Source of the DNA: Deltaproteobacteria bacterium
GTDB lineage: Bacteria > Bdellovibrionota > JACOXK01
DNA length: 64,000 nucleotides
Assembly (NCBI GenBank): GCA_016186995.1
Contig: JACPKQ010000007.1
Coordinates: forward strand, 52,226-116,225
Direction: 5' to 3'
Numbering within the stretch: the first letter of the stretch is position 1; the number at the start of each line of letters is the position of its first letter. Below the pieces are notes generated by a model. The model was not told the origin of the DNA. It searched no databases and worked only from the letters and a program-made list of their open reading frames with translations. Shown piece after piece: positions 1 through 64,000 of this stretch. A program made the translations under genes and the position numbers.

Positions 1-966
1 TTAATCCGTTGTTTCAATTTTTGTTTAGACGGCTGTAAACGTGTGGTTTCAAAGTGCTGAATACCTTGATATTCAATGGCAAGACCAAGATTCCTATTAT
101 ATAGGTCTAGTTCCATTCGATTACCTCTATCATTTACTAGCCAGCTTGGGCGTGTTTTTGGAAAGGATCTACCATACATTTTTTCTATATATCTTCTTAC
201 AATTGATTCAGATAGATGGTATTTGCATTGGGGACACCAGCTTTTTCTTATAACATCCCATGTTGTTGTCCAAGTATGTCCTATGCTACATTGCCACTTC
301 ATTTTTGTAGAAGAATCCCTGTATTTTTTAGATAGGCAGAAACCGCCTCTAGTTGCTGCTAATTCTTTTGCATTACTTATTGTAATGTGTTTTCCGGCAC
401 AAAATGGGCACCAAGAGCCTCGCTTGATGCTAGAAGGTCTTGCTTTCCATTTATGTCCTTTCTTGCATTTCCATAATAACTTTGCATGCACATTTTCATA
501 TTTTGACGATAAACAAAGACCACCACGCTTATGAGCAAGCTGCTTCATTTCTTCAATATTGGATTTTCGTCGGAATACATTTTTTTGAATAGCGCATTTT
601 GGACACCATGTTCCTTGTTTTACGGCGTTTGGTACAGCTTGCCAAATGTGTCCATTTTGACACTTCCATTTTAGTTTAGTTTGGCTATTTACATATCTCT
701 TAGCTAAACATTTTCCACCGCGTTTTTTTGCAAGCTGCTTCATTTCTTCAATAGAGCCACGTTGTTTAGATGCCCGCTTTTCGATTCCACAGCTTGGGCA
801 CCAAGTACCACTTTTTATACTATTATAGAGAGCGTTCCATTTGTGACCTTTTTCACACTGCCATTTCAATTTGGAGTGATTGTTAATATATTTCTTCGAA
901 AGACACTTTCCTCCCTTTTTCTTAGCGAGTTTCTGCACATCTTTAATTGAAAGCTTCTTACCCATG
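1..966 (-). CDS. Tandem zinc-ribbon repeat protein (DUF4379-like) with a C-terminal DUF559/Vsr-like endonuclease-like domain. Partial: the 3' end runs off the window.
   Basis: Minus-strand translation from ATG at 966-964 gives MGKKLSIKDVQKLAKKKGGKCLSKKYIN...KLKWQCEKGHKWNA...GTWCPSC. There are at least four repeats of the module GGxCLSxxY-x5-KLxWxCxxGHxW-x8-GxWCPxC. The C-terminal part, ELDLYNRNLGLAIEYQGIQH, resembles the DUF559/Vsr core. The start overlaps the upstream gene's stop as ATGGGTAA. This gene is absent from the supplied ORF track because it is edge-truncated. Confidence 0.6.
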
Positions 967-2445
967 ACTTTGTTTTATTTTTGGAAAGACAAGGTTATTT
1001 AAAACTTCAAATATCTTTAGCAATGCAAGTGTATCTAACTTGCAGTATTTTTTAAGATCCTGTTCTATTTTTTTAATTTTAGAAGAAGATAATTTTGTTT
1101 TTTGAACATTAAGATACGCAACGCTTGCTAGTGTGCCTTTATTTATATCAAGATCTTCATATGTAAGTTCAGGGCATAAAACGGGTAGAATGCTTTTTAA
1201 ACTAAGAGAGCCATAAAATTTAGGATCGTAATAAAATTTTTGAAAGACTTCTTCTAAGTCGATCATATTAGTTGCGATGTTGTTTATTTCGTCTTCAAAG
1301 GGAAGAAAGATTTTTGATAAGTTGTTAAGTATCATTTTTTCAAAACTGGCATGGTAAGCGATAACTGAGCCATTATCACCTATAGTATCTAACAAGTTTT
1401 GAATAAAAGCGGGCCTGGGATCTTTTTTATTTAAATCTAGAAAGTCTTTGTGGGTGATATTTCCTTCAGAATCTAAGATATGACAACTAAATTGAAATGG
1501 AAGTTGTTCATAGGGGTGTATGCCTTTAAAAAGTGGAATGGCTGGGTTTGCTGTTTCAAAATCAAGAAAATGAATGGGGTATTGAAGCTGGTTAATAAAG
1601 TTTTCAATTCCTTCTTTGTCGATATAAGGCTTATTTTCTTCAATGGTTTTCTTTTGGGCATACTGAAAGACATTGAGTTTATAATTTTCTGGAAGATCTT
1701 TTATTTTTAAAATACCTGATTTATACAGTTTAAACTTTTCTGTATTTTTTAAATGATAAAGTTCAAAGACTGAGTGCTCTGTTACATGTTGCCAACAGTG
1801 ACTTTTAAAAGGACATTCATAGGGCTCATTACAATAAGGACCAATATCAATATTAGGCGCAGTTTCTAGTTTCAATGTTTCAAATTGTCTTTTTAAATTA
1901 GATTCTATTCCAATTTGTTTTATTAGGACCTTGTCAGTTATGTCTTCTTTAATAAAAAAATTTGAGAGCTCTGGATAAGTACACTCTGTATTTACATGCA
2001 TAAGGAAGGTGTTTTCTATATTGATATTGTTGTTTTTAAGAACGTAATATTGAATAGCGACATCATCTATCAAATGATCTTCTACTTTAGTGGTTGATTT
2101 TACTTCTATAAGATTCCATCCCGTTTCGGTTTTTTCTAAAATATCAGCTTTAACAAGGATATCATTATATTCAAAAGTTGCTTCAAATATAGCTTGAGGT
2201 TCTTTTTCTAGGACTTTTTGCGTGAGTTCTATCTGTTTTTCTAATCCTCTTTCTTGTATGGTACATATATCGATACCGTCTTTAAAAAAGGTTTTAGCTA
2301 GATTGCCAACTTCATGGCCTTGTTGAAAAAGAAATTTTTCAGCCTCATCTAAGTTTTTCTTAAGTTTAGGTTGTTTGGTACCAAGGTAGAGTGCTTTTAA
2401 GCACTTTATTCCGGTTAAGTATCTTGATTTTGAAAGTTTAGCCAT
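958..2445 (-). CDS. DUF2779 family nuclease. The N-terminal half is a Cas4/RecB-like PD-(D/E)xK domain with a Cys cluster; the C-terminal half is a DnaQ-like DEDD exonuclease domain.
   Basis: The N-terminus KSRYLTGIKCLKALYL is typical of DUF2779. PD-(D/E)xK-like motif: DILVKADIL...IEVKS. Cys cluster: CNEPYECPFKSHCW. C-terminal motifs FLDFET and YHASFE match exonuclease motifs I and III. 495 aa. Confidence 0.6.
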   Translation of the reverse strand: MAKLSKSRYLTGIKCLKALYLGTKQPKLKKNLDEAEKFLFQQGHEVGNLAKTFFKDGIDICTIQERGLEKQIELTQKVLEKEPQAIFEATFEYNDILVKADILEKTETGWNLIEVKSTTKVEDHLIDDVAIQYYVLKNNNINIENTFLMHVNTECTYPELSNFFIKEDITDKVLIKQIGIESNLKRQFETLKLETAPNIDIGPYCNEPYECPFKSHCWQHVTEHSVFELYHLKNTEKFKLYKSGILKIKDLPENYKLNVFQYAQKKTIEENKPYIDKEGIENFINQLQYPIHFLDFETANPAIPLFKGIHPYEQLPFQFSCHILDSEGNITHKDFLDLNKKDPRPAFIQNLLDTIGDNGSVIAYHASFEKMILNNLSKIFLPFEDEINNIATNMIDLEEVFQKFYYDPKFYGSLSLKSILPVLCPELTYEDLDINKGTLASVAYLNVQKTKLSSSKIKKIEQDLKKYCKLDTLALLKIFEVLNNLVFPKIKQSHG

Positions 2446-2514
2446 AAGCTTTTTATCGGAATTCTTTTTAGAATCCTTAAGTCTATGTAACTATTATATT
2501 TTTTGATTTAATTG

Positions 2515-3021
2515 TTATAAAGCTTTTTCGGCTAGAGCAACAAGGTCAAGCTTTAGAAGGGATTCATATTTCTTAGGCAAAGCACTCATATTTTTTAGGT
2601 GTATGTTTTTGATATTACCTCGAATTACTTTCTGTAAATCAAAGCCCATGACAGACTTTTTAATTTCAAATAGAAGGTCATTTCCATTAAAAATATAAAA
2701 GTTGAGAGGTATTTTCTTTTCAACAAGTGTGTGAGGAAGGTTAAAGTTTTTTAGCTTTTTCTGAACTGCTTTTTCAAAGGAAGATATTACTTTCATAATA
2801 ATTGCAGTTGTTGAAACTGAAATTTCATATTTTCTAAGTTCCAGGGCCACAATAAACTCAAAAAGATTTTTTTGAGAGAACTTTCGCCATTGGCCCCGAC
2901 CTTGCGTTTGTTCAAATTCTGGAACGATGACGTTTTTTTCACAGAGGTGAATTAAAACATGCTGTGGCATGCCCAGTTTAATTTGAATTTCTTTAAGCGT
3001 TAGCTGTTCCATTATCGACAT
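2515..3021 (-). CDS. MerR-family HTH transcriptional regulator-like protein
   Basis: The N-terminus LTLKEIQIKLGMPQHVLIHLCEKNVIVPEFEQTQGRGQWRKFSQKNLFEF fits the MerR HTH plus its RxYS-like region. The C-terminal half has no recognisable domain. Confidence 0.4.
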   Translation of the reverse strand: MSIMEQLTLKEIQIKLGMPQHVLIHLCEKNVIVPEFEQTQGRGQWRKFSQKNLFEFIVALELRKYEISVSTTAIIMKVISSFEKAVQKKLKNFNLPHTLVEKKIPLNFYIFNGNDLLFEIKKSVMGFDLQKVIRGNIKNIHLKNMSALPKKYESLLKLDLVALAEKAL

Positions 3022-3068
3022 TGTCTATTAAAATTGATTCCAGGTCAATCTTAAGCTATGCTCAAATA

Positions 3069-3167
3069 ATGGCTCAAGTTAAAGGTATCCTTTTTGATCT
3101 CGACAACACGCTGATTGATTTTATGAAAATGAAGAGAATAACTTGTTTAGAGACTGCCTTTGCATGA
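3069..3167 (+). pseudogene. Fragment (32 codons) duplicating the N-terminus of the HAD hydrolase gene at 5589-6248
   Basis: Fragment: MAQVKGILFDLDNTLIDFMKMKRITCLETAFA*. Intact gene: MKKIKGILFDLDNTLIDFMKMKKMACSEAAAAM. DNA identity is about 75%, with many synonymous changes. The fragment terminates prematurely at TGA. Confidence 0.6.
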
Positions 3168-3446
3168 CTGCAAAACTACAAAATACAGTGTGGCTATAGC
3201 GACAAGTAGTGTAAAAATGTCAATACTTAGTGACCACTTAAACTTCTTAGAATCTCTTTCAGCTTTTAGCTTCATCTCCTTCATTATTTCGTTATGCATC
3301 TCCCGTGAATTTGACATAACTGTAGGATAGCAATGCTAAGATTAGCGTGCAAGACTCAAATGTAGCTCTAATAAATGTATATCTAATTTTATAGATATAC
3401 TATTGTATTGCTATAGTAATTATGATAAAAATGATATCTTGTTAGC

Positions 3447-4256
3447 ATGAAGGAAACGTTTTATAAAAAGGAAATTAAAGTTCATGGCAATGTATATCCT
3501 TCCATTCGACAAGCAGCGCTATATTTTCATCTGAAACCACAACTTGTATGGGCTAGATTGAAGAGAGGAAAATCTATAGACGAAGCATTTTCAAAAGTTT
3601 ACCTCAAGCGTATCGGTAAAGGAAAGCCCTTTTCTATAGAAGGGAATCATTTTGATTCAATTGCGGAAGCGGCAAGGTTTTATGATATAAATGAAAGCAC
3701 AGTTCGACACCGGCTAAAATCTGGATGGTCAAGAAAGCAAGCGTTTGGAATTGTAGGCCGGCCTCGAAAAGACCGCATAAAGATCAAGGTAAATAATATA
3801 GAATATTCTTCACTCACTGAAGCAGCACGCGCTCATAATTTAGCTCCTTCAATTGTTTGGCAAAGACGTCGACGAGGGTGTTCTATAGAAGAATTGTTCT
3901 CAAAAGATTGCTTGCCGTTGAAAGGCAAAAGTCGAACAATTGTCGTACAAGACAAAACATATCCTTCAGCAAAAATCGCAGCTGTAAAGTTTGGTGTTCA
4001 TTATAGCAAAGTACGTTGGCGTCTTAAGAATGGTTGGTCGCCAGAGCAAGCTTGTGGCATTGAGGAACGACCAGTTAAGCAGCGGAGACCTGTTTCATTC
4101 AGAGGTAAACAACATGAATCAATGTCTACTTTTGCACGGTATTACGAAAAAGATCCAAGATTAATTGGTGCGCGGTTAAGACGCGGATTGAGTATTGAGG
4201 AAGCGCTTGATATTAAAGAAAGGAATTATCGATCTAAGCCAATTACCTGTTTATAG
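3447..4256 (+). CDS. Protein made of five tandem NUMOD-like HTH DNA-binding repeats (nuclease-associated modular DNA-binding domain), with no nuclease domain
   Basis: Five roughly 45-aa repeats with the pattern (V/I)xGxxYxSxxxAAxxxxxxxxxVxxRLxxGWSxExA, for example IEGNHFDSIAEAARFYDINESTVRHRLKSGWSRKQAFG. ATG start. The 3' end overlaps the next ORF in another frame. Confidence 0.55.
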   Translation: MKETFYKKEIKVHGNVYPSIRQAALYFHLKPQLVWARLKRGKSIDEAFSKVYLKRIGKGKPFSIEGNHFDSIAEAARFYDINESTVRHRLKSGWSRKQAFGIVGRPRKDRIKIKVNNIEYSSLTEAARAHNLAPSIVWQRRRRGCSIEELFSKDCLPLKGKSRTIVVQDKTYPSAKIAAVKFGVHYSKVRWRLKNGWSPEQACGIEERPVKQRRPVSFRGKQHESMSTFARYYEKDPRLIGARLRRGLSIEEALDIKERNYRSKPITCL

Positions 4257-4980
4257 TGTGACCAATACAAAAGCCGGTAAGCAATATGTTGGCGAGTCCT
4301 CATGTACACTTGAAAAGCGTAGGCAATGGCACATGAAGCAAGTTTACGGTGAAAAGAGACCTGCTGAAGGTAGTTTGCAGGAGGCGATTAAAAGAGATGA
4401 ACCTGAGTATTTTAAATGGAAAGTGCTTGCACGCTGTAGGTCGATAGATCAAGCTAACAGACTCGAACGAAAATTTATCAGAGAGTTTAATACTTCATAC
4501 CCACATGGTTACAATCTTCGGCGAGGTGGGACAGGCATTTCAAAAAAAGGTAAAAAAATATTGGTGAATGGGAAGCCTTTTGACTCTTACAGAGCTGCAG
4601 CTGATGCCCATGGTGTAAATATTGGAACATTTCAGGATAGGTTGTACGCGGGGTATTCACCCGAACAGGCTGCTGGTTTGATTCCGCTTGATAAAGTGCA
4701 TCCAAAATCACGTAAAATTAAAATAGATAATATAGAATATCCAACAATAAAAGATGCTGCTAAAGCTGCTGGTCAGCCTGCAAATAGAGTGAGAAATAGA
4801 ATTCACTCTGGCTGGTCTGTAGAAAAGGCGCTTAAAACACCATTTTCGAGAAGAGATACTCCTGTGAAAATTGATGGTACCACTTATTCATCAATGGGGG
4901 TTGCTGCAAGGAAATTAGGTATTAATTATGACACATTGAGATACAGGCTGAAAAAGCAAAGGAAGAACATGTATGTTTAA
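4195..4980 (+). CDS. GIY-YIG family homing-endonuclease-like protein with three C-terminal NUMOD-like repeats. Either it starts on TTG or it is the frameshifted continuation of 3447-4256.
   Basis: PVYSVTNTKAGKQYVGES...LEKRRQWH...FNTSYPHGYNLRRGG matches the GIY-x10-YIG motif, the conserved Arg and the catalytic Glu region. It is followed by VNGKPFDSYRAAADAHGVNIGTFQDRLYAGYSPEQAAG-type repeats. There is no in-frame ATG upstream of the GIY motif. Confidence 0.6.
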   Translation: MRKRLILKKGIIDLSQLPVYSVTNTKAGKQYVGESSCTLEKRRQWHMKQVYGEKRPAEGSLQEAIKRDEPEYFKWKVLARCRSIDQANRLERKFIREFNTSYPHGYNLRRGGTGISKKGKKILVNGKPFDSYRAAADAHGVNIGTFQDRLYAGYSPEQAAGLIPLDKVHPKSRKIKIDNIEYPTIKDAAKAAGQPANRVRNRIHSGWSVEKALKTPFSRRDTPVKIDGTTYSSMGVAARKLGINYDTLRYRLKKQRKNMYV

Positions 4981-5067
4981 AATTAAAGATATTCTTTTCT
5001 TACAAAATAGAGTGGTTAGACATTTCGATGCAAAAATTAGAATGTCAGTAAATTGTGGAGATAAATC

Positions 5068-5592
5068 TTGAGTATTAAGATTGTTCCCTTGATAGAGGCA
5101 ATTCCAAATTCTGGATACGATTCCAATAAACGACGGTCTAGTTTATTAGCACATGCTGGCGTTGCTTATCTCGAGGCATATGAAGCTATGAGCAATCTAC
5201 CTGAAAAGGGATTTGCTGTTCATTTCGTTGAGCTACCTTTATTGCACATGACTTTGGAACTTTTGATAAAAGCGTATGTGTCGTGGATTGATGATAGTTT
5301 TGATCCAAAAAAAAGGGCATACAGACATTGTACAAAAAAAATTATTGAAGATTATGCGGATAAAATAAATGAATTCTCTTTGATAAAGAATAATCCTGAG
5401 AAAATTGCTCTCATTGAACAGCTAGAAAAAGCATGGAGATACTTGAGATATGGGGAAAGCACCCTTACGTGTGAAAGAAAAGATTTACATATGGCAAAAG
5501 ATTTAGCAATCGAACTTGCAGAAGCTTATCATAAAGCCACTGGTCTTCGCTTTTTTAGCCATCATTTTTCGCAAAAAGGAGCAAAAAGGTGA
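5068..5592 (+). CDS. Hypothetical all-helical protein; possibly HEPN-like (tentative)
   Basis: 174-aa ORF with a TTG start. The R-x3-H stretch (RKDLH) and the helical composition only loosely suggest HEPN. It sits between the GIY-YIG gene and the HAD gene. Confidence 0.3.
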   Translation: MSIKIVPLIEAIPNSGYDSNKRRSSLLAHAGVAYLEAYEAMSNLPEKGFAVHFVELPLLHMTLELLIKAYVSWIDDSFDPKKRAYRHCTKKIIEDYADKINEFSLIKNNPEKIALIEQLEKAWRYLRYGESTLTCERKDLHMAKDLAIELAEAYHKATGLRFFSHHFSQKGAKR

Positions 5593-6248
5593 AAAAAATA
5601 AAAGGTATACTCTTTGATTTGGATAATACACTCATAGATTTCATGAAAATGAAGAAAATGGCTTGTTCTGAGGCTGCAGCAGCCATGCTTGGTGCAGGGC
5701 TAAAAATAAAAGCAGAGAACTTGGCAGATGATCTTTTTAAATATTATTTAAATTATGGTATTGAGGGTGATTATCCTTTCACTGACTTTTTAAAAGAGCA
5801 TAATGCCTATAAAGATGAAATTCTGGCAGCAGCAATCAATGCTTATAATCGGGTGAAATCAGCTTTTCTAGAACCCTATCCAGGGGTGATTCCAACGTTC
5901 ATTAAGTTAATTAAAAAAGGAATAAAGCTTGGTATTGTGACAGATGCCCCTTCTTTAAAAGCTCACAGAAGAATTGACTCTATGAAGCTTCACGGATTTT
6001 TCGATGTCGTTGTTACTGAAGCAAATAAACCTGATCCGAAAGGTTTTTTGGAGGCTGTGAAGAAATTGAATCTGGAGCCAAAAGAAGTCATGATGCTCGG
6101 TGATTGGCCTGAGAAAGACATAGTTGGGGCTAAAAACGCAGGACTCATCACTTGTTTTGCAAAGTATGGGCAAATGGAAAATGTTAAAGAGAAAGTTGAA
6201 GCTGACTATGTGATTCAACGAATTGAGGAGGTTAATCAAATTTTATGA
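5589..6248 (+). CDS. HAD-superfamily hydrolase (subfamily IA; phosphatase or pyrophosphatase-like)
   Basis: Motif I DxDxT in ILFDLDNTLIDF. Motif III is K within VTEANKPDPKGF. Motif IV is GD in MLGDWPEKDIVGAKNAG. GTG start. Confidence 0.75.
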   Translation: MKKIKGILFDLDNTLIDFMKMKKMACSEAAAAMLGAGLKIKAENLADDLFKYYLNYGIEGDYPFTDFLKEHNAYKDEILAAAINAYNRVKSAFLEPYPGVIPTFIKLIKKGIKLGIVTDAPSLKAHRRIDSMKLHGFFDVVVTEANKPDPKGFLEAVKKLNLEPKEVMMLGDWPEKDIVGAKNAGLITCFAKYGQMENVKEKVEADYVIQRIEEVNQIL

Positions 6249-6766
6249 GTCAAGGATATAATAATACTGAAGAAAGAAAATTTCAATTTGCTAAAGATTA
6301 TTGGCAGGCAAATACACAATCGCAAAGAAATTATTTGGGATGGTTGATATCGATAAATGGAGGATTATGGGCTGCGCTTTATGCGATATCAAAGTCTTCA
6401 GATTATAGCGTAGAGTTTTGGGGTGGTTTAACAATGCTTGCCCTTATTTTAGTCAATCTTATTATATCGCTTCATTATACCAGACAGCACTATTTAAATG
6501 AGCTACTTTTTGACAAGATTTTATCCAAGTATAAATCAATAGAGGAAAACGAAGACAAATGGAAAGGTTGGGGATGGATTTTGACTCGATTAGTCTTATC
6601 ATTGATGGGAGCCATATCGATCATTTATGGAGTTAATTTTTTTTGTAAAGATTCATTGAATGTCTGTGTTTATGTTCTTGGAGTATTTATTGTAGTAATC
6701 GTTTGGTATTTTGCTCTGACACTACTTGGAAAAGCTAATAAGCCAATGGATCCTGATAAGAAATAA
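6245..6766 (+). CDS. Hypothetical integral membrane protein (about 4 TM segments)
   Basis: Hydrophobic segments such as GWLISINGGLWAALYAI, LTMLALILVNLIISL and VLGVFIVVIVWYFALTLL. No conserved motifs. Confidence 0.4.
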   Translation: MSQGYNNTEERKFQFAKDYWQANTQSQRNYLGWLISINGGLWAALYAISKSSDYSVEFWGGLTMLALILVNLIISLHYTRQHYLNELLFDKILSKYKSIEENEDKWKGWGWILTRLVLSLMGAISIIYGVNFFCKDSLNVCVYVLGVFIVVIVWYFALTLLGKANKPMDPDKK

Positions 6767-6822
6767 ATTTTTTAATTATCTTTTATACACAGGAAAATAT
6801 TTAAAAAAGTAGGAAGCCGAGA

Positions 6823-7530
6823 ATGAGTGATGTAACTTTTAAATACAAAGGTAAGACATATACAGAAGCAAAGAATGCTGAATCAAGCAAAGATTCTGAG
6901 CGATATAAGTGCTTTGATTCCATTATTCAACTGACAGATGACGAAGGCAGTACCCTTTCCGGTCTGTTTCATGACAAAGATTTGGAGGTCATTCAGCTTG
7001 GCCTTGTAGCTGGAGAATTTAAGCCTAAACTTTTATCGACTTTAAAAGTTACTCAAATGGTGACTTTCTTGCTTTATAGGTTCAATGTTTTTGACCTTCA
7101 GATGGGAATTGGGATTCTATATGCTAAAGCTTACAAAAAAGGAAATGCATCTTTTTATATGCCGAATGAATTGTTAAAAATGCTCAATGAACCTAAACTT
7201 TCTATTTTTAAAAAAAGAAAAGATAAATGTGGAACGCATGTTTCTGTGCCTGATAGAATTAATATGCTTAAGGAAAATAAAATCTGCCAAGATGATTCCC
7301 TTCTTAAATCTGTAAGGGCATTTGGTCATTTGAGAAATGTCTTAGTACATCCATTGTTTAAACAGCGAGAACCAATAACGGCTCTAAAAGAATTAGGATA
7401 TGATATCATTTTGATGAATATTTATGAAAAAGACATGCGCTCGATTGAGCAAGTAGGAAAACTTATTTTAGAAAGTTGGTATTGTATAAATCAGATAAAG
7501 CATTATGTTTGTGACTTGGTTAAAAATTAG
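6823..7530 (+). CDS. Hypothetical protein
   Basis: 235-aa ORF with RBS GGAAGCCGAGA upstream. No recognisable motif. Confidence 0.35.
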   Translation: MSDVTFKYKGKTYTEAKNAESSKDSERYKCFDSIIQLTDDEGSTLSGLFHDKDLEVIQLGLVAGEFKPKLLSTLKVTQMVTFLLYRFNVFDLQMGIGILYAKAYKKGNASFYMPNELLKMLNEPKLSIFKKRKDKCGTHVSVPDRINMLKENKICQDDSLLKSVRAFGHLRNVLVHPLFKQREPITALKELGYDIILMNIYEKDMRSIEQVGKLILESWYCINQIKHYVCDLVKN

Positions 7531-7726
7531 GGTAAGAAGTTTTTGAAAAAATTGCCTTTTTGACGGTTTTTTCATCAACCCCAAGAGCCTTTCCGATTTG
7601 ATAATAATTCATCCCTAATTTAAAAAGTTGTTTGGCTTTTGGGCTGATTTTTTGATAAAGAAAGAGTTCTTCTGTAAATATTGGGAAATCAAGGTCAATT
7701 TCAGAGATGGTGCGAATTGGTGGCAA
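7520..7726 (-). CDS. Small HTH-domain protein, possibly a transposase or resolvase HTH remnant
   Basis: NYYQIGKALGVDEKTVKKAI is a classic HTH. Only 68 aa. Confidence 0.3.
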   Translation of the reverse strand: MPPIRTISEIDLDFPIFTEELFLYQKISPKAKQLFKLGMNYYQIGKALGVDEKTVKKAIFSKTSYPNF

Positions 7727-7760
7727 ACGTGTCCACCAACTTCTATATTTTTTGTTATTA

Positions 7761-8228
7761 TTATTTATTTTCTTTTAAAACTTTTTTAAGATCCTTTAAA
7801 GTATCTCCAATATTCATATGGTCGGAAGGTAAAATTCCTTTTGCCTGATAATAAGCTTTTGAAAAAGTGTCTCCCATTGATCTAATAAGAGTTTCCACAA
7901 ATGGCTCACTATGGGGCATGTGTTGAACAAGTATTTTGTTAATGTCAATTTGAATTCCCTGTCCCTCACTAAAAACTTTTACAAGGGAGTCTTTGTTGTT
8001 TCCGTATTTGCACGTTAACCCATGCTTAAACTCTTCTTGAATAAATTTATAATCTTCTTTTTTTGACATTTCATTAAAAAGCCTAGCTCGTTCCAACTGC
8101 TTCCATATTTCAAAACGTAACTCATCACTGAATTTTTTAAGTTCACTTGCTTTTTGAAAAGGGAGCCCAGCTAATTTATCTCTTGTAGCTGAATTGTTTG
8201 CGTGGTTTTTTTTATTATTTTCTTGCAT
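7761..8228 (-). CDS. Hypothetical protein
   Basis: 155-aa ORF, charged, with no signal peptide. Confidence 0.35.
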   Translation of the reverse strand: MQENNKKNHANNSATRDKLAGLPFQKASELKKFSDELRFEIWKQLERARLFNEMSKKEDYKFIQEEFKHGLTCKYGNNKDSLVKVFSEGQGIQIDINKILVQHMPHSEPFVETLIRSMGDTFSKAYYQAKGILPSDHMNIGDTLKDLKKVLKENK

Positions 8229-8295
8229 ATAATGTATTAAAGATACTGGAAAATATTAAAAGTTTCAATATATTACGTCATGTCTTTACGAAAAC

Positions 8296-8385
8296 CTACA
8301 TAAAACTACATAAATATTTATTTAATATTTGAAAAATACATAAAAATATTATAAATATATAAAAATAACTAATATCTACATAAAA
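8296..8385. promoter_or_regulatory. Four direct copies of (C)TACATAAA in the divergent promoter region upstream of the response regulator gene
   Basis: ctacataaaa and ctacataaat are tandem at 8296-8314. tacataaaaa is at 8337-8346 and ctacataaaa at 8376-8385. Confidence 0.35.
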
Positions 8386-8423
8386 TAGAAAAAAATCTCA
8401 TTTGATTTTAAAAAAGGAGCACA

Positions 8424-8834
8424 ATGGAAGAGAAAATATCAGTTTTAGTTATTGATGATGACGACCTCTTTCGTCGAATGATGTTTAACTTTCTAAGTAA
8501 AAAGAAATTTGATGTTAATGAGTGTAAAAGCGGAAAAGAAGCAGTTAAGTGTGTGAAAGAAAGACATTTCGACATTATATTTTGTGATATGGCCATGCCT
8601 GAAATGAATGGAATCAAGACGGTAAAAGCACTTAAAAAAATTGATCCAGAAGCTAAAATAATCATAATGACAGGTTATGCAGATGAAGATGATTGGCGTG
8701 AAATCCAAAAATCAGGAGCCTGTGCGGGACTTCTTAAATCAGTTAAAATGGACAATATTTGTTTAATCATTGAAAAATCAATAGAATTGACCATTCCAGA
8801 ATTTGAAAAATGGATTCAAGAGACTCACAATTGA
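8424..8834 (+). CDS. Single-domain response regulator (CheY-like receiver)
   Basis: VLVIDDDDLFRRMMFNFL...DIIFCDMAMPEMNGI...KIIIMTGYAD carries the phospho-acceptor Asp, the T and K regions. RBS AAGGAG. No output domain. Confidence 0.85.
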   Translation: MEEKISVLVIDDDDLFRRMMFNFLSKKKFDVNECKSGKEAVKCVKERHFDIIFCDMAMPEMNGIKTVKALKKIDPEAKIIIMTGYADEDDWREIQKSGACAGLLKSVKMDNICLIIEKSIELTIPEFEKWIQETHN

Positions 8835-8935
8835 AGGAATAGAATATCTTTTCATTTGATCTCGGATTGATGATTGAGGGGTTTTCTATTGCACAATTCA
8901 AAAAATAAACTGTTTCTTCCGATAATGAAGAAGCG

Positions 8936-10429
8936 ATGAAGTATTTTAATAAATTAAGCCTTTTAACCAAAATCTCGCTGGTTGTGAGCTTTGCTATTAT
9001 TGTCATAGAAGTGATGATTGCCATTCCGTCCGTGATCAAGAGAAAAAAGGATGTATTTTTGCGTCATCATCATTTTAATTTTAGTCTTCTTCATACCATT
9101 CACAAACCCCTGATTCATTATCTAGATTCAAATCGAATAGTGGATAGTAAAATGCTCATGGATATGTTTCGTGTGCATGTCGAGGTTGGATTTAAAGAAT
9201 ATGCTATTACAGATCAATCGGGAAATCTTCTGGTCTCCTTATATAAAAAGACTTCATTTCATACCCAGAAAATTGATTATGATCTGACAGAGAACGAAAA
9301 TTTTTACTGGAAACACCTTAAGAAAAAAAATATGCTCATTTATAAATATAATATTACAAAAGAAAATAAACTCTTATATTCGATTTATCTTTCTTATTCA
9401 GATGCTTATTTTTGGAAACAGGTATGGGTTTATACTGGAAGCGTTTTGCTTTTGATCACTCTCATTATTATTTTTACATCTGCTGGAATAGTATTGCTTC
9501 TGAATCCGATTATTATTAGCCCTATTAAAAGAATAGTCCTTGCTAATAAGAAAAAGGAATTTATTGAGAGGCATTTTTTCCCTGGTGATGAATTGGGGAG
9601 TATTATGGAATCTCGCCATGAGATGTTGGAACAGTTAAGAGAATATCAATCAAATCTGGAAGACAAAATTCAGGAAAATACAGAAACGCTCAATCAAGCT
9701 TATAGAAAATTACAGGTTTTAGATAAAGCTAAAGATGATTTTTTAGATCTTATATCACATGAAATGAGAACCCCTCTAACGCTTATTGAAAATACGTTTA
9801 CGTTGTTTAAAGAGCAGATTGTGAAAGGAAAACAACAAAGTCTTCACCTTTTAGATGTCGGTATTAAAAACAGCAAACGCCTCGAAAAATTGGCAGATTT
9901 ATCGATAGATATTGCTGCTCTGAATGAAGAAAAGTTTATGCCAAAGCAGGAAAGTATGAATCTCAATGAAATTATTTTAAGTGCGATTCTATCAATGCGC
10001 CCGCACGCTCATCAAAAAGGAATTGTTATTAAAGCAGATTCTTTAGAAGACGGGGTTTTAATCATGAGTGACAAAGAGAGATTGGTTAAAGTTATTAAGA
10101 CTGTTTTAGAAAACGCTATCCAGTTCAGCCCCCAGAATAAAAAAGTAATAATTGAAGAAGAGTTCAGAGAAAATAATGTTATTATTAAAATTCAGGATTT
10201 TGGAGCAGGTATTAAGGAAGACCTCAAACATCTTGTTTTTGAGCCCTTTGCTTCAATAGAAGATATTTTATCTCATACGAAAGGTTTAGGTTTAAGTCTT
10301 TTTTGGTGCAAAAAAGTGATGGGAGTTCTGGGAGGATCGATCTCTTTTGAAAGCAAAGAAGGACAGGGTGCTACCTTTTTTATTCAACTTCCCCTTCTTC
10401 AAGAATTAAAGCGGAACAAGGCTGCTTAG
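8936..10429 (+). CDS. Membrane sensor histidine kinase (2 TM segments, HAMP-like region, HisKA, HATPase_c)
   Basis: The H box is LISHEMRTPLT. The N, G1 and G2 boxes are in NAIQFS...IQDFGAGI...GLGLSLF. The N-terminal TM is LVVSFAIIVIEVMIAIPSV and the second TM is VLLLITLIIIFTSAGIVLLL. Confidence 0.85.
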   Translation: MKYFNKLSLLTKISLVVSFAIIVIEVMIAIPSVIKRKKDVFLRHHHFNFSLLHTIHKPLIHYLDSNRIVDSKMLMDMFRVHVEVGFKEYAITDQSGNLLVSLYKKTSFHTQKIDYDLTENENFYWKHLKKKNMLIYKYNITKENKLLYSIYLSYSDAYFWKQVWVYTGSVLLLITLIIIFTSAGIVLLLNPIIISPIKRIVLANKKKEFIERHFFPGDELGSIMESRHEMLEQLREYQSNLEDKIQENTETLNQAYRKLQVLDKAKDDFLDLISHEMRTPLTLIENTFTLFKEQIVKGKQQSLHLLDVGIKNSKRLEKLADLSIDIAALNEEKFMPKQESMNLNEIILSAILSMRPHAHQKGIVIKADSLEDGVLIMSDKERLVKVIKTVLENAIQFSPQNKKVIIEEEFRENNVIIKIQDFGAGIKEDLKHLVFEPFASIEDILSHTKGLGLSLFWCKKVMGVLGGSISFESKEGQGATFFIQLPLLQELKRNKAA

Positions 10430-10447
10430 AGTTGCAGTTGGATAGTG

Positions 10448-12064
10448 TCAATGGATCAGCGCGCAGACTTTCCATGTAGAATCATAGCGCTTGAGATGAA
10501 TAAGAACTTTGTTTTTTGGAAATGACAGTATGGCTCTGTCGGGTGAAATAAGACGAAAGCGCCCGAATTGAAGTAGCGCATCAGCCGTCATATTCGAGGG
10601 GACAACTTTTCGAAAAAAATGAGAGAGTTCATTCGCAATAACATTTCTTCTGGAGAGGCTTTCTTGATGAACACTGTCCAGATAGCGCTGCCTTTTTTTT
10701 CTCTTAACTTCTTCTCGTGAAGTTTCACCCAGTCGATTTAACATCTGAAGCCTTTGTTTCCATTGAAGCAGATTTTGTGTGAGTGTCATGTGCTCTTGTT
10801 GTGTCAGGTTGTTTTTTAACAAATTTTCGATCTGAGAAATCTTGCTCTGACACAACCTTAAATCATTTTCCAACTGATCAAAGTGTTGGTCCACCTGCGC
10901 TTCCATCTCTTGAATTTTTTCTTGTACCGTTTTTGTTTCTGAAAATGCCAGTGGAAACCCATCCAGCTGAATAAAGAGTTCATCTATGGCAACAAATTGA
11001 TCTATAGTGTTAGCATGTAAATGTTCCTTTTGGAGAATGGATAAAAATTTTGTAGAATCGTTTTTTGCCTCTGCACGCAAAGCTTCTTTTTCTTCCAAAG
11101 AAAGTGTATCAAGCGCTTTTTTCCCCTCATCCACTCTCAGACGGCTTACTTCGGTAATTTTGCGAATTATTTTTTCATTTTCATCCCTGATTTGAACGAC
11201 CCCATTGCATTCTTGAACAACTGTGAGTGGGAATAATGAAGGCATCAATGAAAAAACAAAAGTCTTTTCGTTTGCCGCTGTCCCTTCAAATTCAAAGACT
11301 TCCACAGATAGTTTTTTCTTCTCCGCAAGATGATGAACGAAGATGGAATCTAATTTAATCGTTTTAATAGAGAGAAAACTTTTAATGTTTATTTTGGGAT
11401 AGATCTTCCAATCAATAGAAACTTTTTGGGGTTCCTTTTGCCCGGATTTTATCACTTCAAGATCAACAGAAGATTCATGGACTTTTGTCACCTTGATGAC
11501 TTCTCTATAGGGTCGATCTTCGGAGATCTCATATATTACATAATCTCCTTCTTGAACGCCCCCCCATAAATATTCTTTTGAATATTCGAAAGGATAAGAG
11601 ACAGAATCTTTCACATCTTCTTGATGTGTCACAACCTCAATATGTTCTATGGAGCGAAAAATTTCTGCCATGCGAAGATCCGCTTTTAAAAAGCTCTCTT
11701 CAGCCACAACATAGCCACTTAAAATGGCTCCACCGTCTGTAACCACCGCGGCTGCCAATAGGGGTTGGGTGACATCTTTTTCCACAATTTTAAGAGAAGA
11801 AAGATCTTGAAATTCAATTTGAATAAAATCAGCCTCTGATATTTTTTCAAAATCCACATCTCTTGAATAATAGAGACGAATGGGCGAAACAGATTTTTGT
11901 TCAACATCGAAACGAATTATTTTTTGTTCTTCTTGAGGATCTTTCGGTTTTTGAAAAGAGATCTCTACATCATACTGGCCTTCATTAAGAGTTGCTGAAT
12001 ATAAATTTACGGGGACCACAGATAGTGCGCACAATAGTGTCATGAAAAGGACATTCATCGCCAT
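10448..12064 (-). CDS. Secreted coiled-coil protein of unknown function
   Basis: Signal peptide MAMNVLFMTLLCALSVVPVNLYSA. A long Glu/Gln/Leu-rich heptad region lies in the C-terminal half. Confidence 0.4.
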   Translation of the reverse strand: MAMNVLFMTLLCALSVVPVNLYSATLNEGQYDVEISFQKPKDPQEEQKIIRFDVEQKSVSPIRLYYSRDVDFEKISEADFIQIEFQDLSSLKIVEKDVTQPLLAAAVVTDGGAILSGYVVAEESFLKADLRMAEIFRSIEHIEVVTHQEDVKDSVSYPFEYSKEYLWGGVQEGDYVIYEISEDRPYREVIKVTKVHESSVDLEVIKSGQKEPQKVSIDWKIYPKINIKSFLSIKTIKLDSIFVHHLAEKKKLSVEVFEFEGTAANEKTFVFSLMPSLFPLTVVQECNGVVQIRDENEKIIRKITEVSRLRVDEGKKALDTLSLEEKEALRAEAKNDSTKFLSILQKEHLHANTIDQFVAIDELFIQLDGFPLAFSETKTVQEKIQEMEAQVDQHFDQLENDLRLCQSKISQIENLLKNNLTQQEHMTLTQNLLQWKQRLQMLNRLGETSREEVKRKKRQRYLDSVHQESLSRRNVIANELSHFFRKVVPSNMTADALLQFGRFRLISPDRAILSFPKNKVLIHLKRYDSTWKVCALIH

Positions 12065-12204
12065 CTTTATAATCTGTCAAAAAAATTTAGCAATATGAAA
12101 AAATTTCATTGTTTTTTAATCCGTTAGTAAAACTTATTCATTTGAAAAAAACACTATATACTTGATGTCATTGAAAAATTATTTTTTTGACTGTTTTGCT
12201 TAAA

Positions 12205-12220
12205 TGGCACAATCATTGCT
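12205..12220 (+). promoter_or_regulatory. Sigma-54 (RpoN) -24/-12 promoter, TGGCAC-N5-TTGC
   Basis: tGGCACaatcaTTGCt matches the TGGCACG-N4-TTGCW consensus exactly. It lies 55 bp upstream of the GTG start at 12275. Confidence 0.6.
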
Positions 12221-12274
12221 AGTCTGCCTTCGTGGAAACGCCTATTGTAATTTCTGAAAAAATGAGGGGGTAAC

Positions 12275-13582
12275 GTGAAAAAAGTTTTCTTTCAAATCTC
12301 AATGATGCTTTATGTTTCATTAACATTTGTGGGCTGCAACTGGTTTGACAACGATGATTCTAATGATGCTCCTTTTTTATCCACCTTGGGAGGTATTGCA
12401 AGCAGAATACATGATATGCCCCATCCATTTTCTCAGATTAAAACCACAAATGTGAATAACAATGAAATTTTTATAAAAGGCACTGTCAGTCCAGATGGGA
12501 GTACTTTTGAAGATAGGGCTTATAAGTATAAAGATCAAGGTAACGAATATGTTGAGATCAATTTTGCAAGCTCCAGAGAGGATCTTGGAAATGGCAGACA
12601 ACAATTCAGTCAAACGTTGGTATCCGGTCCGGGAGGACCTGTTGTGCCCACGGACTCTGTGCTGATTATTGGCGGAATTACATCGAAGGGTATTTCCAAT
12701 ACAGCTGAATTTTATAATCCCTCTGAAAATGTGATTAAATCTTTAGGGAATTTAAAAGTTGCTCGTTACGGCCACACCGTCACTGAGATCAAAAATTCAG
12801 GGACACCCTTAGATGGACAGTTTTTGGTCGTGGGGGGAATGGGAGTGGGTCAAGGCCTTGTAAGAAATGAGTTGGTTTCAACGATTGAATTGTTTGATCC
12901 TATGACAGGAACCTTTAGCGTTTTAAATGCCCAACTCAAAGTTGGTCGTGAGCAACACACGGCTACGCGTTTGGCAGATGGTCGTGTTCTCATTACAGGC
13001 GGACGAACCTCTAGTGGCGTGAGCAATTCGGGGGAAATTTTTGATCCGGCGACAGCGACATTTACTGAGATTCCCAATGCAATGGCGGATGAACGTGTTT
13101 TTCATACAGCACTCTATTTAGATAATAAAACTCCTACTGATTCAGCAGATGATGCTGTTTTGCTCGCGGGCGGTCAGGATTCCATGGGTTTGGTTAATGA
13201 CTCTGCTGATTTTTTTAATCCTGCAACAGGACTTTTTCAACCGGTCAATAGCATGATTCCGCAGCCCATTTATCAGCATGCTGCCACAGCACTTCCTGCA
13301 ACTTCACCGCATGATGCTGTTTTGACGGGGGGGATGACAAAAATGCCAACCTTTGACGAAAGTTCATCAGGAGTGACTTTACATATCACAAATCAGGTTG
13401 TTGTCTTTGATTACACACATACATCGGCTGGCCCTGACGGATTCTTCACGCAAACCAGAGATATGCTCAAAAAAAGAGCCATGCACAGCACCGATTCTAT
13501 GGGAACCAATAAACTTGTGATTTTGGGGGGTGTCGATGAAACTGCCCTTGCTCACACGACAGGTGAAGAGTACGGATTTTAA
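12275..13582 (+). CDS. Kelch / galactose-oxidase-like beta-propeller lipoprotein
   Basis: The lipobox LTFVGC follows a signal peptide. Six blades are recognisable by LIIGGITSKG, FLVVGGMGVGQG, VLITGGRTSSG, VLLAGGQDSMG, VLTGGMTKMP and LVILGGVDE. Confidence 0.6.
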   Translation: MKKVFFQISMMLYVSLTFVGCNWFDNDDSNDAPFLSTLGGIASRIHDMPHPFSQIKTTNVNNNEIFIKGTVSPDGSTFEDRAYKYKDQGNEYVEINFASSREDLGNGRQQFSQTLVSGPGGPVVPTDSVLIIGGITSKGISNTAEFYNPSENVIKSLGNLKVARYGHTVTEIKNSGTPLDGQFLVVGGMGVGQGLVRNELVSTIELFDPMTGTFSVLNAQLKVGREQHTATRLADGRVLITGGRTSSGVSNSGEIFDPATATFTEIPNAMADERVFHTALYLDNKTPTDSADDAVLLAGGQDSMGLVNDSADFFNPATGLFQPVNSMIPQPIYQHAATALPATSPHDAVLTGGMTKMPTFDESSSGVTLHITNQVVVFDYTHTSAGPDGFFTQTRDMLKKRAMHSTDSMGTNKLVILGGVDETALAHTTGEEYGF

Positions 13583-13682
13583 ATCTTAAGCGAATCTGCT
13601 TTTTATAAATATGACATAGATCATATTATTTCACCTACATGAGCGTACGATTTATAAATCGTTTTCTTTTATTGAGGAGATA

Positions 13683-15353
13683 TTGTTGTTGAAAAAGACG
13701 CGGAGTTTATTAATCACTTTTTCCGGTTATCCTTACACTCCTTCAAGTTTCTTACCTGATAACGGTTTAGCCAATTTAGCCGCATGTTTGAAAGAGGCGG
13801 GACACCAAACCTTAATACTGGACTTTAATACGCCACACACCATGGAAGGTCTTGTCAGTGATGAATGGAAAGAAATAAATCAGCACATTGTAGATGACAT
13901 CTCACAATGGTCCTCCAAAAATACGTCATTTTCAGGAATTCATAAAAAACTAAACAAAATTGATCAGTTATTAACACAAGGTTTTAAGCACATTGCTCAT
14001 CAGATCTGTCAGACTATCGAAAAGGAAAAAATTGATTGGGTTGGGTTGAAAGTATGGAATGGTGATGGCTATACGGCTTCATGCGTCATTGCTAAAATGA
14101 TCAAAAAGAATTTTAAAAATATGCCTATTCTTGCCGGAGGCCCTCAGATCGACTGGTTTGGCCCATTTTTCTTAGAAGTCTCTCCCCATTTTGACTTTGC
14201 TGCATTTGGAGAAGGTGAGCCCACCGTTGTTGCCTTTGCAGAAATGGTATTAGGTCAAAGAAAATTATCTGAGGTTCCAAATCTTTATTATCGTAAAGGT
14301 AAAAAAATTCAGCAAACGCAGGTTGTTCGTGTAAAAAACTTAGATACTATTCCAACGGCTTGTTATGATGAAGATGTTTATCCAGCTCTTTACACTAATC
14401 AAAAAATCAATATTGGTATTTTAGAAGAAAGCCGAGGATGTCCTATTCAGTGTTATTTTTGTGAACACCCAATCAAATCAGGAGCTGTTTTACGCAAGAA
14501 GTCTATTGCAAGAGTTATTGAGGATGTAAAAAATTTTCAAAAAACTCCTGGGTTCCAAGCATATAAATTGGCAGGTTCCTTCACCCCTTCAAAACACATT
14601 CAACAAATAGCAAAAGCTTTATTAGATTTGCCATTTCCAATACAGTATGTGGCTTTTGGCCATCTCAAAGATAGTGGCAACGATTTCGATCTCTTAAAAC
14701 GCTCAGGATGTGTTGCTCTTTTCTTCGGGTTGGAAACGGGAAGTGACCTGATTTTAGATAGTAAAATGAAAAAAGGCTATGAAAGACAACAAGCACTGAA
14801 AGCCCTTAAGGACTGTAAGAATGCAGGTATATTTTCGATCACAAGCATCATTTATCCTTCTGCCGGAGAAACTGAGGAATCCAGACAAGCCACTCTGGAT
14901 TTTATAGAAGAAATTCAGCCAGATTCCATTCCATGTCACTTTCCCATTATTTTACCTCGTACCCGGTGGTGTTTAGAGCCCGAACGATTTGGGTTTTCTT
15001 TTAATGCCCCCTATCATCATATGAAGGATTATCTTTCATTTTTTATTAATTATAAGCCTCGGCTTTTATATCCTCCGGAATTTTGGCCACCTCTGCCGTA
15101 CAAAATTGATGATAAACCTTTTTCGGTGTTTGCGAAGGAAACTTCAAAAATGACACAAACATTGGAAGACAGGGGGCATCTGACATTAATGTCAGATGAG
15201 GTTATGCTTATAGGAAAGCACTCTCAAAAACCATTCAATCACTTTAGAGATGAGTGTCGAAAAGCTCTTTTCTATGGTGATTCACAGAAATTAAAAACGC
15301 TTGTGTCAGATGTTAATTCGAGCCTTAAGCAAATGAAATGTACGATCCCGTAA
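13683..15353 (+). CDS. B12-binding-domain radical SAM enzyme (class B radical SAM)
   Basis: The N-terminal Rossmann-like B12-binding region is LAACLKEAGHQTLILDF. The radical SAM motif CPIQCYFC is Cx3Cx2C. TTG start with GAGGAG RBS. Confidence 0.75.
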   Translation: MLLKKTRSLLITFSGYPYTPSSFLPDNGLANLAACLKEAGHQTLILDFNTPHTMEGLVSDEWKEINQHIVDDISQWSSKNTSFSGIHKKLNKIDQLLTQGFKHIAHQICQTIEKEKIDWVGLKVWNGDGYTASCVIAKMIKKNFKNMPILAGGPQIDWFGPFFLEVSPHFDFAAFGEGEPTVVAFAEMVLGQRKLSEVPNLYYRKGKKIQQTQVVRVKNLDTIPTACYDEDVYPALYTNQKINIGILEESRGCPIQCYFCEHPIKSGAVLRKKSIARVIEDVKNFQKTPGFQAYKLAGSFTPSKHIQQIAKALLDLPFPIQYVAFGHLKDSGNDFDLLKRSGCVALFFGLETGSDLILDSKMKKGYERQQALKALKDCKNAGIFSITSIIYPSAGETEESRQATLDFIEEIQPDSIPCHFPIILPRTRWCLEPERFGFSFNAPYHHMKDYLSFFINYKPRLLYPPEFWPPLPYKIDDKPFSVFAKETSKMTQTLEDRGHLTLMSDEVMLIGKHSQKPFNHFRDECRKALFYGDSQKLKTLVSDVNSSLKQMKCTIP

Positions 15354-15617
15354 TGTCTCAAGGGTTTGAAAGTGAGCTAAATCATCTTCAGCCTCTAATG
15401 AGATAGGTATATTAAACTTGCTATCTACTTTTTCTTCCACCGCGGTGATAATATCGACAAGATCTAAAGAATCGATTGTTTTCTTGGGGCCAAATAATTC
15501 AGTATCAAGGGATTTTTGGAGTTTACTTCCTTCAAAACTGTTTTCATTGAACTCATCCACCACATCATAAATGAGCTGTGTCAAACTTTCTTTAGTGAAA
15601 TTCGAAAATTTAGCCAT
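15306..15617 (-). CDS. Discrete acyl carrier protein
   Basis: MAKFSNFTKESLTQLIYDVVDEF...GPKKTIDSLDLVDIITAVEEKV contains the DSL phosphopantetheine-attachment Ser. RBS AAGGAAAG precedes the ATG at 15617. It is divergent from the KAS III gene. The 3' end overlaps the radical SAM gene by 48 nt. Confidence 0.65.
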   Translation of the reverse strand: MAKFSNFTKESLTQLIYDVVDEFNENSFEGSKLQKSLDTELFGPKKTIDSLDLVDIITAVEEKVDSKFNIPISLEAEDDLAHFQTLETLRDRTFHLLKARINI

Positions 15618-15710
15618 ATCTTCTTTCCTTTTTTTTAAATATTTTAACACGCACTTAATATTGACGCAATTTTATTTATATGAAAAAGTCTCCAAGAGAA
15701 GGTTATTGTT

Positions 15711-16721
15711 GTGAATATAAAAATTAAAGCAATAGAATATTATTTGCCTGAAAAAACACTCAGTAATTGCGAGCTCGACAAAGAAAACCCTAGCTGGAGA
15801 ATGAAAACAGTTGAAGCTCGAACCGGTATTTTAAAGCGCCACATAGCAACGGAAGATGAAACAGCTTTAGACCTTGCTTTTAAAGCCTGTCAAAAGCTAT
15901 TTGAAAAACATGATGGTCTTCGACATCAGATTGACGGCATTCTCTTTTGCACACAAAGCCCTGATTACGTCATGCCTCAAAATGCATGTATCTTACACAA
16001 ACTTTTAGAATTACCTGAAAATACATTTGCTGTGGATATTAACATGGCATGTTCAGGGTATATCTACACTTTAAGTATTGCACGCGGATTAATTCACACG
16101 GGAATAGCCCACAATGTTCTGCTCATAAATGCTGACACTTATTCCAAATATATTCATGATAAGGATCGAGCCACACGCGTCATTTTTGGAGATGGGGGTG
16201 CTGTTTCTTGGATCACTTCTGCCGAATCTCACGAAGGTATTATCGATATGCAATGTGCTACGTCTGGAGCAAATTATGATAAATTTATGATCAAAGCAGG
16301 CGCTTGTCGTATACCCAAATCAGAAGAGACATCTGTGCCAACAACGGATAGCTCAGGAAATGTTCACACAATGGAAACCATTGAAATGGATGGAGCTGGA
16401 ATATTAAAATTTGTTTCTGAAAAAGTGCCAAAACAAGTAGTATCAATTTTAGAGCGCAATAACTACACAATAGAAGATGTAGATTTATTTATCTTTCACC
16501 AAGCTAGTAAAATGGTCTTAGATTCTTTATCCCGATTATTGAGAATTAAAAAAGAAAAAGTTTTTTCCAATCTTCAAAACATAGGTAATACTGTTTCCGC
16601 ATCTATTCCCATTGCACTCAAAGATGCCATGGAGGAAGGAAAAATTTCAAAAGGGGATACTGTGTTAATTTCGGGCTTTGGAGTCGGCCTTTCATGGGGT
16701 ACTGCACTTATAAAAATATAA
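15711..16721 (+). CDS. 3-oxoacyl-ACP synthase III (FabH-like KAS III) family condensing enzyme
   Basis: The Cys-His-Asn triad context is present: NMACSGY (Cys), FHQASKM (the HQAN motif) and NIGNTVSASIPIAL (the GNTSAAS motif). GTG start. Confidence 0.8.
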   Translation: MNIKIKAIEYYLPEKTLSNCELDKENPSWRMKTVEARTGILKRHIATEDETALDLAFKACQKLFEKHDGLRHQIDGILFCTQSPDYVMPQNACILHKLLELPENTFAVDINMACSGYIYTLSIARGLIHTGIAHNVLLINADTYSKYIHDKDRATRVIFGDGGAVSWITSAESHEGIIDMQCATSGANYDKFMIKAGACRIPKSEETSVPTTDSSGNVHTMETIEMDGAGILKFVSEKVPKQVVSILERNNYTIEDVDLFIFHQASKMVLDSLSRLLRIKKEKVFSNLQNIGNTVSASIPIALKDAMEEGKISKGDTVLISGFGVGLSWGTALIKI

Positions 16722-16736
16722 AAGGAGAATAAGTCT

Positions 16737-17537
16737 ATGTTGACAAGAATTGCTGAAGACAAACAAGTGATGGATCATGTGGAATCGGTCAATGCTTACG
16801 ATGAAGGGGGCAAAAAGGGAAACCTTCTTCCCACGTATTATCTAGCCGCTGATATTATTTGTCAGTTGGCACCACAAGAGGGACACGCTGTGGATATTGC
16901 CTGCGGTAATGGGTTGCTTACTTTGACATTAGCACAATCTTTGCCCAACTTTAAATTTCTGGGATTAGAACTTTCTTCCACCATGCTTGAAAGAGCACAA
17001 GAAAATTCTAAATTATTTAACAAGCACGTTGAATTCACTCAAGCAAGCATGACTGACTTAAGTTCAATTCCTTCACATTCATCGGACTTAACACTGATCA
17101 CTTATGCTCTGCACCACACTGATTCAGAGAAAGATGCGCGAAGCATATTGTCTGAAATAAATCGCATTACAAAGAAAGACGGAGCTATTTTTATTATGGA
17201 TCTGATTCGTCCTCGAAGTCATATGATATATAAATTTATTTCAAAGGCACTTGGAACAAAAAATCCATATTTACAAAAAGACTTTGAAGCTTCTCTTAGA
17301 GCATCTTATAACACCTCAGAATTTCGAAGGCTCCTAGAATCCGCAGGTTTGACGAACCTGACATATCATCGTGATCTTATTTTACACATGGCTTTTAGAC
17401 CGCATCGCCAGGCTCAAAAAAACTCACCTGTTTTTTTCAATCAAGGTGAAAACTTACTTAAAACAAAAATGATTTACAACACATCAAGGCTTATTTTTAA
17501 CTTGAAGAAAAGGCTCCATCCACGATGGGAAGTGTAA
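16737..17537 (+). CDS. Class I SAM-dependent methyltransferase
   Basis: Motif I is AVDIACGNGLLT. Motif post-I is LGLELS. Motif II is IFIMDLI. Confidence 0.75.
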   Translation: MLTRIAEDKQVMDHVESVNAYDEGGKKGNLLPTYYLAADIICQLAPQEGHAVDIACGNGLLTLTLAQSLPNFKFLGLELSSTMLERAQENSKLFNKHVEFTQASMTDLSSIPSHSSDLTLITYALHHTDSEKDARSILSEINRITKKDGAIFIMDLIRPRSHMIYKFISKALGTKNPYLQKDFEASLRASYNTSEFRRLLESAGLTNLTYHRDLILHMAFRPHRQAQKNSPVFFNQGENLLKTKMIYNTSRLIFNLKKRLHPRWEV

Positions 17538-19198
17538 CGCACCCGGTATTGATTAAAAATGTGCTTCGGTTTGTTTCAGAGCAAAAAACGAACGTTTATT
17601 GTGAACTTGATCACAGGAAATTTCAGGGAACTCTTGCAATCCAAAAGGAAAACCTTGAAATGAGTATTCCTGGTATGAAACCAGACTCTTCTTGTATAAA
17701 AACCGGCGATACAATGACCGTTTCCTTTCAGGCGGGCGGTCAGGTTTATTCTTTTGTAACAACAATAGTAAGTATGACGTCACATGAACAATTTTTAACT
17801 TCTTATCCATCTAAAATCTCTAAAATGGGGCGTAGAAAATGCCCCAGATATGCTATTCCAAAGGATATTCATTTTTTTATCTCTTTCAGCGATCCGCAAG
17901 ATACATCCACAAAGATGACGGGAAGAGTAATTGATTTTAATACAACCGGCTTAAGGTTCAAGTTAGATCAGCACAAACTTAAACTTTCACAATATAAGTC
18001 TCCTATAATGTATACGCTTCATTTGTCTCCAAAGAAAATAATTCAAGTTAAGGGAGAGGTGAAGCACGAGATTGTTCATAATGATTCCTATTATTATGGG
18101 CTTTCTTTTTTAAATCTAAAATTAAGTGAGCAACAAGAGCTTTTTCAATACATCCTTGATACATTTTATCCTTCCCTGACTCATCGATGGGAAGTTGAGT
18201 TTGATAAATTCTGGGGACTTCTGGAAGATTCTGGATATCTTGGTGAAAAAGACAGTGTTTTTTTTCAAGGAATGCAGTGCCAAGCTCAAAAAGTATGGGG
18301 GACACTTGCCAAAGATCCATTTAAAATTTCTCAGGATCTGGTCTATGTCAGAAATGGCAAACCACTAGGCACCATTTCTGCAACGCGACTCTATGAAAAA
18401 AGCTGGCTTTTCCACCAATTGGCCGTTCATCCTAAAAATATTGCAGAAGGAACGGTTCATGCTGACCTCTATCTGGGTGCTTTTGGGGATTTTATCCTTA
18501 ACAACCCACACATAGATTTTTTAATGGGATTCTACAATATTCATAATACATGGCATCGAAAATTTTTTGACTATTTCGGTCAAACAGCTTCAGATGCTTC
18601 TAAATTCTATGTTGAGCATTTTCACCTGTTTGAGCCCCTCATACCTGAGAGTCCCTATGTTGACCCCTCTTATCCATGGGAGCTTGCAACAGCCGTTGGT
18701 GAAGAAAAGAAATGGATTCTCAAGCACATTCAAAAATGTGTCCCTATGATTATACAAGAAGCGTGTAATTTAGATGCTACCTCATTTGAAATTCCTAAAA
18801 CCCGGAAAACTTATATTGAAAAGGGTCTTGCACGAGATCGGAAACTTCTGATCTTAAAAAAAGATAGAGAAATCGTTGCTTTTGCACTTTTAGAAAACGC
18901 AACGACAGGCATTAATATATTCAATCTACTTGATCAGGCTTTTTTGTTTTATCTGGAAGAAACGCCACAGATTCAAACACTCCTTGTGAAGGGAGTTATG
19001 AATCACTACCGATCGCTTGGAAAAAAATCTTTTCTCTTACTTGCTCAAAAAGAAAACCTGGAACCCTATAGGACACTGAGGTTACAAGAGATATGTATTC
19101 TCAAGAGAGCTGTTTTTCATAGAGATCTTTTTTATGATTATCGCGACTATCTTTTTCTCATGTTCTCAAAAAGCTTGCACCTTTCTGCTCTTGTTTAA
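17525..19198 (+). CDS. PilZ-domain protein (YcgR-N-like plus PilZ) with an uncharacterised C-terminal domain of about 330 aa
   Basis: The PilZ c-di-GMP-binding motifs are RRKCPR (the RxxxR motif) and DFNTTGLRF (the D/NxSxxG motif). The C-terminal domain has no recognisable motif; it might be an acyltransferase. Confidence 0.5.
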   Translation: MGSVTHPVLIKNVLRFVSEQKTNVYCELDHRKFQGTLAIQKENLEMSIPGMKPDSSCIKTGDTMTVSFQAGGQVYSFVTTIVSMTSHEQFLTSYPSKISKMGRRKCPRYAIPKDIHFFISFSDPQDTSTKMTGRVIDFNTTGLRFKLDQHKLKLSQYKSPIMYTLHLSPKKIIQVKGEVKHEIVHNDSYYYGLSFLNLKLSEQQELFQYILDTFYPSLTHRWEVEFDKFWGLLEDSGYLGEKDSVFFQGMQCQAQKVWGTLAKDPFKISQDLVYVRNGKPLGTISATRLYEKSWLFHQLAVHPKNIAEGTVHADLYLGAFGDFILNNPHIDFLMGFYNIHNTWHRKFFDYFGQTASDASKFYVEHFHLFEPLIPESPYVDPSYPWELATAVGEEKKWILKHIQKCVPMIIQEACNLDATSFEIPKTRKTYIEKGLARDRKLLILKKDREIVAFALLENATTGINIFNLLDQAFLFYLEETPQIQTLLVKGVMNHYRSLGKKSFLLLAQKENLEPYRTLRLQEICILKRAVFHRDLFYDYRDYLFLMFSKSLHLSALV

Positions 19199-20594
19199 GT
19201 GGGAGTGAAATAATGAACGATGTGCCCTCAGATGGCTTGCTGTTTGCGCGTATTGTTCCTGAATGACTTTCTATAATCTTTTTACAAATTGCAAGCCCAA
19301 GACCCGTTCCCGTTCCTCTAGGTTTTGTCGTGAAAAAAGGTTCAAATATTTTTTTCTGAATATCAGGCGCAATTCCCTCTCCATTATCTCTAACCTCAAT
19401 TTCAATATGATGATTCAGTAATCGTGATGATAATTGAATGTGTGGTGTTTCACTATGAGATACTGCATCTTTAGCATTGTTTAATAAGTTTAATAAAACT
19501 TGCTCAAGTTGATTCGGCTCAGCCATAATAGAATGAATATCGGACTGAAGATTTTTGGTAATTCTAATGGATGCTTTTTTTGCCTTTGGTTCAAATAGCA
19601 AAACTGCGTTTTCAATGATTTCTTCGATTTCAGTTTCAACAAAAACAGGTTTTGAATAGGAAAAATTTCTCAAGTGTTCTGTAATCTTACTGATACTGTT
19701 GCACCCCTTATCAATGCCTTCCAAAAATTCTCTCAATTCACCCTTATATAAATTTCTATTTTCCAAGATTTCATGGAGCATTTCAGAATAGCCTTCAATA
19801 ACACCGAGTGGACTTTTGACCTCATGGATAATACCCGAGGTTAACTCCCCAATAGCTCCCATTTTCTCCGATTGAATGAGTTGTATCTGAGTCTCTTCTA
19901 ATTCTTTGATTTTGTTTTTTAAGTCATCGTTAAGTTGACTCACCTCATCATACTTTTCTTCAAGCATGCGATGGTTCTTTCTCAGTTCCTCAATAGCATG
20001 AAGATGCGTTTTGGGACGAATCACAAATTGATACCACAATCTTTGATACCAGGGAATACGAAGGTTCCAGGAAATTATGAAATGACAACTCGGCCCTTTT
20101 TTTACAGGAACTACCGTGGCTGACTTAACCCCCATATGTGCAGATGTTTTCTCAATAACACCTCTGGCAATATCAAAGAACGCCTGAGAGGGCTCATAGT
20201 CTGGTTTAAATGTATACCCAAGAGTCACCTTGTTCGGTGAGTTATTAACAACCTCACACTGAACACATCTAAACATAGAATTTACGTAATAAGGAAACTG
20301 TTTATAGATTGCTCTAGGAGAAGCAAGAAGGTGTATCATAATGCTTATAAAGCCAAAGGCTTTAGTATTTACAATTTCTCTGCCAATTTCTACAAAAACG
20401 TCTGGTTCAGGAAAGTGCTTTCGAATTTTTTCATATATTTTTAAGAGAGTTTCATAATCAATCCAATTATTTTGATCAAGAAAATAATCAATAGAATAGG
20501 GCATGTCTTTTAAAAATTCATTCAAATCGATGTCTTTTTCTTTTAAAAAAACAAATAGAATATTGAGCGCACGACAACTCACTTCTTTTTTCAT
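19158..20594 (-). CDS. Cytoplasmic sensor histidine kinase
   Basis: The H box is IHEVKSPLGVI. The HATPase boxes are in NAKDAV...VRDNGEGI...GTGLGLAI. There is no TM segment. The 3' end converges on and overlaps the PilZ gene by 41 nt. Confidence 0.8.
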   Translation of the reverse strand: MKKEVSCRALNILFVFLKEKDIDLNEFLKDMPYSIDYFLDQNNWIDYETLLKIYEKIRKHFPEPDVFVEIGREIVNTKAFGFISIMIHLLASPRAIYKQFPYYVNSMFRCVQCEVVNNSPNKVTLGYTFKPDYEPSQAFFDIARGVIEKTSAHMGVKSATVVPVKKGPSCHFIISWNLRIPWYQRLWYQFVIRPKTHLHAIEELRKNHRMLEEKYDEVSQLNDDLKNKIKELEETQIQLIQSEKMGAIGELTSGIIHEVKSPLGVIEGYSEMLHEILENRNLYKGELREFLEGIDKGCNSISKITEHLRNFSYSKPVFVETEIEEIIENAVLLFEPKAKKASIRITKNLQSDIHSIMAEPNQLEQVLLNLLNNAKDAVSHSETPHIQLSSRLLNHHIEIEVRDNGEGIAPDIQKKIFEPFFTTKPRGTGTGLGLAICKKIIESHSGTIRANSKPSEGTSFIISLPLKQEQKGASFLRT

Positions 20595-20727
20595 GCTTTA
20601 ATCTCCTCTTCAACGCTTTTCGTGAAAAAAATGAGAAAACTTAAAAAAAAGTTTAAGTTCTTACTTGCAATGAATTTTGCAGCAATGCTATACTTTTCTA
20701 AACTATTTCAAAAAAGGAGATACACAT

Positions 20728-21462
20728 ATGCAGACCCAAGTGCACAAGCAGTTGAATCCGACGCTTAGAGCGCCTTTTAAGAGTTATCAACCTACCTCTG
20801 GAGAGGAGTTTTGGGATGTTGTTGTTCGAGAAACAGCTGAAGCAAAGCGTAAATTATATGCAGATCCTTGTTTTAAGTCTCTTTGTGATGGAACTATGCC
20901 ACTCAATCAGTATAAAGAATGGCTTAAGGAGACTTATCATTTTACAAGAAATACCCCTCGATTTTTATCTGCAGCAGGCTCCCAAGTAGAAGATGACAAG
21001 CAATTCGTGAGAACACGCTTTTTTCAACACGCGGTTGAAGAAAATGGTCATCACTTAATGGCCCTCAAAGATCTCAGGAATCTGGGGGTTGATGAGGAAA
21101 GTGTGAAGAAAACCTATCCCTGTGCCGGCACAACGGCCATTGTTTCTATGCATTATTACTTAGCACATTACACAAATCCTATTGGTATTTTTGGGGCTGT
21201 TTTTTGCTTTGAAGGCTTGGCCTTTGACCTTTGTGACCAGTGGGCAAAGAATTTAAAGGCTCACCATGGCCTTTCTAATAATTGCCTGACATTTATCATT
21301 TCACATGGCCATTTTGATATAGAACATATTAAAGAGGCCAAAGAGGTCATTAATCATGAGGTTATAACGGAAACAGACAGGAGAGATATTATTTATACAG
21401 CTAATAAAATGTATGATTATTATCGCCTTACCTTTGAGGAAATTGGCCAACTCAAAGATTAA
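20728..21462 (+). CDS. Heme-oxygenase-like diiron oxidase (CADD / PqqC-like 'iron-containing redox enzyme' family)
   Basis: The HO-like helical fold carries conserved His/Glu ligand positions in FFQHAVEENGHH...CFEGLA...ISHGHFDIEH. RBS AAGGAGA precedes ATG 20728. An upstream in-frame extension to 20677 lacks an RBS. Confidence 0.55.
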   Translation: MQTQVHKQLNPTLRAPFKSYQPTSGEEFWDVVVRETAEAKRKLYADPCFKSLCDGTMPLNQYKEWLKETYHFTRNTPRFLSAAGSQVEDDKQFVRTRFFQHAVEENGHHLMALKDLRNLGVDEESVKKTYPCAGTTAIVSMHYYLAHYTNPIGIFGAVFCFEGLAFDLCDQWAKNLKAHHGLSNNCLTFIISHGHFDIEHIKEAKEVINHEVITETDRRDIIYTANKMYDYYRLTFEEIGQLKD

Positions 21463-21481
21463 GCACATTTTTACTTTAGTT

Positions 21482-21509
21482 CCTGCATACTCTGACCGGA
21501 GTATGCAGG
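21482..21509 (+). promoter_or_regulatory. Perfect 11-bp inverted repeat (CCTGCATACTC-N6-GAGTATGCAGG) enclosing the RBS and ATG of the downstream hybrid kinase gene
   Basis: The arms are 21482-21492 and 21499-21509. The GGAG RBS and the ATG at 21503 lie in the right arm. No U-tract follows on either strand. Confidence 0.45.
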
Positions 21510-23080
21510 ACAAAAAAGTCATTCTCATTATCGATGATAATAAAGATAATATCAGGATTGTTAGACATAGACTTAAGGCTATAGATCACGTCAACATACA
21601 CTCTGTCGAAAGTGGCGTAAACATCCTTTCTATTGTCAAAACATTAAATCCAGATCTCATTATTTTAGACCTTCTGCTTCCAAACATAAGCGGCTTTCAA
21701 ATAGCCAAAATCTTAAAATCGAACTCTTCTACGAAAAAAATACCGATTATTATGATATCAGCAATTTTTGATGAAGCTGATGTTCATGCTAGTTTAAAAT
21801 TGGGTGTTGAGAGATTTTATCCAAAATCAGAAATTTTTAAAAACTTTTCGAAACTAAATCATGTAGCATTTCTAGCCTCCATTAAAAATATATTAAGCCA
21901 TTCTGAGATAGCCTCCGAGGAAAAAATGGTTGGAAAAATTTTCTCTATTGGTAAGAGTTTGCAATCTCAAAATTTAAATCAACGGCTCCGTCAGAAGAAA
22001 TTTTACATACACTCCGAAAATGTTTCATCACATATATTCAAAAATATTAAAGAATTTATTCCTCAAGTTATCATATTTAATGCAAACAAGATTGCAGATT
22101 TTAAATCCTGGATGGCAGAATATAAAAAATCCAAAATTTTAGTACCAGTGATTGTCATTATTGAATCATTCTCAGAAGACGGAAGTACCGATAGTTTAGA
22201 GGTAGAAGCTTGTTTTCACTCTCCTCTTGATTATGATTATTTTGAAAATTATCTCAAGATATTATGTGATGAGGACGTGCTTAAGATATCGCAAAAAATA
22301 TTGCGTCACAACATGATTTCGAAAATACATGAGCTTGAAACTGTATATCAAAATTTAAAAAAATTAGATCAAAGGAAATCAGATTTTATTACCATTGCCA
22401 GCCATGAGCTTCAAACACCACTTACTATTATAAAGTCTGCACTGTCTTTCCTTCAAGAAATGAAACATACTTCTCCACCATTTCAGAAATTATTTGAAGC
22501 CATGGAAAGAAACGTAACCAAAATGGTGAATATTGTAAGAACATATTTGATGATTAATAATATAGAATCTTTTAACATGAAACTATCCAAAAAGGAGTTT
22601 TCTATTTCTGAGCTTACTCACGATGTTATTACAGCTTATGATCCCATCATTGCAGAAAATAATATGGCTATTTTACTTGATATTCCAGATCTCCTTCCCC
22701 TAGCTGAAGTCGATGGAGAAAGATTTAAAGATATCTTAGGGCATCTTTTAGAAAACGCGATTAAATTTTCATCGAAAGGTAAGGAAATAAAGATTTCAGC
22801 TAAGTATGAGAAAGATGATTTACATATCATCGTTGAAGATTTTGGAAAAGGCATATCCAAAGAAGATATAAACACAATTTTTGAAAAGTATGCCCAACTT
22901 GAAGATCCATTATTTCGGCAAGCACAGGGCAGTGGACTTGGGTTATATATTGTAAAAAGATTGGTAGAGCTTCATGGAGGACATATTTTCGTCAAAAGCA
23001 CCCCTCACAAAGGAAGCCGCTTTCATATCATTTTTCCTCAAGCCAAAGTTAAGCAAAAAGAAATTTCACAAGCAGCATAA
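21503..23080 (+). CDS. Hybrid sensor kinase: N-terminal receiver, a second degenerate receiver-like domain, then HisKA and HATPase_c
   Basis: The receiver is VILIIDDNKDN...IILDLLLPNISG...IIMISA. The H box is IASHELQTPLT. The ATP-binding region is in NAIKFS...VEDFGKGI...GSGLGLYIV. Confidence 0.8.
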   Translation: MQDKKVILIIDDNKDNIRIVRHRLKAIDHVNIHSVESGVNILSIVKTLNPDLIILDLLLPNISGFQIAKILKSNSSTKKIPIIMISAIFDEADVHASLKLGVERFYPKSEIFKNFSKLNHVAFLASIKNILSHSEIASEEKMVGKIFSIGKSLQSQNLNQRLRQKKFYIHSENVSSHIFKNIKEFIPQVIIFNANKIADFKSWMAEYKKSKILVPVIVIIESFSEDGSTDSLEVEACFHSPLDYDYFENYLKILCDEDVLKISQKILRHNMISKIHELETVYQNLKKLDQRKSDFITIASHELQTPLTIIKSALSFLQEMKHTSPPFQKLFEAMERNVTKMVNIVRTYLMINNIESFNMKLSKKEFSISELTHDVITAYDPIIAENNMAILLDIPDLLPLAEVDGERFKDILGHLLENAIKFSSKGKEIKISAKYEKDDLHIIVEDFGKGISKEDINTIFEKYAQLEDPLFRQAQGSGLGLYIVKRLVELHGGHIFVKSTPHKGSRFHIIFPQAKVKQKEISQAA

Positions 23081-23090
23081 CCGGATTTTC

Positions 23091-24197
23091 TTAAAAAAAC
23101 ATTGATAATTGTGTTCGAGATCTATAATCATTCTGATGAGATGCTCCATTGTTCCACAATCGACTCACCTCAAATTTCCATACAAGATGAGGAGCAGCCT
23201 GAAAATAATAACTAATACCCAAGGTGGCTTCTTCAGGGTCATAGGTTGCAGTTCCCAAAGCAGCATCTTTGTTAACTTTGGCATATCGGGCTGCCACTTC
23301 GAGATACCTTGGGATGAAAAAATAACCGCACTGTATCATATAGCCAAAATCAGTTTTACGTTTATTTTTGTTATGAACACCATTTGCCAATCCTAAAAAA
23401 GAAAATCCCAAATATCGAAACCCTACGTCTGAGGTCAAGTGATAGAGTGTATTCCCATTTACGCTATTATTTCGACTATTCAACCCTGCCACTCCGATAT
23501 TCAACTGAGGTTTTTGTGAGTGCATAAAATCAGGAACAATTGCATAATGCTTTCCCAGAAGAGAAAAATCAAGGCGCCCGCCCACAAGAAACGACGTATT
23601 GGCATTGGATTGGTGCCGACCTTCACCATTCATGACATGTGCATTATAAAAAATGAGGTCATTAAAAATCCACCCCTGGAGATTAATACCAAGCTCTCTC
23701 TCAAAACCTAGATTTGTGCTGATAATGGACCTGTCAACAAGCTGTAGAAACCATGTACGCTGCATATCTTCATGATCAAAGAAGAGAAAAAATTGTCCAA
23801 TTTTAAGATTAAAATATTTTTCAGGCTTCCAGTTGATCCAAGCATCTCTGAGATCAAAAGTTGCTCTGTCAATTCCTGCAACGAGCCCACCAGAAGTCGC
23901 TGCCATGGTGTATGAGATATAATAATCTAACTTCGGATAAAGAACATTACCTTCGTAATAGGTTTCACTATTAAGGGTAAATGTATTAACATTTGCAGCA
24001 CCTCCTTCGGTGTGACGATATTCGTACCTGGGTTGAAGAAGCCATTTAAGTTGGAAAGAAAACAACCCATCTGCTCTTTTAATGTAAAAATGCTCGTCAT
24101 AACCAAATTCAAGTGCTTTACCAGCTTCTTGAGGCGACTTCGCCTGTGCACTATGCCACATTAATATAATTATTAAAAAAAAGACGACCTTCTTCAT
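23091..24197 (-). CDS. Outer-membrane beta-barrel porin, phosphate-selective porin O/P (OprO/OprP)-like
   Basis: Signal peptide MKKVVFFLIIILMWHSAQA. Amphipathic beta strands alternate throughout. The C-terminal residue is Phe (...QLSMFF). Confidence 0.55.
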   Translation of the reverse strand: MKKVVFFLIIILMWHSAQAKSPQEAGKALEFGYDEHFYIKRADGLFSFQLKWLLQPRYEYRHTEGGAANVNTFTLNSETYYEGNVLYPKLDYYISYTMAATSGGLVAGIDRATFDLRDAWINWKPEKYFNLKIGQFFLFFDHEDMQRTWFLQLVDRSIISTNLGFERELGINLQGWIFNDLIFYNAHVMNGEGRHQSNANTSFLVGGRLDFSLLGKHYAIVPDFMHSQKPQLNIGVAGLNSRNNSVNGNTLYHLTSDVGFRYLGFSFLGLANGVHNKNKRKTDFGYMIQCGYFFIPRYLEVAARYAKVNKDAALGTATYDPEEATLGISYYFQAAPHLVWKFEVSRLWNNGASHQNDYRSRTQLSMFF

Positions 24198-24259
24198 CCT
24201 TTAGAAGATTAAATTGCAGTTGAAATGACGTCAATGTTTTTAACCAAAAAGAAAAAAAA

Positions 24260-27200
24260 TTAAGCTGCTTTTTTAAGCTGTTCTTCTTTAATGATACGTT
24301 TTCGGGGAATTCTAAAGGTGAATGTAGAACCTTTTCCATAAACACTTTTGACACAGATATTTCCTCCATGCAATGCAACAATCCTCTTGCAAAGAAAAAG
24401 TCCTAATCCAGACCCTTTTTCAGACTTTTCTACAGGCATTTCTGGAGTTTGGAACCTGTCAAAAATATGAGATATTTTTTCTTGCGAAATCCCTTGTCCT
24501 GTATCTGTAACAGAAACCTCAACAAACTCTTCTCCATTTTCTTTGATAGCTCTAGCTTTGAGAGTGATGGTACCACCCAATGAAGTAAATTTTAAAGCAT
24601 TGATTAAGAGATTTTCAATAACTTCTCGAATACGATCTGGATCACACGTCATGTTTTCAACAAGATCCTCTATTTTAAGATTTATGTGAATACCTCGACT
24701 CTGGGCAATTATTTTAGTATCTTCAAAAACATTCCTGATAAGCTCTTTCAGAAAAACATTTTTATATTGGAGAGAAAATTTTTCAGAATCCAGCTGAGAG
24801 ATGTTAAGAAATTGCTCTGTTAGTCTCGTCATTCTTTGTGTTTGTCGTGATATAATATCTAAAAACTTCCCATGATGTCTTGCCGGCATGGTGGAGAAAG
24901 ATTCAATACAATGTTGAATAATCATGAGTGGATTTTTAAGGTTATGGGAACAAAGTCCAAAGAATACATCTTTAAGGTTAGTAAGTGTTTTGAGTTTTTC
25001 GTAAGCCTGTTTAAGCTCTTCCATTTTCTCTTGAATAACTTCATGTGTCTTTGTAAGTTCTTGAGTTCTTAAATTTACCTTTTCTTCCAAAGATCGACGG
25101 AGTTGATCTAATTCATTGAAAGCCAGAGAGTTTTGAATAGCAATAGCTACTTGTGTCGCAAATACATTAAGTATTTCTAAATCATCTTTTGTAAAAAGGT
25201 TTGTAATAATTCTATTATCAATATAAATGATTCCCAATGTTTCTTTTTCAACTTTTAAAGGCACGCACAGAACAGATCTTAGCCCGTATTTGGTAACAGA
25301 TTTACTTGTCTTAAATTGAGGATCTGTTTGTGCATCGATGACAACAATGCCTTTGGCTTCCTTATAGACCTTTTGGAGTATTTTTTGACTTAAAGAGAAT
25401 TCATCCCCTGAGACTTGTGAAGTATCCACATGTCTTGAAATACGAATTTGAAGTTTTCCATCATTATCTTTTAACATGATAAAACCCCTCTCCCCTCCAA
25501 AGAGTTCAATAAGCGATTCCATCACGCTTGAAAGTAAAGTGGGCAGGTGACGAATGGAACTTAAATAATTACTGACTTTGATAATGGTTTCTAATCGACG
25601 ATTCCGCTTAACTTTTTCCAGCTGCATATCTTTTCTCTGAATGAGTTGTTGATACTTTGAGCAGAGAAGATTGAGATGATACTGATCATCACACTCCTCA
25701 AAAATATCTTTGGCAAGGTAAAGATAATGTATGGCGTTAGATTCAGCTTGTGCAAGAAGAAGTTCAGCATAGGAAAAATAGGTTTGTCCTAATAGATTCT
25801 TTGCCCCCAGCTTGTGTAGTGATTCAATGCTTTTTTTATAAACTCGCTTTGCTTGTGCATGTTTTCCAAAGGCTGTACAGATATCCCCATAAACGCGTAA
25901 AGCCCAACCACCATGGTTTGGATACCGCTGAACTTTTAAAATCTGTTTTCCCATTTTCCAGACTTTCTTTTTAAGTTCTTTATCTTTTTTTTCTTTCCAT
26001 TTTTCAAGATAGGCTTCCGCTAAAGTAAGTGGGGCACCTTGAACATAGCCGATGCGTATTTTGAATTTTTTGATCAGTCCTGTTGCCTTTTCTCCATATT
26101 CAATAGCCTTCTCAAAATTATGAAACAGCAAATACACCGCTGCCGCTGTGTCATAAAGTATTATTTGCCCAATGACATCCTTAATCTCATCAATCATTTT
26201 CAGAGTTTGATGGATACACTTAAATGCCTTTTCTTTATTTCCTCTTAAAGCTTCAAGAAGACCTATCCATGGTAAGATTTTTGTCCTAAAGGAAATATCC
26301 TGGACTTCGGTAGCTATATTGAACGCTATTTTGAAATTTTCTAAAGCTTTTCGTAAATCTCCTTTGATCCACCAACACAACGCTTTAAAACCGATTGCAT
26401 TAGAAAGCTCCCACGCATCACCAATTTTCTCACACCCCTCAATGGCTTTCTCTGTACACTCAATGGCTTTATCCGGATATCCATTATGATAATAGAAAAT
26501 ACCCATACAAGAATGAGTTTGGGCAACACCAAAGACATCGGCATTTTTTATATGAATAGCCAGGGCTTTTCTAGCATAATGAAGAGCTCTTTTCTTAAAA
26601 GGGGTTACTGCCAAATACACACTGTAAATTGATGAAGCTTGAGCTACTTCTTTTTCTTGTCCAACATCATCGGCAACATTTAAATAGCGCTGACAAGAAA
26701 GAAAGCCCTTTATGGGAGTGACAAACCAGTAAGTTAAACTAAGGGCCCGATGGATCCTATTTTGTTCTTGAAAGATTTTTGCCTGTTTTGAATGCTTTTT
26801 TCTTCCAAAGAAATAACGAGGGAATCGTCTATGAAAAAAGCGCATCATGAAAGTTTTTAAAAATGCCAAGACAAGCCCCGGGGTAGAAGAAGGCATTCTT
26901 GCGCCAAGAAATTGCAGGGCTTTTTCAGCATTTTCTATAGATTTTTCATAAGCCCCTTTTCGGAAAAAAAGATCTCCGCGTTTTCGATACAATCGGCACT
27001 TATCTAAAACTGACACTTTTTTTAGAAGAAGATCAGAGTAAATCTTTTCTGCGTCGCTATAATTTCCAATAAGAAGATTGATATCTGCTTTTTCTTCTAA
27101 AACTTCATCTTTAAGAACAAACTCATCTGACCGCATGAATGTTAATGCTCGATTGAAAAAAACAAGGGCTTCTTGTGTTGCATAAGAATGCGTAGCAACT

Positions 27201-29407
27201 TTGCCAGCACGGACCGAGTAATGAACAATTTTTTCAGGAATTTTAGCATGAAAAAAATGGTGAGCTAGTTTGTAAATGGCAAGGGGTCGATCTTTGTCTG
27301 CACTTTTTTCGATGGCAGTGCCCACAAGCTTGTGAATATGTTTCTTTTGTTCGTCTGGAACTTCTTGATAAATAGCTTCCTGAATACGGTCGTGAAGAAA
27401 ATTATAAGTTCCCATATGAAATAGCGATTCTTCTATGAGTTGTGCTTTTTTGGCTTCTTCTAAAGAGTGGTGCACCTCCAGCGGATTGGGATAAACATGC
27501 ATGAGGAGGTCTTGTGTCCACTCCTCTCCGATTGCAGAAGCAATTCTGAGAATTTTCTTAGTGACAGGAGTCACTCGTTTTAATCGTTCGATAAAGAAAC
27601 TAAGAATCTCTTCCGGAAACGGAGTCTTAAGAAGTTGTATCTTATTGAGCTGCCATTTATTTTCCTTGAGATAGAGAATTTCTTTCTCAAATAGCGTCCT
27701 GAATATCTGGGTAATATACAAAGGATTTCCTTCACTTCGAGAGTAGATATGTTTTCCAAGCTCCTCTACCCAAGAGGTTTGGGTCATTAAAATCTCATGA
27801 CAAAGCTCAACAATATCATTTTCTTTCAAAGGAGAGAGCTTTATTTCCATTGTTTTTTCAAACTTTTTAAACTCTTGTGAAAATGATTCTAACCATTCTG
27901 GCGCTTCTGAGGGACGGTAAGTGATCATAAGTTGAATCGGGGTGTGATCAACAGAAGATACTGTTTTCCGAAGCATCTGAAGTGTTTCATGGTCTACGCC
28001 GTGAAGATCATCGAGAAACAGAATGAGAGGATGGACAGAAGCTATAGCTTTCCACAAGGAATTAACACAGTTAAAAAGACGTTCTCTCGCTCTTTCTGGA
28101 GAAAGAGGGGAAATGGGAACAGTTGTTTCATTACATATCAGTTTGAGTTCAGGAACAAATTCCAAAACAACTTCCAACAAATCTTCGAGCTCATCTTCTA
28201 TTGCTTTTTTAATCTGATCTCGGGTTTTTTTAGAAAAGTTTGCATAAAGTTGAACATACTCTCGTATTGCTTGCTGTATCGGTGCATAAGGAAAACGTGT
28301 TAATAAAACATGTCCTTTCCCAGAAATAATAATACATTGGGAAAGCGTAGCATAAGAACGAAGTTCATTTAAAATTCGTGTTTTACCAATGCCAGCCTCT
28401 CCAAGGAGAAACGTGACACTTCCTTTGTTTTGCTTGAGTTGATTCACTTGTGAACGTAGCGTATTTATAACATTCTTCCTACCCATAAGGGGTAGCTCAT
28501 GCATTAATTTTCCTGTTCGATCCACTTTTCCAAGAGGAAAGTTTTCCATACTTCTTCCTTCCTTCAACTTCTGAAAAACAATCTTTAAATCATGAATGAG
28601 ACCTTCTCCAGTTTGATAGCGTTCTGAAGGGTCTTTAGAAAGGAGTTTAAAAACTATTTTTTCGAGTATTTCAGGAACTTGCTTATTTTTTTGTTGAGTC
28701 AGTGAGGGTGGTTGTTTGGTTAAATGATCATGGATAAGCACACCTGCATCTTGAGACTGAAAAGGAGGGGCACCGCTGAGAAATTCATACAAAATAACTC
28801 CAAGCGAATAAAGATCTGAACGAACATCACTGATGTGCCGGAAAAGTCCTGTCTGCTCTGGAGGGATATAGGCAAGAGAACCAACGAGTGCCTCTTTTTC
28901 AAAATAATCATCAATGGTGAGAAGTCTGGCCAAGCCAAAGTCTAAAATTTTTATATTTCCCTTTGAATCAAAAATAATGTTTTCAGGTTTAAGATCGCGA
29001 TGAATAATAAGATTCTGATGGAGATAATTAATAATTTCTATGAGATCAATGGTCCATTTGATGGATTCTTCTATACTTATCTTATGTCTACTTAAGATTT
29101 CCCGGAGTGTGAGCCCCTCAATATATTCTGTAACAAAATAAAGGCAATCTTGAACCTCTCCAAGATCTAATATTTTGACGACACCGGGATGAGAGAGTTT
29201 AAGAAGAATGTGCATTTCTTCTTTCAACCGAAAGACATTTTTCTCCCCCTGATGCTTAAGATCAAGATATTTTAAAATGACCTTGTTTTCAGTTTTAAGA
29301 TCTGTGGCCAAGTATACAAAACTCCCCCCCGACTCTTGAAGAAGCTTTTCTAAAGAATATCGATTATCAATAATATGATTTTTCTTTAAAGCCTGCACCT
29401 TCGCCAT
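24260..29407 (-). CDS. Giant multidomain signalling protein (1715 aa): Ser/Thr protein kinase, AAA+/NACHT-like ATPase, TPR repeats, GAF, HisKA and HATPase_c (HstK-like dual kinase)
   Basis: The Ser/Thr kinase subdomains are VILKYL, HRDLKPENIIF, DFGLAR and PPE. The P-loop is FLLGEAGIGKTR and Walker B is LILFLDDLH. A TPR-like helical array occupies roughly residues 700-1150. GAF is FGGERGFIMLKD. The H box is CSHNLKNPL. The ATP lid is TDTGQGIS...GSGLGLFLC. Confidence 0.85.
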   Translation of the reverse strand: MAKVQALKKNHIIDNRYSLEKLLQESGGSFVYLATDLKTENKVILKYLDLKHQGEKNVFRLKEEMHILLKLSHPGVVKILDLGEVQDCLYFVTEYIEGLTLREILSRHKISIEESIKWTIDLIEIINYLHQNLIIHRDLKPENIIFDSKGNIKILDFGLARLLTIDDYFEKEALVGSLAYIPPEQTGLFRHISDVRSDLYSLGVILYEFLSGAPPFQSQDAGVLIHDHLTKQPPSLTQQKNKQVPEILEKIVFKLLSKDPSERYQTGEGLIHDLKIVFQKLKEGRSMENFPLGKVDRTGKLMHELPLMGRKNVINTLRSQVNQLKQNKGSVTFLLGEAGIGKTRILNELRSYATLSQCIIISGKGHVLLTRFPYAPIQQAIREYVQLYANFSKKTRDQIKKAIEDELEDLLEVVLEFVPELKLICNETTVPISPLSPERARERLFNCVNSLWKAIASVHPLILFLDDLHGVDHETLQMLRKTVSSVDHTPIQLMITYRPSEAPEWLESFSQEFKKFEKTMEIKLSPLKENDIVELCHEILMTQTSWVEELGKHIYSRSEGNPLYITQIFRTLFEKEILYLKENKWQLNKIQLLKTPFPEEILSFFIERLKRVTPVTKKILRIASAIGEEWTQDLLMHVYPNPLEVHHSLEEAKKAQLIEESLFHMGTYNFLHDRIQEAIYQEVPDEQKKHIHKLVGTAIEKSADKDRPLAIYKLAHHFFHAKIPEKIVHYSVRAGKVATHSYATQEALVFFNRALTFMRSDEFVLKDEVLEEKADINLLIGNYSDAEKIYSDLLLKKVSVLDKCRLYRKRGDLFFRKGAYEKSIENAEKALQFLGARMPSSTPGLVLAFLKTFMMRFFHRRFPRYFFGRKKHSKQAKIFQEQNRIHRALSLTYWFVTPIKGFLSCQRYLNVADDVGQEKEVAQASSIYSVYLAVTPFKKRALHYARKALAIHIKNADVFGVAQTHSCMGIFYYHNGYPDKAIECTEKAIEGCEKIGDAWELSNAIGFKALCWWIKGDLRKALENFKIAFNIATEVQDISFRTKILPWIGLLEALRGNKEKAFKCIHQTLKMIDEIKDVIGQIILYDTAAAVYLLFHNFEKAIEYGEKATGLIKKFKIRIGYVQGAPLTLAEAYLEKWKEKKDKELKKKVWKMGKQILKVQRYPNHGGWALRVYGDICTAFGKHAQAKRVYKKSIESLHKLGAKNLLGQTYFSYAELLLAQAESNAIHYLYLAKDIFEECDDQYHLNLLCSKYQQLIQRKDMQLEKVKRNRRLETIIKVSNYLSSIRHLPTLLSSVMESLIELFGGERGFIMLKDNDGKLQIRISRHVDTSQVSGDEFSLSQKILQKVYKEAKGIVVIDAQTDPQFKTSKSVTKYGLRSVLCVPLKVEKETLGIIYIDNRIITNLFTKDDLEILNVFATQVAIAIQNSLAFNELDQLRRSLEEKVNLRTQELTKTHEVIQEKMEELKQAYEKLKTLTNLKDVFFGLCSHNLKNPLMIIQHCIESFSTMPARHHGKFLDIISRQTQRMTRLTEQFLNISQLDSEKFSLQYKNVFLKELIRNVFEDTKIIAQSRGIHINLKIEDLVENMTCDPDRIREVIENLLINALKFTSLGGTITLKARAIKENGEEFVEVSVTDTGQGISQEKISHIFDRFQTPEMPVEKSEKGSGLGLFLCKRIVALHGGNICVKSVYGKGSTFTFRIPRKRIIKEEQLKKAA

Positions 29408-29548
29408 TTAATTCTTTCCTTAGCTAAATGAATAAATGATAAGAAATATGAGGATATTCCACTCTTGCTACTATTTTATCATATAAAAACCAGTCGTGCT
29501 AAAATAACTTAAGAGTTTGATTTTATTACTATAAATTTATCATAGGAA

Positions 29549-30235
29549 CTACTCTTTTTGGAATGAGACAAAAATATTGTCATTCAAGAGGATGTTAAAC
29601 GAATCTAAACGGTTGATAAATACTTGTGTTTCTTTATCTTTCGAAATCGATTTTAGATAAGTAATTATTTTTTTTACGCAGCATAGTAGCACATAGCGAT
29701 ACATAGAAGGTTTGATTTTTATGGAATGAACTTTATTAAGGGAGAGCCCATATTTTTTTGCAAAAGAAATGAGAAATGAGAGGTTGATAGGAGACATATG
29801 CACATGCTCACCCTCAGAAGGCATTTTTACGAAGTGTGGAAATCCTCTGTATGTACCCATTGTAAAAAAACGCATTCTACTTTTGATATTGAGAGGATTA
29901 GGTGTAGAAACTAACAAAACTCCCTTTTTTCTTAATATCCTATGAAATTCTCGCAATACATGATGCTCATTTTCTATATGCTCAAGGCCCTCTAGACATG
30001 CGATATAGTCAAACGAATTATCATCATAGGGAAGAGATTTATTTAAATCTACACTTTTGAAATTTCGAGAAAAACACGGAGTTGCTGGATCCATATCAGC
30101 AGCATAATAGTGCCAAGCATCATCCTTTAATTCATTATAAAGCCAGCCATTACCACATGGAATATCCAGTATTTTCCCAGGTTGAGCATTGCTTAGCAAA
30201 AAGGAAATGATGCTTTGTTTCAGATTGGCTTGCAT
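29549..30235 (-). CDS. Class I SAM-dependent methyltransferase
   Basis: Motif I is KILDIPCGNGWL. Motif II is YIACLEGLEH. Motif III is GVLLVST. Confidence 0.7.
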   Translation of the reverse strand: MQANLKQSIISFLLSNAQPGKILDIPCGNGWLYNELKDDAWHYYAADMDPATPCFSRNFKSVDLNKSLPYDDNSFDYIACLEGLEHIENEHHVLREFHRILRKKGVLLVSTPNPLNIKSRMRFFTMGTYRGFPHFVKMPSEGEHVHMSPINLSFLISFAKKYGLSLNKVHSIKIKPSMYRYVLLCCVKKIITYLKSISKDKETQVFINRLDSFNILLNDNIFVSFQKE

Positions 30236-30335
30236 GTCAAGGTATACTGGTAATTTATTGGAATTACACCGTCAAGATGCCATCACTCAATATTTTTTTG
30301 TACCTTCCGATATGACTATAAAAGGAGATAACTCT

Positions 30336-31541
30336 ATGCGACGAATCCACACAGTAAAGATCATAATGATAGTTTTCGCTGTTCTCACGAGTATAAATCT
30401 GCCAGAACTTACAGCTCAAGATAACAGAAAAGTTGATGAACTTATCAAACAATTAAATAGCCCGGATCCAAAGGTAAGAGAAACAGCAGCATGGGACCTT
30501 GCCTTTACGCAACCTCTTCCAGAAAAATCCGCGTATCCTCTTATTCAAATTTTTAAGAACGACAATAATCCAAAAGTAAGAATTGCTGCGGCTTCTGCCC
30601 TTGCATATTTAAAGAGTACTGCTCAAGAAACAATTCCTCTTTTTATGAAAACTCTCAAAGAAGAGACTCACGACGAAGTGAGGGCAAGTGCAGCTCAGGC
30701 TCTTGGCTATTTAGGTCCGGTTGCTAAAGACGCCATTCCTTTGTTGATCATAACTCTAAACGATAAAAATAAACAAGTAAGAAAGAATGCAGCTTATGCT
30801 CTTGGGAATATGGGCGCATTAGCTCAAGAAGCAATTCCTCAGCTCATCGAGGTCCTTAGGGATGATGATGCCTTTGTGAGATTCAATGCTGCAGAAGCGC
30901 TCGCGCGTATGAGTAGGGATGTTAAAACGATCATTCCTCTTCTTGTTAAGAAACTTGAGCAGGGTGATCGACGTTATACATTGGGTATTATAAAAGTTAT
31001 TGATAATTCGGATAAGCAGCTTGGTAAGCCAGCCGTCCCTGAGCTGCTTAAATTGTTAAAGGATAGTGATCAAAATGTCAGAAGAGAAGCTGCCGGAGCA
31101 ATCGTCAGAACAGGCACGACCCCTCAAGAAGCCCTTCCTCCACTGATTGAAGCACTTCAACATCAGGATGGGGGTGAGAGATCTGGGGCGCTGTCTTCTC
31201 TAGCCTTCTTTGAAGGTAAGAAGAACTCAGAAGCAATCACTCCTCATCTCATAAGCGCTCTAAAAGATAAAGACTGGCGTGTCATTCTAACCGCTGGAAT
31301 CACACTGTCTTGGCGTGGTAAGAAAGATCCTAAAGTTGTGATGCCTTATCTTATCGAGGCGTTAGCGAAAAGCGAGTCTGCTTATGTCAGAAAAGGCGTG
31401 GCAGAGGCGCTTGGAACAATGGGGGCACAAGCTAAAGATGCCGTACCTGCCCTTAAAAAAGCGGAAAAAGATCAAGATAAGAATGTCAGAGAGTCTGCAA
31501 CGAGAGCTATTTCTTCTATTAATTCAAAACTGGGTAAATAA
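30336..31541 (+). CDS. Secreted HEAT-repeat (PBS-lyase-type) protein
   Basis: Signal peptide MRRIHTVKIIMIVFAVLTSINLPELTAQ. There are at least nine repeats of the DxxVRxxAAxALGxLG type: VRETAAWDLA, VRIAAASALAYL, VRASAAQALGYLG, VRKNAAYALGNMG and VRFNAAEALARM. RBS AAAGGAGA precedes ATG 30336. Confidence 0.7.
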   Translation: MRRIHTVKIIMIVFAVLTSINLPELTAQDNRKVDELIKQLNSPDPKVRETAAWDLAFTQPLPEKSAYPLIQIFKNDNNPKVRIAAASALAYLKSTAQETIPLFMKTLKEETHDEVRASAAQALGYLGPVAKDAIPLLIITLNDKNKQVRKNAAYALGNMGALAQEAIPQLIEVLRDDDAFVRFNAAEALARMSRDVKTIIPLLVKKLEQGDRRYTLGIIKVIDNSDKQLGKPAVPELLKLLKDSDQNVRREAAGAIVRTGTTPQEALPPLIEALQHQDGGERSGALSSLAFFEGKKNSEAITPHLISALKDKDWRVILTAGITLSWRGKKDPKVVMPYLIEALAKSESAYVRKGVAEALGTMGAQAKDAVPALKKAEKDQDKNVRESATRAISSINSKLGK

Positions 31542-31566
31542 CATGTGAAGTTTTTATGAACTTTTT

Positions 31567-33852
31567 TTATTTATCTTTAGCTTCAACAACTGTTATGGCT
31601 GTCATATTCACAATGTCTGTGACAGAACAATTGTGTTGTAATACGTGAACAGGCTTTTTCATTCCAAGTAAAATGGGTCCTACAACCTCAGCCTGTCCAA
31701 TAGATTTCATCAGTTTATAACTGATATTCCCAGACTGGAGATCTGGAAATATTAAAACGTTGGCGCCATTTCTGAGTTCTGAAAATGAAAACGACATGTT
31801 GATAAGTTCTGGTAAAACAGCAACATCTGCTTGAATTTCTCCATCAACAACAATATTGGGTTTTTTGCTTCTCACAATGTCTACTGCTTTTTTAACCTTA
31901 TCAACTAAAGGGTGTTTTGCAGAACCAAAGTTTGAAAAAGAAAGCATGGCAATTCGAGGCTCAACATCAAAAGAATGAACACGATTTGCAGTGCTGATGG
32001 CAATCTCAGCTAATTGTTCGGAGGTGGGTTCAATATTTACTGTTGTATCAGCAAAAAAGAAAACGCCTTTTTCTGTTAACACCACAAAAAGACCAGCGAC
32101 AACATGGACTTCTTTTTTCATGCCTACAATTTCAAGAGCCGGTCGAATTGTTTCTGGGTAGCTTGTTGTGACCCCACTTACAAGGCCGTCTGCAGAGCCC
32201 TCTCTGACCATCATGCAACCCACATGTATGGGAGAAGTAAGCATGGTATGTTCCGCCTTTTCAAGGGTCATGCCTTTTCTTTTTCGAAGTTGATAGTACT
32301 TTTCTATATAAGATTGAAGTTTTGGGTGATTGGGTGGAAAAATAATTTCAGCTTTTCGTAAATCATAATGATTTTCTTTTTCAATTTTTTGGATGATTTC
32401 TTTTTTTCCTAATAATACAGGTGTTGCAATGCCTTCTTCTATAATAATTTGGGCTGCTCGAATTACTTTTTTGTTATGTCCTTCAGGAAGCACAATACGC
32501 TTAAGATCGTTTTGTTTTTTGATAGGAAGATGGCCGACTCCACCCCGTGCTTTATTAATGACATCTCTCATAAAACCACGTGAACGTCCTAAAAGTTTAT
32601 CGAGTGATTGTCTGTAAGCCTCTAAATCTTTGATGGGTTTTCGGGCAACACCTGTTTCCATAGCTGCTTTGGCAACTGCAGGAGCTACCCAGAGAAGTGC
32701 TCTGTAATCAAAGGGTTTTGGAATGATATAGTCAGATCCAAACTTGATTGAAATATTTCCATAAACTTTACGTACAGATTCTGGCACAGCTTCACGTGCT
32801 AAACTTGATAAAGCCTTGGCTGCTGCAATTTTCATTTTTTCATTAACCGTCTGGGCTCCTACATCGAGAGCTCCTCGAAAAATAAAAGGGAATCCAAGAA
32901 CATTATTCACTTGATTGGGGTAATCTGACCTGCCTGTGGCAATAATGGCATCTTTTCTAACAGATTGAACTTCCTGAGGTGTAATTTCAGGATCAGGGTT
33001 GGCTAAGGCAAAAATAATTGGATTTTGTGCCATATTTTTAACCCAAGCTTTTTTTAAAGCCCCTTTGGCAGAGAGCCCTACAAATACATCCGCTTTTTTA
33101 AGTGCTTCTTCTAGTGTTCTTAATTTTGTTTTTTGTGCAAACTGTTCTTTATAGGAGTTCATCCGTTCTGTTCTTCCTTGATAAATAACCCCTGCTGTAT
33201 CTATCATTGTAATATTTTTTTTCATAACTCCTAAAGAAACAAAAAAGTTTGCACAGGAAATAGCTGAAGCGCCTGCTCCGTTAAAAACAATTTTAATTTT
33301 TTTTATATTCTTTTTTGTTAAGTGAGTTGCATTTAAAAGAGCAGCCCCCGTGATAATGGCAGTTCCATGTTGATCATCATGAAAAACAGGAATTTTCATT
33401 GTTTTTCGAAGTTCTTCTTCGATGTAAAAGCAATCCGGGCTTCGGATATCTTCAAGATTGATTCCACCAAAGGTAGGCTCCAATGCTTGAACCGCGCGAA
33501 CAACTTCTTTTGGATCAAGGGCGTTGAGTTCAATATCAAAAACATCAATGTCTGCAAATTTTTTAAATAAAACACCCTTGCCTTCCATAACAGGTTTGGC
33601 AGCCAAGGGGCCTATGTTACCTAACCCCAAAACCGCTGTTCCGTTTGTTACCACAGCGACTAAATTTCCTTTGGCAGTGTAAGTGTAGGCTTTGGAAGGA
33701 ACACGTTGAATTTCTAAGCATGGTTCTGCTACACCAGGGCTGTAGGCAAGAGATAAATCACGTTGTGTTTCACACGGCTTTGTGGACACAACCTGAATTT
33801 TTCCTTTTCGTCCTCGTGAGTGGTATTCAAGAGCCTCTTTTTTTCGTCTCAT
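31567..33852 (-). CDS. maeB: NADP-dependent malic enzyme (malic enzyme domains plus C-terminal phosphotransacetylase-like domain)
   Basis: [29 protein letters not shown] and FNGAGASAI are malic enzyme signatures. The 330-aa PTA-like C-terminal domain is typical of MaeB. Confidence 0.9.
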
Positions 33853-33925
33853 ATAATTTATCTCCGTGAGTATCTCAGAAATTCCTCAAAATGAAAATGA
33901 GTTGATTTTTAAAATATGATGTAGA

Positions 33926-35296
33926 TCATGTCTGAGGTCCCCCTTCTTCTTTTTCAAAAAAATCTTTAAGAATAATCATGGCATTCCAGCCTCGGGCAAG
34001 CCCTATAAGAGGGCGTGCTTTAACAACGCTAAAGAAAAGTCGAAGGCTTGAAACTTGATGTTGTACGGCCCTTACTTCTTTAAAGTGGTGAAAGAGAAAA
34101 ATATAAGAAGCAAAACGTAAGATTCCAGAAATAAGAAAAAGTGTCAGTAAATGAAAGCCTTTGATGGTAGGAAGGTGGGGAATAATAAATCCACCCGATG
34201 TACTTCCTATAAAAATGGCGATCCCGTTAATAAGTGTAAAGTAACTGAGGCATCTCATTCTTTTTGGAGGAGTGACAGCATCATAAATAAAATTAATAGC
34301 ACACAAATTAAAACCACCCCACAGAATACCTCCTATAAGCTCAACACAGAAAAGATAATAAAAATGAGGTGAAACAAGAACAGCAATGGGAACAAGAGGG
34401 ATAAGAACGCTTGAAAGTTTTAACATTTTTGCATTGCCTACAAGATCTGCATGCTTGCCCCAAATAGGAAAGGCAACAAGCCCTCCAATAACTGCGGCAA
34501 CTTGAATAATCATGTAAGAGCCGTAACTAAATTTTAAATCTTGTAATAAATAAACAGCATAATAAGGGGCGGAAATATAGGTAGCAAGCGTTAAACTTCC
34601 AACAAAAAATGTGAATTTTGCAAAATTGCTTTTTCGAAAACTTTTGATAAACATTTTGAAGGTAAATTGATGTTCTGGATTATAAGTAGTTGGTAAGTCT
34701 TTCATCTTTGTAAAATAATAAGCTGAAAAAAAACGGCAGAGGCATCCTAAAGCAAATAAAATAAAAAAAGCTTTTCCTGTAAACCCGTTTTCAAAGAAGT
34801 GAAGGGTCATTCCGCCAAACGCAACTCCACCTAAACCAGCAAGTCCCACAATTTGAGATCGCCAACCAAAATAAATACCTCTTTTTTCTGGCGGTAAGTA
34901 TTCGCTGACAAGGCTTCCCCAAAAAGCGCCTAAAATGTTTGCAAGAATTCTAAATAAAATGGTCAGAACCATAAGAAAGTAAATAGAGAGAGGAGAAGAA
35001 ATAAAAATAAGAGAGGCAATAAAGATGAGAAGGCTTCCCTGAAGAATAGAAAAGTTTATGAGTAACTTTTGGCGACTTTGTATTTTTTTTGCGATGTTCA
35101 CAGAAAAAATTTGAGAAAGTGAACCTAATAGATGTGAAAAGGCCACAAGAAAACCAATCTGTAAATTTTTAGCCCCTAAAAAAAGCGCAAAAGGAATGAG
35201 GTAATAATCAAAAATACCAAGCATGACGTTGGCAAAAGCGCCTTCTACCCAGCAAGCCTTAAGACTTTCTTTAATTGTGATATTTTTTTTGTGCAT
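33926..35296 (-). CDS. MFS-family transporter
   Basis: About 12 predicted TM helices. A G-x3-D/R-x-G-R-R-like loop (PPEKRGIYFGWRSQ) lies after TM2-equivalent positions. Confidence 0.6.
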   Translation of the reverse strand: MHKKNITIKESLKACWVEGAFANVMLGIFDYYLIPFALFLGAKNLQIGFLVAFSHLLGSLSQIFSVNIAKKIQSRQKLLINFSILQGSLLIFIASLIFISSPLSIYFLMVLTILFRILANILGAFWGSLVSEYLPPEKRGIYFGWRSQIVGLAGLGGVAFGGMTLHFFENGFTGKAFFILFALGCLCRFFSAYYFTKMKDLPTTYNPEHQFTFKMFIKSFRKSNFAKFTFFVGSLTLATYISAPYYAVYLLQDLKFSYGSYMIIQVAAVIGGLVAFPIWGKHADLVGNAKMLKLSSVLIPLVPIAVLVSPHFYYLFCVELIGGILWGGFNLCAINFIYDAVTPPKRMRCLSYFTLINGIAIFIGSTSGGFIIPHLPTIKGFHLLTLFLISGILRFASYIFLFHHFKEVRAVQHQVSSLRLFFSVVKARPLIGLARGWNAMIILKDFFEKEEGGPQT

Positions 35297-35544
35297 AAAA
35301 GTTTAATCCCAATTCTGGCAGGTCCTCCTTTAAATATCGATCTCGGATTTGAGAAGGTCAAGACGCTTTTTGTAAGGAGTCCGTTCCCTTTTGCATAAAA
35401 AGTAGACGTCTTTGTCTAGCTTTTAGATAGGCTTATCTTATTGTTTTCAAAGGAGAAATTCGTGTGACGGAATTGTGACTAAAATTGAAGAATTTTCATG
35501 CGGGAAGATGAAGCTAACCTATTGAAATGATTATTTTTTGACTT

Positions 35545-35559
35545 TGGCATCTGATTTGC
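35545..35559 (+). promoter_or_regulatory. Sigma-54 -24/-12 promoter candidate, TGGCAT-N5-TTGC
   Basis: tTGGCATctgatTTGCa. It lies 68-86 bp upstream of the lipoprotein gene start at 35627/35645. Confidence 0.5.
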
Positions 35560-35626
35560 AGTTTTAATGAACTAAGACTGGATCCTTCGACGAGCTCAGG
35601 ATGACAGAGAGGGTCGCGGGAATGAC

Positions 35627-36508
35627 ATGTCAAAGAAGGCTATGAGAATGGGGTATCGGGTTTACATTCTATTTTTTTGTTCCTTTTTATTATTGTGGGG
35701 GTGTGGTGGTAATACAGATGGGCGAAGCCCATCGAGTGCACATCAACTTTTACCAACAGGAACCGCTCAAGCCCACAATTCAAATTGTTTTGTAGAGAAC
35801 TACAGAGGGTTTGATTTAAGATGTTTAAGTCCGCACAATGCTTCCCAAAGTCTTAAAGACGACATGGTCAAAGAATGGCTTGATTTTTTAAGGTTTGACA
35901 CCCATCAATACGATTTTCTTGGGGCTGAAAAAGATCCGTTTACCTTTGTACTTAATAGAGCTGATATTTTTACCTATCTTGCAGATGATGATGTTTATCG
36001 AGATATAAAAACCTCCTATTATGACCCGCAAGATTTTTATAGCCACATAGGAAATGCAAGTGGTGTGAATATTTATGGATTACAAGAAAAAGTAGTAGGC
36101 ATTTTTCCACTCGCTTTTTTAGATATTCAATATTGGCAAAGCCCACGTTTTTTAAGTCAGGAATCCATTCAAATATTACAAAATAGTTTTTTATTACCCC
36201 TTAAGCAAAGTAATGTACATCGTGCTATGGGAGCAGCTCTTTTACTTCATGAAGCAGATCATTCAACGTATGGGCCACATCAAACCCAGGTAGGATTGAG
36301 TGATCCTTATGGACTTCAAATGCAGTATCTTATAGAAGTTGCTTTAAGTGGACATCACCCACTTTTAAATCAGTGCTTTGATCGAAAGCAGATCATTCAA
36401 GAAGCCCTTGTTCTAGGAGATTCAAATATGAATCAACAAGAGTTTGATAATTATCACGCTTCACTTCTTCTACGTCTTGCTACTTTTTACTCTCAAGCCT
36501 GTCCTTAA
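35627..36508 (+). CDS. Lipoprotein of unknown function
   Basis: Signal peptide with lipobox LLLWGCGG. An alternative start lies at ATG 35645. Confidence 0.5.
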   Translation: MSKKAMRMGYRVYILFFCSFLLLWGCGGNTDGRSPSSAHQLLPTGTAQAHNSNCFVENYRGFDLRCLSPHNASQSLKDDMVKEWLDFLRFDTHQYDFLGAEKDPFTFVLNRADIFTYLADDDVYRDIKTSYYDPQDFYSHIGNASGVNIYGLQEKVVGIFPLAFLDIQYWQSPRFLSQESIQILQNSFLLPLKQSNVHRAMGAALLLHEADHSTYGPHQTQVGLSDPYGLQMQYLIEVALSGHHPLLNQCFDRKQIIQEALVLGDSNMNQQEFDNYHASLLLRLATFYSQACP

Positions 36509-36558
36509 AATATTTTTTCTTGCATCCTACTCCTTTTTCCTATTAGTCTGGTGAGGCT

Positions 36559-38172
36559 ATGGGAAAATGCTCTCAGTACGATGCCATTATTATTGGTGCG
36601 GGCCACAACGGGCTTATCACAGCCGCTTATTTAGGAAAAGCAGGGAAGAAAGTTCTGCTTTTGGAAAAGCGCCCTGTGATAGGGGGATCTTGTGTTACTG
36701 AAGAAGTTATTCCAGGCTTTAAAATTTCAACCACTTCTTATGTATGTTCACTTTTAAGACCTGAGGTTATTCATGATTTAGAGCTTAAAAAATTTGGATT
36801 TAAACTTTTGCTTCGTGATCCTTCATCTCTTTCTCTTTTCCCAGATGGAAAGTATTTTTATTTTTGGCGAGATCCCAAAAAAACTCATCAAGAGATTGCA
36901 AAACTTTCAGAAAAAGATGCCCGAAACTGGGCTCATTATCATGAAGATTTAGAACAAATCGCAAGTATTGTAGAACCCATGATGATAAAACCAGCGCTTG
37001 ATCCTCAAACAAAAAAAATCAAAGAACTTTTTGAAATGGCAAAACTAGGTTTGCGTGTAAGAAAAGAAGATAAAGCCCTTTCGAATCTGTTGCGCATGTT
37101 TTCTATGAGTGTGGCTGATTTTTTGGATTCTTACTTTGAAAGTACAGAGCTTAAAGCAACCCTTGCCACAGATGGGGTGATTGGGGCTTTTGCAGGGCCT
37201 TATATGCCGGGTACAGCTTATGTTCTTTTTCATCATGTGATGGGTGAAGCCGAAGGTGTAAAGGGTGCGTGGGGTTATGTTGAAGGGGGCATGGGCGGTA
37301 TTACCCAAGCTCTTTATAAATCAGCCACACGTTTTAAAGTAGAGGCTTTAACGAATGCATCTGTTCACAAGATATTAGTTAAAAATGGAGAGGCTTATGG
37401 TGTTGCACTCCAAGATGGACGTGAATTTTACGCCAAAGCTATTATTTCAAATGCAGATCCTAAAAAAACATTTTTAGATTTTGTTTCTTCTCATGATTTA
37501 CCTAGTGATTTTATTCGCGGTGTAAAAAATATTAAATTTCGAAGTGCTTCTTTTAAAATTAATTTAGCTTTGGATTCACTTCCTTCGTGGAAGGCTATCC
37601 CAGGAAGTGAATTAGGCCCGCAACACAGGGGAACCATTCATCTTTCTCCAAGCATGGAATACATTGAAAGAGCTTTCGATGATGCAAAATATGGAAGGCC
37701 TTCAAGACAACCTGTTTTAGAGTGTACGATTCCAACAAGTGTGGATCCTACGATTGCTCCATTAGGAAAACATATTATGGGAATGTTTGTGCAGTATTTC
37801 CCCTATGATTTAAAAGAAGGAAATGTGGTTCAAGAAAAAGAAAAGTTTGTAAAAACGTGTCTTAATCTTTTAGAAGAATATGCACCAGGAATTCAAAATA
37901 AAATAAGTGGGGTGCATGCCTTAAGCCCACAAGATTTAGAAAAAGAATACGGCCTTACAGGAGGAAATCTTTTTCATGGAGAGATGACTTTAGACCAACT
38001 TCTTTTTATGAGACCACAACCTGGGTGGTCAAGGTATCGAACTCCTTTACCGCATCTTTATTTATGTGGATCAGGGGCTCATCCTGGTGGCGGTGTTTTA
38101 GGGGCACCAGGGTATTTGGCTGCCAAAACCATTCTTTCGCTCGAGTCATCACGAACCCAAAGGACGTGGTGA
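36559..38172 (+). CDS. FAD/NAD(P)-binding oxidoreductase of the phytoene-desaturase (CrtI/COG1233) family
   Basis: The N-terminal dinucleotide-binding motif is YDAIIIGAGHNGLITAAYLGKAGKKVLLLEKR-x-IGG. It is followed by a C-terminal amine-oxidase-like fold. Confidence 0.7.
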   Translation: MGKCSQYDAIIIGAGHNGLITAAYLGKAGKKVLLLEKRPVIGGSCVTEEVIPGFKISTTSYVCSLLRPEVIHDLELKKFGFKLLLRDPSSLSLFPDGKYFYFWRDPKKTHQEIAKLSEKDARNWAHYHEDLEQIASIVEPMMIKPALDPQTKKIKELFEMAKLGLRVRKEDKALSNLLRMFSMSVADFLDSYFESTELKATLATDGVIGAFAGPYMPGTAYVLFHHVMGEAEGVKGAWGYVEGGMGGITQALYKSATRFKVEALTNASVHKILVKNGEAYGVALQDGREFYAKAIISNADPKKTFLDFVSSHDLPSDFIRGVKNIKFRSASFKINLALDSLPSWKAIPGSELGPQHRGTIHLSPSMEYIERAFDDAKYGRPSRQPVLECTIPTSVDPTIAPLGKHIMGMFVQYFPYDLKEGNVVQEKEKFVKTCLNLLEEYAPGIQNKISGVHALSPQDLEKEYGLTGGNLFHGEMTLDQLLFMRPQPGWSRYRTPLPHLYLCGSGAHPGGGVLGAPGYLAAKTILSLESSRTQRTW

Positions 38173-38314
38173 TCTCGAGGGGCGTGTTTACTTGGAGCAT
38201 TTATTTTTTAAATATCACATATTTTAGTGTTTACAGTATTGACGCTGCGACGTGCCATTGATAGAAACGAAATGTTGTTGTGTAAAAAGTTCCGTATTAT
38301 GTAAGGAGGTATGT

Positions 38315-39076
38315 ATGGTGTGGAAAGGTATCGTTAAGTGTAGTTTTCTACTTTCTTTCCTTGTTATTCCCACTTCATTTGCCATTCCAAAAGATCACAG
38401 AGATCTTGATCGTCTAGATCATTCTCGTGTTCGTGTTTTGGCTGATCAAGTGAGTAGGAAGGCACGTGAAGTGCGTTCTGAGGCAGAAAGATATTACCAG
38501 GGTGGAGAAGTTGAACGAAGAGCCATTGAAGATTTAAGAGAACTTGACAGAGAAGCCACCCTTTTTCAACAAGAGGTGGATCATGCTCGAGATCTTGAAC
38601 GAGAGTTTGATCGTTTAGAACGTGCTTATGATAAAGCATACGTCACCGTTTCTCGCGCACGTTTTTATCGCTATCTTGAGAGAAATTTTCTTGAAATAGG
38701 TCGTTTACTGAAAGAACTTGAGAGAGAGTTAGATGATGGTCTTTTTGGAGACCCATTATTAAAACTTTCAAAAAGTGTAGAGCTTAAAACTGAAAGTCTT
38801 TATAGACTGGCACAAAAATCTATACTTGGCTGGAATTACCAAGATGGCAAAGCCCTTGAAGATTTAAGAATGCTTGCTGAAGATGCAAGACGTCACTTTG
38901 AAGCTGCAAGGCGTGATCGTCGTTATAGTTCACAATACGAGTTTAGAAAACTTTTAGCTTCTTATAGAGAGGCAAAGATTTCTTTACGGTTATCTCCGTC
39001 ATTGAATTATTTGCATGGGCATCTTGATGAAATTGAAGCTGATTTAAGAGAATTGAGAAATCTTTATGGAGAATAG
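38315..39076 (+). CDS. Secreted Arg/Glu-rich coiled-coil protein (paralogue of 39103-39903)
   Basis: RBS AAGGAGG precedes ATG 38315. Signal peptide MVWKGIVKCSFLLSFLVIPTSFA. The mature protein contains SRARFYRYLERNFLE, which is shared with the next gene (SRATFFRFIMDDLNR). Confidence 0.55.
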   Translation: MVWKGIVKCSFLLSFLVIPTSFAIPKDHRDLDRLDHSRVRVLADQVSRKAREVRSEAERYYQGGEVERRAIEDLRELDREATLFQQEVDHARDLEREFDRLERAYDKAYVTVSRARFYRYLERNFLEIGRLLKELERELDDGLFGDPLLKLSKSVELKTESLYRLAQKSILGWNYQDGKALEDLRMLAEDARRHFEAARRDRRYSSQYEFRKLLASYREAKISLRLSPSLNYLHGHLDEIEADLRELRNLYGE

Positions 39077-39102
39077 GTTTTTAAAGTATTAAAGGAGGTC
39101 TT

Positions 39103-39903
39103 ATGTCACTCAGAAAGTCGATATTTGTTTTAGTGACTGTATGTGCTGGATTGTTTTATCAGCCTGTGAATGCAGCGGAAAGTGTGGGCCTGTTAGGTAG
39201 CACTCTTCGTGAGCATGCACGAGAAATCCACAGAGCTTCAGAAAGAATGGTAGCTCAAGCCGAAGCCTACAAAGGCTATTACGATTCTGATAACTTTCAT
39301 GTAGTTTATCAGTTAAGAGACTTAGAAAGCTCAGCCAGACGCTTCCGTAGCCGGGTAGATTCGTGGTTGCAAGATCCTTCTCTTGCCTACAACGAATTTT
39401 ATGATGTTGCAGGCGATCTTGAAGATGTAAAAATGGTAGCTTCACGAGCTACTTTTTTTCGTTTCATTATGGATGATTTGAATCGAGCAAGTGAAAGCGT
39501 AAGAGAGCTTCGTTTGTATTATTATGGTTATGGTTACCGTCATTGGGATGATCATTATAGAGATGATCGTGAAAGACGTCGCCATGAAGAACGTGAACGT
39601 CGTGAGCGTGAAAGAAGAGACCATTGGGATCGAGATGGACATCGCTACGATCGAGATCGTCATGAACGTGAAAGAAGAGATCGCGAACGTTGGGACAGAG
39701 ACCGTCGTGATCGTGAAGAGCGCGACAGAAATGAACGTGAACGTCGTGAAAGAGAAAGACGTGAACGTGAAGATCGTGAAAGGCGCGATCGTGATAACCG
39801 AGATCGAGACCGTTGGGATAGAGACAGAGATCGTGATCGCGGAGATCGAGACCGTCGCGATCGTGAAGACCGTGAAAGACGCGATAGAAATCGCCATAGA
39901 TAA
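39103..39903 (+). CDS. Secreted protein with an N-terminal domain paralogous to 38315-39076 and a roughly 120-aa C-terminal Arg-Asp/Arg-Glu dipeptide-repeat tail
   Basis: Signal peptide MSLRKSIFVLVTVCAGLFYQPVNA. The tail reads RDDRERRRHEERERRERERRDHWDRDGHRYDRDRHERERRDRERWDRDRRDRE...RDRNRHR. The underlying DNA at 39538-39900 is an imperfect cgtga(a/t)cg(t/a)-type tandem repeat. Confidence 0.6.
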   Translation: MSLRKSIFVLVTVCAGLFYQPVNAAESVGLLGSTLREHAREIHRASERMVAQAEAYKGYYDSDNFHVVYQLRDLESSARRFRSRVDSWLQDPSLAYNEFYDVAGDLEDVKMVASRATFFRFIMDDLNRASESVRELRLYYYGYGYRHWDDHYRDDRERRRHEERERRERERRDHWDRDGHRYDRDRHERERRDRERWDRDRRDREERDRNERERRERERREREDRERRDRDNRDRDRWDRDRDRDRGDRDRRDREDRERRDRNRHR

Positions 39904-39926
39904 GATCAAGATACGTAATTGGAAAG

Positions 39927-40015
39927 CTGTCATCGCGAGGGAATGAAATGACCGTGGCGATCTCATCGCAGTAGCGATGGGCATGGCGCAGCACCCTTAC
40001 CTCGCAATGACGAGG
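39927..40015. repeat. Copy of a dispersed palindromic repeat family with imperfect inverted termini CTGTCATCGCGAGG ... CCTCGCAATGACGAGG
   Basis: The termini are at 39927-39940 and 40000-40015. Internal small palindromes include gcgatctcatcgc. Confidence 0.55.
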
Positions 40016-40071
40016 CCTTTTGCAATGATACGCTTTCGTGTGGGACGTTTCTCTGCTATAATCAAAAATAT

Positions 40072-40539
40072 ATGAGGGGTTTTCTAAAACCTTTCGCTTT
40101 TATTGCTTTTTTCCTTCCTTTTTTTTCTTTTTCTCTGTGGACAGGTGAATGGCAGGGTGAAGCAGAAATGCATTCTTATACCTTGCCTGCTTCAAAGGGA
40201 ATACTTTATGTTTCTTATACACAAACAGGGGTACAATTAGTTCTTAATAAAGCTCAGTACAAAACAAAATATACACAACAAGAATGGGGGCCCGAAACTT
40301 ACGAAATTCGAAACGGTGACCTTTTTGATGAGAGTAAAAAAATTGGAGAAGTGAGCGAAAATCACATTTCTATTTTTAGAGAAGCCCTGACTCCGCAAGG
40401 AAAGTATTATTTTGAAACCCATGTCACAAAAACAGGTGAACATTCTGTTTCTTATGATGAAAATTGGTTTACTCAGAAAAAGCCTGTTTACTCTTTAAAG
40501 GGCGTTCTCGAAGTAGTTCCAAGTCAAAAATTGCCTTGA
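40072..40539 (+). CDS. Secreted hypothetical protein
   Basis: Signal peptide MRGFLKPFAFIAFFLPFFSFSLW. TATAAT lies at 40056-40061. Confidence 0.4.
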   Translation: MRGFLKPFAFIAFFLPFFSFSLWTGEWQGEAEMHSYTLPASKGILYVSYTQTGVQLVLNKAQYKTKYTQQEWGPETYEIRNGDLFDESKKIGEVSENHISIFREALTPQGKYYFETHVTKTGEHSVSYDENWFTQKKPVYSLKGVLEVVPSQKLP

Positions 40540-40601
40540 TTTCAGAAAACATTAAAGTTAAAAATGAAAAATGCTTTTCTTTAAGGAAAAAGGGTTAAAA
40601 T

Positions 40602-41765
40602 ATGCCGCGGGGTAAAATTGAACTTGGAAGTGTTGAAACACTTTCTATTTTAGATTGTAAGGGCACTGTTGACGAGGGGCTTATGCCTCTACTTGATAAT
40701 AAAACTCTTCTTAAGGCTTATCGTCTCATGCTTTTGGGAAGGCGCTTAGATGAACAAGCGATGCGCTATCAAAGACAAGGACGAATTGGAACTTTTGCAC
40801 CTAATATTGGACAAGAGGCTGCTCAAGTGGGTGCAGGGCTTGCCATGAAAAAAGAAGATTGGTTTGCCCCTTCATTTCGTGAATTGGGTGTGTGGCTTGC
40901 TCGCGGAATGACCATTAAAAATTATTTTTTAGGATGGATGGGAATTGAAGACGGAAACAGTGGGCTTAAAGGAACTGCCAACGTTCCTGTTGCTGTTCCT
41001 GTTGCAACTCAATGTACTTACGCTGCGGGTATTGCCTGGGGAATTAAACTTGATAAGAAAAAAGCAGCGTGCGTTGTTTTTTTTGGTGATGGGGCAACCT
41101 CAGAGGGAAGTTTTCATGAAGGAATTAATTTTTGCGGGGCTATGAATTTACCTGCCGTGTACTTTTGCCAAAATAATCAATGGGCCATTTCAACACCTCG
41201 TAAAAAACAAACAAAATCAGAAACCATTGCTCAAAAAGCAATAGCTTATGGCATTCATGGTATTCAAGTGGATGGGAATGATTTTTTTTCTGTTTATGTT
41301 GCTTCGATTGAGGCTTTGAAAAGGGCTTATGAAGGTAAGGGGCCTACACTCGTAGAAGCCATCACCTATCGTCGTTCTGTTCATACGACAGCTGACGATC
41401 CGCGTGTGTATCGAAGTGAAAAAGAAGAAAAGGAATGGGATGAAAAAGATCCTATTCATAGAATGAGAAGTTATTTAGAAAAGAAAAAGATTTTAACGAA
41501 AGAAGATAACGAAAAATTAGAGGCCGTTATTGCAGCTGAAATTAAAGCTGGTTATGTCGAAGCTGAAGCCTATCGAAATAGTAATATAGATCCTCTTTCT
41601 TATTTTGATTATATTTATAAAGAAATACCCCCTTATCTAAAATGGCAAAAAGAAATAGCCCGTCATCATCTTAAAGGACGTAATGTTATTAAAGGAGCGA
41701 CCGAACCTGTGAAAGGCACAGGCGGGGCTGCTGCTGTTGGGCAACTTGAGGAGGCAGAAGATTAA
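40602..41765 (+). CDS. pdhA: 2-oxo-acid (pyruvate/acetoin) dehydrogenase E1 component alpha subunit, TPP-dependent
   Basis: The TPP-binding motif is GDGATSEG...N (FFGDGATSEGSFHEGINFCGAMNLPAVYFCQNNQWAIST). This is the heterotetrameric E1 alpha fold. Confidence 0.8.
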   Translation: MPRGKIELGSVETLSILDCKGTVDEGLMPLLDNKTLLKAYRLMLLGRRLDEQAMRYQRQGRIGTFAPNIGQEAAQVGAGLAMKKEDWFAPSFRELGVWLARGMTIKNYFLGWMGIEDGNSGLKGTANVPVAVPVATQCTYAAGIAWGIKLDKKKAACVVFFGDGATSEGSFHEGINFCGAMNLPAVYFCQNNQWAISTPRKKQTKSETIAQKAIAYGIHGIQVDGNDFFSVYVASIEALKRAYEGKGPTLVEAITYRRSVHTTADDPRVYRSEKEEKEWDEKDPIHRMRSYLEKKKILTKEDNEKLEAVIAAEIKAGYVEAEAYRNSNIDPLSYFDYIYKEIPPYLKWQKEIARHHLKGRNVIKGATEPVKGTGGAAAVGQLEEAED

Positions 41766-42754
41766 TGGCTGAAACAAAACGCTTAACCATGGTTGAGGCT
41801 TTAAACTTAGCTCTTTTTGAAGAGATGGAAAGAGACAAAAACGTTCTTGTTTTAGGTGAAGATGTTGGGGTAGATGGCGGAGTTTTTCGTGTGACCAAAG
41901 GGCTTGTAGAAAAGTATGGAGAAGAGCGCGTTGTTGATACGCCCTTAGCCGAAGAAGGTATTATGGGTGCAGCGGTTGGGTTGGCTCTTTATGGAAAAAG
42001 ACCTGTGTGTGAAATTCAATTTAGTGGTTTTATTTTTGAAGGCTATGAACAGTTAGAATCTCATGCCAGGCGTCTTCGTTTGAGAACTCACGGGGCGCTT
42101 GAGTGTCCTATGGTTTTAAGAGCGCCTTGTGCAGGTGGTATTCGTGCTTTGGAACATCATAATGAATCAGCAGAAATGATTTATGGACACATGCCAGGTT
42201 TAGTTGTTGTTATGCCTTCTGGACCCAGAAATGCTCGTGGACTTTTAAAAGCAGCCATTCGTTCAAATGACCCTGTGGTTTTTTTAGAACCTAAATCAGT
42301 GTACCGATCTATTCGTGAAGATGTACCTCTTCATGATGATGTGTATCCACTTGGAAAAGCCGCTGTCCTGAGAGAAGGCTCTCAGTTTACTGTTGTAACC
42401 TACGGAGCCCAAGTCAAGCTTGTTAAAGAAGTTATGAAAAAAGGAATTGAAGAGCAAGGTTGGGATCCTGAAATTATTGATCTTCAAACAATAATGCCTT
42501 TTGATTATGAAACAGTGGTACAAAGCGTTCAGAAAACAGGGCGTTGCCTTATTGTGCATGAAGCACCCAGGTCAGGTGGTTTAGGTGCTGAAATTGTGGC
42601 TCGTCTTATTGAGTTTTCTTTCCTTTACTTGGAGGCCCCTATTGAAAGAGTCACAGGGTGGGATACCCCATTTCCATTTTATGCAAGAGAAGATACTTAT
42701 CTTCCGGATGCCCAAAGAATTACTTCAGCCGTTCATAATATTTTAAGTTATTAG
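41765..42754 (+). CDS. pdhB: 2-oxo-acid dehydrogenase E1 component beta subunit
   Basis: VLGEDVGVDGGVFRVTKGL...VVDTPLAEEGIMGAAVGLA is the transketolase-like pyrimidine-binding region. TAATG start/stop coupling with pdhA. Confidence 0.8.
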   Translation: MAETKRLTMVEALNLALFEEMERDKNVLVLGEDVGVDGGVFRVTKGLVEKYGEERVVDTPLAEEGIMGAAVGLALYGKRPVCEIQFSGFIFEGYEQLESHARRLRLRTHGALECPMVLRAPCAGGIRALEHHNESAEMIYGHMPGLVVVMPSGPRNARGLLKAAIRSNDPVVFLEPKSVYRSIREDVPLHDDVYPLGKAAVLREGSQFTVVTYGAQVKLVKEVMKKGIEEQGWDPEIIDLQTIMPFDYETVVQSVQKTGRCLIVHEAPRSGGLGAEIVARLIEFSFLYLEAPIERVTGWDTPFPFYAREDTYLPDAQRITSAVHNILSY

Positions 42755-42760
42755 GAATTT

Positions 42761-42870
42761 TGTCATTGCGAGGCGAGGCCGAAGCAATCTCCTAGAATTG
42801 CTTTAGCAATTCTAGGACAACACTTGCGTGTTGGGATCGCCACGTCGCTTATAGCTCCTCGCGATGACAG
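42761..42870. repeat. Copy of the palindromic repeat family (termini TGTCATTGCGAGG ... CCTCGCGATGACA) with a nested perfect palindrome TCCTAGAATTGC-ttta-GCAATTCTAGGA
   Basis: The arms are at 42761-42773 and 42858-42870 with 1 mismatch. The nested palindrome is at 42790-42817. It lies between the convergent pdhB and bcp genes. Confidence 0.55.
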
Positions 42871-42883
42871 ACTTGTATGCTAT

Positions 42884-43378
42884 TTAGGCTTTTCTTAGAA
42901 AATCCACAACTTCTTCAGCATGGCCTTCGGATTTTACTTTTTCATAAATTTTTTCAATTTTCCCATCTTTTCCAACAATAAAAGTAGTTCGAGCAACCCC
43001 CCAATACTTTTTGCCATACATATTTTTTTCTATCCACACGCCGTAATCTTGGCAGGTCTTTTTTTCTTCATCGGATAAAAGAATAAAAGGTAAATTAAAT
43101 TTTTCTATAAACTTATGATGTGATTCAATGCCATCAGGGCTGATACCTAAAATAACCGCATTTTGATTTTCTATTTTTTTATGGCTGTCTCTAAAACCAC
43201 AGGATTCTACTGTACAACCTGGTGTGTCATCTTTTGGATAAAAATAAAGAACAACTCTTTTTTTACCTTTAAAATCAGAAAGCTTCACTTTTTCTCCAGA
43301 ACTAGCAGTTAAGTGAATAGCAGGGGCACGATCTCCTTCTTTTAAGTGTGACATCATTATGTTCTCTTTAGAATTCAT
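42884..43378 (-). CDS. bcp: Peroxiredoxin Bcp (thiol peroxidase, AhpC/TSA family)
   Basis: YFYPKDDTPGCTVESCGFRD contains the peroxidatic Cys in TPGC and a resolving Cys 5 residues later, as in Bcp. Confidence 0.8.
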   Translation of the reverse strand: MNSKENIMMSHLKEGDRAPAIHLTASSGEKVKLSDFKGKKRVVLYFYPKDDTPGCTVESCGFRDSHKKIENQNAVILGISPDGIESHHKFIEKFNLPFILLSDEEKKTCQDYGVWIEKNMYGKKYWGVARTTFIVGKDGKIEKIYEKVKSEGHAEEVVDFLRKA

Positions 43379-43445
43379 ATTTTAAAGCGATATCATGGTA
43401 AAGATCTGCTTGCAATCTTAAGGAAGTGGGTATTAATATCAAGCA

Positions 43446-43781
43446 ATGAAAAAAATCCTTCTTTTTTTATTTTTATTTTCTTTAGCTTTGTTTGAAGCAC
43501 TTACAGCGGCACCACAAGGTGAACAAATTTTCAATACAAAGTGTGCTTTGTGTCACACCATGGGTGGTGGGAAAAAGATTGGCCCTGATCTTAAAGGGGT
43601 CACTAAAAAGAGGACAAAAGAGTGGATGAGGAAAATGATTAAAGATCCCATGAATTTTGTAAAAACAGATCCAGAAGCTAAAAAAATTTTTGAAGAATAC
43701 AAAAAAATGCCCATGGTTGTAGCCCCTCCTCTTACAGATGCAGAAATAGATGCTGTTATCAAGTATTTAGAAAAGAAGTAA
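43446..43781 (+). CDS. Class I c-type cytochrome (c553/c6-like), secreted
   Basis: Signal peptide MKKILLFLFLFSLALFEALTA. Heme-binding CALCH (CxxCH). A distal Met is present in KKMPM. Confidence 0.75.
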   Translation: MKKILLFLFLFSLALFEALTAAPQGEQIFNTKCALCHTMGGGKKIGPDLKGVTKKRTKEWMRKMIKDPMNFVKTDPEAKKIFEEYKKMPMVVAPPLTDAEIDAVIKYLEKK

Positions 43782-43813
43782 ATACCTAGTTTTGTTGTTG
43801 TGGGTAGTTTTTT

Positions 43814-45505
43814 ATGAAGCTCAAAATTGTTGTTGGTATTTTTATTATTCTTACTTTTTCCTGTATTTTTAGTTATTTAAGTTTAGATCAAGAGTATTTA
43901 AAACAAACAGCTCCGGATAAGTGGGTGCATTGGGTTTCTGTATTACCCCCGCTCATTGCCATTGTTTTAGCTTATTTAACAGGCGAGATTATTTCTGCAC
44001 TTTTTGTGGCTGTTCTTTTAGGTGGTTTTATTGCTTCACCCAAAAACCCATTTTTGGCTCTCAAATTAAGTTTTTTTGATTTTATGTGGAAAAGTGTTCA
44101 AGATGAATTCCATATTCTTGTTGTTGTTTTCATTATAACGCTTGTGGGAATGGTTGCTGTGATGAGTCGAATGGGTGGAACTCAAGCCATTATTAATGTG
44201 TTTTCAAAAAAGGTAGGAACTGGACGTGGAGCAGAAATCATTACAGCCCTTTTGGGTATTTTTATTTTTTTTGACGATTATGCCAATACTATTTTAGTGG
44301 GAAGTTCAGCAAGACCTCTCACAGATAAATACAGAGTATCTCGAGAAAAACTTGCCTATCTTGTAGATTCAACCGCAGCTCCTGTAGCAGGGTTGGCTGT
44401 TCTTTCAACCTGGATTGGTTATGAAGTAGGGTTGTTTCAAACTGTTTTGTCCGAAATGCATTTAAATATTTCCGGTTACGAAGCTTTTTTTAGGGCTTTA
44501 CCTTTTCGTTTTTATTGTATTTTTACAATTTTTTTTGTTTTTTTAAATGTTATTTTAGGGAGGGATTTTGGAAGCATGCTTAAAGCGCAGAAAAGGGCCT
44601 ATCATGAGAATAAACTCTATGCAGATGATGCAGAGTTTAAAACATCCATTGCTGTTGAAAAAACAACAATGCATCATGGTGTTAAACCCAAATTGAGAAA
44701 TGCGACCTTACCTTTGATAGTTGTTATTTTAGTTATTTGGGTGGGGCTTTATTTAAGTGGTATGCGTAACATGTCATCCTCCGGTTTAACCGGAGGATCT
44801 CTCAGCATTATCCATCTTTTTTCTTTTGATATAATGCGACAATGTTTTTCAAATGCAGATAATCTTTTTGTTTTAGCAATGAGTGGAGTCATAGGCTCTC
44901 TTGTTGCACTTTTTTTAGCTGTATCTCAGAAGATTTTATCTTTTAAAGAAAGTCTTGCTACGTGGAGTTCTAGTTTTAAAGCTATTATCTCTCCACTTTG
45001 TATTCTTATTTTAGCCTGGTCTATTCAAAGGGTGTGTGATCATCTTGGAACAAGTCTTTTTTTAACGGCGACACTTAAAAATTTTGTGTCACCTGGGTTT
45101 TTACCACTTCTTATTTTTATTCTGGCCGGCGTTATTGCTTTTGCTACAGGAACCTCTTGGGGAACTATGGCCATTCTTATTCCTACAGCCATTCCTCTGA
45201 CTTATCACATGGGTGGATTAGAACTTACTTTCATTTCAATGGCAGCTGTGTTAGATGGTGCCATTTTTGGAGATCACTGCTCTCCTGTTTCGGATACAAC
45301 GCTGATGTCTTCTATAGCTTCAGCCTGCGATCACATGCACCATGTTAAAACTCAACTTCCCTATGCACTTGTATGTATGGTTCTGTCTTCAACTCTAGGA
45401 TATTATCTAAGCATTTCGGGTATTCATGTTGTGATCTCTTATGTTTTAGGTGGACTCGCCAGTTTTTTTATTCTTATGTTTATAGGCAAGAGGGTGAGAA
45501 CGTGA
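43814..45505 (+). CDS. Na+/H+ antiporter NhaC-family membrane transporter
   Basis: About 12 TM segments. The NhaC-type conserved stretch is GSSARPLTDKYRVSREKLAYLVDSTAAPVAGLA. Confidence 0.55.
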   Translation: MKLKIVVGIFIILTFSCIFSYLSLDQEYLKQTAPDKWVHWVSVLPPLIAIVLAYLTGEIISALFVAVLLGGFIASPKNPFLALKLSFFDFMWKSVQDEFHILVVVFIITLVGMVAVMSRMGGTQAIINVFSKKVGTGRGAEIITALLGIFIFFDDYANTILVGSSARPLTDKYRVSREKLAYLVDSTAAPVAGLAVLSTWIGYEVGLFQTVLSEMHLNISGYEAFFRALPFRFYCIFTIFFVFLNVILGRDFGSMLKAQKRAYHENKLYADDAEFKTSIAVEKTTMHHGVKPKLRNATLPLIVVILVIWVGLYLSGMRNMSSSGLTGGSLSIIHLFSFDIMRQCFSNADNLFVLAMSGVIGSLVALFLAVSQKILSFKESLATWSSSFKAIISPLCILILAWSIQRVCDHLGTSLFLTATLKNFVSPGFLPLLIFILAGVIAFATGTSWGTMAILIPTAIPLTYHMGGLELTFISMAAVLDGAIFGDHCSPVSDTTLMSSIASACDHMHHVKTQLPYALVCMVLSSTLGYYLSISGIHVVISYVLGGLASFFILMFIGKRVRT

Positions 45506-45654
45506 AAGAAGATTTTATTGTGCTAGGTATGATTTTGGTCTTATGAATGATGTATTTGATTAAAAATTCATCGTTTTCTCATATTAATTGAGAGCTGAGA
45601 TCCTTAAATTTTGATATAATAAAAACAAGTATTTTAAAAAAAGGAGAGGTGTGT

Positions 45655-46029
45655 ATGTTAAGAAAATTTTTGGGTTGCGGAGTTTTGTTAGCGTTAGTGT
45701 TGGGTGTTTCTTTAGTAGAAGCACGAAAAGGAAAAGGTTCTCATGATCGCACGCAAATGAAAAAGCATCAGAAGATGAGAGAACACAAAAAAGAATCCTC
45801 TGAAAGAAAGGGCAAACGAACGCAGGAAGAAAAAAGGGCTGCGCTTGAAAAGCAGCATGATCGAAAACTTAAAAAAGCAGAAGCTCAAAAAGAAAAAAGA
45901 TTGACTCATTGTAAAGGAGATCAGAAGTGTATGGATCGTGCTAATCAGATTTATGAGAAGCAAAAAAGCCAAGTTGAAAAGCAATATGAGAAAAGAAGTA
46001 AGGGTTTAGCAAGCACCGAAAGTAGATAA
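45655..46029 (+). CDS. Secreted Lys/Glu-rich low-complexity protein
   Basis: RBS AAGGAGAGG precedes ATG 45655. Signal peptide MLRKFLGCGVLLALVLGVSLVEA. The mature part is roughly 40% K/E/R/Q. Confidence 0.5.
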   Translation: MLRKFLGCGVLLALVLGVSLVEARKGKGSHDRTQMKKHQKMREHKKESSERKGKRTQEEKRAALEKQHDRKLKKAEAQKEKRLTHCKGDQKCMDRANQIYEKQKSQVEKQYEKRSKGLASTESR

Positions 46030-46050
46030 TTTAAAATATCTAAAAATTTT

Positions 46051-46078
46051 AAAAGGGGCCTTTTGAGGTCCCTTTTTC
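46051..46078 (+). terminator. Rho-independent terminator
   Basis: GGGGCC-ttttga-GGTCCC forms a stem with one G-U pair, followed by TTTTT. It lies 25 nt after the stop at 46029. Confidence 0.6.
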
Positions 46079-46137
46079 ATTCAGGGGGGGGACTCAACTT
46101 TTATACACATTAATCCGATCAGAAAGGTAGGAAGGAA

Positions 46138-47469
46138 ATGAAAAAAACTCTTTTCACCCTTTTGCTTTCCTTAACTCCTCTTTTCAGTTTTGCTGGAATT
46201 CAAACAGCTCCAAAAGCTCCATGGTTTAATACCATTCCTAACCTTTTCACGAAAGAAGCACTCATCGAAAAAAGAACTTTAGAGATGGTAACACCAACAG
46301 GACTTCTTCTCTACAAAGCCTACTTCCCATGGACGGATAAAGAAAAATATTTGATAAGTCATGATATAGCCGACCTCCCTGCCTGGCAGGGATATCTTAT
46401 GGCTAGCTATGCTTTTAAAGAAGCTGTGACAGGAAAAGACTTTGATCCCGAAATTTCAAAACTAGCAGACGGGCTTTTAAAGTTTTACGAGGTCACAGGA
46501 ATTCCAGGTCTTTTAGGACGATCTGTCATGCCAGATTACACAGGACCTATGCTTCCATGGATGGTCACAAAGGAGCAGCGTCCAACAGCATATTGGATAC
46601 AAGGACCTAAAGGCCAATGGTGGCGAAACGGTGTTGCTAAAGACCATGTAAACTTAGCTGTTTTTGGGTGCTCCATTCCTCTTGCTTTAGAGCGAAGAGG
46701 CCAGATTCATTTAACAGATGAAACACGCCAAAAACTTATTTCTTTCATGCTTCCTCTTGTTCAGAGAATTGTGTACCACGGATTTCAAATTATAGATTGG
46801 AATGGACAAAGAACCGAGTATGGTAGTTTACGCTCGGCAGCAAACGGATTTAACCAGCTTTTAATGCTTCATATGTTGGCTACTGCTGCCCCTTATGACA
46901 GAGGTATGTACAAAGTCTATCGAAGTAAAATTAAAGGGTGGCATAGAACAATTGGTTGGTCACTTGAAGCTCTTGGACAAGGTGTTCATAAAATAATCGA
47001 AAATCGCAGAGGCACATACGACAAACCAAGCTTCTCGGACATGCAAGCTTTAGGTCTTGCCTATCTTTCGCTTTATTTCCAGGAACACAGAAGAAAGTAT
47101 ATGAAATCAATTAGAAGAGGAATGGAAGGTGTGTGGAAATTTATGCGCTATGAAAGAAACCCTATGTTTGCTATTCCTTATGTCGCCACGATTCGCGCAC
47201 AAGAGGTTCACCGTATCTTTCCTATTATAGAAGATTTAAGAGATTTCCCAGTGGATAAATATGAGGCTAATACAAGTCGAAGAGATACAAAGTATATCCA
47301 ACCTCTTGCAAACCGTCCTTATAATACAAACTATTGGAAGAGCAGTCCGTTTAGAGCGATTGCTCACACTCCACCTCCGAAAACAGGAAATGAGCAAGTT
47401 TTTGCAGGTATGGATTACCTCTTAGCTTATTGGACGGGGAGATACTTTAATTTAGTACCACACGAATAA
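46138..47469 (+). CDS. Secreted hypothetical protein
   Basis: Signal peptide MKKTLFTLLLSLTPLFSFA. 443 aa with no recognisable motif. RBS GGAAGGAAATG. Confidence 0.45.
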   Translation: MKKTLFTLLLSLTPLFSFAGIQTAPKAPWFNTIPNLFTKEALIEKRTLEMVTPTGLLLYKAYFPWTDKEKYLISHDIADLPAWQGYLMASYAFKEAVTGKDFDPEISKLADGLLKFYEVTGIPGLLGRSVMPDYTGPMLPWMVTKEQRPTAYWIQGPKGQWWRNGVAKDHVNLAVFGCSIPLALERRGQIHLTDETRQKLISFMLPLVQRIVYHGFQIIDWNGQRTEYGSLRSAANGFNQLLMLHMLATAAPYDRGMYKVYRSKIKGWHRTIGWSLEALGQGVHKIIENRRGTYDKPSFSDMQALGLAYLSLYFQEHRRKYMKSIRRGMEGVWKFMRYERNPMFAIPYVATIRAQEVHRIFPIIEDLRDFPVDKYEANTSRRDTKYIQPLANRPYNTNYWKSSPFRAIAHTPPPKTGNEQVFAGMDYLLAYWTGRYFNLVPHE

Positions 47470-47514
47470 TTTATAAACTATGTGAGTTGTGTCGTATTTG
47501 CTTGGGTTTTTTTA

Positions 47515-48834
47515 TTACTCAAACAACTTGAAAATACTTCTCACTAATGGAATATCTTCGATGATTTTTTTGAAAAATCCAGTTGGATTATCTCCAAAAG
47601 GACCTTTTTTCCATTCTTCTAGTTTCCTATCCAATTGTTCTGCTCTTTGTTGAAGAGAAGACTGCCAACCATCATTATCCATACCATCTTTAACAATATT
47701 GAGACCCTCTGTAGCTAGCTTGAAACCTTTAATATCCCATTTAAGAACTTCTTTCAGCACATAGCCAGGAGCTCCAGCCATAGCAGGACTTGCCTGTATT
47801 GGAATAATATCAATGAGATCTAAAACCTTGTCTTCTTCAAAATTGTTTGGATCAAACACTTGAGCTATTGTTAAAAGCTTATCTGTTTTTGAAATAAGCC
47901 CACCAAATACTTTTGTCACTTCTGGCGCGCCCAGGTTTTCTCCAATATCTAAAATAGCCCCAGCTTTACTTAATTGTTCTTTCATGGCAGCTATATTTTC
48001 TTCTTTTGGAAAAACAGGCTCTTTTGAAAAACCCGTATCCATTTTTAAAAGTTGATCGAGAAGTTCTTCGGCCACATTAAGAAATGGATCTTTTAATTTT
48101 TTAAGTTCCTCTTTTTTCTCGTTTTCTTTTTTTGCTGAGGCAATCATGAGTCGTGTTGCACGAATGAGTACTTCTCTTTTTTCTGAAGATTCACGAGCTT
48201 CTTTTAAGATTTTTTCCTTTTTTTCTGCAGCTATGACATCGTATCTTTTTTTAAGATGTTCGCGTGCCCTATCTTGGCACAACCCCATGGCACCTATGTT
48301 TTTAAACCATTGTTCATTACCTGTATGATAAAATCTTTCTAGTTCCATAACTGGTCCGTTGAGAGGACGCAGAAAACTACCGTTATAATAACCTTTTAAA
48401 TGATTACCCATAGGCATCATGGTGAGATAATAATCTTTATAAGAAAAGGCATAAACAACTTCATGAAAAACGGCGACAACTTTATCATCTGTAAAATTGA
48501 GAGGTCCATGAAGGCTAACATAATCTGTAAATTCAAAATCTGGACTCTTTCGAAGTTCCTCAACGCTTTCATAGCCTGGTTTTACGATAATAGCACTATT
48601 AGAACGAAGACCATGAGTGGCTATGTATTTTTTATCATCACGCGTGAAAAAATAAGGAACGCCAGCTTCTTTTTCAATAAAAATGCTTGCATTATAAATC
48701 CATTCACCGTCATAATAACAAAACTTCCAATGACCCTCTAAAGAATCAGCGTAAGATACAGAACTGATAGACAAAAAACACACAAATAGAACGTACTTGA
48801 ATAAAGACTTGAACAACACAACGACCTCCTTCAT
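47515..48834 (-). CDS. Secreted hypothetical protein
   Basis: Signal peptide MKEVVVLFKSLFKYVLFVCFLSISSVSYA. A charged coiled-coil segment (EKKEKILKEARESSEKRE) lies in the middle. Confidence 0.45.
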   Translation of the reverse strand: MKEVVVLFKSLFKYVLFVCFLSISSVSYADSLEGHWKFCYYDGEWIYNASIFIEKEAGVPYFFTRDDKKYIATHGLRSNSAIIVKPGYESVEELRKSPDFEFTDYVSLHGPLNFTDDKVVAVFHEVVYAFSYKDYYLTMMPMGNHLKGYYNGSFLRPLNGPVMELERFYHTGNEQWFKNIGAMGLCQDRAREHLKKRYDVIAAEKKEKILKEARESSEKREVLIRATRLMIASAKKENEKKEELKKLKDPFLNVAEELLDQLLKMDTGFSKEPVFPKEENIAAMKEQLSKAGAILDIGENLGAPEVTKVFGGLISKTDKLLTIAQVFDPNNFEEDKVLDLIDIIPIQASPAMAGAPGYVLKEVLKWDIKGFKLATEGLNIVKDGMDNDGWQSSLQQRAEQLDRKLEEWKKGPFGDNPTGFFKKIIEDIPLVRSIFKLFE

Positions 48835-48981
48835 TGATAAACAATGAAAAACAACACCTTAATTCAAGAAATTTTTATATTAATCTAATAGTAATGGCAA
48901 GAGGTTTCGAAAGCAGACTTTAACACAAACATAATAAATATAACTGGGCTCAGTGCCATCCTGATGTTCGCAAGAATGCTG

Positions 48982-48996
48982 TGGCACATGAATTGC
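48982..48996 (+). promoter_or_regulatory. Sigma-54 -24/-12 promoter, TGGCAC-N5-TTGC
   Basis: gTGGCACatgaaTTGCt. It lies 100 bp upstream of ATG 49096. Confidence 0.55.
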
Positions 48997-49095
48997 TATA
49001 TTAGCGAGATGTGATACAAGTCGTGCTTGTGTCACTATAAAATAGTGCCGTTTTAGGGCATTTTGTAAACAAAATGTTAATTTTCAGAATATATT

Positions 49096-50610
49096 ATGAA
49101 CATTAAAAATTTAATATTATTTTTTGTTTTTGGACTATTTCTTGTTTCATGTAATAGTAATGATAGTAACGATCAGGTTAATAACCTTTCAGCTGAAGAA
49201 GCATTTACCACATTAGCTGGTTCAAAAATCCCAGCAAATGAGATTCAGGCATTATTAAAAGTTCAGACATTTCAGGACATGTTTCAGCTTATTGACAATG
49301 ACCCGAGTGTTGAACTTGTAGCTCTTCCGACAAGATTGGGAACAAGAACAGCTATTAACATACCAGATAATTATTTCTCAGAAGATCCAGTTCTTACTGA
49401 AAAACTGGGAGAAAATAAAGGAATATATGTTGCAATTGGAAAAAAAGTTTATACTCAAAAGGTCGCAAAAATACTTGTAGTACGGGATGTATCTCTTATG
49501 ACACTACGCCATGAATGGTTTCATCATTTAGTAGCTAAACATTCCGGGGACATCCTATCTTATTATTCATACATACATAAAAAACAAATGAGTAATGGTG
49601 ATATTGCGGGAGAATTTAACGAACAAATTATAGAAAAACTTGATGCTTTATCTCGAAACGAAGAATTAAATGGTGGGCTTACGGAGGAAGAATTTACGGA
49701 ATTTTATTTTCTGAATATACAGCGCAGTATTCTTTTTTGTTTGTTCAATTTATTTTCACATATTAGTGAAATTGAAGACTATTTTTTCTTTCTTCAATAT
49801 CGACACAATTATGAAGTGACCAAATTTGAATTAGTTGAAATTAAATTTGCTTTGAATGATTACTTTAAGAAGATAGATGAAAGTATAGAAAGAATAAAAG
49901 AATTTGTTCAGGAGATGCAACAAGAATTAAAAACACACCTTGGAAAAGAAACTCTTCCTCAATATATTCAAGCTTATTTAGATGCTTGGAATAAACAAAA
50001 CGAAGTTTATGAAGAGCAAAGAATTATTGTTCAAAATGAAATAAAAAAATTAGAAAATGAGAATACTCTAGTATTTGTGAAAATTTACTCACATGAAATA
50101 TCTCTCTTTGCTGATCTCAATCTGGATGGTGCAGTCAATCTTACTGATCGTTCAATTCTTGAAAATCTCGTGACTGATCCAGATATGACAGTTGATGAAT
50201 ACATAAACAATACAGCAGACTTAGATGGAGATCATGTTATTACTCAAAATGACTTAGTATGGATGGATCATCTATTAGAAGTTATGCCACTTGATGAGTT
50301 TTCATCTTTTCAACAGCTATTGGCTGCCCTCGCAAAAGAAAGAGGTTATGAAATTGATTTTACAAGTCTTCATACAAATACCAACATCAATAGAGGTTTT
50401 TCTACAATCAAGAGATGTGCATACATTGCTCTCTATCTTGTATTAAAGGATGAACGTTCCAAAAATAAGGATATACAGTTCATTCGCTTTACAGAGGATG
50501 AGTATCAATACAGTCAAAGTGAAAAACAAATATTTATTAAGCCTGCATGGATATCTGAGATAGAAGATTTGTCAGATTTTTTCTTTGCCTTGCCAGAGAA
50601 ATCAGACTAA
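49096..50610 (+). CDS. Lipoprotein with an HExxH zinc-metallopeptidase-like motif and a dockerin-like Ca-binding repeat pair
   Basis: Lipobox FLVSCNSN. The HExxH motif is RHEWFHH. The dockerin-like repeats are DLNLDGAVNLTDRSIL and ADLDGDHVITQNDL. Confidence 0.5.
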   Translation: MNIKNLILFFVFGLFLVSCNSNDSNDQVNNLSAEEAFTTLAGSKIPANEIQALLKVQTFQDMFQLIDNDPSVELVALPTRLGTRTAINIPDNYFSEDPVLTEKLGENKGIYVAIGKKVYTQKVAKILVVRDVSLMTLRHEWFHHLVAKHSGDILSYYSYIHKKQMSNGDIAGEFNEQIIEKLDALSRNEELNGGLTEEEFTEFYFLNIQRSILFCLFNLFSHISEIEDYFFFLQYRHNYEVTKFELVEIKFALNDYFKKIDESIERIKEFVQEMQQELKTHLGKETLPQYIQAYLDAWNKQNEVYEEQRIIVQNEIKKLENENTLVFVKIYSHEISLFADLNLDGAVNLTDRSILENLVTDPDMTVDEYINNTADLDGDHVITQNDLVWMDHLLEVMPLDEFSSFQQLLAALAKERGYEIDFTSLHTNTNINRGFSTIKRCAYIALYLVLKDERSKNKDIQFIRFTEDEYQYSQSEKQIFIKPAWISEIEDLSDFFFALPEKSD

Positions 50611-50622
50611 CCGTCAAGAGAA

Positions 50623-50697
50623 GGGTGAGTGATGGGACTTGAACCCACGGCCGCTGGAGCCACAATCCAGAGCTCTACCAACTGAGCTACACTCACC
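50623..50697 (-). tRNA. tRNA-His (anticodon GTG) with the encoded G-1 residue
   Basis: The minus-strand sequence is GGTGAGTG TAGCTCAGTTGGTAGAGC TCTGGATTGTGGCTCCAG CGGCC GTGGGTTCAAGTCCCAT CACTCACC. This gives an 8-bp acceptor stem including G-1:C73. Anticodon loop tTGTGGc. T-loop TTCAAGT. CCA is not encoded. Confidence 0.9.
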
Positions 50698-50831
50698 ACA
50701 CGAAAAATGTTAAAACAACAAAACAATTCCCCAGTTTGAGGGGATCCCGGATATTCGGCTAAAGCCTCTTCCGGGACTCGTCTTTTTGGGACTGGCGTTT
50801 CCCAAAAATACTTCGGCTACACTCACCACAC

Positions 50832-50859
50832 AAAAAATAAGATCCCTGCTTTCGCAGGG
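50832..50859 (-). terminator. Rho-independent terminator for the minus-strand kefB/CaCA transcription unit
   Basis: On the minus strand, CCCTGC-GAAA-GCAGGG is followed by ATCTTATTTTTTG. Confidence 0.55.
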
Positions 50860-50916
50860 ATGACAGACAGTATAGAAGTAAAATGACTTCCTTATAAAGT
50901 CAATGAGATTGCCGCG

Positions 50917-50947
50917 CCTCATTTCATTCGGCTCGCAATGACGAGGA
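50917..50947. repeat. Half-copy of the palindromic repeat family (CCTCATTTCATTCGGCTCGCAATGACGAGG)
   Basis: About 80% identical to the reverse complement of the left half of the 39927-40015 element. A further degenerate arm, GGGATGACAGACAGTAT, lies at 50857-50875. Confidence 0.45.
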
Positions 50948-50954
50948 GGTTTTG

Positions 50955-51905
50955 TTAATATCGATAGAGAAAATAAAGAAATGTGGCATACCCAAGCAAG
51001 AAAAAGATACCTGTTTTTTTACCTATGTGAACGTGTTTAAAGGCAAGGGGTGCAAAAATAAATGTGACGAGAAGCATAACAGGTATAGAAAGATAAAGAA
51101 TATCATTGCTGATTGTTACATTTGAAAACCCAACGATACCCCCAATGACAAGAATATTAAGAATATTGCTTCCGATAATAGTTCCTAAAGAAATTTGAGG
51201 TTTTCCTTTTAAAACAGCCATGAGACTCACAGACAGTTCTGGAAGGGAAGTGCCCACGGCTATAATAGAGGTTCCGATGATAGAGTCTGAGATTCCAAAA
51301 TAAGTTGCAATATGAACCCCTGTTTTGGTCACGACTTCCCCACCAATAACAAGAAAGACAAGTCCAAGAACAATGAGTAAAAGATCTCTGGCATAATTTC
51401 CTTCTTTTTGAATATCTTCTATATCAAGCTGCTTTTTAAATTGTTTGTCTTCACGAAAAGCTAGTTTTAAATAATAAAAAAGAAATAGTGCTAAAGCTAC
51501 AAGGAGAATAACACTTTCATAAGGTTGTAAAACTTTATCAAAGCAAAAAAGAGCAAAAAGAAGAGAAGCAGCATAAACAGCAACAAGTTCTTTGATAATG
51601 TTTTCAGATTTAATGTTGATATCAAGAAATAAAAGACAGATTCCAAATATCAAAGCAATGTTTGCAATATTGCTTCCTACTATGTTTCCAACGGCAATAC
51701 CAGAGGCCCCATGCCACGCAGCGAGAACACTCACACACACTTCTGGTAGTGAAGTTCCTAGGGCAATAATGGTAGCTGCAATAACAATAGGTTTTATACC
51801 CAAAAGAAGGGCAAGGTTGGAGGCCCCATCTACAAGAACCTTAGCCCCGTAGGAGAGAAAAAGAATTCCGCCAAACAAAAGTAAAAAAGAAATTCCAATA
51901 CTCAT
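50955..51905 (-). CDS. Ca2+/Na+ antiporter of the CaCA family (YrbG-like)
   Basis: Two alpha-repeat signatures: LGTSLPEVCVS and VGTSLPELSVS. I place the start at ATG 51905 (MSIGISFLLL). The supplied ORF extends to 52004 through a 33-bp palindrome. Confidence 0.7.
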   Translation of the reverse strand: MSIGISFLLLFGGILFLSYGAKVLVDGASNLALLLGIKPIVIAATIIALGTSLPEVCVSVLAAWHGASGIAVGNIVGSNIANIALIFGICLLFLDINIKSENIIKELVAVYAASLLFALFCFDKVLQPYESVILLVALALFLFYYLKLAFREDKQFKKQLDIEDIQKEGNYARDLLLIVLGLVFLVIGGEVVTKTGVHIATYFGISDSIIGTSIIAVGTSLPELSVSLMAVLKGKPQISLGTIIGSNILNILVIGGIVGFSNVTISNDILYLSIPVMLLVTFIFAPLAFKHVHIGKKTGIFFLLGYATFLYFLYRY

Positions 51906-51975
51906 TTCTTTTTTATACCAAAGAAATAGGATTCTTGATAGGAAAGATATGGTGAAAAATGATGTAGTTGTTGAT

Positions 51976-52008
51976 TTTTGTGGCACTTTTATCAAAAGTG
52001 CCACAAAA
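51976..52008. promoter_or_regulatory. Perfect palindrome with 15-bp arms, TTTTGTGGCACTTTT-atc-AAAAGTGCCACAAAA
   Basis: It lies 10 nt downstream of the kefB-like stop and about 70 nt upstream of the CaCA start. No U-tract follows on the minus strand. Confidence 0.5.
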
Positions 52009-52017
52009 CCGCAGGGC

Positions 52018-53742
52018 TTATGGGTGCAGTTCGTTGTTCGTCATGTGACCCATCTTATCAATAACAGTTTCAATATCGTTAATGATTTCTTCTTTTGTTT
52101 TTCCAAGCGTTTTGAGAGTGTTTCTTAAAAGATCGATAATGATTTCAAGTTCTGTGTAGGTGACATAGGTTTTTTCACCCCCGAGTTGTTTAAAAAGTAG
52201 AGCTTCATTTTTATAATTTGCCCGAACAATAAGAGGAATATTTTCATTGATATCTCGAACTGTTTTAATAATGTGATGGGTTGCAATGGGGTCTGGAAGT
52301 GTAATCACAATAACTTGTGCATTATGAATACCTGCTTTCTCGAGTAAAAAGGGGGTTGAGGCATCTCCTAAAATAGTTTCAAAACCATCTTTCTTTGCCC
52401 GTTCCACATTATAAATATAGGTATCTATAACAACAGTGTGGGTTTTGTGTTTTTTTAAAATTTTTCCAATAGCACTGCCTACTGTTCCGTAACCTGCAAT
52501 AACAATATGGTTTTTTGGATCTGCTTGAACTTGAATGTCTTTATCGATGTAAAACTTTTTCAAGAATGCAAGAAAAGAAAGATTGGCCATCCACTTTCCA
52601 GCGGGGTGAGAAATTCTAAAAAGAAGAGGGGAGAGTAACATAGAAATAAGTGCTGATGAAACTGTAAGTTGAAATGTTCTTTCACCAATGAGATTGGCTT
52701 TGAGTCCTTCACTTGCAAGAACAAAGGAAAACTCTCCTATTTGAGAAAGTAAAAGGCCTGCTGTGATAGAAAGTGAGAGTGGATATCTAGCAAAAATAAA
52801 AACAAGCGTACAGATAAGAGCTTTTCCAATCACAATAAAAGAAAGTATCATTGATATTTCAAAAATATTTTCTTGAACAAAAACTGGGTTTAAAAAAAGG
52901 CCAATAGAGATAAAAAAAATAGATTCAAAAAAACCCCTAAAAGAAAGTATGTGGGCTGACATTTGATAAGAATATTCAGAAGAGGCAAGCATGACACCTG
53001 CAATAAAAGCCCCAAGAGCAAGAGATAAACCAAACTGATGACTTATAAAAGCAACTCCAAAACAGGTGAGTACGATCATCAGAACAAAAACTTCTCTATT
53101 TCGAGTTTTTACAATTTCTTTAAAAAGTTGATCCATCACAAAACGATTGAGCAAGTAAATGATGGCAAGAAAAACTCCTGTTTTAAAAACCGCGTTGAGT
53201 AAAAGTATAGGGTTAAAATCTTCTCCTCCAAAAATAGGAAGAAGTATCAGCATGGGAATAACAGCAATATCTTGGAAGATAAGAATAGCCATACTCATTC
53301 TTCCGGAAACGGTTGCCATCATCCCTTTTTCTGAAAGAAGTTTAATAACAATAGAAGTACTACTGAGTGAGAGAATACCCCCTAGAAAAATGGCTTTATA
53401 AACGCTTAGATTGAGAAGGTTTGAAAAAAGACAGGTGAGTAAAATAGTGAGAATAATCTGAGCTGTGCCTCCAAAAAGGGCAAGTTTAAAATATCTTTTA
53501 AAGTCATTGAGGGGAAACTCCAGCCCTATTGAGAAGAGGAGAAGAATAACCCCAATTTCTGCAATGGTATTGATGTCTTGAGAGTTTTGAATAATAGAAA
53601 GCCCATGAGGGCCCAGAAGAGTACCTGATAAAAGAAACCCAATAAGAGGTGGAACTTTAATAAATTTTAAAAGATAAACAACAATGAGAGCAACTAAAAT
53701 AATAACAACAAGATGCGAAAGAAGGGTTGCGTCACCGTGCAT
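52018..53742 (-). CDS. Monovalent cation:proton antiporter-2 (CPA2) family K+ efflux/antiport protein with a C-terminal TrkA-N (RCK) domain (KefB/KefC-like)
   Basis: About 12 TM helices. The Rossmann motif HIVIAGYGTVGSAIGKIL lies in the C-terminal RCK domain. Confidence 0.75.
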   Translation of the reverse strand: MHGDATLLSHLVVIILVALIVVYLLKFIKVPPLIGFLLSGTLLGPHGLSIIQNSQDINTIAEIGVILLLFSIGLEFPLNDFKRYFKLALFGGTAQIILTILLTCLFSNLLNLSVYKAIFLGGILSLSSTSIVIKLLSEKGMMATVSGRMSMAILIFQDIAVIPMLILLPIFGGEDFNPILLLNAVFKTGVFLAIIYLLNRFVMDQLFKEIVKTRNREVFVLMIVLTCFGVAFISHQFGLSLALGAFIAGVMLASSEYSYQMSAHILSFRGFFESIFFISIGLFLNPVFVQENIFEISMILSFIVIGKALICTLVFIFARYPLSLSITAGLLLSQIGEFSFVLASEGLKANLIGERTFQLTVSSALISMLLSPLLFRISHPAGKWMANLSFLAFLKKFYIDKDIQVQADPKNHIVIAGYGTVGSAIGKILKKHKTHTVVIDTYIYNVERAKKDGFETILGDASTPFLLEKAGIHNAQVIVITLPDPIATHHIIKTVRDINENIPLIVRANYKNEALLFKQLGGEKTYVTYTELEIIIDLLRNTLKTLGKTKEEIINDIETVIDKMGHMTNNELHP

Positions 53743-53762
53743 AACCTAAAGTATACAGTGTA

Positions 53763-55859
53763 CTAAAAAAGAATGCTACCTACTTGATAAACAAGAAGTG
53801 CTGCAACGTAAGCAAGGGCAGTCATATAGGCAACCATAAAAAGTGGCCAACGCCACGAGTTTGTTTCACGTCTCACAATGGCAATAGTTGACATACACTG
53901 GCAGGCAAAAACATAAAAAACAAGAAGACTCATGGCAACAAGTGGGGTTAAGTTAGTATCTCTTTGAAGGGATTCTCTTAAAGAGAGAGATTCTTCATCG
54001 GCCCCTTCAACTTGATAGATCGTTGCCATCGTGCTTACAAAAACTTCTCGTGCGGCAAAAGAAGCAACAAGACCAATACCAATTTTCCAATCAAACCCAA
54101 GGGGTTTAATAACAGGTTCAATAAACTTTCCAATTCTTCCTGCATAGCTTTGTTCAAGCATGTTTGAAGAAACAACTTGAGGTGAAGCACCTTCAAGAAC
54201 AAGCTTATTTTCAAGTTCTGGATTTTTAGGAAAAGAGCTTAAAAGCCAAAGCACAATGGACATGCTTAAGATAATTGTTCCAGCACGTCTTACAAACATT
54301 TTAGATCTGTTCCACATGTTTCTTAAAACAACTTTAAGTTGAGGCATTTTGTAAGTGGGAAGTTCTAAAATAACAGGAGGAGCTTCCCCTCGAAAAATAG
54401 TTTTCCTAAAAACCCAGGCTGCACCAATAACCCCTATAATTCCTAAAAGATAAAGACCAAAAAGAGTGACACCTGGAAGAGTGAGTCCAAAAGCAAGGGG
54501 TATAGCGGGTACAAAGGCTCCAATCAAAAGAGCATAAACAGGAAGTCTTGCTGAACATGTTGTAAGTGGTGCTACAAGCATTGTTGTAAAACGATCTCTT
54601 TTGTTTTCAATCGTTCTGCAAGCCATAACTCCCGGAATGGCACAAGCAAAAGAGCTAAGAAGCGGAATAAAAGATTTTCCAGAAAGCCCCACACGAGCCA
54701 TCAGACGGTCCATTAAAAATGCAGCTCGTGCCATATAACCAGTATCTTCTAAAAGACAAATGAAGAAAAAAAGAAGAAGAATTTGAGGTAAAAAGATGAT
54801 CACAGATCCCACGCCTCCAATCACACCTTCGACAAAAAGATCACGAAGAAAACTAGAGGGCACAATATTTTCAACCTGAACGGAAAGCCATCCAAAAGTC
54901 GTATCAATCACATCCATAGGATAAGTAGCCCATGTAAAAATAGATTGGAAAAGAATGGCAATCAGTCCAAAAAAGATAAAGGGGCCGGCGACCTTATGAA
55001 GAAGAACTTTGTCGATTTTTTCAGTCCATGTAATTTGGCTTTCAGAGGGGTGATGAAGTACTGTTGAAAGAATTTTTTCAATCCATTGGTATCGAGCACT
55101 AATTTCTTCTTCTGAAAAGTGAATACCTTGCCAGGCAAGTTGATTGAGACATTGTGTAAGGTATTTTTGTAAATCTTCTGGAAGTTTTAAAACTTGAGAG
55201 AGTGGAGAATTTTTAGTGCGTAAAAGTCCACGAGCATAAAAATCTGAAACTTCTTCAGCCACTAGGTTTTTTAAAACAAGTTTTTGACTGACTCGAGAGC
55301 ACAACTCTTCAAGTGGGGGTGAAAGCTTCCATTTTCTTTGTATATCAATAGATGTAAATTTTTCTTCTTCTAGAAAATCTTTAAGTGCTTGAATACCTAA
55401 TTCAGAACGTGCCACCATGGGCACAACAGGAACACCTAATTTATTTGAAAGTTCTTCAATATTAATTTTTTTGTTATGTCGTTGTGCGATATCCATCATG
55501 TTAAGGGCAATAATAATGGGAGTACCCGTTTCTTTGAGTTGTAAAGTTAAATAAAGGTGTCTTTCAAGATTATCGGCGTCAACAACGACCACAATAGCAT
55601 GGGGTTTTTCTGTATCTTTTCTTAAACCTAGAAGAACTTCTTGTGCAATTTGTTCATCGGGCGATGTAGCATCCAAGCTATAAGTACCCGGAAGATCAAG
55701 AACAATAATGTTTTTCCCTTTTTTAGATTTAAAAGCACCTTCTTTTTTTTCAACTGTAACCCCACCATAATTAGCAATTTTTTGCTGGCTTCCTGTAAGA
55801 GCATTAAAAACGGTTGTTTTTCCAGAGTTTGGATTACCGGCAAGAGCAATGCGTATCAT
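53763..55859 (-). CDS. feoB: Ferrous iron transport protein B
   Basis: The N-terminal G domain contains IALAGNPNSGKTTVFNALTG (G1), DLPGTYS (G3) and NMMD (G4). It is followed by a polytopic membrane domain. 698 aa. Confidence 0.9.
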   Translation of the reverse strand: MIRIALAGNPNSGKTTVFNALTGSQQKIANYGGVTVEKKEGAFKSKKGKNIIVLDLPGTYSLDATSPDEQIAQEVLLGLRKDTEKPHAIVVVVDADNLERHLYLTLQLKETGTPIIIALNMMDIAQRHNKKINIEELSNKLGVPVVPMVARSELGIQALKDFLEEEKFTSIDIQRKWKLSPPLEELCSRVSQKLVLKNLVAEEVSDFYARGLLRTKNSPLSQVLKLPEDLQKYLTQCLNQLAWQGIHFSEEEISARYQWIEKILSTVLHHPSESQITWTEKIDKVLLHKVAGPFIFFGLIAILFQSIFTWATYPMDVIDTTFGWLSVQVENIVPSSFLRDLFVEGVIGGVGSVIIFLPQILLLFFFICLLEDTGYMARAAFLMDRLMARVGLSGKSFIPLLSSFACAIPGVMACRTIENKRDRFTTMLVAPLTTCSARLPVYALLIGAFVPAIPLAFGLTLPGVTLFGLYLLGIIGVIGAAWVFRKTIFRGEAPPVILELPTYKMPQLKVVLRNMWNRSKMFVRRAGTIILSMSIVLWLLSSFPKNPELENKLVLEGASPQVVSSNMLEQSYAGRIGKFIEPVIKPLGFDWKIGIGLVASFAAREVFVSTMATIYQVEGADEESLSLRESLQRDTNLTPLVAMSLLVFYVFACQCMSTIAIVRRETNSWRWPLFMVAYMTALAYVAALLVYQVGSILF

Positions 55860-56536
55860 ACATAAACCTCTTCAGAGAGGCTTACTTCAATTTGTGAAGC
55901 TTCTTGTTTTCGAATCGAGACAAGAGAACCTCTTACCTGAATTTCAAACGGATCTCCTAAAGGAGCTATTTTTAAAAGTTTAATTTTTGTTCCTGAAAGA
56001 ACTCCCATTTCCATGAGACGTGTTTTAGTAGAGCCATCTGAACGAATAGATTCAATGCGAGCCACTTGTCCTGGTTTAAGTTGATCCGCGGTGAGAGGAA
56101 TCGACATAGAGTGATTGAGCTTTTGTAATGTGTTGAAAAATAAATCGACCTCACCGGGGTTTAAAATTTCTCTAATTTTTTTTGTGAGATTTTTGTGAAA
56201 CTGTGTGTGCCAGTAGTTGAGTTTGTTTCCACGTTCAGTGAGTTCAAGAGAAACAATTCTACGATCTGATTCATCGCGCGTTCTTTTAAGATATTTTTTT
56301 TCCTCAATGCGGTTTACAAGTGAGGTCAGAGAGGATTGTGTAATTTGAAGATCCTGTGCAATAACATTCATAGGTTGAGGCGCTTCGTATTTTCCTAATT
56401 CGTAAACAACGTGAATTTCGGTATAGGTAAGATCTTTGGCCAACAATTCATTTTCAAATGCTTTTTCTTCAATTTCATGTACACGATTGATAAAATTAAA
56501 AAGCCACTGATTGTACTTATCCGGTTGATACATCAA
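55856..56536 (-). CDS. MarR-type winged-helix regulator fused to a C-terminal FeoA (SH3-like) domain
   Basis: The wHTH is MNVIAQDLQITQSSLTSLVNRIEEKKYLKRTRDESDRRIVSLELTERG. The FeoA domain is LKPGQVARIESI...RLMEMGVLSGTKIKLLKIAPLGDPFEIQVRGSLVSIRKQEASQIEV. The stop overlaps the feoB start (ATGA). Confidence 0.65.
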   Translation of the reverse strand: MMYQPDKYNQWLFNFINRVHEIEEKAFENELLAKDLTYTEIHVVYELGKYEAPQPMNVIAQDLQITQSSLTSLVNRIEEKKYLKRTRDESDRRIVSLELTERGNKLNYWHTQFHKNLTKKIREILNPGEVDLFFNTLQKLNHSMSIPLTADQLKPGQVARIESIRSDGSTKTRLMEMGVLSGTKIKLLKIAPLGDPFEIQVRGSLVSIRKQEASQIEVSLSEEVYV

Positions 56537-56669
56537 TCCCCCACCATTATAATGTTTGAATGCCTAATAGTTAGGCTAACTAACTATTTTTAGTGTAGAA
56601 AGTCAATCCCCTTTTAAGTTATTGAAATTCCAAGGGGGATAGACAATAATAATAGTTATAAGAGAGGTA

Positions 56670-57485
56670 TTGCTTGTGATTTTGTCATTACACGACATTT
56701 TTTTCCAATTTACTGTCCTTTTTGGGGTGGGTATTTTTCTCCTTTTAATACCTTTGCCAGTCAAATTTATAGGGGAAAAGTTTTTCGAATCACAAACATG
56801 GTTTGCTGTAGGTTGTCTTTCTTTAGGTTTATTAGGACGCTTTTATCAGTTTATCTCGCAGCACAGGGAGCTTCCTTTTTATCTTTTTCTTTATGTTTTG
56901 GTGGTGGGGCTTTCTTTTCTTTATGTTCGTTTTTTAAGAGAAACCCAATTTCAAAGTGCTAAAGTGGTTCTTTTTCTTCAAGCTGTGCTTATTATTGTAG
57001 GACTCTATTTTCATGCAGGAGATCTTTCAAGAAATCGTTTTTATTTTGAAAACATAGGTATTTTTACACAATTTTTAATGTCTTCTTTTTTATTGGGTTC
57101 TGTTTTTACCTCGATGATGCTCTGTCATTGGTTTTTTATGAATCATAAACTTCCTATTAAGTATTTAAAAAGAATGAGTCAGATTTTTACGTTTTCTCTG
57201 ATTGCTAAAATATTTTTTACAGGCGTTGTTCTCTGGGTTTGGAAAATTTACTTTTCAGATGATTTTTCACGTCTTGTTGCCTTTGAGGGTGGGTTTATAT
57301 ACCTCATGATGCGATTTATATTAGGGCTTTTATTTCCATTGATTCTGGCTTTTGGAACAGAGGTTACTATTAAACTTCCCACAAATCATGCAGCTATTGG
57401 TATTCTTTATGTAGCTGTTATTTTCATTTTTATGGGTGAGGTGTTAGGGCAATACCTTTCATTAATACAGAGGATCCCACTTTAA
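56670..57485 (+). CDS. Hypothetical integral membrane protein (about 8 TM segments)
   Basis: Highly hydrophobic 271-aa ORF, possibly starting at TTG. No motif. Confidence 0.4.
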   Translation: MLVILSLHDIFFQFTVLFGVGIFLLLIPLPVKFIGEKFFESQTWFAVGCLSLGLLGRFYQFISQHRELPFYLFLYVLVVGLSFLYVRFLRETQFQSAKVVLFLQAVLIIVGLYFHAGDLSRNRFYFENIGIFTQFLMSSFLLGSVFTSMMLCHWFFMNHKLPIKYLKRMSQIFTFSLIAKIFFTGVVLWVWKIYFSDDFSRLVAFEGGFIYLMMRFILGLLFPLILAFGTEVTIKLPTNHAAIGILYVAVIFIFMGEVLGQYLSLIQRIPL

Positions 57486-57492
57486 GTTTAAT

Positions 57493-58035
57493 ATGAGACT
57501 TTTTTTATCTATAGATATTGACCGTTCTGTTTTGTTAAAAGTTGAAGAGATTCAAAAAGAGATCAAGCAAAAAGTAGGTTTTAATTGGGTGCCACCAGAA
57601 AATTTTCATATTACGCTTAAGTTTCTAGATGCCTTTAAAAAAGATCAGGTAGAAGGGCTTAAAATTCTTTTAGGAAGTATTAAACTACCTTCTTTTAAAT
57701 TAAGTTTAGAAAAACTTGAACTTTTTCCAACAGTTTCCGAACCCAAAGTTTTTATTTATTCTTTAGGTGGGGATAGTGAAAGGCTTGAAGAATTGCATGA
57801 GCTTATTGAAAAAAGTTGTCGCACACTGGGCTTTGCAAGAGAAAAAAGAAAGTTTCATCCACATTTAACATTAGCTCGAGTTAAAAAATTAAGTGAGGTT
57901 AAAAAAGTGTTTTCTTATTTAAATAAAAAATGTGGATTAGAGTTTAACGTTAATAGTTTTTGTCTTATGCACAGTACTCTCACCCCTGAAGGTGCCCAAT
58001 ACTCACTGATTAAGGAGTTTAAACTTCATGAATAA
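57493..58035 (+). CDS. thpR: RNA 2',3'-cyclic phosphodiesterase / 2'-5' RNA ligase (2H phosphoesterase family)
   Basis: Two H-x-T-x motifs, HITLKFL and HLTLARV. The length of 180 aa is typical of LigT/ThpR. Confidence 0.8.
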   Translation: MRLFLSIDIDRSVLLKVEEIQKEIKQKVGFNWVPPENFHITLKFLDAFKKDQVEGLKILLGSIKLPSFKLSLEKLELFPTVSEPKVFIYSLGGDSERLEELHELIEKSCRTLGFAREKRKFHPHLTLARVKKLSEVKKVFSYLNKKCGLEFNVNSFCLMHSTLTPEGAQYSLIKEFKLHE

Positions 58036-58687
58036 ATATAAATCTTTTCTATTGGGTAAAAGTGCTCAAGATCGAAATATAGAGGGTTTTGAATTTGGTA
58101 CAAGTGGGCGTTCACTTCATATTTATGGCGGTATTCATGGAGATGAACCAGAAAGTGTCGATGTTCTCTTACGATTCATAGAAGTTTTGAAAGAAGAGGG
58201 AAGTGTGTATGATGGTAAACATGTTTATATTATTCCTAATTTAAATCCTGATGGATGGTTTTTAAAAACACGTGTGAATGCCAATAAGGTAGATTTAAAT
58301 AGAAATTTTCCAAGTAGTAATTGGAGCCCTCAATTTGAACTTTTAAAAAACAATCCTGGCAAAAAACCTCTTTCAGAACCTGAAATAAAATTGTTAGTAC
58401 AGTTTGTTGAAAAACATCCTCCACAAGTTGTTCTTTCTGTGCATTCTTGGTTACCTCAAGTAAATTATGATGGCCCTGCGCTTTCGATAGCACGCACACT
58501 TGCTAAGGCCACAGGCTATAAAGTGACCGATCACATAGGATATGCAACGCCAGGCTCTTTAGGGGCTTGGTTGGGGGATGATCAAAAAATTCCTGTTGTT
58601 ACGCTTGAGGTGCCTGAAAAAACAAATTTTGACAGAGTGTGGATGGAGAACAAAAAAGCCCTTTTAACCTTTATCAAAAAGGCATAG
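58028..58687 (+). CDS. M14-family zinc carboxypeptidase-like protein (MpaA / succinylglutamate desuccinylase-aspartoacylase-type)
   Basis: The zinc ligands are in GGIHGDEPES (HxxE) and a downstream His in SVHSW. NPDG and DLNRNFP are typical of the M14/AstE-AspA family. Confidence 0.55.
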   Translation: MNKYKSFLLGKSAQDRNIEGFEFGTSGRSLHIYGGIHGDEPESVDVLLRFIEVLKEEGSVYDGKHVYIIPNLNPDGWFLKTRVNANKVDLNRNFPSSNWSPQFELLKNNPGKKPLSEPEIKLLVQFVEKHPPQVVLSVHSWLPQVNYDGPALSIARTLAKATGYKVTDHIGYATPGSLGAWLGDDQKIPVVTLEVPEKTNFDRVWMENKKALLTFIKKA

Positions 58688-58706
58688 CTCTTATTTTGAG
58701 TAATAA

Positions 58707-60692
58707 TTGGGCATTTTTTTGACTTTTAGGGTTTTCTCCGAGATACTTCAGAAAGAAATGAGAGATCTCTCTCGAAAAGACGACGTTCTTGTCATATCTG
58801 ATGATTCTCAATTTTTGAAATCATTTCTTGAAAAGTTTCAAGATCCTTTATTTTCTTTTTCCTATTTTTCAAGTAAAGAAGAGGCTCAAGATTTTTTGAA
58901 GGTCCGAAAACCGCTTATTATTTTAGGTGGAGAAAACTTTGTTTCCTTTCTTGAAGAAGCAAAAAAAGTTTCGCCTTATTCTGTAAGAGTTTTTTTGTCT
59001 GAAGAAAATAATTTAGAAACAATTCAAGAGGCCATTAATCAAGCTGATGTTTATCGTGTCATTTCTTCTGATTCTGATCTGATTCATTTAAGAAAAACAC
59101 TTCGAGAGGTAAGAGAATACGGCATGATTTATAGTGAAAACCAAAAACTTCTTCAAAAAGCAGAAGAGCAATCTTTAGAATTAGATCAGATGATTCTTTC
59201 TTTAGAAAAAAATATTGAAGAAAGAACAAAAATACTAGCAGAATCTCGTCTTGAAATTTCTCAAACTGAAGCTGAGTTAGAGCATCTTAATAAATTTCTT
59301 AAGAACATTAGTATGGCTATGACTATAGAGGATATTAAAGTATGGCTTGAAAAAGAGCTTAAAAACATTCTTCCTATTGATGAACTTTCTTTAGTGGTGA
59401 ACGAGCCGCAACCACGGGGTTTTAAGAATGCCGATAAATTTACGGTGGCTTTTCCTCTTATTTACGGAACAAAACTTTTAGGACATTTTTATTTACGTGG
59501 AAAAGATGAAGAACTTTTAAAACAAGCAGAACTTCTTCTAGGGTTTTTACAACAAGTAACTCATACTATTGCTATTACGGTTGATCGTATTCAATCTTTT
59601 GAAGCGATTGCTCAAGATAAAAAGGCATGGGAGGCTTCTTTTGATGCGATTGTCGATCCGGTTGCTATTTTAAATCATCATTATGAAGTGATTCGTGCGA
59701 ATTCAGCTTATGCTCGTGCAAGTGGAACCTCTCTTCAAAAACTTTTTGGAAGAAAATGTTATGAAGTTTTTGAAAATAGAAAAACATTTTGTGAGGGGTG
59801 TTATGTAAAAGAAGCATTTTCAGCTAACCAAGGTGTCATGTCTGATATTTCAAGTTTAAAACAAAATAAAAAGTATAAGGCAACAAGTTACCCAGTTTTG
59901 GACAAAAACGGAAAAGTAAAATTTATTGTTCAGTATTATAAGGATGTGACTCGAGAACACAGTTATAGGGATCAGCTTGTAAGAGCTGAAAAAACAGCAG
60001 AATTGGGCATTTTAGCAGGAAGTATTGCCCATGAAATTAATAATCCGTTAGGGGGTATTTTGGCTTTTGTGCAAATTCTTAAGTCTGAACTACAAGAAAA
60101 AGAACCACTTTTTGAAGATATTCTTGATATTGAAGAAGCGGCACTTCGTTGTAAACGTATTATTGAAAATCTGCTTAAATTTGCAAGACAGTCTAGAGAT
60201 GAGAAAAGAAAAAAATATTACCTTCAAAATATTTTAAAACTTTCTATTGCGTTGATTGAGTTTCAAGCCAAACATTTTAATATTTCAATCACAAAAAAAA
60301 TATCTTCAAAACCTATTTATATTTTAGGGCACTTCAATCAACTCTGGCAGGCAATTGTAAATATATTAGAAAATGCCATTGAAGCTGTAGTTGAAAAAAA
60401 AGAGGGGGCAAAAAAAATAAAAATTACTGTGCAAACCTTTTCGAAGAAAACGGAGAAAGGTATAGAAAAATGTGTACGTATTGCTCTTATCAATAATGGT
60501 AAACCCATTTCAAAGTCTGAGTTATCAAAAATTTTTGATCCTCTTTACACCACAAAAGACCCACAAAAAAATCCAGGGCTTGGGCTTTCCATGAGTCAGA
60601 GTATTGTACAAGATCATGGTGGGCAATTAAGAGTGTATCAAACCCCCAAAAAAGAGACAGTATTTGCCATAACGCTGCCTGTTTTTGAGTAA
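58707..60692 (+). CDS. Sensor histidine kinase (NtrB/AtoS-like) with an N-terminal pseudo-receiver, coiled coil, PAS/GAF-like region, HisKA and HATPase_c
   Basis: The H box is AGSIAHEINNPLGGI. The N/G boxes are in NAIEAV...NNGKPI...GLGLSMS. A probable ATG start lies at 58762. Confidence 0.8.
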   Translation: MGIFLTFRVFSEILQKEMRDLSRKDDVLVISDDSQFLKSFLEKFQDPLFSFSYFSSKEEAQDFLKVRKPLIILGGENFVSFLEEAKKVSPYSVRVFLSEENNLETIQEAINQADVYRVISSDSDLIHLRKTLREVREYGMIYSENQKLLQKAEEQSLELDQMILSLEKNIEERTKILAESRLEISQTEAELEHLNKFLKNISMAMTIEDIKVWLEKELKNILPIDELSLVVNEPQPRGFKNADKFTVAFPLIYGTKLLGHFYLRGKDEELLKQAELLLGFLQQVTHTIAITVDRIQSFEAIAQDKKAWEASFDAIVDPVAILNHHYEVIRANSAYARASGTSLQKLFGRKCYEVFENRKTFCEGCYVKEAFSANQGVMSDISSLKQNKKYKATSYPVLDKNGKVKFIVQYYKDVTREHSYRDQLVRAEKTAELGILAGSIAHEINNPLGGILAFVQILKSELQEKEPLFEDILDIEEAALRCKRIIENLLKFARQSRDEKRKKYYLQNILKLSIALIEFQAKHFNISITKKISSKPIYILGHFNQLWQAIVNILENAIEAVVEKKEGAKKIKITVQTFSKKTEKGIEKCVRIALINNGKPISKSELSKIFDPLYTTKDPQKNPGLGLSMSQSIVQDHGGQLRVYQTPKKETVFAITLPVFE

Positions 60693-60839
60693 AATTGACA
60701 GAAAAGTAATCAAAATGATACTGTGAATTTAGGGTTATGGTTGTGTTGCTGTTCTCAATTTTTCAATCGTACGTGTAGAAGTAGGGTTGCTTGTTGATTA
60801 CTTTTCATCCCTTATGGAGAGGAGACGGGCAAGACTATT

Positions 60840-62222
60840 ATGTCTTTAAAAAAAATTCTCATTATCGATGACGAATCTTCCTGCCGAATAGCTCTTGGAA
60901 AATTTCTCACAAAAGAAAATTACGATGTTAAATCTGTTCGAAAAGGTGAAGAAGCTTTAGAACTTTTTAAAAACCAACATTTTGATCTTGTCATTACTGA
61001 TTTAAAAATGCCAGATGTAGATGGCATGGAAATTGTTTCTTTCATTTCAAAAAATTTTCCAGAAACACATTCTATTGTGATGACGGGTTTTGGAAGTATT
61101 GAATCTTCTATTGAAGCTTTAAAAAGAGGAGCCTTTCACTACATTACAAAACCGTTTCGTCTTGAAGAAATAAAAAATCTTGTTCAAAAAGCAATAGGTG
61201 AAAAAGAACTTCAAAAAGCAAATCAACTTTACAGAAAAGAGCTTCAAGCAACTTATCAGTTTGAAAACATTATAGGCGAAAGTCGTAAAATGAAAGACGT
61301 TTTTGAACTTATTGAAAAGGTGGCGGTTACTGATTGTACGGTGCTTATAACGGGCGAAAGTGGTACTGGGAAAGAACTTGTGGTACGGGCTATCCATTAT
61401 AATAGTTTAAGGTCTAAAAAACCCTTGGTTACAGTTAATTGTGGAGCTATTCCTGAAAGCCTTCTTGAATCAGAGCTTTTTGGGCATATGAAAGGTTCGT
61501 TCACAGGGGCCATTTCTAATAGAGAGGGGCGTTTTGAAACGGCAGACAAGGGGACCCTTTTTTTAGATGAAATTGGAAGCATGCCTTTCGCTTTACAAGT
61601 AAAACTTCTTCGTGTTCTTCAAACAAAGTCTTTTGATCCTGTCGGAGGAAAAACAAGACAAGTTGATGTTCGAATTATAGCTGCTACGAATCGTGATTTA
61701 GAGCAAGCAGTGAACAAAAATGAGTTTCGTGAAGATCTTTTCTATCGCTTGAATGTTATTCCTATTCACATTGCTCCTTTAAGAGAGCGAAAAGAAGATA
61801 TACCCCTGTTGATTGACCACTTTGTTAAAAACTTTAATAAAAGAAATCCTAACAAGAAGGTATCAGGTATTTCAGGAGAAGCCCTTCGTATTATGCTCGA
61901 TTATGATTGGCCGGGTAATGTAAGACAGCTTGAAAATATTATTGAAAGAATTTTAATACTCAAGGAAAAAGGGGGTATTCTTCCAAAAGACTTGCCACTT
62001 AAAATGTATCAAGATCAAAATGGTAAAAAACACTTTGATGTTTCTATTCCAGAAGATGGTCTTGATTTTAATAATATGATTGATGAATTTGAAGAGAATA
62101 TTTTAAGACAGGCGCTTCATCAAACAAAGTGGAATCAAAACAAAGCTGCAAAACTTTTAAAATTAAAACGCACCACTCTTATCGAAAAACTCAAAAGAAA
62201 AAAAATCTCAAAACCTCTTTAA
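60840..62222 (+). CDS. Sigma-54-dependent response regulator (NtrC/AtoC family enhancer-binding protein): receiver, AAA+ sigma-54 activator domain and Fis-type HTH
   Basis: The receiver is ILIIDDE...LVITDLKMPDVDG. Walker A is GESGTGKE. The GAFTGA-like loop is GSFTGA. ESELFGH is present. The C-terminal HTH is NQNKAAKLLKLKRTTLIEKLKR. Confidence 0.9.
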   Translation: MSLKKILIIDDESSCRIALGKFLTKENYDVKSVRKGEEALELFKNQHFDLVITDLKMPDVDGMEIVSFISKNFPETHSIVMTGFGSIESSIEALKRGAFHYITKPFRLEEIKNLVQKAIGEKELQKANQLYRKELQATYQFENIIGESRKMKDVFELIEKVAVTDCTVLITGESGTGKELVVRAIHYNSLRSKKPLVTVNCGAIPESLLESELFGHMKGSFTGAISNREGRFETADKGTLFLDEIGSMPFALQVKLLRVLQTKSFDPVGGKTRQVDVRIIAATNRDLEQAVNKNEFREDLFYRLNVIPIHIAPLRERKEDIPLLIDHFVKNFNKRNPNKKVSGISGEALRIMLDYDWPGNVRQLENIIERILILKEKGGILPKDLPLKMYQDQNGKKHFDVSIPEDGLDFNNMIDEFEENILRQALHQTKWNQNKAAKLLKLKRTTLIEKLKRKKISKPL

Positions 62223-62806
62223 AAAATACAAAAGTCAGTAAATTATTTTATGCTGTTTGTTGTTTTAGAAATATCAAACTTCCAAGCCATGAGGAGGCAT
62301 AACCATATCTCCTAATGAGCCCGCTGTAAGATTGAGAATGTTGAAGTCCACCCTCTCCCTAGCCCTCTCCCATCAAGGGAGAGGGAATAGCTGATAACTA
62401 CCAGGAAGTGACATCGGAATTCACTGCTATAAACCAGGGGACCTCCTCGGCCACTTCTGTGGCCTCGAGGTGAAATGCACGCAGTGCATTTCATCCTGGT
62501 GTTCGCGAGATGGTGATTCATCTGCTTGAGAAATGTTTGACAGTCTTGTAACGTGGGCCGGATGAAAAAAGCCAAAATTCGAGATTTCTCATTCAAAGAT
62601 TTTATCTTGGATCAACTTTCTGACTTGCCCGAGACGATTGCTTCTCCAATGTTTAGCAGCTACGGTCTTTACTCCAACGATATATTCTTCGGGATCATAA
62701 ACGATGGCATCCTTAAGATTAAAGCAACCTGTTAGATTTGTGACGCTGTCTAATATTTGAATACTTTTGAGTATGGAAAAGGGGTACGTTTAAGCTTGAA
62801 AAGGGG

Positions 62807-62821
62807 TGGCACGTGAGTTGC
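62807..62821 (+). promoter_or_regulatory. Sigma-54 -24/-12 promoter, TGGCAC-N5-TTGC
   Basis: gTGGCACgtgagTTGCa. It lies 35 bp upstream of ATG 62856 and immediately downstream of the sigma-54 activator gene. Confidence 0.6.
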
Positions 62822-62855
62822 AAAGAAAACCCCTATCTTGAAAAAAGGGGGGACC

Positions 62856-63929
62856 ATGACATACCGAAAGCGTTTGTTAGCGATTCTTTTAGGAATTTTT
62901 TCCTTAGCGATTTTAGGCTGTGGGGCCAGAACCTCAGAAGCTCCTAAGCCTTTTTACTCTGAATTTCTCTGGACGGCGCAAAACATAGACTCGAAAGAGC
63001 CCATGCAATTTGCCAGCATGAGTGAGAATCAAATAGTAGAAACTTTAAGAACAAAATATGGAATAAAAGTGATTATTTTAAGTAGTGCTGAAACCCCCAA
63101 CCCTCACTTAACGATTGGAAATTTAAGAGAAGACAGAGATCTGGTCTCCTATTTTGAACAGGACGCAGAAGATCAAATTTGTGTAAAAACAGGAACTTGT
63201 AAAGAAGAAAGTGAAGTTGCAGCAGGACAGTTCTTATATCCTTATGAACATAGGCATTCCTCTGTAGACAATTTAGAAGCAGGCACTCATCGTCCAGGCT
63301 TAAATAAACCTATTATTGTTTTAACAAAAAGTTCGACTCGCCGGCATATGATTCATGAGTTTATGCATTATTATTTAGGGACTTTAACCAACGATGATGT
63401 TCCTCAAACAATAGATGGAGTGCTTCATTGTAATCGCTGCTCTCGAATTGTAGAAACATTGCAACTCAATCGCCTTCTTTCTGAGAAACAAAAATTTCAT
63501 GATGAGAATATCAACACATTTTCTTCTCAGGCCCATTATAATTTAGATATGGAGTTAGAAAAAATAAGAACACAAATAATCATCAATAATTTCACAACTC
63601 TTTTGAAAAAAGGAGAAGAGATTGATATTCATCGTTTTTGCTTTGATCATAGAAAAAAGTTGGGTTTTAACACAGAAGAAGCCGCGCAAGATTTGGGAGC
63701 CATTGTTGGATATGTAAAGGAAATTTCTAAGAAAATGAAAGATATGAATATGGAAACCGTAGCCAAAAATATCCAAAAAAATATTAATTTATATTCTCCA
63801 GATGTCCAATCCACACTTTCTAAATTAGAAGATCTTTTTGAAAAGATTAACTCTAAAATAACGGAGTCCAAAGGATGGATCAGCTCTATTGGGATACCCG
63901 GTTCAATATGGGAGGAAGATCTTAACTAA
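62856..63929 (+). CDS. Lipoprotein with an HExxH metallopeptidase-like motif
   Basis: Lipobox LAILGCGA. The HExxH motif is MIHEFMHYY. The TTG at 62838 is an alternative upstream start. Confidence 0.5.
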   Translation: MTYRKRLLAILLGIFSLAILGCGARTSEAPKPFYSEFLWTAQNIDSKEPMQFASMSENQIVETLRTKYGIKVIILSSAETPNPHLTIGNLREDRDLVSYFEQDAEDQICVKTGTCKEESEVAAGQFLYPYEHRHSSVDNLEAGTHRPGLNKPIIVLTKSSTRRHMIHEFMHYYLGTLTNDDVPQTIDGVLHCNRCSRIVETLQLNRLLSEKQKFHDENINTFSSQAHYNLDMELEKIRTQIIINNFTTLLKKGEEIDIHRFCFDHRKKLGFNTEEAAQDLGAIVGYVKEISKKMKDMNMETVAKNIQKNINLYSPDVQSTLSKLEDLFEKINSKITESKGWISSIGIPGSIWEEDLN

Positions 63930-64000
63930 GTTTTTTAGAGATACAGTCAAACCGCTGATAGAGTGTGTAGCTACCAGACTTAAAGCCTGAGATTCTTCGC

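What the first reader, a model, noticed from the sequence alone, without database searches (positions are those of the whole stretch)
1..2445. Translationally coupled DUF2779 nuclease and zinc-ribbon-repeat/DUF559 protein: candidate two-gene nuclease module (defence or homing)
The first gene fuses a Cas4-like PD-(D/E)xK domain with a Cys cluster to a DnaQ-like 3'-5' exonuclease. The second protein carries at least four tandem CxxC...WCPxC zinc ribbons and ends in a Vsr/DUF559-like endonuclease fold. The two ORFs overlap as ATGGGTAA, which implies co-translation. A MerR-like regulator, a GIY-YIG endonuclease and NUMOD-repeat proteins sit immediately alongside. The architecture resembles anti-phage defence islands or selfish nuclease islands, but I do not recognise this pair as a described system. 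The downstream gene is cut by the window edge.
Basis: partly seen in the sequence, partly recalled or inferred. Interest (0 to 1): 0.65.

Follow-up and report, generated by a model that had tools for sequence, protein, structure and literature searches.

The report
Unlinked nuclease gene and homing-endonuclease neighbour
The two overlapping genes are real nucleases from families already described, but they are never neighbours in any other genome examined, so this looks like a selfish homing-endonuclease-type gene next to an unrelated stand-alone nuclease gene, not a new two-gene system.

Summary
The sequence observations mostly hold. Gene 1 (958-2445, minus strand) is a DUF2779 protein: a Cas4-like PD-(D/E)xK domain with four conserved Cys, fused to a DEDD 3'-5' exonuclease. 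Gene 2 (1-965, minus strand, cut by the window edge) has four ~60-aa CapR/DUF4379 zinc-finger repeats, then the start of a Vsr/EDxHD-type nuclease domain. The ATGGGTAA overlap is real.

The "two-gene module" reading is not supported:
- None of 80 genome loci carrying a DUF2779 homologue has a gene-2 relative within 6 kb.
- None of 89 loci carrying a gene-2 relative has a DUF2779 gene within 5 kb.
- The closest DUF2779 relatives (48% identity) are followed by an SNase gene (or its remnant) and a HAD hydrolase gene.
- DUF2779 has no conserved neighbour at all.

Both architectures are already published. DUF2779 was described in NAR 2014 and mSphere 2026. CapR-like repeats plus an EDxHD/Vsr-like nuclease were called a large unrecognised homing-endonuclease outgroup in NAR 2025. 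The gene-2 nuclease domain has 31,323 cluster representatives and is common in phages and giant viruses.

Best reading: a free-standing homing-endonuclease-type gene sitting directly downstream of, and probably co-transcribed with, a stand-alone DUF2779 nuclease. A GIY-YIG/NUMOD cassette nearby appears to have been inserted into the HAD gene. Both genes are new members of known kinds, and interest is low.

The parts
958..2445 (-). Gene 1: DUF2779 protein, 495 aa. Cas4-like PD-(D/E)xK nuclease with a 4-Cys cluster (about residues 1-230; window 1756-2445) fused to a DEDDy 3'-5' exonuclease (about residues 285-490; window 976-1593).
1..965 (-). Gene 2, with its 3' end beyond the window. A CapR/DUF4379 zinc-finger-repeat protein carrying an EDxHD/Vsr-like nuclease domain. 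Read as a free-standing homing-endonuclease-type gene.
   Evidence: Translation. Pfam DUF4379 E 2.6e-18 and CapR E 7.2e-12. 1320 homologues. Architecture matches the HEG outgroup described in PMC12350094.
216..965 (-). Four tandem ~60-aa zinc-finger repeats at residues 1-70, 71-135, 136-193 and 194-250. Putative sequence-reading DNA-binding modules.
   Evidence: Repeat alignment with invariant C, C, H, C, C. Coordinates. CapR-type domains are DNA-binding modules of phage HEGs (PMC10448857).
3..233 (-). N-terminal ~77 residues of the Vsr/EDxHD-like nuclease domain. Contains E261, D287 and H304 (the E, first D and H of EDxHD). The final D lies beyond the window edge.
958..965 (-). 8-nt overlap ATGGGTAA: start codon of gene 2 and the last two codons plus stop of gene 1.
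   Evidence: Read directly from the sequence. The last five residues of gene 1 are modelled as disordered (pLDDT < 50).

Best explanation
These are two unrelated genes that happen to abut.

Gene 1 is a stand-alone chromosomal DUF2779 enzyme, found across bacteria and archaea. It combines a Cas4/RecB-type metal-dependent nuclease holding an Fe-S cluster with a DEDDy 3'-5' exonuclease. Its most likely role (inferred) is trimming both strands at DNA ends or flaps in repair or recombination.

Gene 2 is a free-standing homing-endonuclease-type selfish gene. Its tandem CapR/DUF4379 zinc fingers would read a long DNA site. Its Vsr/EDxHD-type PD-(D/E)xK domain would cut that site, with Mg2+ held by the conserved Asp and His acting as general base. 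Repair from a gene-2-carrying copy would then spread the gene.

Gene 2 sits immediately 3' of gene 1, overlapping its stop codon. It is therefore probably transcribed, and perhaps translationally re-initiated, from gene 1's message, as free-standing HEGs often are.

Shown: the folds, the conserved residues, the overlap, the non-recurrence of the pair, and the family's abundance in phages and giant viruses.
Inferred: catalytic activity, mobility of this particular copy, and co-expression.
For: - Folds and catalytic residues of gene 1.
- Folds and catalytic residues of gene 2.
- The conserved E17-D43-H60 spacing (26 and 17 residues) equals E170-D196-H213 of the characterised homing endonuclease I-Bth0305I (PMC3239194).
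- The same architecture, CapR-like repeats plus an EDxHD/Vsr-like nuclease, is encoded inside phage group I and II introns. It was called a large unrecognised HEG outgroup (PMC12350094).
- CapR-type repeats are the modular DNA-binding domains of phage HEGs (PMC10448857).
- Abundance of the gene-2 nuclease domain: 31,323 cluster representatives, 268 IMG/VR loci with some viruses carrying two copies, 474 phage records with 877 places, and many giant-virus proteins.
- Bacillus phage Eldridge gp065 is annotated as a homing endonuclease and is free-standing between structural genes.
- The position of the nuclease among the repeats varies, and some members have repeats only.
- Neighbours of gene-2 homologues vary.
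- The pair never recurs.
- DUF2779 has no conserved neighbour.
- The rest of the window is ordinary bacterial chromosome.
- A second HEG-type cassette (GIY-YIG/NUMOD) lies 1 kb away, next to an orphan HAD 5' fragment. This is consistent with local HEG activity.
Against: - No empty-site or occupied-site allele pair was found for this locus. The only identical contig (L001) also breaks inside gene 2, and no close relatives exist in JGI metagenomes.
- No target site is known.
- The window copy deviates at two near-invariant positions: ELDG is ELDL and AFEY is AIEY. It is also truncated, so activity cannot be judged.
- No Pfam Vsr or DUF559 hit. There are only weak DUF2726 hits, in 6 of 29 members.
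- Composition does not mark gene 2 as foreign.
- An 8-nt overlap is also what a true operon pair would show.
Confidence: 0.75

Rival explanations
1. A lineage-specific functional two-gene nuclease module (defence or repair). The zinc-finger/Vsr-like protein would recognise and nick or cut DNA, and the co-translated DUF2779 dual exonuclease would then degrade or process the ends.
For: - The 8-nt overlap, with no promoter-like or terminator-like site between the genes on the coding strand.
- Both are nucleases with complementary activities.
- A few DUF2779 loci lie beside restriction or defence genes: GmrSD twice, a type I methyltransferase, MjaI and RhuM.
Against: - The pair is absent from 80 DUF2779 loci and from 89 gene-2-family loci.
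- The nearest DUF2779 relatives carry other genes downstream.
- No significant PADLOC hit.
- Most DUF2779 neighbours are housekeeping or unrelated genes.
- DUF2779 is quasi-essential in a minimal Mycoplasma that has no such partner (PMC13621843).
Confidence: 0.07
2. Gene 2 is a domesticated, non-mobile derivative of the HEG family. It would act as a host DNA-binding regulator (as CapR is) or a Vsr-like repair nickase, and is only incidentally adjacent to DUF2779.
For: - CapR itself is a HEG-derived repressor (PMC10448857).
- Many family members have repeats only, with no nuclease.
- The window copy has substitutions at two near-invariant positions.
- The gene lies in an ordinary chromosome, not a phage.
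Against: - The catalytic E, D and H are retained in the visible part.
- There is no conserved synteny for family members.
- The family's patchy, multi-copy, virus-rich distribution is typical of selfish elements.
Confidence: 0.15
3. Gene 2 is a decaying pseudogene or an assembly-fragmented remnant with no function.
For: - Both the window and the only identical public contig end inside the gene.
- No full-length identical protein was returned; the best hit is 49% identical.
Against: - 321 codons are open, with all four repeats and their zinc ligands intact.
- Contig breaks inside repeat-rich genes are common assembly artefacts.
Confidence: 0.03

Closest known systems
PF11074/DUF2779 family: Cas4-like + DEDD exonuclease fusions (e.g. 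MMSYN1_0389 of JCVI-syn3.0; family F.17 of the RNase H-like superfamily classification)
   Same: Same two-domain architecture, the same conserved D...E-x-K and DEDD(y) residues, and a full-length Pfam match.
   Different: The window protein keeps all four Cas4-type cysteines, whereas the Mycoplasma protein keeps only two (PMC13621843). It is about 495 aa, with none of the long inserts found in the UU173-type proteins (NCBIfam UU173_fam matched at only 49 bits against a cut-off of 225). No member has a tested function.
CapR-like-repeat + EDxHD/Vsr-like homing endonucleases of phage group I/II introns (NAR 2025, PMC12350094)
   Same: Three to five ~60-aa CapR/DUF4379/DUF723-like zinc-finger domains combined with a ~100-140-aa Vsr/EDxHD-like nuclease. 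The paper reports thousands of unannotated relatives.
   Different: The window gene is free-standing in a bacterial chromosome, not inside an intron. In its closest homologues the nuclease sits in the middle of the repeat array, not at the C-terminus.
I-Bth0305I and the EDxHD homing endonuclease family; E. coli Vsr
   Different: About 11-17% sequence identity, with no HMM-level hit to PDB or to the Pfam Vsr/DUF559 models. The DNA-binding part is zinc-finger repeats, not NUMOD/HTH. The domain has a conserved D-x-x-K after the His and lacks Vsr's zinc site.
T5orf172 (GIY-YIG-like) HEGs with repeated CapR/DUF723/DUF4379 domains (ICP1 and T5-like phages; PMC10448857)
   Same: The same repeated zinc-finger DNA-binding modules, a free-standing gene organisation, and repeat-number variation.
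   Different: The catalytic domain is different: T5orf172 there, and a Vsr/EDxHD-type PD-(D/E)xK fold here.

Membership tests
DUF2779 (PF11074) Cas4-like/DEDD nuclease family | Significant full-length match to the PF11074 profile | tested here: met
   E 4.3e-43, 147 bits against a cut-off of 23.3, profile positions 1-126 of 126.
DUF2779 (PF11074) Cas4-like/DEDD nuclease family | N-terminal Cas4/RecB-type PD-(D/E)xK fold with D...ExK and a Cys cluster | tested here: met
DUF2779 (PF11074) Cas4-like/DEDD nuclease family | C-terminal DEDD 3'-5' exonuclease fold with acidic residues and Y/H-x3-4-D | tested here: met
DUF2779 (PF11074) Cas4-like/DEDD nuclease family | Nuclease activity | not testable with these tools
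   In the seven held papers that mention DUF2779, the passages read give no tested function.
EDxHD/Vsr-like homing endonucleases | Vsr-type variant of the PD-(D/E)xK fold | tested here: met
EDxHD/Vsr-like homing endonucleases | Conserved E, D, H, D catalytic residues | tested here: inconclusive
   Family-wide E17, D43, H60 and D81 are conserved. In the window E261, D287 and H304 are present, and the last D lies beyond position 1. The correspondence to I-Bth0305I rests on spacing and fold, not on a residue-level superposition.
EDxHD/Vsr-like homing endonucleases | Sequence-profile match to Vsr, DUF559 or EDxHD models | tested here: not met
   No Pfam Vsr or DUF559 hit. Only weak DUF2726 hits in 6 of 29 members (best E 2.7e-4). 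No PDB sequence hit. The 2025 paper likewise calls these a distant outgroup.
EDxHD/Vsr-like homing endonucleases | Site-specific cleavage and homing (presence/absence alleles, or intron/intein/free-standing mobility) | not testable with these tools
   No close relatives of this locus were available. The variable contexts of homologues are only indirect support.
CapR/DUF4379 zinc-finger repeat DNA-binding modules | Profile match and conserved zinc ligands in each repeat | tested here: met
   DUF4379 E 2.6e-18 (three stretches) and CapR E 7.2e-12 (two stretches). C, C, H, C, C are invariant in all four repeats.
Known anti-phage defence systems (PADLOC-DB 2.0) | Significant match of either protein to a defence-system model, and a recurring gene pair | tested here: not met
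   Best PADLOC E-values are 0.0098 and 0.0046. The pair recurs in 0 of 80 and 0 of 89 loci.

The most novel reading that the evidence does not exclude
The adjacency could be functional in this lineage. A free-standing CapR-EDxHD endonuclease may have become translationally coupled to a Cas4-like/DEDD end-processing nuclease. The break it makes would then be resected at once, which could boost its own homing or provide a makeshift cut-and-degrade defence. A weaker version: the DUF2779 3' flank and the neighbouring HAD gene form a landing pad that repeatedly captures mobile nuclease genes.
Probability: 0.06. Interest if true: 0.5.

Novelty: new member of a known kind. Interest (0 to 1): 0.2.

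Why it matters
It matters little beyond annotation. Gene 1 can be named a DUF2779 Cas4-like/DEDD dual nuclease. Gene 2 can be named a CapR-repeat EDxHD/Vsr-like homing-endonuclease-type protein, not a 'hypothetical zinc-ribbon protein'.

The case also shows that an overlapping pair of nuclease genes beside other HEGs is not evidence for a defence system unless the pair recurs.

The gene-2 family is very large (more than 30,000 cluster representatives) and, as far as the literature found here shows, has not been tested experimentally. Its modular zinc-finger arrays could be of interest for programmable DNA recognition, but that is a property of the family, not of this locus.

Full report
WHAT IS IN THE SEQUENCE

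On the minus strand, an ORF of 495 codons runs from 2445 to 958. A second ORF starts at the ATG at 965-963 and runs off the window at position 1, giving 321 codons with no stop. The gene-2 start is credible because its N-terminus (MGKKLSIKDVQKLAKKKGGKCLS) matches the N-termini of full-length homologues such as P0117 (MGKKLTIEEMQKLARTRGGKCLS). The rest of the 64-kb window encodes ordinary chromosomal functions: malic enzyme, FeoB, KefC-type antiporter, sensor kinases and a tRNA-His. The identical DUF2779 protein is on record from a 'Deltaproteobacteria bacterium' MAG (P0121). So this is a bacterial chromosome, not a phage.

GENE 1

Pfam gives DUF2779 at E 4.3e-43 and RNase_H_2 at E 4.7e-5. An alignment with 24 homologues of 36-49% identity has these invariant residues:
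- D101, E114, K116 and Q132, the RecB/Cas4-type PD-(D/E)xK signature.
- Cys15, Cys205, Cys211 and Cys217, the Cas4-type cluster.
- D295, E297, E369, Y467 and D471, a DEDDy exonuclease signature.

It is also already published. The 2014 RNase H-like superfamily classification lists DUF2779 as an exonuclease-clade family that co-occurs with the PD-(D/E)xK-like DUF83 domain (PMC3985635). A 2026 paper describes MMSYN1_0389 of JCVI-syn3.0 as a DUF2779 Cas4-like + DEDD fusion with both domains predicted active (PMC13621843).

GENE 2

The visible 321 residues consist of four ~60-aa repeats followed by ~77 residues of another domain.

Each repeat has invariant C, C-x3-H and WCPxC. Pfam matches DUF4379 (E 2.6e-18) and the CapR homology domain (E 7.2e-12).

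The following domain, in 28 full-length homologues, is ~140 aa. It has conserved E9, E17, D43 (ELDG), E54/G57/Q59/H60 (FEYQGxQH), and D81-x-x-K84. HMM searches of this domain against PDB sequences and Pfam gave nothing convincing, only weak DUF2726 hits in 6 of 29 members.

The I-Bth0305I paper defines the EDxHD motif as E170, D196, (N208), H213 and D222 (PMC3239194). In this family the E17-to-D43 spacing (26) and the D43-to-H60 spacing (17) are identical to those. In window coordinates, E261, D287 and H304 are present, and the last Asp lies beyond position 1.

'Ends in' is not. Homologues with four N-terminal repeats carry two or three more repeats after the nuclease. More generally, the position of the nuclease within the array varies, and some members are repeats only.

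IS THE PAIR A MODULE?

Of these, 598 encode a relative, across many bacterial and archaeal phyla. I kept the best 80 with 6-kb flanks. tblastn with gene 2 found no relative in any of them.
- Conversely, 9 metagenomic and 80 viral loci carrying gene-2-family members contain no DUF2779 gene within 5 kb.
- The closest DUF2779 relatives (48% identity) are followed by a HAD hydrolase gene (L082), or by an SNase gene and then HAD (L083).
- DUF2779 has no conserved neighbour of any kind. All-against-all clustering of 143 flanking ORFs gave a largest cluster of four.
- The downstream genes range from Hsp70, AccA and MgtE to an occasional GmrSD, type I methyltransferase or MjaI.
- The ten most tightly coupled downstream genes are unrelated to each other and mostly unannotated.
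- PADLOC gives no significant hit for either protein.

The pair therefore does not recur, and the module hypothesis is not supported.

WHAT GENE 2 MOST LIKELY IS

[quoted passage not shown] A 2023 study showed that repeated CapR/DUF723/DUF4379-type zinc fingers are the modular DNA-binding parts of free-standing phage HEGs. It also showed that CapR itself is a domesticated derivative (PMC10448857).

My searches agree with this picture:
- The nuclease-domain profile finds 31,323 50%-identity cluster representatives at E <= 1e-3, and 9,535 at E <= 1e-10.
- It finds 268 IMG/VR loci, including jumbo-phage and giant-virus contigs, some with two copies.
- The protein matches 474 GenBank phage records at 877 places.
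- One match is Bacillus phage Eldridge gp065, annotated as a homing endonuclease and standing free between structural genes.
- Foldseek against viral models returns many giant-virus 'zinc-ribbon domain-containing' or 'restriction endonuclease' proteins, plus phage 'homing endonuclease' and 'VSR endonuclease' entries.
- Neighbours of close homologues differ from contig to contig.

The best-supported reading is that gene 2 is a free-standing homing-endonuclease-type gene. The zinc-finger array would read a long site, and the Vsr-type domain would cleave it using the Asp-bound metal and the His general base. The gene sits right behind DUF2779, where it is probably co-transcribed. No promoter-like or terminator-like site separates them on the coding strand, although that scan is weak evidence.

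Activity, target and mobility of this particular copy are inferred, not shown. The window copy also departs from the consensus at two near-invariant positions, ELDG to ELDL and AFEY to AIEY.

SURROUNDINGS

The GIY-YIG ORF (4195-4980) has three matches: NCBIfam group I intron endonuclease (56.0 bits against a cut-off of 56.05), the PADLOC 'HEase' model (E 1.9e-10), and Pfam GIY-YIG (E 4.5e-4). It also has C-terminal NUMOD/I-TevI DNA-binding matches. The ORF at 3447-4256 has only NUMOD-type repeats. The 'MerR-like' ORF (2515-3021) has no Pfam match even at E <= 10, and no homologue in any fetched locus.

Positions 3069-3164 (plus strand) encode an orphan 32-codon copy of the HAD hydrolase N-terminus, ending in a stop. 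It is about 80% identical in DNA to the start of the intact HAD gene at 5589-6248, and most of the differences are at third codon positions. Between the fragment and the intact gene lie the NUMOD ORF, the GIY-YIG ORF and a 174-aa ORF that overlaps the HAD start. This looks like a ~2.4-kb HEG cassette that entered the HAD gene near codon 30 and brought a replacement 5' end. The window HAD is 76-82% identical to the HAD genes next to DUF2779 in L082 and L083. The DUF2779 proteins are only 48% identical, and in the window DUF2779 lies on the opposite strand, so the locus has also been rearranged.

The region is thus a small patch of selfish-nuclease activity in an ordinary chromosome.

VERDICT

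Both genes are new members of families whose architectures are already described. The pair is a chance adjacency, most plausibly created by insertion of a homing-endonuclease-type gene. Interest is low (0.2).

The most novel reading still open is a lineage-specific functional coupling of the endonuclease with the end-processing nuclease. I give it about 6%.

Noticed in passing
window 3069-3164 (+), compared with 5589-5684 (+): An orphan 32-codon copy of the HAD hydrolase 5' end (MAQVKGILFDLDNTLIDFMKMKR...stop). It is about 80% identical in DNA to the start of the intact HAD gene 2.4 kb downstream, with mostly synonymous differences. Its ATG start resembles the HAD starts of relatives L082/L083 more than the intact gene's GTG start does. 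This suggests a cassette insertion near codon 30 that supplied a replacement 5' end.
   Followed up: partly
window 3447-4256 (+) and 4195-4980 (+): A NUMOD-repeat-only ORF (no nuclease domain) overlaps, by 62 nt and in another frame, a canonical GIY-YIG + NUMOD/I-TevI-type homing endonuclease ORF. The first may be a decayed HEG or a DNA-binding derivative. A frameshifted single gene was not excluded.
   Followed up: no
window 5068-5592 (+), 6245-6766 (+), 6823-7530 (+), 7761-8228 (-), 2515-3021 (-): A run of ORFs with no Pfam, NCBIfam or significant PADLOC match surrounds the HAD gene. Two of them overlap the HAD start or stop by 4 nt. The 168-aa ORF upstream of DUF2779 is separated from the orphan HAD fragment by only ~47 nt, which looks like a rearrangement junction.
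   Followed up: no
L083 1547-2083 and L082 2383-2535: In the closest DUF2779 relatives, an SNase-family gene with a signal-peptide-like N-terminus overlaps the DUF2779 stop (L083). L082 carries an internally deleted remnant of the same gene in its 153-nt spacer, with matching N- and C-terminal codons. The two DUF2779 proteins are 79% identical.
   Followed up: partly
window 5589-6248 versus L082/L083: The HAD hydrolase is 76-82% identical between the window and L082/L083, whereas the adjacent DUF2779 is only 48% identical and lies on the opposite strand in the window. The rates are discordant, or DUF2779 was replaced or rearranged at a conserved HAD locus.
   Followed up: no
window 24260-29407 (-): A 1715-aa protein combining Ser/Thr protein kinase, AAA_16 (STAND-type) ATPase, TPR, GAF, HisKA and HATPase_c domains. 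It is a very large kinase/STAND/histidine-kinase fusion.
   Followed up: no
gene-2 family homologues (P0001-P0120): The position of the Vsr-like nuclease inside the zinc-finger array varies from after repeat 1 to after repeat 6, and about 40% of the top 120 hits have repeats only. The total is usually ~6-8 modules, which suggests frequent domain shuffling or loss of the nuclease.
   Followed up: partly

Follow-up and report, generated by a model that had tools for sequence, protein, structure and literature searches.

A diverged 5′ stub of a HAD hydrolase gene upstream of a NUMOD/GIY-YIG endonuclease gene in a bacterial accessory island: a candidate gene-end replacement

Described systems closest to the locus

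Homing endonuclease genes are thought to persist in essential or conserved genes only through shielding by a self-splicing intron or an intein, or else to lie between genes. To our knowledge, the records of gene-end replacement so far come from the 3′ ends of genes in fungal mitochondria. The fungal 'mORFs' bring a foreign gene end with them on insertion, the native one persisting as a remnant, as described for atp6 of Allomyces macrogynus, for atp6, atp9, cox2 and nad3 of Glomus sp. and for cob and atp6 of Endoconidiophora, the duplicated ends being 64–81% identical in DNA and 94–100% identical in protein (PMC3630166; PMC6279837). The locus analysed here, in a 64-kb stretch of bacterial DNA (the window), shows a comparable arrangement. 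Where mORFs have a free-standing GIY-YIG or LAGLIDADG gene between the functional gene end and its displaced duplicate, the window has an endonuclease gene (3447–4980) between a stub (3069–3167) and an intact HAD hydrolase gene beginning at 5589, and the same order was found at a second, distantly related locus (L034). As in mORFs, the duplicates have diverged in DNA (71–78% nucleotide identity) while the protein is nearly identical, with mostly synonymous differences in codons 5–23, and the endonuclease reading frame is degenerate, as is often the case for mORFs. The two systems differ in that mORFs duplicate a 3′ end in an organelle host and are fused in frame, whereas here it is the 5′ end, in a bacterial accessory island, and the endonuclease is a separate gene in a cassette with extra ORFs. 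Moreover, a remnant clearly closer to a sister taxon was not found, since the stub and the resident copy match the nearest relative, L003, at 58/69 and 57/69 positions, respectively.

Parallels also exist in phages. The Seg proteins of T4-like phages similarly combine a GIY-YIG catalytic domain with NUMOD/HTH DNA-binding modules, and in their 'intronless homing' the nuclease gene is the neighbour of a conserved gene and does not interrupt it, and flanking DNA is co-transferred or co-converted; segmental duplications have been shown to arise through SegB (PMC2988022, PMC2330249, PMC13096335). In Seg proteins, however, the nuclease domain is N-terminal and the binding part C-terminal, whereas in the family found here the nuclease sits mid-way in an array of 8–9 repeats, which also sets it apart from I-TevI, and Seg homing normally leaves no partial duplicate of the target gene, while the window has one and no phage context is evident. 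Phage 'HEG islands' likewise place nuclease genes at mosaic breakpoints beside conserved genes and contain 'beads on a string' repetitive DNA-binding arrays as well as CapR/Zn-finger repeat proteins, though the nucleases treated there are of T5orf172 or HNH families, the genomes are those of phages, and gene-end stubs were not described (PMC10448857).

The HAD stub and the block behind it

The preliminary description of the locus had noted a 32-codon fragment reproducing the N-terminus of the HAD protein before a stop, at about 75% nucleotide identity, and both statements were borne out (Table 1). The ORF (3021/3069–3167) translates as MAQVKGILFDLDNTLIDFMKMKRITCLETAFA, followed by the stop, and its counterpart at the start of the intact gene reads VKKIKGILFDLDNTLIDFMKMKKMACSEAAAA; motif I, FDLDNT (DxDxT), is present in both. 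With six HAD proteins as queries, the stub was matched by tblastn at E values of 1e-11 to 1e-13, and an nhmmer profile of seven related HAD genes (their first 150 nt) matched 3070–3164 at E 1.6e-20, with no comparable third match in the 64-kb window. A repeat search returned one 82-nt direct repeat (3076–3157 versus 5596–5677), unique in the window, and blastn of the upstream against the downstream flanks gave 77 nt at 79% (E 3e-14). From MAFFT and local alignments, the homology extends over approximately 3068–3170, possibly to 3186 if gaps are allowed. Identity to the resident 5′ end is 71% over the first 96 nt and 78–79% over the 77–82-nt repeat core, the longest identical run between the arms being 13 nt. 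The stop comes after the loss of one nucleotide from what is GCC ATG in intact genes, and codons 24–32 are decayed. Other parts of the HAD gene were not detectable in 2400–5588, and a scan of 2900–5700 for promoters and terminators gave counts at the level of shuffled sequence.

Table 1. Coordinates of the features of the locus in the window
Feature	Position	Strand	Remarks
MerR-like helix-turn-helix gene, shared island gene	2515..3021	-	divergent from stub, 47 nt apart; 63% to L003 homologue
Dead 5′ stub of HAD hydrolase gene	3069..3167	+	32 codons and stop; homology from start codon to ~3170
Direct repeat, left arm	3076..3157	+	right arm 5596-5677; 82 nt, 78% identical, spacing 2520
56-codon ORF (ORF56), one predicted transmembrane helix	3147..3317	-	last six codons inside HAD stub
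N-terminal half of split endonuclease gene	3447..4256	+	five NUMOD1/I-TevI-type helix-turn-helix repeats, without catalytic domain
C-terminal half of endonuclease gene	4195..4980	+	GIY-YIG domain from ~4249, three NUMOD-type repeats; +1 frame relative to first half
Deletion and frameshift junction splitting the endonuclease gene	4244..4256	+	KPITCL-stop in frame 0, YSVTN... in frame +1
Tentative second, older HAD 5′ remnant (MFKIKDILF...)	4973..5044	+	ATG overlaps endonuclease stop codon
174-aa all-helical ORF	5068..5592	+	stop overlaps HAD start (GTGA)
Intact HAD-IA hydrolase gene	5589..6248	+	first ~90 nt form the right repeat arm
Short HTH gene, third shared island gene	7520..7726	-	92% aa, ~87% nt over ~190 nt to 99-aa ORF of L003

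A search for further HAD remnants in 2400–5588 gave nothing significant, only weak candidates at 4973 and 5358. The former may tentatively be taken as a second, older 5′ remnant, being the third-best match to the HAD 5′ end in the whole window on both strands. Ungapped, it agrees with L003 at 41/72 positions (mean 19.8, SD 4.0), the next-best unrelated positions reaching 39, 38 and 38, and it agrees at 18/23 consensus positions, with an nhmmer E value, searching the cassette alone, of only 0.78.

The two 5′ ends are strongly diverged. Over nt 1–69 they are 74% identical (51/69), and so are less alike than any other pair of HAD 5′ ends in the comparison. Since each is closer to L003 (84% for the stub, 83% for the resident copy) than to the other, they did not arise by a recent self-duplication within the genome; the same near-equal values leave the native and the foreign copy tied. 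In codons 5–23 the copies differ by nine synonymous and one conservative (R/K) change, where random change would be expected to be only 16% synonymous, and it follows that both diverged inside working genes and that the truncation came late. The comparisons thus support the view that the stub and the resident 5′ end represent two diverged, formerly functional HAD lineages. The earlier suggestion that a mobile cassette displaced a HAD copy in an old duplication or insertion event fits such lineages.

The intact protein matches Pfam HAD_2 (3e-26) and Hydrolase (2e-25), and its closest family is TIGR02253, at 150.9 bits and below the cut-off of 169.75; relatives are 64–83% identical. Conservation along the gene is highest in the first 96 nt (mean pairwise identity 0.81–0.83 versus 0.56–0.78 elsewhere). 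Compared with its counterpart in L003 the gene is mosaic, with identities of 0.77 over nt 1–48 and 0.81–0.92 over nt 49–432, so recombination inside the HAD gene does happen; sliding windows put the breakpoints near nt 48 and 430, away from the end of the repeat. The 174-aa ORF contains, at its end, the Shine-Dalgarno sequence of the HAD gene (AAGGAG).

As had been proposed, a block with a homing-endonuclease-type gene is bounded on the left by the stub. The block had been described as encoding only NUMOD-repeat, GIY-YIG and HEPN-like ORFs, of which the NUMOD and GIY-YIG content stood; judged from the sequence, however, the ORFs at 3447–4256 and 4195–4980 are halves of one broken gene, and ORF56 is additional. 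NUMOD1 and I-TevI_DNA-bd matches occur in both halves (5 + 3 repeats). The N-terminal half also matches Pfam I-HmuI_NUMOD-like and PHROG HNH/homing endonuclease families, and the C-terminal half matches Pfam GIY-YIG (E 4.5e-4), a PHROG homing endonuclease family (8.6e-23) and TIGR01453, at 56.0 bits against a cut-off of 56.05. The two halves align colinearly with residues 61–310 and 365–598 of a 604-aa homologue (P0143), which implies that residues 311–364, corresponding to one repeat, were lost. In P0143, P0144 and P0147 a repeat of ~53–55 residues lies between 'KP(I/L)xC(L/V)' and the GIY motif, and the reading frame in the window is interrupted by the absence of one such ~54-codon repeat together with a frameshift.

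The residues invariant in six family members (Y20, Y31, G33, R42, H46, E91 and N107) are all present in the window protein, and a NUMOD/I-TevI-type binding module is joined to the nuclease with its catalytic residues. A word-indexed protein search with the GIY-YIG ORF returned no matches, and an exhaustive HMMER search recovered 8484 relatives, many with the GIY-YIG domain in mid-protein. The gene belongs to a large family of NUMOD-flanked GIY-YIG proteins with relatives among phage homing endonucleases. Flanking gene-end repeats are not a general habit of this family, as none was found at 12 viral loci with related endonuclease genes. Base composition, which had been suggested as a check on the block, gave no signal of foreignness: the GC content of the endonuclease gene, 0.40, is only 1.1 SD above the window mean, and a local rise to 0.40–0.425, considered as such a sign, was within the normal range of the window.

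The last six codons of ORF56 (SCKGSL), read from the stub, are the reverse complement of 3150–3167, and the codons before them are probably the beginning of a donor gene that was cut short; a homologue was found in none of the loci compared. The 174-aa ORF had been called HEPN-like, a label for which nothing was found: it has no match in Pfam, PHROG, PADLOC or NCBIfam and a single marginal and unrelated PDB match (E 0.04), and its helical AlphaFold model, with a pLDDT of 45, has too low a confidence for a fold search. A HEPN domain would be marked by a conserved Rx4-6H motif in a four-helix fold; R-x5/6-H and R-x4-H strings can be picked out by eye, in a sequence without homologues by which to judge their conservation. 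The ORF is identical in two independent Logan contigs.

The accessory island and a second locus

The view that the locus belongs to an accessory island, put forward in the preliminary description, is supported by comparison with L003, which points to a mosaic island. The two share the MerR-like, HAD and HTH genes (63%, 83% and 92% aa identity), and the cargo of L003 between the shared genes is wholly different, consisting of type I restriction-modification and PD-(D/E)XK genes. The HTH gene, in the same relative position and orientation in L003, is the probable right-hand limit of the island. Homologues of the MerR-like gene adjoin Resolvase+Recombinase+Zn_ribbon_recom genes in L003/L042, L035 and L041, this gene family travelling with large serine recombinases. 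The expectation that the HAD gene abuts the MerR-like gene in relatives was not confirmed: no such case was found, the closest MerR-like homologues (71%) have no HAD gene within 300–370 nt upstream, and in L003 the two genes are separated by 8.7 kb of other cargo. Among the loci examined, neither an empty-site allele nor a second copy of the cassette was found. Relatives without this endonuclease gene carry other cargo, with no clean empty site among them, and none has the stub and cassette in a conserved context, an outcome that would have spoken against an insertion. Searching genome contigs with the HAD gene returned only ~50%-identical DPANN archaeal genes, a viral search with the HAD family gave no close relatives, and a metagenome search with the family alignment gave few. 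At the left end of the window, an ORF at 3–965 on the reverse strand carries CapR and DUF4379 repeats.

Nuclease genes also adjoin the HAD gene in relatives. Two such pairings, PDDEXK_1-HAD and SNase-HAD, are stable operons related by orthology (61% and 68% aa), which means that a nuclease beside HAD need not be a selfish insertion. A rule that nucleases always lie upstream of HAD was considered and dropped, as it is true in the close family and in L034/L032 and false in distant DPANN loci.

The alignments support an independent second case of the same architecture in L034, whose HAD gene is distant (58% identical). There, a 25-codon stub (6136–6213) and the intact start at 7216 flank exactly two Endonuc_Holl (PF10107) Holliday-resolvase-like nuclease genes, with spacers of 14 nt and 2 nt, so that the insert is nothing but the two nuclease genes. 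The repeat comprises 70 nt at 83% identity (E 4e-17), and codons 5–23 differ by seven synonymous and two non-synonymous changes. The stub and the stop codon of the preceding gene overlap, an arrangement to be expected of a native operon.

Possible origin of the arrangement

On balance, we consider it probable that a nuclease cassette replaced the end of the gene, a block of ~2.4 kb having recombined into the first ~100 nt of a HAD gene. The stub would then be the orphaned start of the recipient gene, its first 32 codons stranded upstream, and the point of entry would be the stretch coding for the catalytic DxDxT motif, the part of HAD most conserved at the DNA level. Along with the truncated ORF56, the endonuclease gene (NUMOD-GIY-YIG-NUMOD) and the 174-aa ORF, the block would have brought in a HAD 5′ end of its own, or else an entire HAD gene, and this replacement start would have kept the hydrolase intact. 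The most likely driver would be a homing-type event, in which a sequence-tolerant nuclease cut a HAD allele free of the cassette within its conserved 5′ region, repair on the 3′ side copied a cassette-bearing donor through HAD and leftwards, and the left end was joined illegitimately, because the DNA upstream of HAD is non-homologous between islands, leaving the stub and cutting ORF56. That ORF56 runs into the stub is as expected of an arbitrary illegitimate junction. Later, the endonuclease gene would have decayed by loss of one DNA-binding repeat and a frameshift, a fate expected of a homing gene once it is fixed. We infer the cut, the donor, the polarity of the event (stub or resident copy as the native one) and the part of the nuclease as driver. 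Counted against gene-end replacement are the tie to L003, which deprives it of the key mark of an mORF, the broken state of the endonuclease gene, the stable nuclease-HAD operons of relatives and the failure to find an empty site or a second copy of the cassette.

Several of the same observations would also suit a passive exchange of cargo, rather unlikely in our judgement, in which homologous recombination was anchored in the conserved HAD gene, the left junction was sloppy and illegitimate, and the endonuclease was a mere passenger. The window and L003 share only three genes, at unequal divergence and with unrelated cargo between them, the HAD gene is itself mosaic, and the block contains non-nuclease DNA (ORF56 and the 174-aa ORF) along with a broken endonuclease gene. 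Such an exchange sits less well with two independent stubs that both flank nuclease genes, with the tightly spaced L034 insert made up solely of nuclease genes, and with breakage in both cases in the same ~25–32-codon region of HAD. That the window stub ends where the L034 stub ends would not be predicted by random deletion, which counts against a decayed tandem paralogue, in our view an improbable alternative, whereby two full HAD genes with upstream partners once existed, the upstream one was deleted beyond codon 32 and the endonuclease arrived separately. The signature of purifying selection suits two long-lived functional copies, and the L034/L032 genome apparently has a tandem duplication of HAD together with the MBL gene upstream of it, giving two HAD copies ~7 kb apart, each after an MBL gene, plus the stub, which favours paralogue decay there. 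Nevertheless, nhmmer and gene tables showed no second HAD within the locus sequences of L003, L005, L007, L019, L020 and L021, and no other HAD remnant lies between the copies in the window.

Integrative elements that rebuild their target (tRNA, tmRNA or protein-gene att) resemble the locus in being flanked by direct repeats and in carrying a replacement end that keeps the target intact, features typical of integrase-borne elements, and the MerR-like family is linked to large serine recombinases. For the repeats to be attL and attR of such an element is nonetheless very improbable, given that there is no integrase or other recombinase between them (3168–5588), that large serine recombinases do not leave long repeats, that the arms, at 78%, contain no identical core beyond the 13-nt run, and that the recombinase of L042 lies at the far end of the island beside smpB, with no HAD stub there. 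Finally, the source is a MAG, in which strain variants of the HAD 5′ end could have been misjoined in series, and both the left junction and the frameshift rest on this single assembly, the independent Logan contigs covering 4805 onward. We regard an artefact of this kind as scarcely credible: a false join at a shared k-mer would give one hybrid gene in place of a stub followed by 2.4 kb of unique sequence, two other assemblies reproduce at 100% the right junction, from the 3′ end of the endonuclease gene through the 174-aa ORF to HAD, and the unrelated assembly of L034 has the same architecture.

More speculatively, and with a good deal of doubt, free-standing nuclease cassettes from unrelated families could land repeatedly in the motif-I stretch at the start of HAD, a GIY-YIG cassette here and a Holliday-resolvase-like PD-(D/E)XK one in L034, the host gene being spared by the diverged replacement 5′ end that the cassette carries and not by the shelter of an intron or intein. 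Further cases may be provided by relatives in which PDDEXK_1, SNase and DUF2779 genes overlap the start of HAD. If this is true, it would amount to a third, so far undescribed 'harmless insertion' strategy of homing nucleases, in bacteria and archaea, and the possible remnant at 4973 would record serial rounds.

The locus illustrates how a defence-type accessory island exchanges the cargo around its few conserved genes, and would be an ordinary recombination scar if the nuclease had no causal role. Gene-end replacement constitutes a third route by which homing endonuclease genes can persist. If it took place here, this mirror-image case in a bacterial island, together with that of a distant relative with another nuclease family, would make the route a general one and not a mitochondrial peculiarity. 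It would also explain some of the short 'orphan' gene starts in prokaryotic genomes, and the simple signature, in which a nuclease gene separates a stub from an intact gene, would serve as a finder for new homing nucleases and their targets.

A second, truncated HAD start upstream of the intact gene

The intact HAD hydrolase gene is preceded by a truncated copy of its own 5' end (the stub), and the preliminary description of an N-terminal HAD copy at 3069-3167 running into a stop codon was confirmed. A repeat search yielded a single direct repeat of 82 nt, 3076-3157 versus 5596-5677 (78% identity, 2520 nt spacing), and a HAD 5' DNA profile, to which seven related HAD genes each contributed their first 150 nt, matched the stub with an E value of 1.6e-20. 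In local alignments with four HAD genes, the homology extended from the start codon to approximately 3170, or perhaps 3186 with gaps, and the stop codon of the stub comes after a 1-nt deletion, where the intact genes read GCC ATG. No significant HAD remnant beyond the stub was found when 2400-5588 was searched.

Features of the HAD locus in the window and in related contigs
Locus	Feature	Position	Strand	Description
Window	HAD stub	3069-3167	+	32-codon ORF segment, MAQVKGILFDLDNTLIDFMKMKRITCLETAFA then stop, corresponding to the 5' end of the intact HAD-IA hydrolase gene (5589-6248)
Window	ORF56	3147-3317	-	56 codons, one hydrophobic helix
Window	ORF1 ("NUMOD" ORF)	3447-4256	+	five NUMOD1/I-TevI-type helix-turn-helix repeats
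Window	ORF2 ("GIY-YIG" ORF)	4195-4980	+	GIY-YIG domain and three further repeats
Window	174-aa ORF	5068-5592	+	no family match
L034	HAD stub	6136-6213		VRIKAILFDMDNTLIDFIGMKKTAT then stop; start overlaps the stop of an upstream 260-aa gene
L003/L042	Gene order			smpB, frameshifted large serine recombinase, 57-aa ORF, MerR-like gene (63% identical to that of the window), type I restriction-modification (hsdM, hsdS, hsdR), three genes without assigned function, PDDEXK_1 overlapping the HAD start, HAD, DUF4365, 99-aa HTH gene
L005	Upstream of HAD			DUF2779
L007	Upstream of HAD			DUF2779, SNase
L021	Upstream of HAD			SNase
L019	Upstream of HAD			N6-methylase, PDDEXK_1

Two fainter similarities were also observed. 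A small ORF at 4973-5044 (+), MFKIKDILFLQNRVVRHFDAKIRM..., has an ATG that shares bases with the endonuclease stop codon. It is the third-best HAD 5' match in the whole window (41/72 ungapped, in register), but nhmmer scores it at only E 0.78; if real, it would represent an older stub and evidence of serial insertions. The other, at 5358-5416 (+) within the 174-aa ORF, resembles the HAD 5' profile weakly (E 0.017 within the cassette) and also appeared in the repeat search, though it may be due to chance because the region is AT-rich.

A comparison of nt 1-69 shows stub and resident start to be identical at 51 of 69 positions, among the lowest values of all HAD 5'-end pairs compared; the corresponding identities to the closest relative, L003, are 58/69 for the stub and 57/69 for the resident copy. 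Ten codons differ between stub and resident copy in codons 5-23, nine of them synonymously and one by an R/K exchange, while only 16% of random single-base changes in these codons are expected to be synonymous. It follows that each copy belonged to a functional enzyme gene as the two diverged. This places the truncation of the stub late relative to the divergence of the two copies. In the tail of the stub (codons 24-32), decay has lowered identity to 63%. The HAD genes of the window and L003 are themselves mosaic, with an identity of 0.77 over nt 1-48, 0.81-0.92 over nt 49-432 (0.63-0.78 in other HAD pairs) and background level further on.

Outside the small bacterial clade, the nearest HAD homologues are TIGR02253-type proteins of DPANN archaea (45-52% identity; loci L008-L017), which hints at inter-domain transfer of the gene. 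The HAD gene of the related contig L021 (725-1400) is matched piecewise, over residues 1-154 and again over residues 146-219, and this overlap suggests a frameshift near the 3' end.

The broken endonuclease gene and its neighbours

The separate NUMOD and GIY-YIG ORFs of the preliminary description turned out to be one broken endonuclease gene. An exhaustive HMMER search returned 8484 relatives, many of 360-790 aa with the GIY-YIG domain mid-way in a repeat array. Residues 11-269 of ORF1 are colinear with residues 61-310 of one homologue, P0143 (604 aa), and residues 20-252 of ORF2 align to its residues 365-598; the gap between them means that one repeat of about 54 residues is absent exactly at the ORF1/ORF2 junction, where the frame is shifted by +1. 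Two further homologues, P0144 and P0147, gave the same picture of the split. The gene is probably inactive as it stands. Every GIY-YIG catalytic residue is nevertheless still present in ORF2 despite the split, which means either that the damage is of recent date or that the two halves are still functional. Twelve viral contigs with relatives of the GIY-YIG gene served as a control, and no flanking repeats were found in them.

The last six codons of ORF56 are the reverse complement of the stub tail, and this ORF resembles the beginning of a donor gene that has been cut short. The "HEPN-like" label formerly given to the 174-aa ORF is unsupported: Pfam, PHROGs, PADLOC and NCBIfam returned no match, the sole PDB match was marginal and unrelated (E 0.04), and the predicted structure reached a pLDDT of only 45. 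GC content, proposed as a check on the insertion, proved uninformative, the endonuclease gene (0.40) exceeding the mean of the window by just 1.1 SD; AT-richness is instead a feature of the island genes around it (0.31-0.33).

Several other ORFs near the cassette were noted. Downstream of HAD, a 235-aa ORF (6823-7530, +) without a family match in the HMM libraries searched contains ...AFGHLRNVLVHP..., an R-N-x3-H string resembling the HEPN active-site motif, and if any nearby ORF is HEPN-like, it would be this one rather than the 174-aa ORF. At the left, an ORF running off the end of the window (3-965, -) starts at 965, overlapping the stop of a DUF2779 gene, and comprises CapR-homology domains and four treble-clef zinc-finger repeats of the DUF4379 type; the residues at which it leaves the window, …ELDLYNRNLGLAIEYQGIQH, resemble the beginning of a PD-(D/E)XK nuclease domain. 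In phage T5orf172 homing endonucleases, CapR/Zn-finger arrays are responsible for DNA binding (PMC10448857), so that the left side of the island may hold a second gene for a homing-type nuclease. The DUF2779 protein (958-2445, -) combines Cas4-like PD-(D/E)XK and RNase H-like parts. It is 48-49% identical to the products of L005 436-1998 and L007 60-1550, which lie directly upstream of HAD on the same strand, whereas in the window the gene lies on the strand opposite to HAD, beyond the MerR-like gene.

Island context and a second case

The window derives from a low-GC metagenome-assembled genome that bears the label Deltaproteobacteria; its relatives go under either Bdellovibrionota or Deltaproteobacteria. 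The closest of them, L003/L042 (HAD 83% identical), has an HTH gene whose 3' part shows 92% amino acid and approximately 87% nucleotide identity to window 7550-7735 (-). This stretch of about 190 nt (L003 11715-11905), encoding the C-terminal HTH of a short protein, is more strongly conserved than the HAD or the MerR-like gene, with unrelated flanks on either side, and the HTH gene probably belongs to the core of the island and marks its right end. The accessory island suggested earlier thus stands as a mosaic one, with MerR-like, HAD and HTH genes in common and wholly different cargo in the two genomes. The closest MerR-like homologues were found without an adjoining HAD gene, so the empty site anticipated in the preliminary description, with MerR-like abutting HAD, was not found among the homologues compared. 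The core idea of that description was largely right, apart from four points: the two genes, HEPN, GC content and the empty site.

The MerR-like family (165-170 aa) adjoins large serine recombinase genes in three unrelated contigs, L042 (10001-12700), L035 and L041, and may act as a regulator or directionality factor of serine-recombinase elements. In L042, where the recombinase adjoins smpB, two ORFs of 283 and 336 aa make up its gene. In L041 a diversity-generating retroelement (RVT_1 and bAvd) lies just upstream. A palindromic motif of the ATTGTCTAT / TAGACAnTGTCTA type beside the MerR-like start codon, common to both genomes (window 3022-3040; L003 745-760 and 1311-1330), is a possible operator.

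In further close relatives (L005, L007, L019 and L021), a nuclease gene overlaps the HAD start. PDDEXK_1-HAD pairs are orthologous between genomes (61% aa identity), as are SNase-HAD pairs (68%), and at least these two are stable operons, not fresh insertions. The nuclease-HAD association was not seen in the distant DPANN archaeal loci.

A second, independent stub was found in the metagenome contig L034, which the HAD 5' profile matches twice; the HAD proteins of L034 and the window share 58% identity. The overlap of the stub with the upstream gene is as in a native operon, and the stub is followed after 14 nt by two Endonuc_Holl genes (PF10107; E 5e-25 and 3e-15) and, 2 nt on, by the intact HAD start at 7216. 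The repeat spans 70 nt (83% identity, E 4e-17), codons 5-23 show seven synonymous and two non-synonymous differences, the insert contains no genes other than those for nucleases, and the breakpoint at about codon 26 is near that of the window at about codon 32. A caveat to this case comes from contig L032, which is probably the neighbour of L034, as the 76 nt at its beginning are 100% identical to the final 76 nt of L034. A second HAD start forms the end of L032 (7077-7268; motif I FDLNNT, second Asp replaced), and the contig carries a truncated second MBL gene, which suggests a second HAD copy and a truncated MBL about 7 kb off. An MBL-X-HAD unit seems to have been duplicated in tandem, a process therefore also at work in that genome.

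Possible origins of the layout

The layout of stub, foreign DNA with a nuclease gene, and intact gene with a diverged stub-like start is the mirror image of the mobile endonuclease ORFs (mORFs) of fungal mitochondria, in which a GIY-YIG or LAGLIDADG ORF is inserted together with the 3' end of a foreign gene, so that the native end is left stranded (PMC3630166; also PMC6279837); here, the 5' end is concerned. The exchanged mORF gene ends share 64-81% DNA identity and 94-100% protein identity (PMC3630166). By analogy, a break would occur in the motif-I coding stretch, the most conserved 96 nt of the HAD gene, repair would copy from a cassette-bearing donor on the HAD side, and the left end would be joined illegitimately because the DNA upstream of HAD is unrelated between islands. 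Such a course would explain the stub, the truncated ORF56 and the intact hydrolase, and later repeat loss and frameshift of the endonuclease gene would fit decay after fixation. Homing genes usually decay once fixed. Phage homing endonuclease genes, with repetitive DNA-binding arrays, sit at exchange boundaries (PMC10448857), and the GIY-YIG enzyme SegB is able to drive segmental duplication (PMC13096335).

We infer rather than show the cut, the donor and a causal role of the nuclease, and the main alternative is a passive cargo swap, in which recombination anchored in HAD leads to an equal outcome and the nuclease plays no role. Decay of a tandem HAD paralogue is possible as well, but none of the close relatives shows a second HAD gene within the locus sequence compared. 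Insertion by an integrase is unlikely, as no recombinase lies inside the repeats and an identical core is absent; to our knowledge, serine recombinases leave no long repeats behind. An assembly artefact is also unlikely, since the right half is found at 100% identity in two other assemblies and L034 has a like design.

We propose that the finding, which we regard as real, represents gene-end replacement beside a homing-type nuclease, at the 5' end of a gene in a prokaryotic island, by the mechanism outlined. Such replacement seems to recur at the same gene, HAD, with an unrelated nuclease family.

Follow-up and report, generated by a model that had tools for sequence, protein, structure and literature searches.

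A probable deletion allele of a free-standing GIY-YIG homing-endonuclease gene whose nuclease domain is flanked by NUMOD-type modules

I-TevI, which is encoded by the td intron of phage T4, is a 245-aa protein in which an N-terminal nuclease domain is followed by a linker, then by a zinc finger, and at the C-terminus by one helix-turn-helix (HTH). The gene described here resembles I-TevI in its catalytic residues (Y, Y, R27, H, E75, and N), its fold, its PF20987/NUMOD1 modules, and its TIGR01453 match. It differs in that the nuclease is internal, flanked by six and three copies of one HTH module, in that the zinc finger is not seen here, and in that it is a free-standing gene of a bacterial chromosome instead of being intron-encoded. 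In the “orthodox” GIY-YIG homing endonucleases, the NUMODs are C-terminal to the nuclease (Dunin-Horkawicz et al. 2006, PMC1564403). With these enzymes, and with the Seg-type endonucleases of T4-like phages, the present gene shares the combination of GIY-YIG and NUMOD-type modules, as well as a free-standing position in accessory DNA. We consider it very probable that positions 3447–4980 of the window (the whole 64-kb stretch of DNA that was analysed) hold one free-standing GIY-YIG homing-endonuclease gene in the form of a deletion allele, and that this deleted copy is decaying and probably inactive.

The region is read as two forward-strand frames, ORF1 and ORF2 (Table 1). The initial annotation had described a five-module array in ORF1, a GIY-YIG core with three more modules in ORF2, an overlap of 62 nt, and the lack of an ATG before the GIY motif, and the ORF list, Pfam, and a repeat HMM agree with this description. 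The overlap lies at 4195–4256, the ORF2 frame is +1 with respect to that of ORF1, and a TGA at 4189–4191 directly precedes the opening of the ORF2 frame. The earliest in-frame ATG of ORF2, at 4333 (residue 47), falls past the GIY and YIG tyrosines and past the catalytic Arg and His, and it is from this ATG that the NCBI model for ORF2 runs (215 aa, MBI2608303.1); ORF1 corresponds to MBI2608302.1, HYW47_01745, by exact-sequence look-up. Both HYW47_01745 and HYW47_01750 are labelled “hypothetical protein” by NCBI, and they are fragments of one homing-endonuclease gene; for annotation, it matters that the second NCBI model begins downstream of four catalytic residues.

Table 1. Features of the endonuclease locus and its neighbours, in window coordinates.
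Feature	Position	Strand	Description	Basis
HAD'	3069..3167	+	32-codon remnant of a second HAD-hydrolase 5' end, left of the endonuclease and ORF3 cassette	
ORF1	3447..4256	+	ATG start, 269 aa, TAG stop at 4254-4256	ORF list
Module R1	3474-3599	+	ORF1 frame	repeat HMM, Pfam, AF2 of P0003
Module R2	3633-3764	+	ORF1 frame	repeat HMM, Pfam, AF2 of P0003
Module R3	3783-3908	+	ORF1 frame	repeat HMM, Pfam, AF2 of P0003
Module R4	3939-4073	+	ORF1 frame	repeat HMM, Pfam, AF2 of P0003
Module R5	4092-4223	+	ORF1 frame	repeat HMM, Pfam, AF2 of P0003
ORF2	4195..4980	+	TTG start, 261 aa	ORF list
Possible ORF2 re-initiation site	4197..4209	+	GAGGAAG, 3 nt gap (5 nt from the AGGA core), TTG 4207	inferred from sequence
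Deletion junction	4248..4250	+	TGT microhomology	window versus L001 alignment
GIY-YIG catalytic domain	4249..4530	+	I-TevI-like; i-E 6e-31; one in window	
Module R7	4558-4686	+	ORF2 frame	repeat HMM
Module R8	4717-4842	+	ORF2 frame	repeat HMM
Module R9	4864-4956	+	ORF2 frame	repeat HMM
ORF3	5068..5592	+	174 aa, hypothetical; stop overlaps the GTG start of HAD	
HAD	5589-6248	+	full HAD gene, GTG start	ORF list

The two frames are joined in an intact form of the gene. In the exact-sequence look-up, ORF1 and the NCBI-annotated ORF2 share one 90% cluster with a 568-aa protein, P0003, in which six modules, the GIY-YIG domain, and three further modules are laid out in one ORF. P0003 comes from the Logan assembly of run SRR12113420, where it is encoded on the 2,422-nt contig SRR12113420_355928 (hereafter L001), and it is made up of ORF1 residues 1–268, 58 extra residues, and ORF2 residues 19–261. 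L001 aligns with window positions 3196–4250 and 4248–5444 at 100% identity and with no mismatch, and the sole difference between the two is a stretch of 173 nt (L001 1056–1228) that is missing from the window. At the junction, the window reads ...ACCTGT followed by TTATAGTG..., and the flanks of the deletion junction are ...CCAATTACCTGT on the left and TTATAGTGTGACC... on the right. Encoded in the missing 173 bp are P0003 residues 269–326, which comprise module R6, the linker, and the residue that opens the GIY strand. Since 173 equals 3 x 57 + 2 and so is not divisible by three, the 3' half is shifted to the +1 frame. ORF1 is identical to P0003 over residues 1–268, continues for one out-of-frame Leu and the TAG codon, and ends 6 nt beyond the junction. 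ORF2 is identical to P0003 residues 326–568 from V19 (4249) onwards, and its residues 1–18 are the end of module R5 read out of frame.

Of the two origins put forward by the initial annotation, a single frameshifted homing endonuclease and a repeat-only paralogue beside a separate nuclease gene, the first holds in that there is one broken gene, with decay as the better sub-option. It fails as to the lesion, which the comparison with L001 identifies as a 173-bp deletion and not as a one-nucleotide indel or a programmed shift; a single-base indel is ruled out, as the alleles differ by the 173 nt only. The second has to be given up as the origin of this locus, although proteins composed of modules alone occur among the relatives (39 of the top 150). 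As a matter of method, exact look-up in independent assemblies can resolve a “frameshift or two genes” question without reads.

There is next to no chance that a programmed +1 ribosomal frameshift within the 62-nt overlap fuses ORF1 to ORF2. The one point in its favour is that the frames overlap with +1 as the needed direction. The slippery heptamer that the initial annotation had suggested as a sign of such a shift does not occur: positions 4192–4256 contain neither an X XXY YYZ heptamer or other shift-prone motif nor a homopolymer run that reaches 4 nt. Moreover, a slip at the stop codon would miss the codon of the catalytic Tyr, and both the intact allele and the homologues are single ORFs. 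As the overlap arose by deletion, it cannot be a conserved shift signal.

The identity of the protein is best seen from the intact form and its family. The gene belongs to the I-TevI-like homing-endonuclease branch of the GIY-YIG superfamily, as judged from its residues, its TIGR01453 score, and its predicted fold. The NCBIfam model TIGR01453 (“group I intron endonuclease”, I-TevI family) matches P0003 residues 326–567 with 67.6 bits against a cut-off of 56.05, and homing-endonuclease families of PHROG and PADLOC also match. In Pfam, the GIY-YIG domain of ORF2 (PF01541) scores 20.9 bits, slightly below the cut-off of 22.6, which is passed by the relatives P0010 (29.0) and P0011 (45.2). All seven family-invariant residues are nevertheless kept in ORF2, as Y20, Y31, G33, R42, H46, E91, and N107; their equivalents in P0003 are Y327, Y338, G340, R349, H353, E398, and N414, and these columns are invariant in 25 and in 53 relatives. 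A phmmer comparison of P0003 with PDB sequences returned no matches, and a profile of the family nuclease domain had the I-TevI catalytic domain as its only match in the PDB (1MK0 and 1LN0, E about 3e-13), with the invariant Y, Y, G, R, H, E, and N aligned to those of I-TevI, including R27 and E75.

The AF2 model of P0003 (mean pLDDT 87.7) shows nine units, each composed of a two-strand hairpin and three helices, and one beta-beta-alpha-alpha-beta-alpha domain; the pTM of 0.45 is expected for such a beads-on-a-string architecture. Residues 324–405 of the model follow the order E-E-H-H-E-H with a pLDDT around 90 or higher, and the best PDB matches found by Foldseek are again 1MK0 and 1LN0, with a TM-score of 0.79 (normalised to the I-TevI chain) and an rmsd of 2.7 A.

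The modules are of the NUMOD1 / I-TevI-type HTH by profile and predicted fold, which makes DNA binding their putative role. The eight copies counted by the initial annotation were recovered with a repeat-unit HMM built and run on all six frames of the 64-kb window, which found exactly eight modules, each with an i-E between 6e-10 and 5e-19; the ORF1 frame holds five of them and the ORF2 frame three, and there are no further copies elsewhere in the 64 kb. R1–R5 are of the beta-hairpin plus three-helix HTH type and are NUMOD1 / I-TevI_DNA-bd-like. Both Pfam families exceed their cut-offs (22.8 bits for NUMOD1, PF07453, and 27 bits for I-TevI_DNA-bd, PF20987) in ORF1, with 35.5 and 32.7 bits, in P0003, with 49.1 and 54.8 bits, and also in ORF2.

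The label “homing” follows from family membership, by which the protein would be presumed to be a homing enzyme. An Rfam scan of the window at gathering thresholds found only a tRNA-His and no group I intron, so that the gene is free-standing; an intron-encoded endonuclease, as the name of TIGR01453 would have it, is ruled out for the same reason.

With ORF2 as the query, HMMER was run in full against 1.84 billion representative proteins and found 8,484 relatives at E <= 1e-3, of which 103 reached E <= 1e-30; a word-indexed homologue search with ORF2 gave no matches because ORF1 is the representative of the 90% cluster that contains ORF2. Closest to the gene are P0010 (604 aa), P0011 (607 aa), and P0014, uncharacterised metagenomic proteins with 36–47% identity. 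They are collinear with the intact form, module 6 and the linker included, and their modules are arranged around the nuclease in the same order; they differ from the window copy in being intact single ORFs. P0003 and P0010, for example, align collinearly over residues 11–559 with 41% identity. The segment missing from the window is kept in all three relatives as KPI.C.V....F.SR.AA...G.DK..V..R.N.LGWTL.QALEL.P.P.YD, and it is 58% identical to P0010 and P0014, as against 41–47% overall. Across 53 relatives, module R6 is conserved at the level of the nuclease domain, with five nearly invariant columns inside the module. Since the relatives keep the segment within single ORFs, and the segment, module 6 included, is one of the best-conserved regions of these proteins, the single ORF is, on this comparison of sequences, ancestral, and the window carries a derived, deleted form.

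The two forms are distributed unevenly between data sources: the deleted form occurs in the NCBI MAG only and the intact form in Logan only, and the exact-sequence look-up found no 269-aa ORF1 in Logan assemblies. We incline, with limited confidence, to the view that the 173-bp deletion is real in cells. The competing explanation, that the gap is an error of the MAG assembly and that the cells have only the intact 568-aa gene and no overlapping ORFs, is unlikely but deserves serious weight, as the deleted version is confined to the NCBI MAG record and the only independent assembly across the junction (Logan, SRR12113420) is intact with 100% identity on both sides. An assembler would, however, have had little to work with: the breakpoints have only 3 nt (TGT) in common, and the modules are about 70% alike at the DNA level over at most 47 nt, which leaves no repeat of k-mer length that could collapse 173 bp. 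The deletion resembles a microhomology-mediated event instead, and the decay of homing-endonuclease genes is common. Whether the allele is real or an artefact, the two ORFs are one gene.

We regard it as distinctly improbable that L001 is no allele of the window locus at all but represents a paralogous second cassette, or stems from a different strain or genome of the sample. This idea draws on the fact that both ends of L001 (window positions 3196 and 5444) fall within the cassette bounded by HAD' and HAD. The identity of 100% over 2,249 nt, however, includes 251 nt of upstream intergenic DNA, and L003, a contig from the same run, extends from 5441 into the HAD gene at 100% identity; together with L002, from a sister run, L003 reaches the downstream genes at 100% identity. 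No second copy is present in the 64-kb window, and even if one existed elsewhere, the window copy would still be a deleted derivative of a single gene.

On the reading that we prefer, one endonuclease gene broken by a deletion, the intact 568-aa protein comprises six N-terminal modules of about 45–50 aa, the I-TevI-like nuclease, and three more modules. Its HTH array would bind a long, extended DNA target according to the paradigm of I-TevI and I-BmoI (PMC3664794), and a single GIY-YIG active site on a linker would cut (nick) both strands, as in these two enzymes, after which repair would copy the endonuclease gene. The loss of 173 bp between two TGT triplets would then have taken out module 6 together with the linker and the initial residue of the GIY strand, and shifted the frame by +1, and the outcome would be a 269-aa module-only ORF and a nuclease ORF without an ATG of its own. 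The deleted allele would thus be a decaying copy of the kind expected in the homing-endonuclease life cycle, and as biology, the locus would be a routine case of endonuclease gene decay.

In principle, ORF2 could re-initiate at the TTG at 4207. ORF2 retains every catalytic residue and has a plausible Shine–Dalgarno/TTG start, an observation that counts against calling it inactive. It is nonetheless rather doubtful that both halves still function as two genes, ORF1 as a nuclease-free five-module DNA-binding protein and ORF2, started from TTG 4207 or 4195 to give 257 or 261 aa, as an orthodox endonuclease with GIY-YIG at its N-terminus and three modules behind it. All invariant catalytic residues are kept in ORF2, the GAGGAAG motif stands 3 nt ahead of TTG 4207, and both a natural short form (P0021) and module-only proteins exist among the relatives, all of which would suit such a pair. 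In the window, however, the first strand of the nuclease starts out of frame, with QLPVY in place of KYIVY, and the lost R6 is conserved as well as any module of the family. The event appears to be very recent, as the 2,249 nt that the two forms share contain 0 substitutions, and selection has therefore apparently had no time to test the split products.

The initial annotation regarded eight copies of one module as unusual, a view that the family does not bear out: relatives have 3 to 18 modules, and the nuclease is usually flanked on both sides. Among the 150 top relatives, 111 have the nuclease domain. In 82 of these 111, at least one module lies N-terminal of the nuclease within a single ORF, and in the other 29 the nuclease is at the N-terminus; the N-terminal array of the 82 is what sets the subfamily apart from the orthodox enzymes. 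In the remaining 39 relatives, no nuclease domain can be recognised; these proteins consist of modules only, up to 18 of them. P0021, a 260-aa protein that is 42% identical to ORF2 and stands alone, is a natural short form.

We found no paper that describes a subfamily with modules on both sides of the nuclease. Judged from these sequences, the subfamily is an architectural variant that is common in metagenomes and falls outside the classical description of an N-terminal nuclease followed by C-terminal NUMODs, and it is apparently large and uncharacterised. GIY-YIG enzymes with many modules on both sides might be of help to engineers of I-TevI-based nucleases.

A bolder reading, to which we give only a small chance, is that the subfamily constitutes an uncharacterised class of long-target modular nucleases and that the allele pair represents a natural domain fission into a stand-alone DNA-binding array and a short orthodox endonuclease re-initiating at TTG 4207. 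The scope of such a class would be about 8,500 relatives (E <= 1e-3), with arrays of 3–13 HTH modules of near-identical fold around the nuclease and up to 18 modules in the module-only proteins. If this reading were true, the stand-alone array might act at the target site as a competitor or a repressor.

Cultured phages gave 16 weak matches only, so that a recent phage origin is not supported, and a scan of IMG/VR with P0003 found no relatives. The locus of P0010 is a chromosomal island that also encodes an integrase, AlpA, and a TIR protein. No defence system was assigned by PADLOC to the neighbours of the gene in the window. A homologue of ORF3 with 63% identity is encoded in another groundwater MAG beside AbiE and TIR genes; no endonuclease lies near this homologue, and an association of ORF3 with the endonuclease is not supported. 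Neither is a link between the endonuclease and HAD: no HAD gene was seen beside the relatives at the P0010, P0011, P0014, and P0021 loci, which is a further difference between these relatives and the window copy.

In the window, the endonuclease gene and ORF3 are situated between the HAD' remnant and the full HAD gene, a layout that fits insertion, or repair with imported DNA, at a break in the 5' region of HAD. A HAD protein scan of genome contigs and scans of JGI metagenomes found no empty site; in the JGI metagenomes, exact patterns taken from the HAD' fragment and from the sequence left of the junction gave 0 matches, and the nearest HAD homologues in the genome contigs are mostly from DPANN archaea, with 45–52% identity. 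At the DNA level, HAD' is 78% identical to the start of the full HAD gene. Over the 18 codons for KGILFDLDNTLIDFMKMK, which contains catalytic motif I, the two differ at 9 synonymous and 0 non-synonymous positions, which indicates that HAD' and HAD diverged while both were selected as working genes.

A second copy of the HAD-hydrolase 5′ end lies to the left of the cassette that comprises the endonuclease and ORF3, and was compared with the start of the full HAD gene. Over the motif I codons, the two copies differ by nine synonymous changes and by no non-synonymous ones, and because of this pattern the remnant is, as judged from the codon comparison, a piece of a functional HAD gene with its own separate evolution. 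The remnant is possibly the footprint of an insertion, or of a break repair that used imported DNA.

Coordinates of the two HAD features in the window
Feature	Position	Description
HAD-hydrolase 5′-end remnant	3069-3167	Second copy, 32 codons; left of the cassette; compared with 5589-5687
HAD-IA hydrolase	5589-6248	TIGR02253-like, 150.9 bits, under the family cut-off

Among GTDB species representatives, the nearest homologues of the full HAD-IA hydrolase are found in DPANN archaea (Woesearchaeota, Nanoarchaeota, and Iainarchaeota) at 45-52% identity, whereas the remainder of the window is bacterial in look, with FeoB, histidine kinases, and sigma-54 regulators. This difference suggests a transfer of the HAD-IA gene between domains.

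The start codon of the HAD gene is overlapped by the end of ORF3 (5068-5592, 174 aa; GTGA), which matches no family. The sole close homologue of ORF3, with 63% identity, resides in a different groundwater MAG (contig L017, 5333-5842), where it is flanked by AbiEi/AbiEii and a CAP12-PCTIR TIR gene; given this placement, ORF3 may belong among accessory or defence-island genes and not to the endonuclease element.

Both halves of the endonuclease are labelled "hypothetical protein" by NCBI, and the ORF2 record (MBI2608303.1) begins at the ATG at 4333, giving a 215-aa product (4333-4980) from which both the tyrosines of the GIY and YIG motifs and the catalytic Arg and His are missing. ORF1 and ORF2 have no common sequence, yet they fall into the same 90% protein cluster, since they are bridged by the intact 568-aa protein. 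ORF1 is the representative of this cluster, which explains why a word-indexed search with ORF2 returned no match. In tblastn comparisons with phage records, the module array weakly matched a GIY-YIG endonuclease of the jumbo phage BcepSaruman (MK552140.1) and an unnamed ORF, Vpf497, which filamentous Vibrio phages carry (VfO3K6; AB043678.1/NC_002362.1), with 25-26% identity across 54-71% of the query.

Within the intact ORF, a Shine-Dalgarno-like AAAGGAG is located 8 nt 5′ of ATT-GTT-TAT, which encodes the I-V-Y of the GIY motif, in a stretch (1195-1235 of L001, the Logan contig with the intact allele) that is missing from the window. Its position before the nuclease domain could be due to chance, or the sequence could be a relic of the ancestral start of a short form.

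Elsewhere, the kilobase with the highest GC content in the window (39103-39994, 44.5%) carries a plus-strand gene overlapped by long antisense ORFs, and a coding tandem repeat rich in Arg, Glu, and Lys (39651-39782; 2.4 copies of a 54-nt unit).

Follow-up and report, generated by a model that had tools for sequence, protein, structure and literature searches.

A probable sigma-54 promoter of a Kelch lipoprotein gene and its divergent partner

A sigma-54 type promoter element that stands ahead of a lipoprotein gene, with genes for a radical SAM enzyme, an acyl carrier protein-like (ACP-like) protein and a KAS III enzyme close behind, raises the question of which of these genes it serves. In this study, we have explored this question in a window of 64,000 nucleotides (64 kb), the whole stretch of DNA analyzed here, which comes from a metagenome-assembled genome named 'Deltaproteobacteria bacterium' (36% GC) and which is 91.6% coding once its genes are tabulated. 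The original prediction had placed the element at the head of a co-directional string of genes running from 12275 to 19198. Our investigations approach the question through the geometry of the element and its frequency in the window, through its conservation upstream of orthologous genes in other lineages, and through the arrangement of the genes on either side of it.

The -24/-12 element and its setting in the window

The element TGGCACAATCATTGCT (TGGCAC-AATCA-TTGCT) was found by pattern match on the + strand at 12205-12220. Its core, TGGCAC-AATCA-TTGC, spans 12205-12219 (+), with the -24 GG at 12206-12207 and the -12 GC at 12218-12219, and the T at 12220 completes TTGCT; the GG, the GC, the fixed spacing and the TGGCAC-N5-TTGCW form of sigma-54 promoters are all present. 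Its placement is also that of a sigma-54 promoter, as it lies upstream of a co-oriented gene at a fitting distance from the start, with exactly 55 nt between the C of TTGC (12219) and the GTG start codon (12275). The exact spacing and the distance of 55 bp to the first gene had both been read correctly to the base in the original prediction. The gene that follows (12275-13582, + strand) encodes a Kelch-repeat beta-propeller lipoprotein of 435 aa (HYW47_01800; Pfam Kelch_1/4/6) with a signal peptide and the lipobox FVGC, and Cys21 is invariant in the alignment of its orthologues. A Shine-Dalgarno sequence, GAGGGGG (12260-12266, +), lies 8 nt ahead of the GTG. From standard sigma-54 geometry, transcription is predicted to start at 12231 (+), about 12 nt past the C of TTGC, which would give the Kelch mRNA a leader of about 44 nt. 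This predicted leader has no significant structure, its fold being no better than that of shuffled sequences (z = +0.72), and no Rfam match; the sole Rfam match in the 64-kb window is a tRNA (50624-50696).

Sites of this kind are far more frequent in the window than expected. The exact form TGGCAC-N5-TTGC occurs three times in the 64 kb (12205, 48982 and 62807) against 0.07 expected, and a count of at least three was reached in none of 100 dinucleotide-preserving shuffles. Allowing one mismatch adds a site at 35545 (TGGCAT...TTGC) and two implausible ones, and at this stringency the sites are not enriched in the 64-kb window (6 found against 2.5 ± 1.7 expected). The two implausible sites were taken as chance: the one at 2891 (TGGCCC) is antisense inside a gene, and the one at 16930 (TAGCAC) lies inside a methyltransferase gene and is without the GG. 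We then considered where the remaining four sites fall, defining promoter-competent space as intergenic DNA from which a co-oriented start lies no more than 150 nt downstream; this space makes up 2.8% of the position/strand combinations of the window. All four sites of the form TGGCA[CT]-N5-TTGC[AT] lie within this space (P about 6e-7).

The four sites also resemble each other in what they precede, namely genes encoding a signal peptide and a lipobox cysteine. Besides the 12205 site, with its gap of 55 nt and the lipobox FVGC, these are TGGCATctgatTTGCA (35545-35560, +), 67 nt upstream of the lipoprotein gene at 35627 (lipobox LWGC); TGGCACatgaaTTGCT (48982-48997, +), 99 nt upstream of the lipoprotein gene at 49096 (LVSC); and TGGCACgtgagTTGCA (62807-62822, +), 35 nt upstream of the lipoprotein ATG at 62857 (ILGC). 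Because all four sigma-54 type sites of the window precede lipoprotein genes, the 12205 promoter probably belongs to an envelope or surface programme. More generally, the pattern points, short of proof, to surface lipoproteins as the main targets of sigma-54 in these bacteria.

The window also encodes a candidate activator for such promoters. A PAS histidine kinase gene (58707-60692, +; identified by domain search) and an NtrC-type enhancer-binding protein (EBP) gene (60840-62222, +; REC, Sigma54_activat, AAA-lid and HTH_8 domains) lie as a pair directly upstream of the site at 62807; a two-component activator, then a sigma-54 promoter, then the target gene is a typical arrangement. The EBP matches Sigma54_activat with 245.7 bits and carries the Walker A motif GESGTGK. 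Its sigma-54 contact loop is intact and reads GSFTGA, which is among the variants that keep activator function in the EBP set of Desulfovibrio vulgaris (PMC4641369). Judging from this encoded EBP, the organism uses sigma-54. In none of the lineages compared below does an EBP gene lie next to the Kelch gene and its divergent neighbour.

Conservation upstream of Kelch orthologues

Relatives of the locus were collected with two queries, the Kelch protein and the protein of the divergent neighbour, and the contigs encoding homologues were retrieved. This yielded six independent lineages: the window itself; L009/L018 (GCA_040960375.1 and GCA_040960315.1); L010, which has the same sequence as L013; L011 ('Deltaproteobacteria bacterium GWA2_38_16'), to which L012 and L014 are identical; L015 (GCA_016193165.1); and L017 (GCA_016186165.1). 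A search of genome and metagenome contigs with the alignment of the divergent partner protein brought back known loci only, namely L011 (under the names L012 and L014) and L010 (under the name L013), which limits the independent lineages for the Kelch promoter to six. One further locus, L016 (P0243), was left out for the Kelch promoter, as its sequence stops about 30 nt short of the expected position. In the four lineages with a retrieved protein, the Kelch orthologue is 37-63% identical to that of the window.

All six lineages have a -24/-12 element with exact spacing 16-55 nt ahead of the start of the Kelch orthologue. Outside the window it reads TGGCACacttaTTGCT in L009 (28 nt ahead of the ATG), TGGCATaaaggTTGCT in L010 (about 30 nt ahead of the start), TGGCATaggggTTGCT in L011 (16 nt), TGGCATatatgTTGCT in L015 (upstream of Kelch) and TGGCACataagTTGCT in L017 (37 nt). 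The counterpart of the Shine-Dalgarno sequence of the window, AGGAGG, is present in L009, L015 and L017. The intergenic DNA around the promoter cannot be aligned between lineages, save for the window and L009; in other words, the element has been kept at orthologous genes across six of six lineages and its flanks have diverged. Furthermore, the relaxed pattern.GG[CT]A[CT]-N5-T[TC]GC. gave 12 sites in about 190 kb, both strands included, and 6 more in four further loci, and the sites of this pattern that were placed against called genes are all upstream and co-oriented. The base after TTGC, a position that the search pattern leaves free, is A or T in 15 of the 15 collected sites. As an observation in its own right, these 15 sigma-54 type promoters form a small comparative set from an uncultivated lineage.

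It could be argued that the 12205 site is a chance match, or the site of another regulator, and that the Kelch gene is read from a sigma-70-like promoter. Such a match does overlap the site, TTGACT (12187)-N18-AATCAT (12216), with 9 of 12 positions, and rpoN was seen neither in the 64-kb window nor, as an RpoN box, in 255 kb of related DNA. The same argument may point to the enhancer searches, which found none. By blastn, no blocks common to the lineages were detected beyond the promoter elements, and the four promoters of the window have one word in common against a control median of about 7, nothing beyond chance. There is no IHF consensus in 12065-12204, a segment of 80% A+T with eight A/T tracts, and the A/T tracts upstream of the promoter show no helical phasing. 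The only candidate enhancer is a conserved intergenic block at 12065-12125, delimited by alignment with L009, by blastn and by a direct repeat. It has a 45-nt core that matches L009 at 95.6% identity and a direct repeat with a spacing of 47 bp, and relative to the predicted start of Kelch transcription its centre lies at about -105 to -165; by position, the block can equally be explained as a putative promoter of the partner gene.

Against a chance match or a foreign site stand the enrichment and placement of the elements, the conservation of exact spacing in all six lineages and the EBP encoded in the window. The sigma-70-like hexamers are unconserved in L009-L017, where the -24/-12 element is kept, and sigma-70-like matches as such number 25 against 21.1 ± 3.6 in shuffles. 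We consider this explanation highly improbable. Enrichment, placement, the EBP, comparative conservation and the lack of conservation of the sigma-70-like hexamers together are strong evidence for a functional sigma-54 promoter under selection. As the element is enriched, correctly placed and conserved in six of six lineages, in a window that encodes a sigma-54 activator, 12205-12220 is very probably a real, conserved sigma-54 promoter of the Kelch lipoprotein gene.

The divergent partner and the genes downstream

On the other side of the promoter, the divergent partner gene (10448-12064, - strand) encodes a secreted protein of 531-538 aa. The protein is without a Pfam or NCBIfam match, and its family is rare, with only 6 clusters among 5.8 billion proteins; its homologues have 511-599 aa and are 32-58% identical to the window protein in one alignment and 37-58% in another. 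Structure prediction was poor (mean pLDDT 55, pTM 0.33), the confident part being a central coiled coil only. Wherever a locus extends over both genes, Kelch and partner are arranged head to head. Based on this gene order, the conserved unit is a divergent pair, probably an old one, made up of the partner gene on one side and the sigma-54 promoter with the Kelch lipoprotein gene on the other.

In four lineages (L010, L011, L015 and L017), both genes of this module have outward-facing -24/-12 elements. The element on the partner side reads TGGCAT/TGGTAT-N5-TTGCTTAyTTTT and lies about 15 nt before the partner ATG; in L015, the two -24 elements are just 82 bp apart. The window and L009 have kept the TTGCT on the partner side and lost the GG of the -24 region. 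Close back-to-back promoters and near-leaderless partner transcripts, both predicted, are thus a feature seen only in the relatives.

Downstream of the Kelch gene lie a gene for a B12-binding radical SAM protein (rSAM; 13683-15353, +; Pfam), the ACP-like gene (15306-15617, or to 15650, -; NCBIfam) and, on the + strand with Pfam assignments, genes for KAS III (15711-16721), a class I methyltransferase (16737-17537) and a PilZ-domain protein (17525-19198). If 12275-19198 were one long operon (Kelch, rSAM, ACP, KAS III, methyltransferase and PilZ), a lipid or natural-product pathway would be under EBP control. Five + strand genes with short gaps do come after the promoter, the stretch between Kelch and rSAM shows no strong predicted terminator, and natural-product genes under sigma-54 have precedent (PMC7910581). 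However, the run is not uninterrupted, as the ACP-like gene is a minus-strand gene that converges on the 3' end of rSAM, overlaps it by 48 nt and has a good ribosome-binding site before its ATG. In the segment 15354-15710, ORFs of the + strand do not exceed 50 aa, and the carrier-protein matches are on the minus-strand ORF only; its six best NCBIfam matches are all acyl- or peptidyl-carrier proteins, at a weak E of about 3e-3. The string described as co-directional is therefore so for its five + strand genes and not for the ACP-like ORF. To reach KAS III, a transcript starting at 12231 would therefore first have to cross this minus-strand ORF and so produce antisense ACP RNA, and because the ORF breaks the proposed operon, the KAS III-methyltransferase-PilZ genes (15711-19198, +) would need a promoter of their own.

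The relatives also speak against a long operon, since no conserved linkage of Kelch with biosynthetic genes is found in them. In the five other lineages, the Kelch gene is never followed by radical-SAM, KAS III or methyltransferase genes; in L009/L018 a convergent suf/Fe-S operon comes next, in L010 a second Kelch paralogue, and in L011, L015 and L017 unrelated convergent genes. GCA_040960315.1, the sister genome, carries the Kelch module on an 863-kb contig (L018; 281-303 kb), and the orthologues of rSAM (63% identity), the methyltransferase and PilZ (44% identity) are on a different contig of 516 kb. On the latter contig, the genes ahead of rSAM encode a haem-oxygenase-like protein and a FadL-like porin, and 17.6 kb of it contain no sigma-54 motif. 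In addition, rSAM has a conserved upstream block of its own, and KAS III-methyltransferase-PilZ with a convergent histidine kinase is a separately conserved block, of which methyltransferase, PilZ and the kinase are likewise kept together as a unit.

Several assignments for rSAM were tried and rejected. The B12-radical SAM genes beside the module in L011 and L015 belong to the same superfamily and are only 20-22% identical to the window rSAM, so they were not taken as its orthologues, which would have restored a functional link. The rSAM protein stays below every NCBIfam equivalog cut-off. Identification as ApyD, its best match (100.7 bits against a cut-off of 750), or as a 'ladderane-type' lipid radical SAM protein (81.9 against a cut-off of 360) was discarded as well, and no pathway was assigned. 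A first scan of genome contigs with the rSAM protein as the sole query returned no relative.

Based on gene order in the window and its relatives, the supposed cluster consists of three separately conserved units side by side: (i) the sigma-54/Kelch module, (ii) rSAM, and (iii) the ACP-like gene on the minus strand with KAS III-methyltransferase-PilZ and the convergent histidine kinase. The adjacency of the Kelch promoter to the rSAM, ACP-like and KAS III genes is specific to this genome, and we regard the long operon as very unlikely. Of the proposal that the promoter controls the whole cluster, what holds is the part concerning Kelch, where the element is conserved in six of six lineages; the part concerning the cluster does not, given the missing linkage in relatives and the antisense ACP-like gene.

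A shorter alternative is that Kelch and rSAM alone form a bicistron, a lineage-specific rearrangement having captured rSAM under EBP control in this genome only. The evidence that bears on it lies in the gap between the two genes (13583-13682, +), which are on the same strand and only 100 nt apart. The gap holds no convincing intrinsic terminator (whole-gap fold z = -0.29), and its best local hairpin (-4.9 kcal/mol, z = -0.96) is no stabler than those of shuffled sequence, so that read-through into rSAM is possible; rSAM also has its own ribosome-binding site, GAGGAG. On the other side, the gap contains a conserved block at about 13608-13634 (TGACATAGATC/ATATTATTTCA), and this TGACATAGATC...ATATTATTTCA block is also present upstream of the sister-genome rSAM orthologue, where the gene ahead is a different one, that for the FadL-like porin. 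A sigma-70-like match lies at 13602-13629. The conserved block together with this match suggests that the rSAM gene carries regulatory signals of its own. Furthermore, a weak AT-rich hairpin followed by TTTTCTTTTATT (13646-13671) could end some transcripts before they reach rSAM. On balance, we hold a bicistron in this genome to be nearly as probable as its absence.

For the Kelch promoter itself, the data show the motif with its enrichment, placement and conservation, the encoded EBP and the compared gene orders. The mechanism that we propose goes further, as we infer that sigma-54 binds the element, where transcription starts, that an EBP is needed and that rSAM may be read through. Sigma-54 RNA polymerase would bind TGGCAC-N5-TTGCT as a closed complex, which an ATP-hydrolyzing EBP, encoded elsewhere in the genome, would remodel, with transcription starting near 12231. 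The resulting mRNA, with its short leader of about 44 nt and its strong ribosome-binding site, would be translated into the Kelch lipoprotein. A rearrangement would have put the B12-radical SAM gene 100 nt downstream, and partial read-through into it may follow. Neither the antisense ACP-like gene nor the unit of KAS III, methyltransferase and PilZ would be driven by the Kelch promoter.

A wider hypothesis, which we put forward tentatively and consider possible rather than probable as a whole, combines these elements. An ancestral bidirectional pair of sigma-54 promoters would have lost one half, the Kelch promoter being the half that survives; the module would be limited to a small uncultivated clade of low-GC groundwater 'Deltaproteobacteria' and belong to a regulon dominated by lipoproteins; and rSAM would have been hooked on to it. 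In this bidirectional-pair hypothesis, the partner may be a secreted, beta-rich, coiled-coil protein that is transcribed almost leaderless in some lineages.

Comparison with known sigma-54 systems

The canonical sigma-54 promoters, of which glnAp2 and pspA are examples, offer the closest comparison. The -24/-12 consensus reportedly given by Barrios and colleagues in 1999 is YTGGCACGrNNNTTGCW. The promoters described here agree with the canonical ones in the GG and GC at exact spacing, in TGGCAC and TTGCT, in lying between genes at 16-99 nt from the start codon and in the presence of an NtrC-type EBP in the genome. They differ in the base after TGGCAC, which is A at the 12205 site, as in 11 of the 15 collected sites, and not the G of the consensus; and, unlike at canonical promoters, our searches for an IHF site or a recognizable activator sequence found none.

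Divergent pairs of sigma-54 promoters are known as well, the E. coli hyc/hyp pair under FhlA being one with a common intergenic regulatory region. The four lineages in which both module genes have outward-facing elements are similar to such pairs. There are also clear differences: the 82 bp between the -24 elements of L015 leaves little room for a conventional enhancer, the partner start lies only about 15 nt after TTGCT, and the partner-side GG is lost in the window and L009. In the Rrp2-RpoN system of Borrelia, the control of lipoproteins runs through RpoS. Here, in contrast, the predicted promoters sit directly on the lipoprotein genes.

At the level of function, the comparative study by Francke et al. 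(2011; PMC3162934) associates sigma-54 with the exterior of the bacterial cell, and there with lipoproteins and lipids as well as components of the envelope. The Kelch target, a lipoprotein, and the lipoprotein genes behind four of four sites in the window agree with this theme. As for biosynthetic genes, natural-product genes of Myxococcus xanthus are under the direct control of sigma-54 promoters and of the EBP Nla28, and such control had been put forward before, on bioinformatic grounds, as a more general phenomenon (PMC7910581). This is a precedent for the EBP and sigma-54 control of biosynthetic genes that had been proposed for our locus, and it makes outdated the accompanying remark that sigma-54 does not normally govern biosynthetic clusters. 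The full operon, if true, would still have this precedent in natural-product genes (PMC7910581). The Myxococcus xanthus promoters, however, are mostly intragenic, inside PKS/NRPS clusters (PMC7910581), whereas the Kelch promoter is intergenic and its link to rSAM and KAS III is unconserved.

In conclusion, our results correct the annotation of this locus, as the promoter should be annotated with the gene for the Kelch lipoprotein and with the gene divergent from it, rather than with the radical-SAM/ACP/KAS III genes. The existing knowledge of how sigma-54 works is unchanged by the Kelch promoter, an ordinary case in which a protein of the cell envelope is under sigma-54, and such control of lipoproteins is already documented.

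Candidate promoters of the partner gene in related genomes

In four of the related lineages, the secreted-protein gene that stands head to head with the Kelch-repeat lipoprotein gene (the partner gene) carries a sigma-54 type element of its own, TGGCAT/TGGTAT-N5-TTGCTTAyTTTT (L010 7673 and L011 7576, both on the minus strand; L015 4969 and L017 4195, both on the plus strand). In all four, only about 15 nt lie between this element and the partner ATG, a distance which implies an almost leaderless partner transcript. The distance between the two back-to-back -24 elements is 82 bp in L015, as against 235-394 bp in the other lineages that have both.

In the window (12065-12125) and in the related locus L009, TTGCT is kept and ATTTTT is found where TGGCAY stands elsewhere; here TTGCTA-N16-TATAAA may serve the partner gene as a substitute sigma-70 promoter. 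L016 (455-478) has TGGCAT-ATATATACG-TTGC as its partner-gene promoter, with a spacer of 9 nt rather than the expected 5 and an additional ATAT as compared to L017. Either the assembly is wrong at an AT repeat, or the promoter is inactivated or variable.

Inverted repeats also occur in this region. A hairpin with arms of about 22 nt lies between the partner and Kelch promoters of L017 (4122-4180), and in L011 (7590-7760) and L016 (300-450) the corresponding inverted repeat stands on either side of a GC-rich island, roughly 100-170 nt long, set in otherwise AT-rich DNA. Either an inserted element or a structured RNA may account for the island and its flanking repeat.

Sigma-54 type elements and lipoprotein genes

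Three further -24/-12 elements of the sigma-54 type are present on the plus strand of the window, at 35545-35560, 48982-48997 and 62807-62822, each 35-99 nt upstream of an uncharacterised lipoprotein gene (35627, 49096 and 62857, respectively). A lipoprotein gene is found downstream of all four sigma-54 type sites in the window. The element at 62807-62822 is directly 3' of a gene pair encoding a PAS histidine kinase and an NtrC-type EBP (58707-62222). In the sister genome, another such element, TGGCACagtccTTGCT (L018 304, minus strand), is located about 35 nt 5' of a gene whose protein has an N-terminus (MKKISLS...) resembling a signal peptide.

The radical-SAM gene and its family

Upstream of the B12-binding radical-SAM gene (13683-15353), a short block TGA.ATAGATC ... 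ATATTATTTCA (13608-13634) is conserved in the sister genome (L003 7915-7960), there overlapping with the 3' end of a gene for a FadL-like protein. This block is possibly the radical-SAM gene's own promoter or operator. The encoded protein falls below every NCBIfam equivalog cut-off and is a member of a B12-rSAM family that is widespread and has no name, with full-length homologues (P0002-P0120; 33-46% identity) in Elusimicrobia, Omnitrophota, Armatimonadota and others, among which the gene neighbourhood is not conserved.

Two of the related lineages also have genes for B12-binding radical-SAM enzymes, from different subfamilies, no more than one to three genes away from the Kelch module (L011 1002-2519 and 4519-5979; L015 1-1110 and 6719-8272). 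They share 20-22% identity with the window enzyme and are not orthologous to it, but enzymes of this class recur near the module.

Other genes of the window

The last gene of the string (17525-19198, plus strand) codes for a protein of 557 aa that begins with a PilZ (c-di-GMP binding) domain, followed by a large C-terminal part that is uncharacterised; its sister-genome counterpart (44% identity) likewise adjoins a methyltransferase and a convergent histidine kinase. On the minus strand, 24260-29407 encodes a multidomain sensor of 1715 aa that combines Ser/Thr kinase, AAA_16, TPR, GAF and HisKA/HATPase domains, and in locus L007 a similar protein of 1950 aa adjoins a radical-SAM homologue.

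Between 39103 and 39994, both strands carry overlapping ORFs longer than 100 aa (39103-39903 and 39524-39946, plus; 39442-39984 and 39467-39994, minus), any of which may be the real gene; the plus-strand ORF within this region has no Pfam match. Finally, two adjacent plus-strand ORFs (3447-4980), with DNA-binding motifs of the NUMOD1/I-TevI type and a weak match to GIY-YIG, resemble genes of the homing-endonuclease kind, here in a chromosomal setting.
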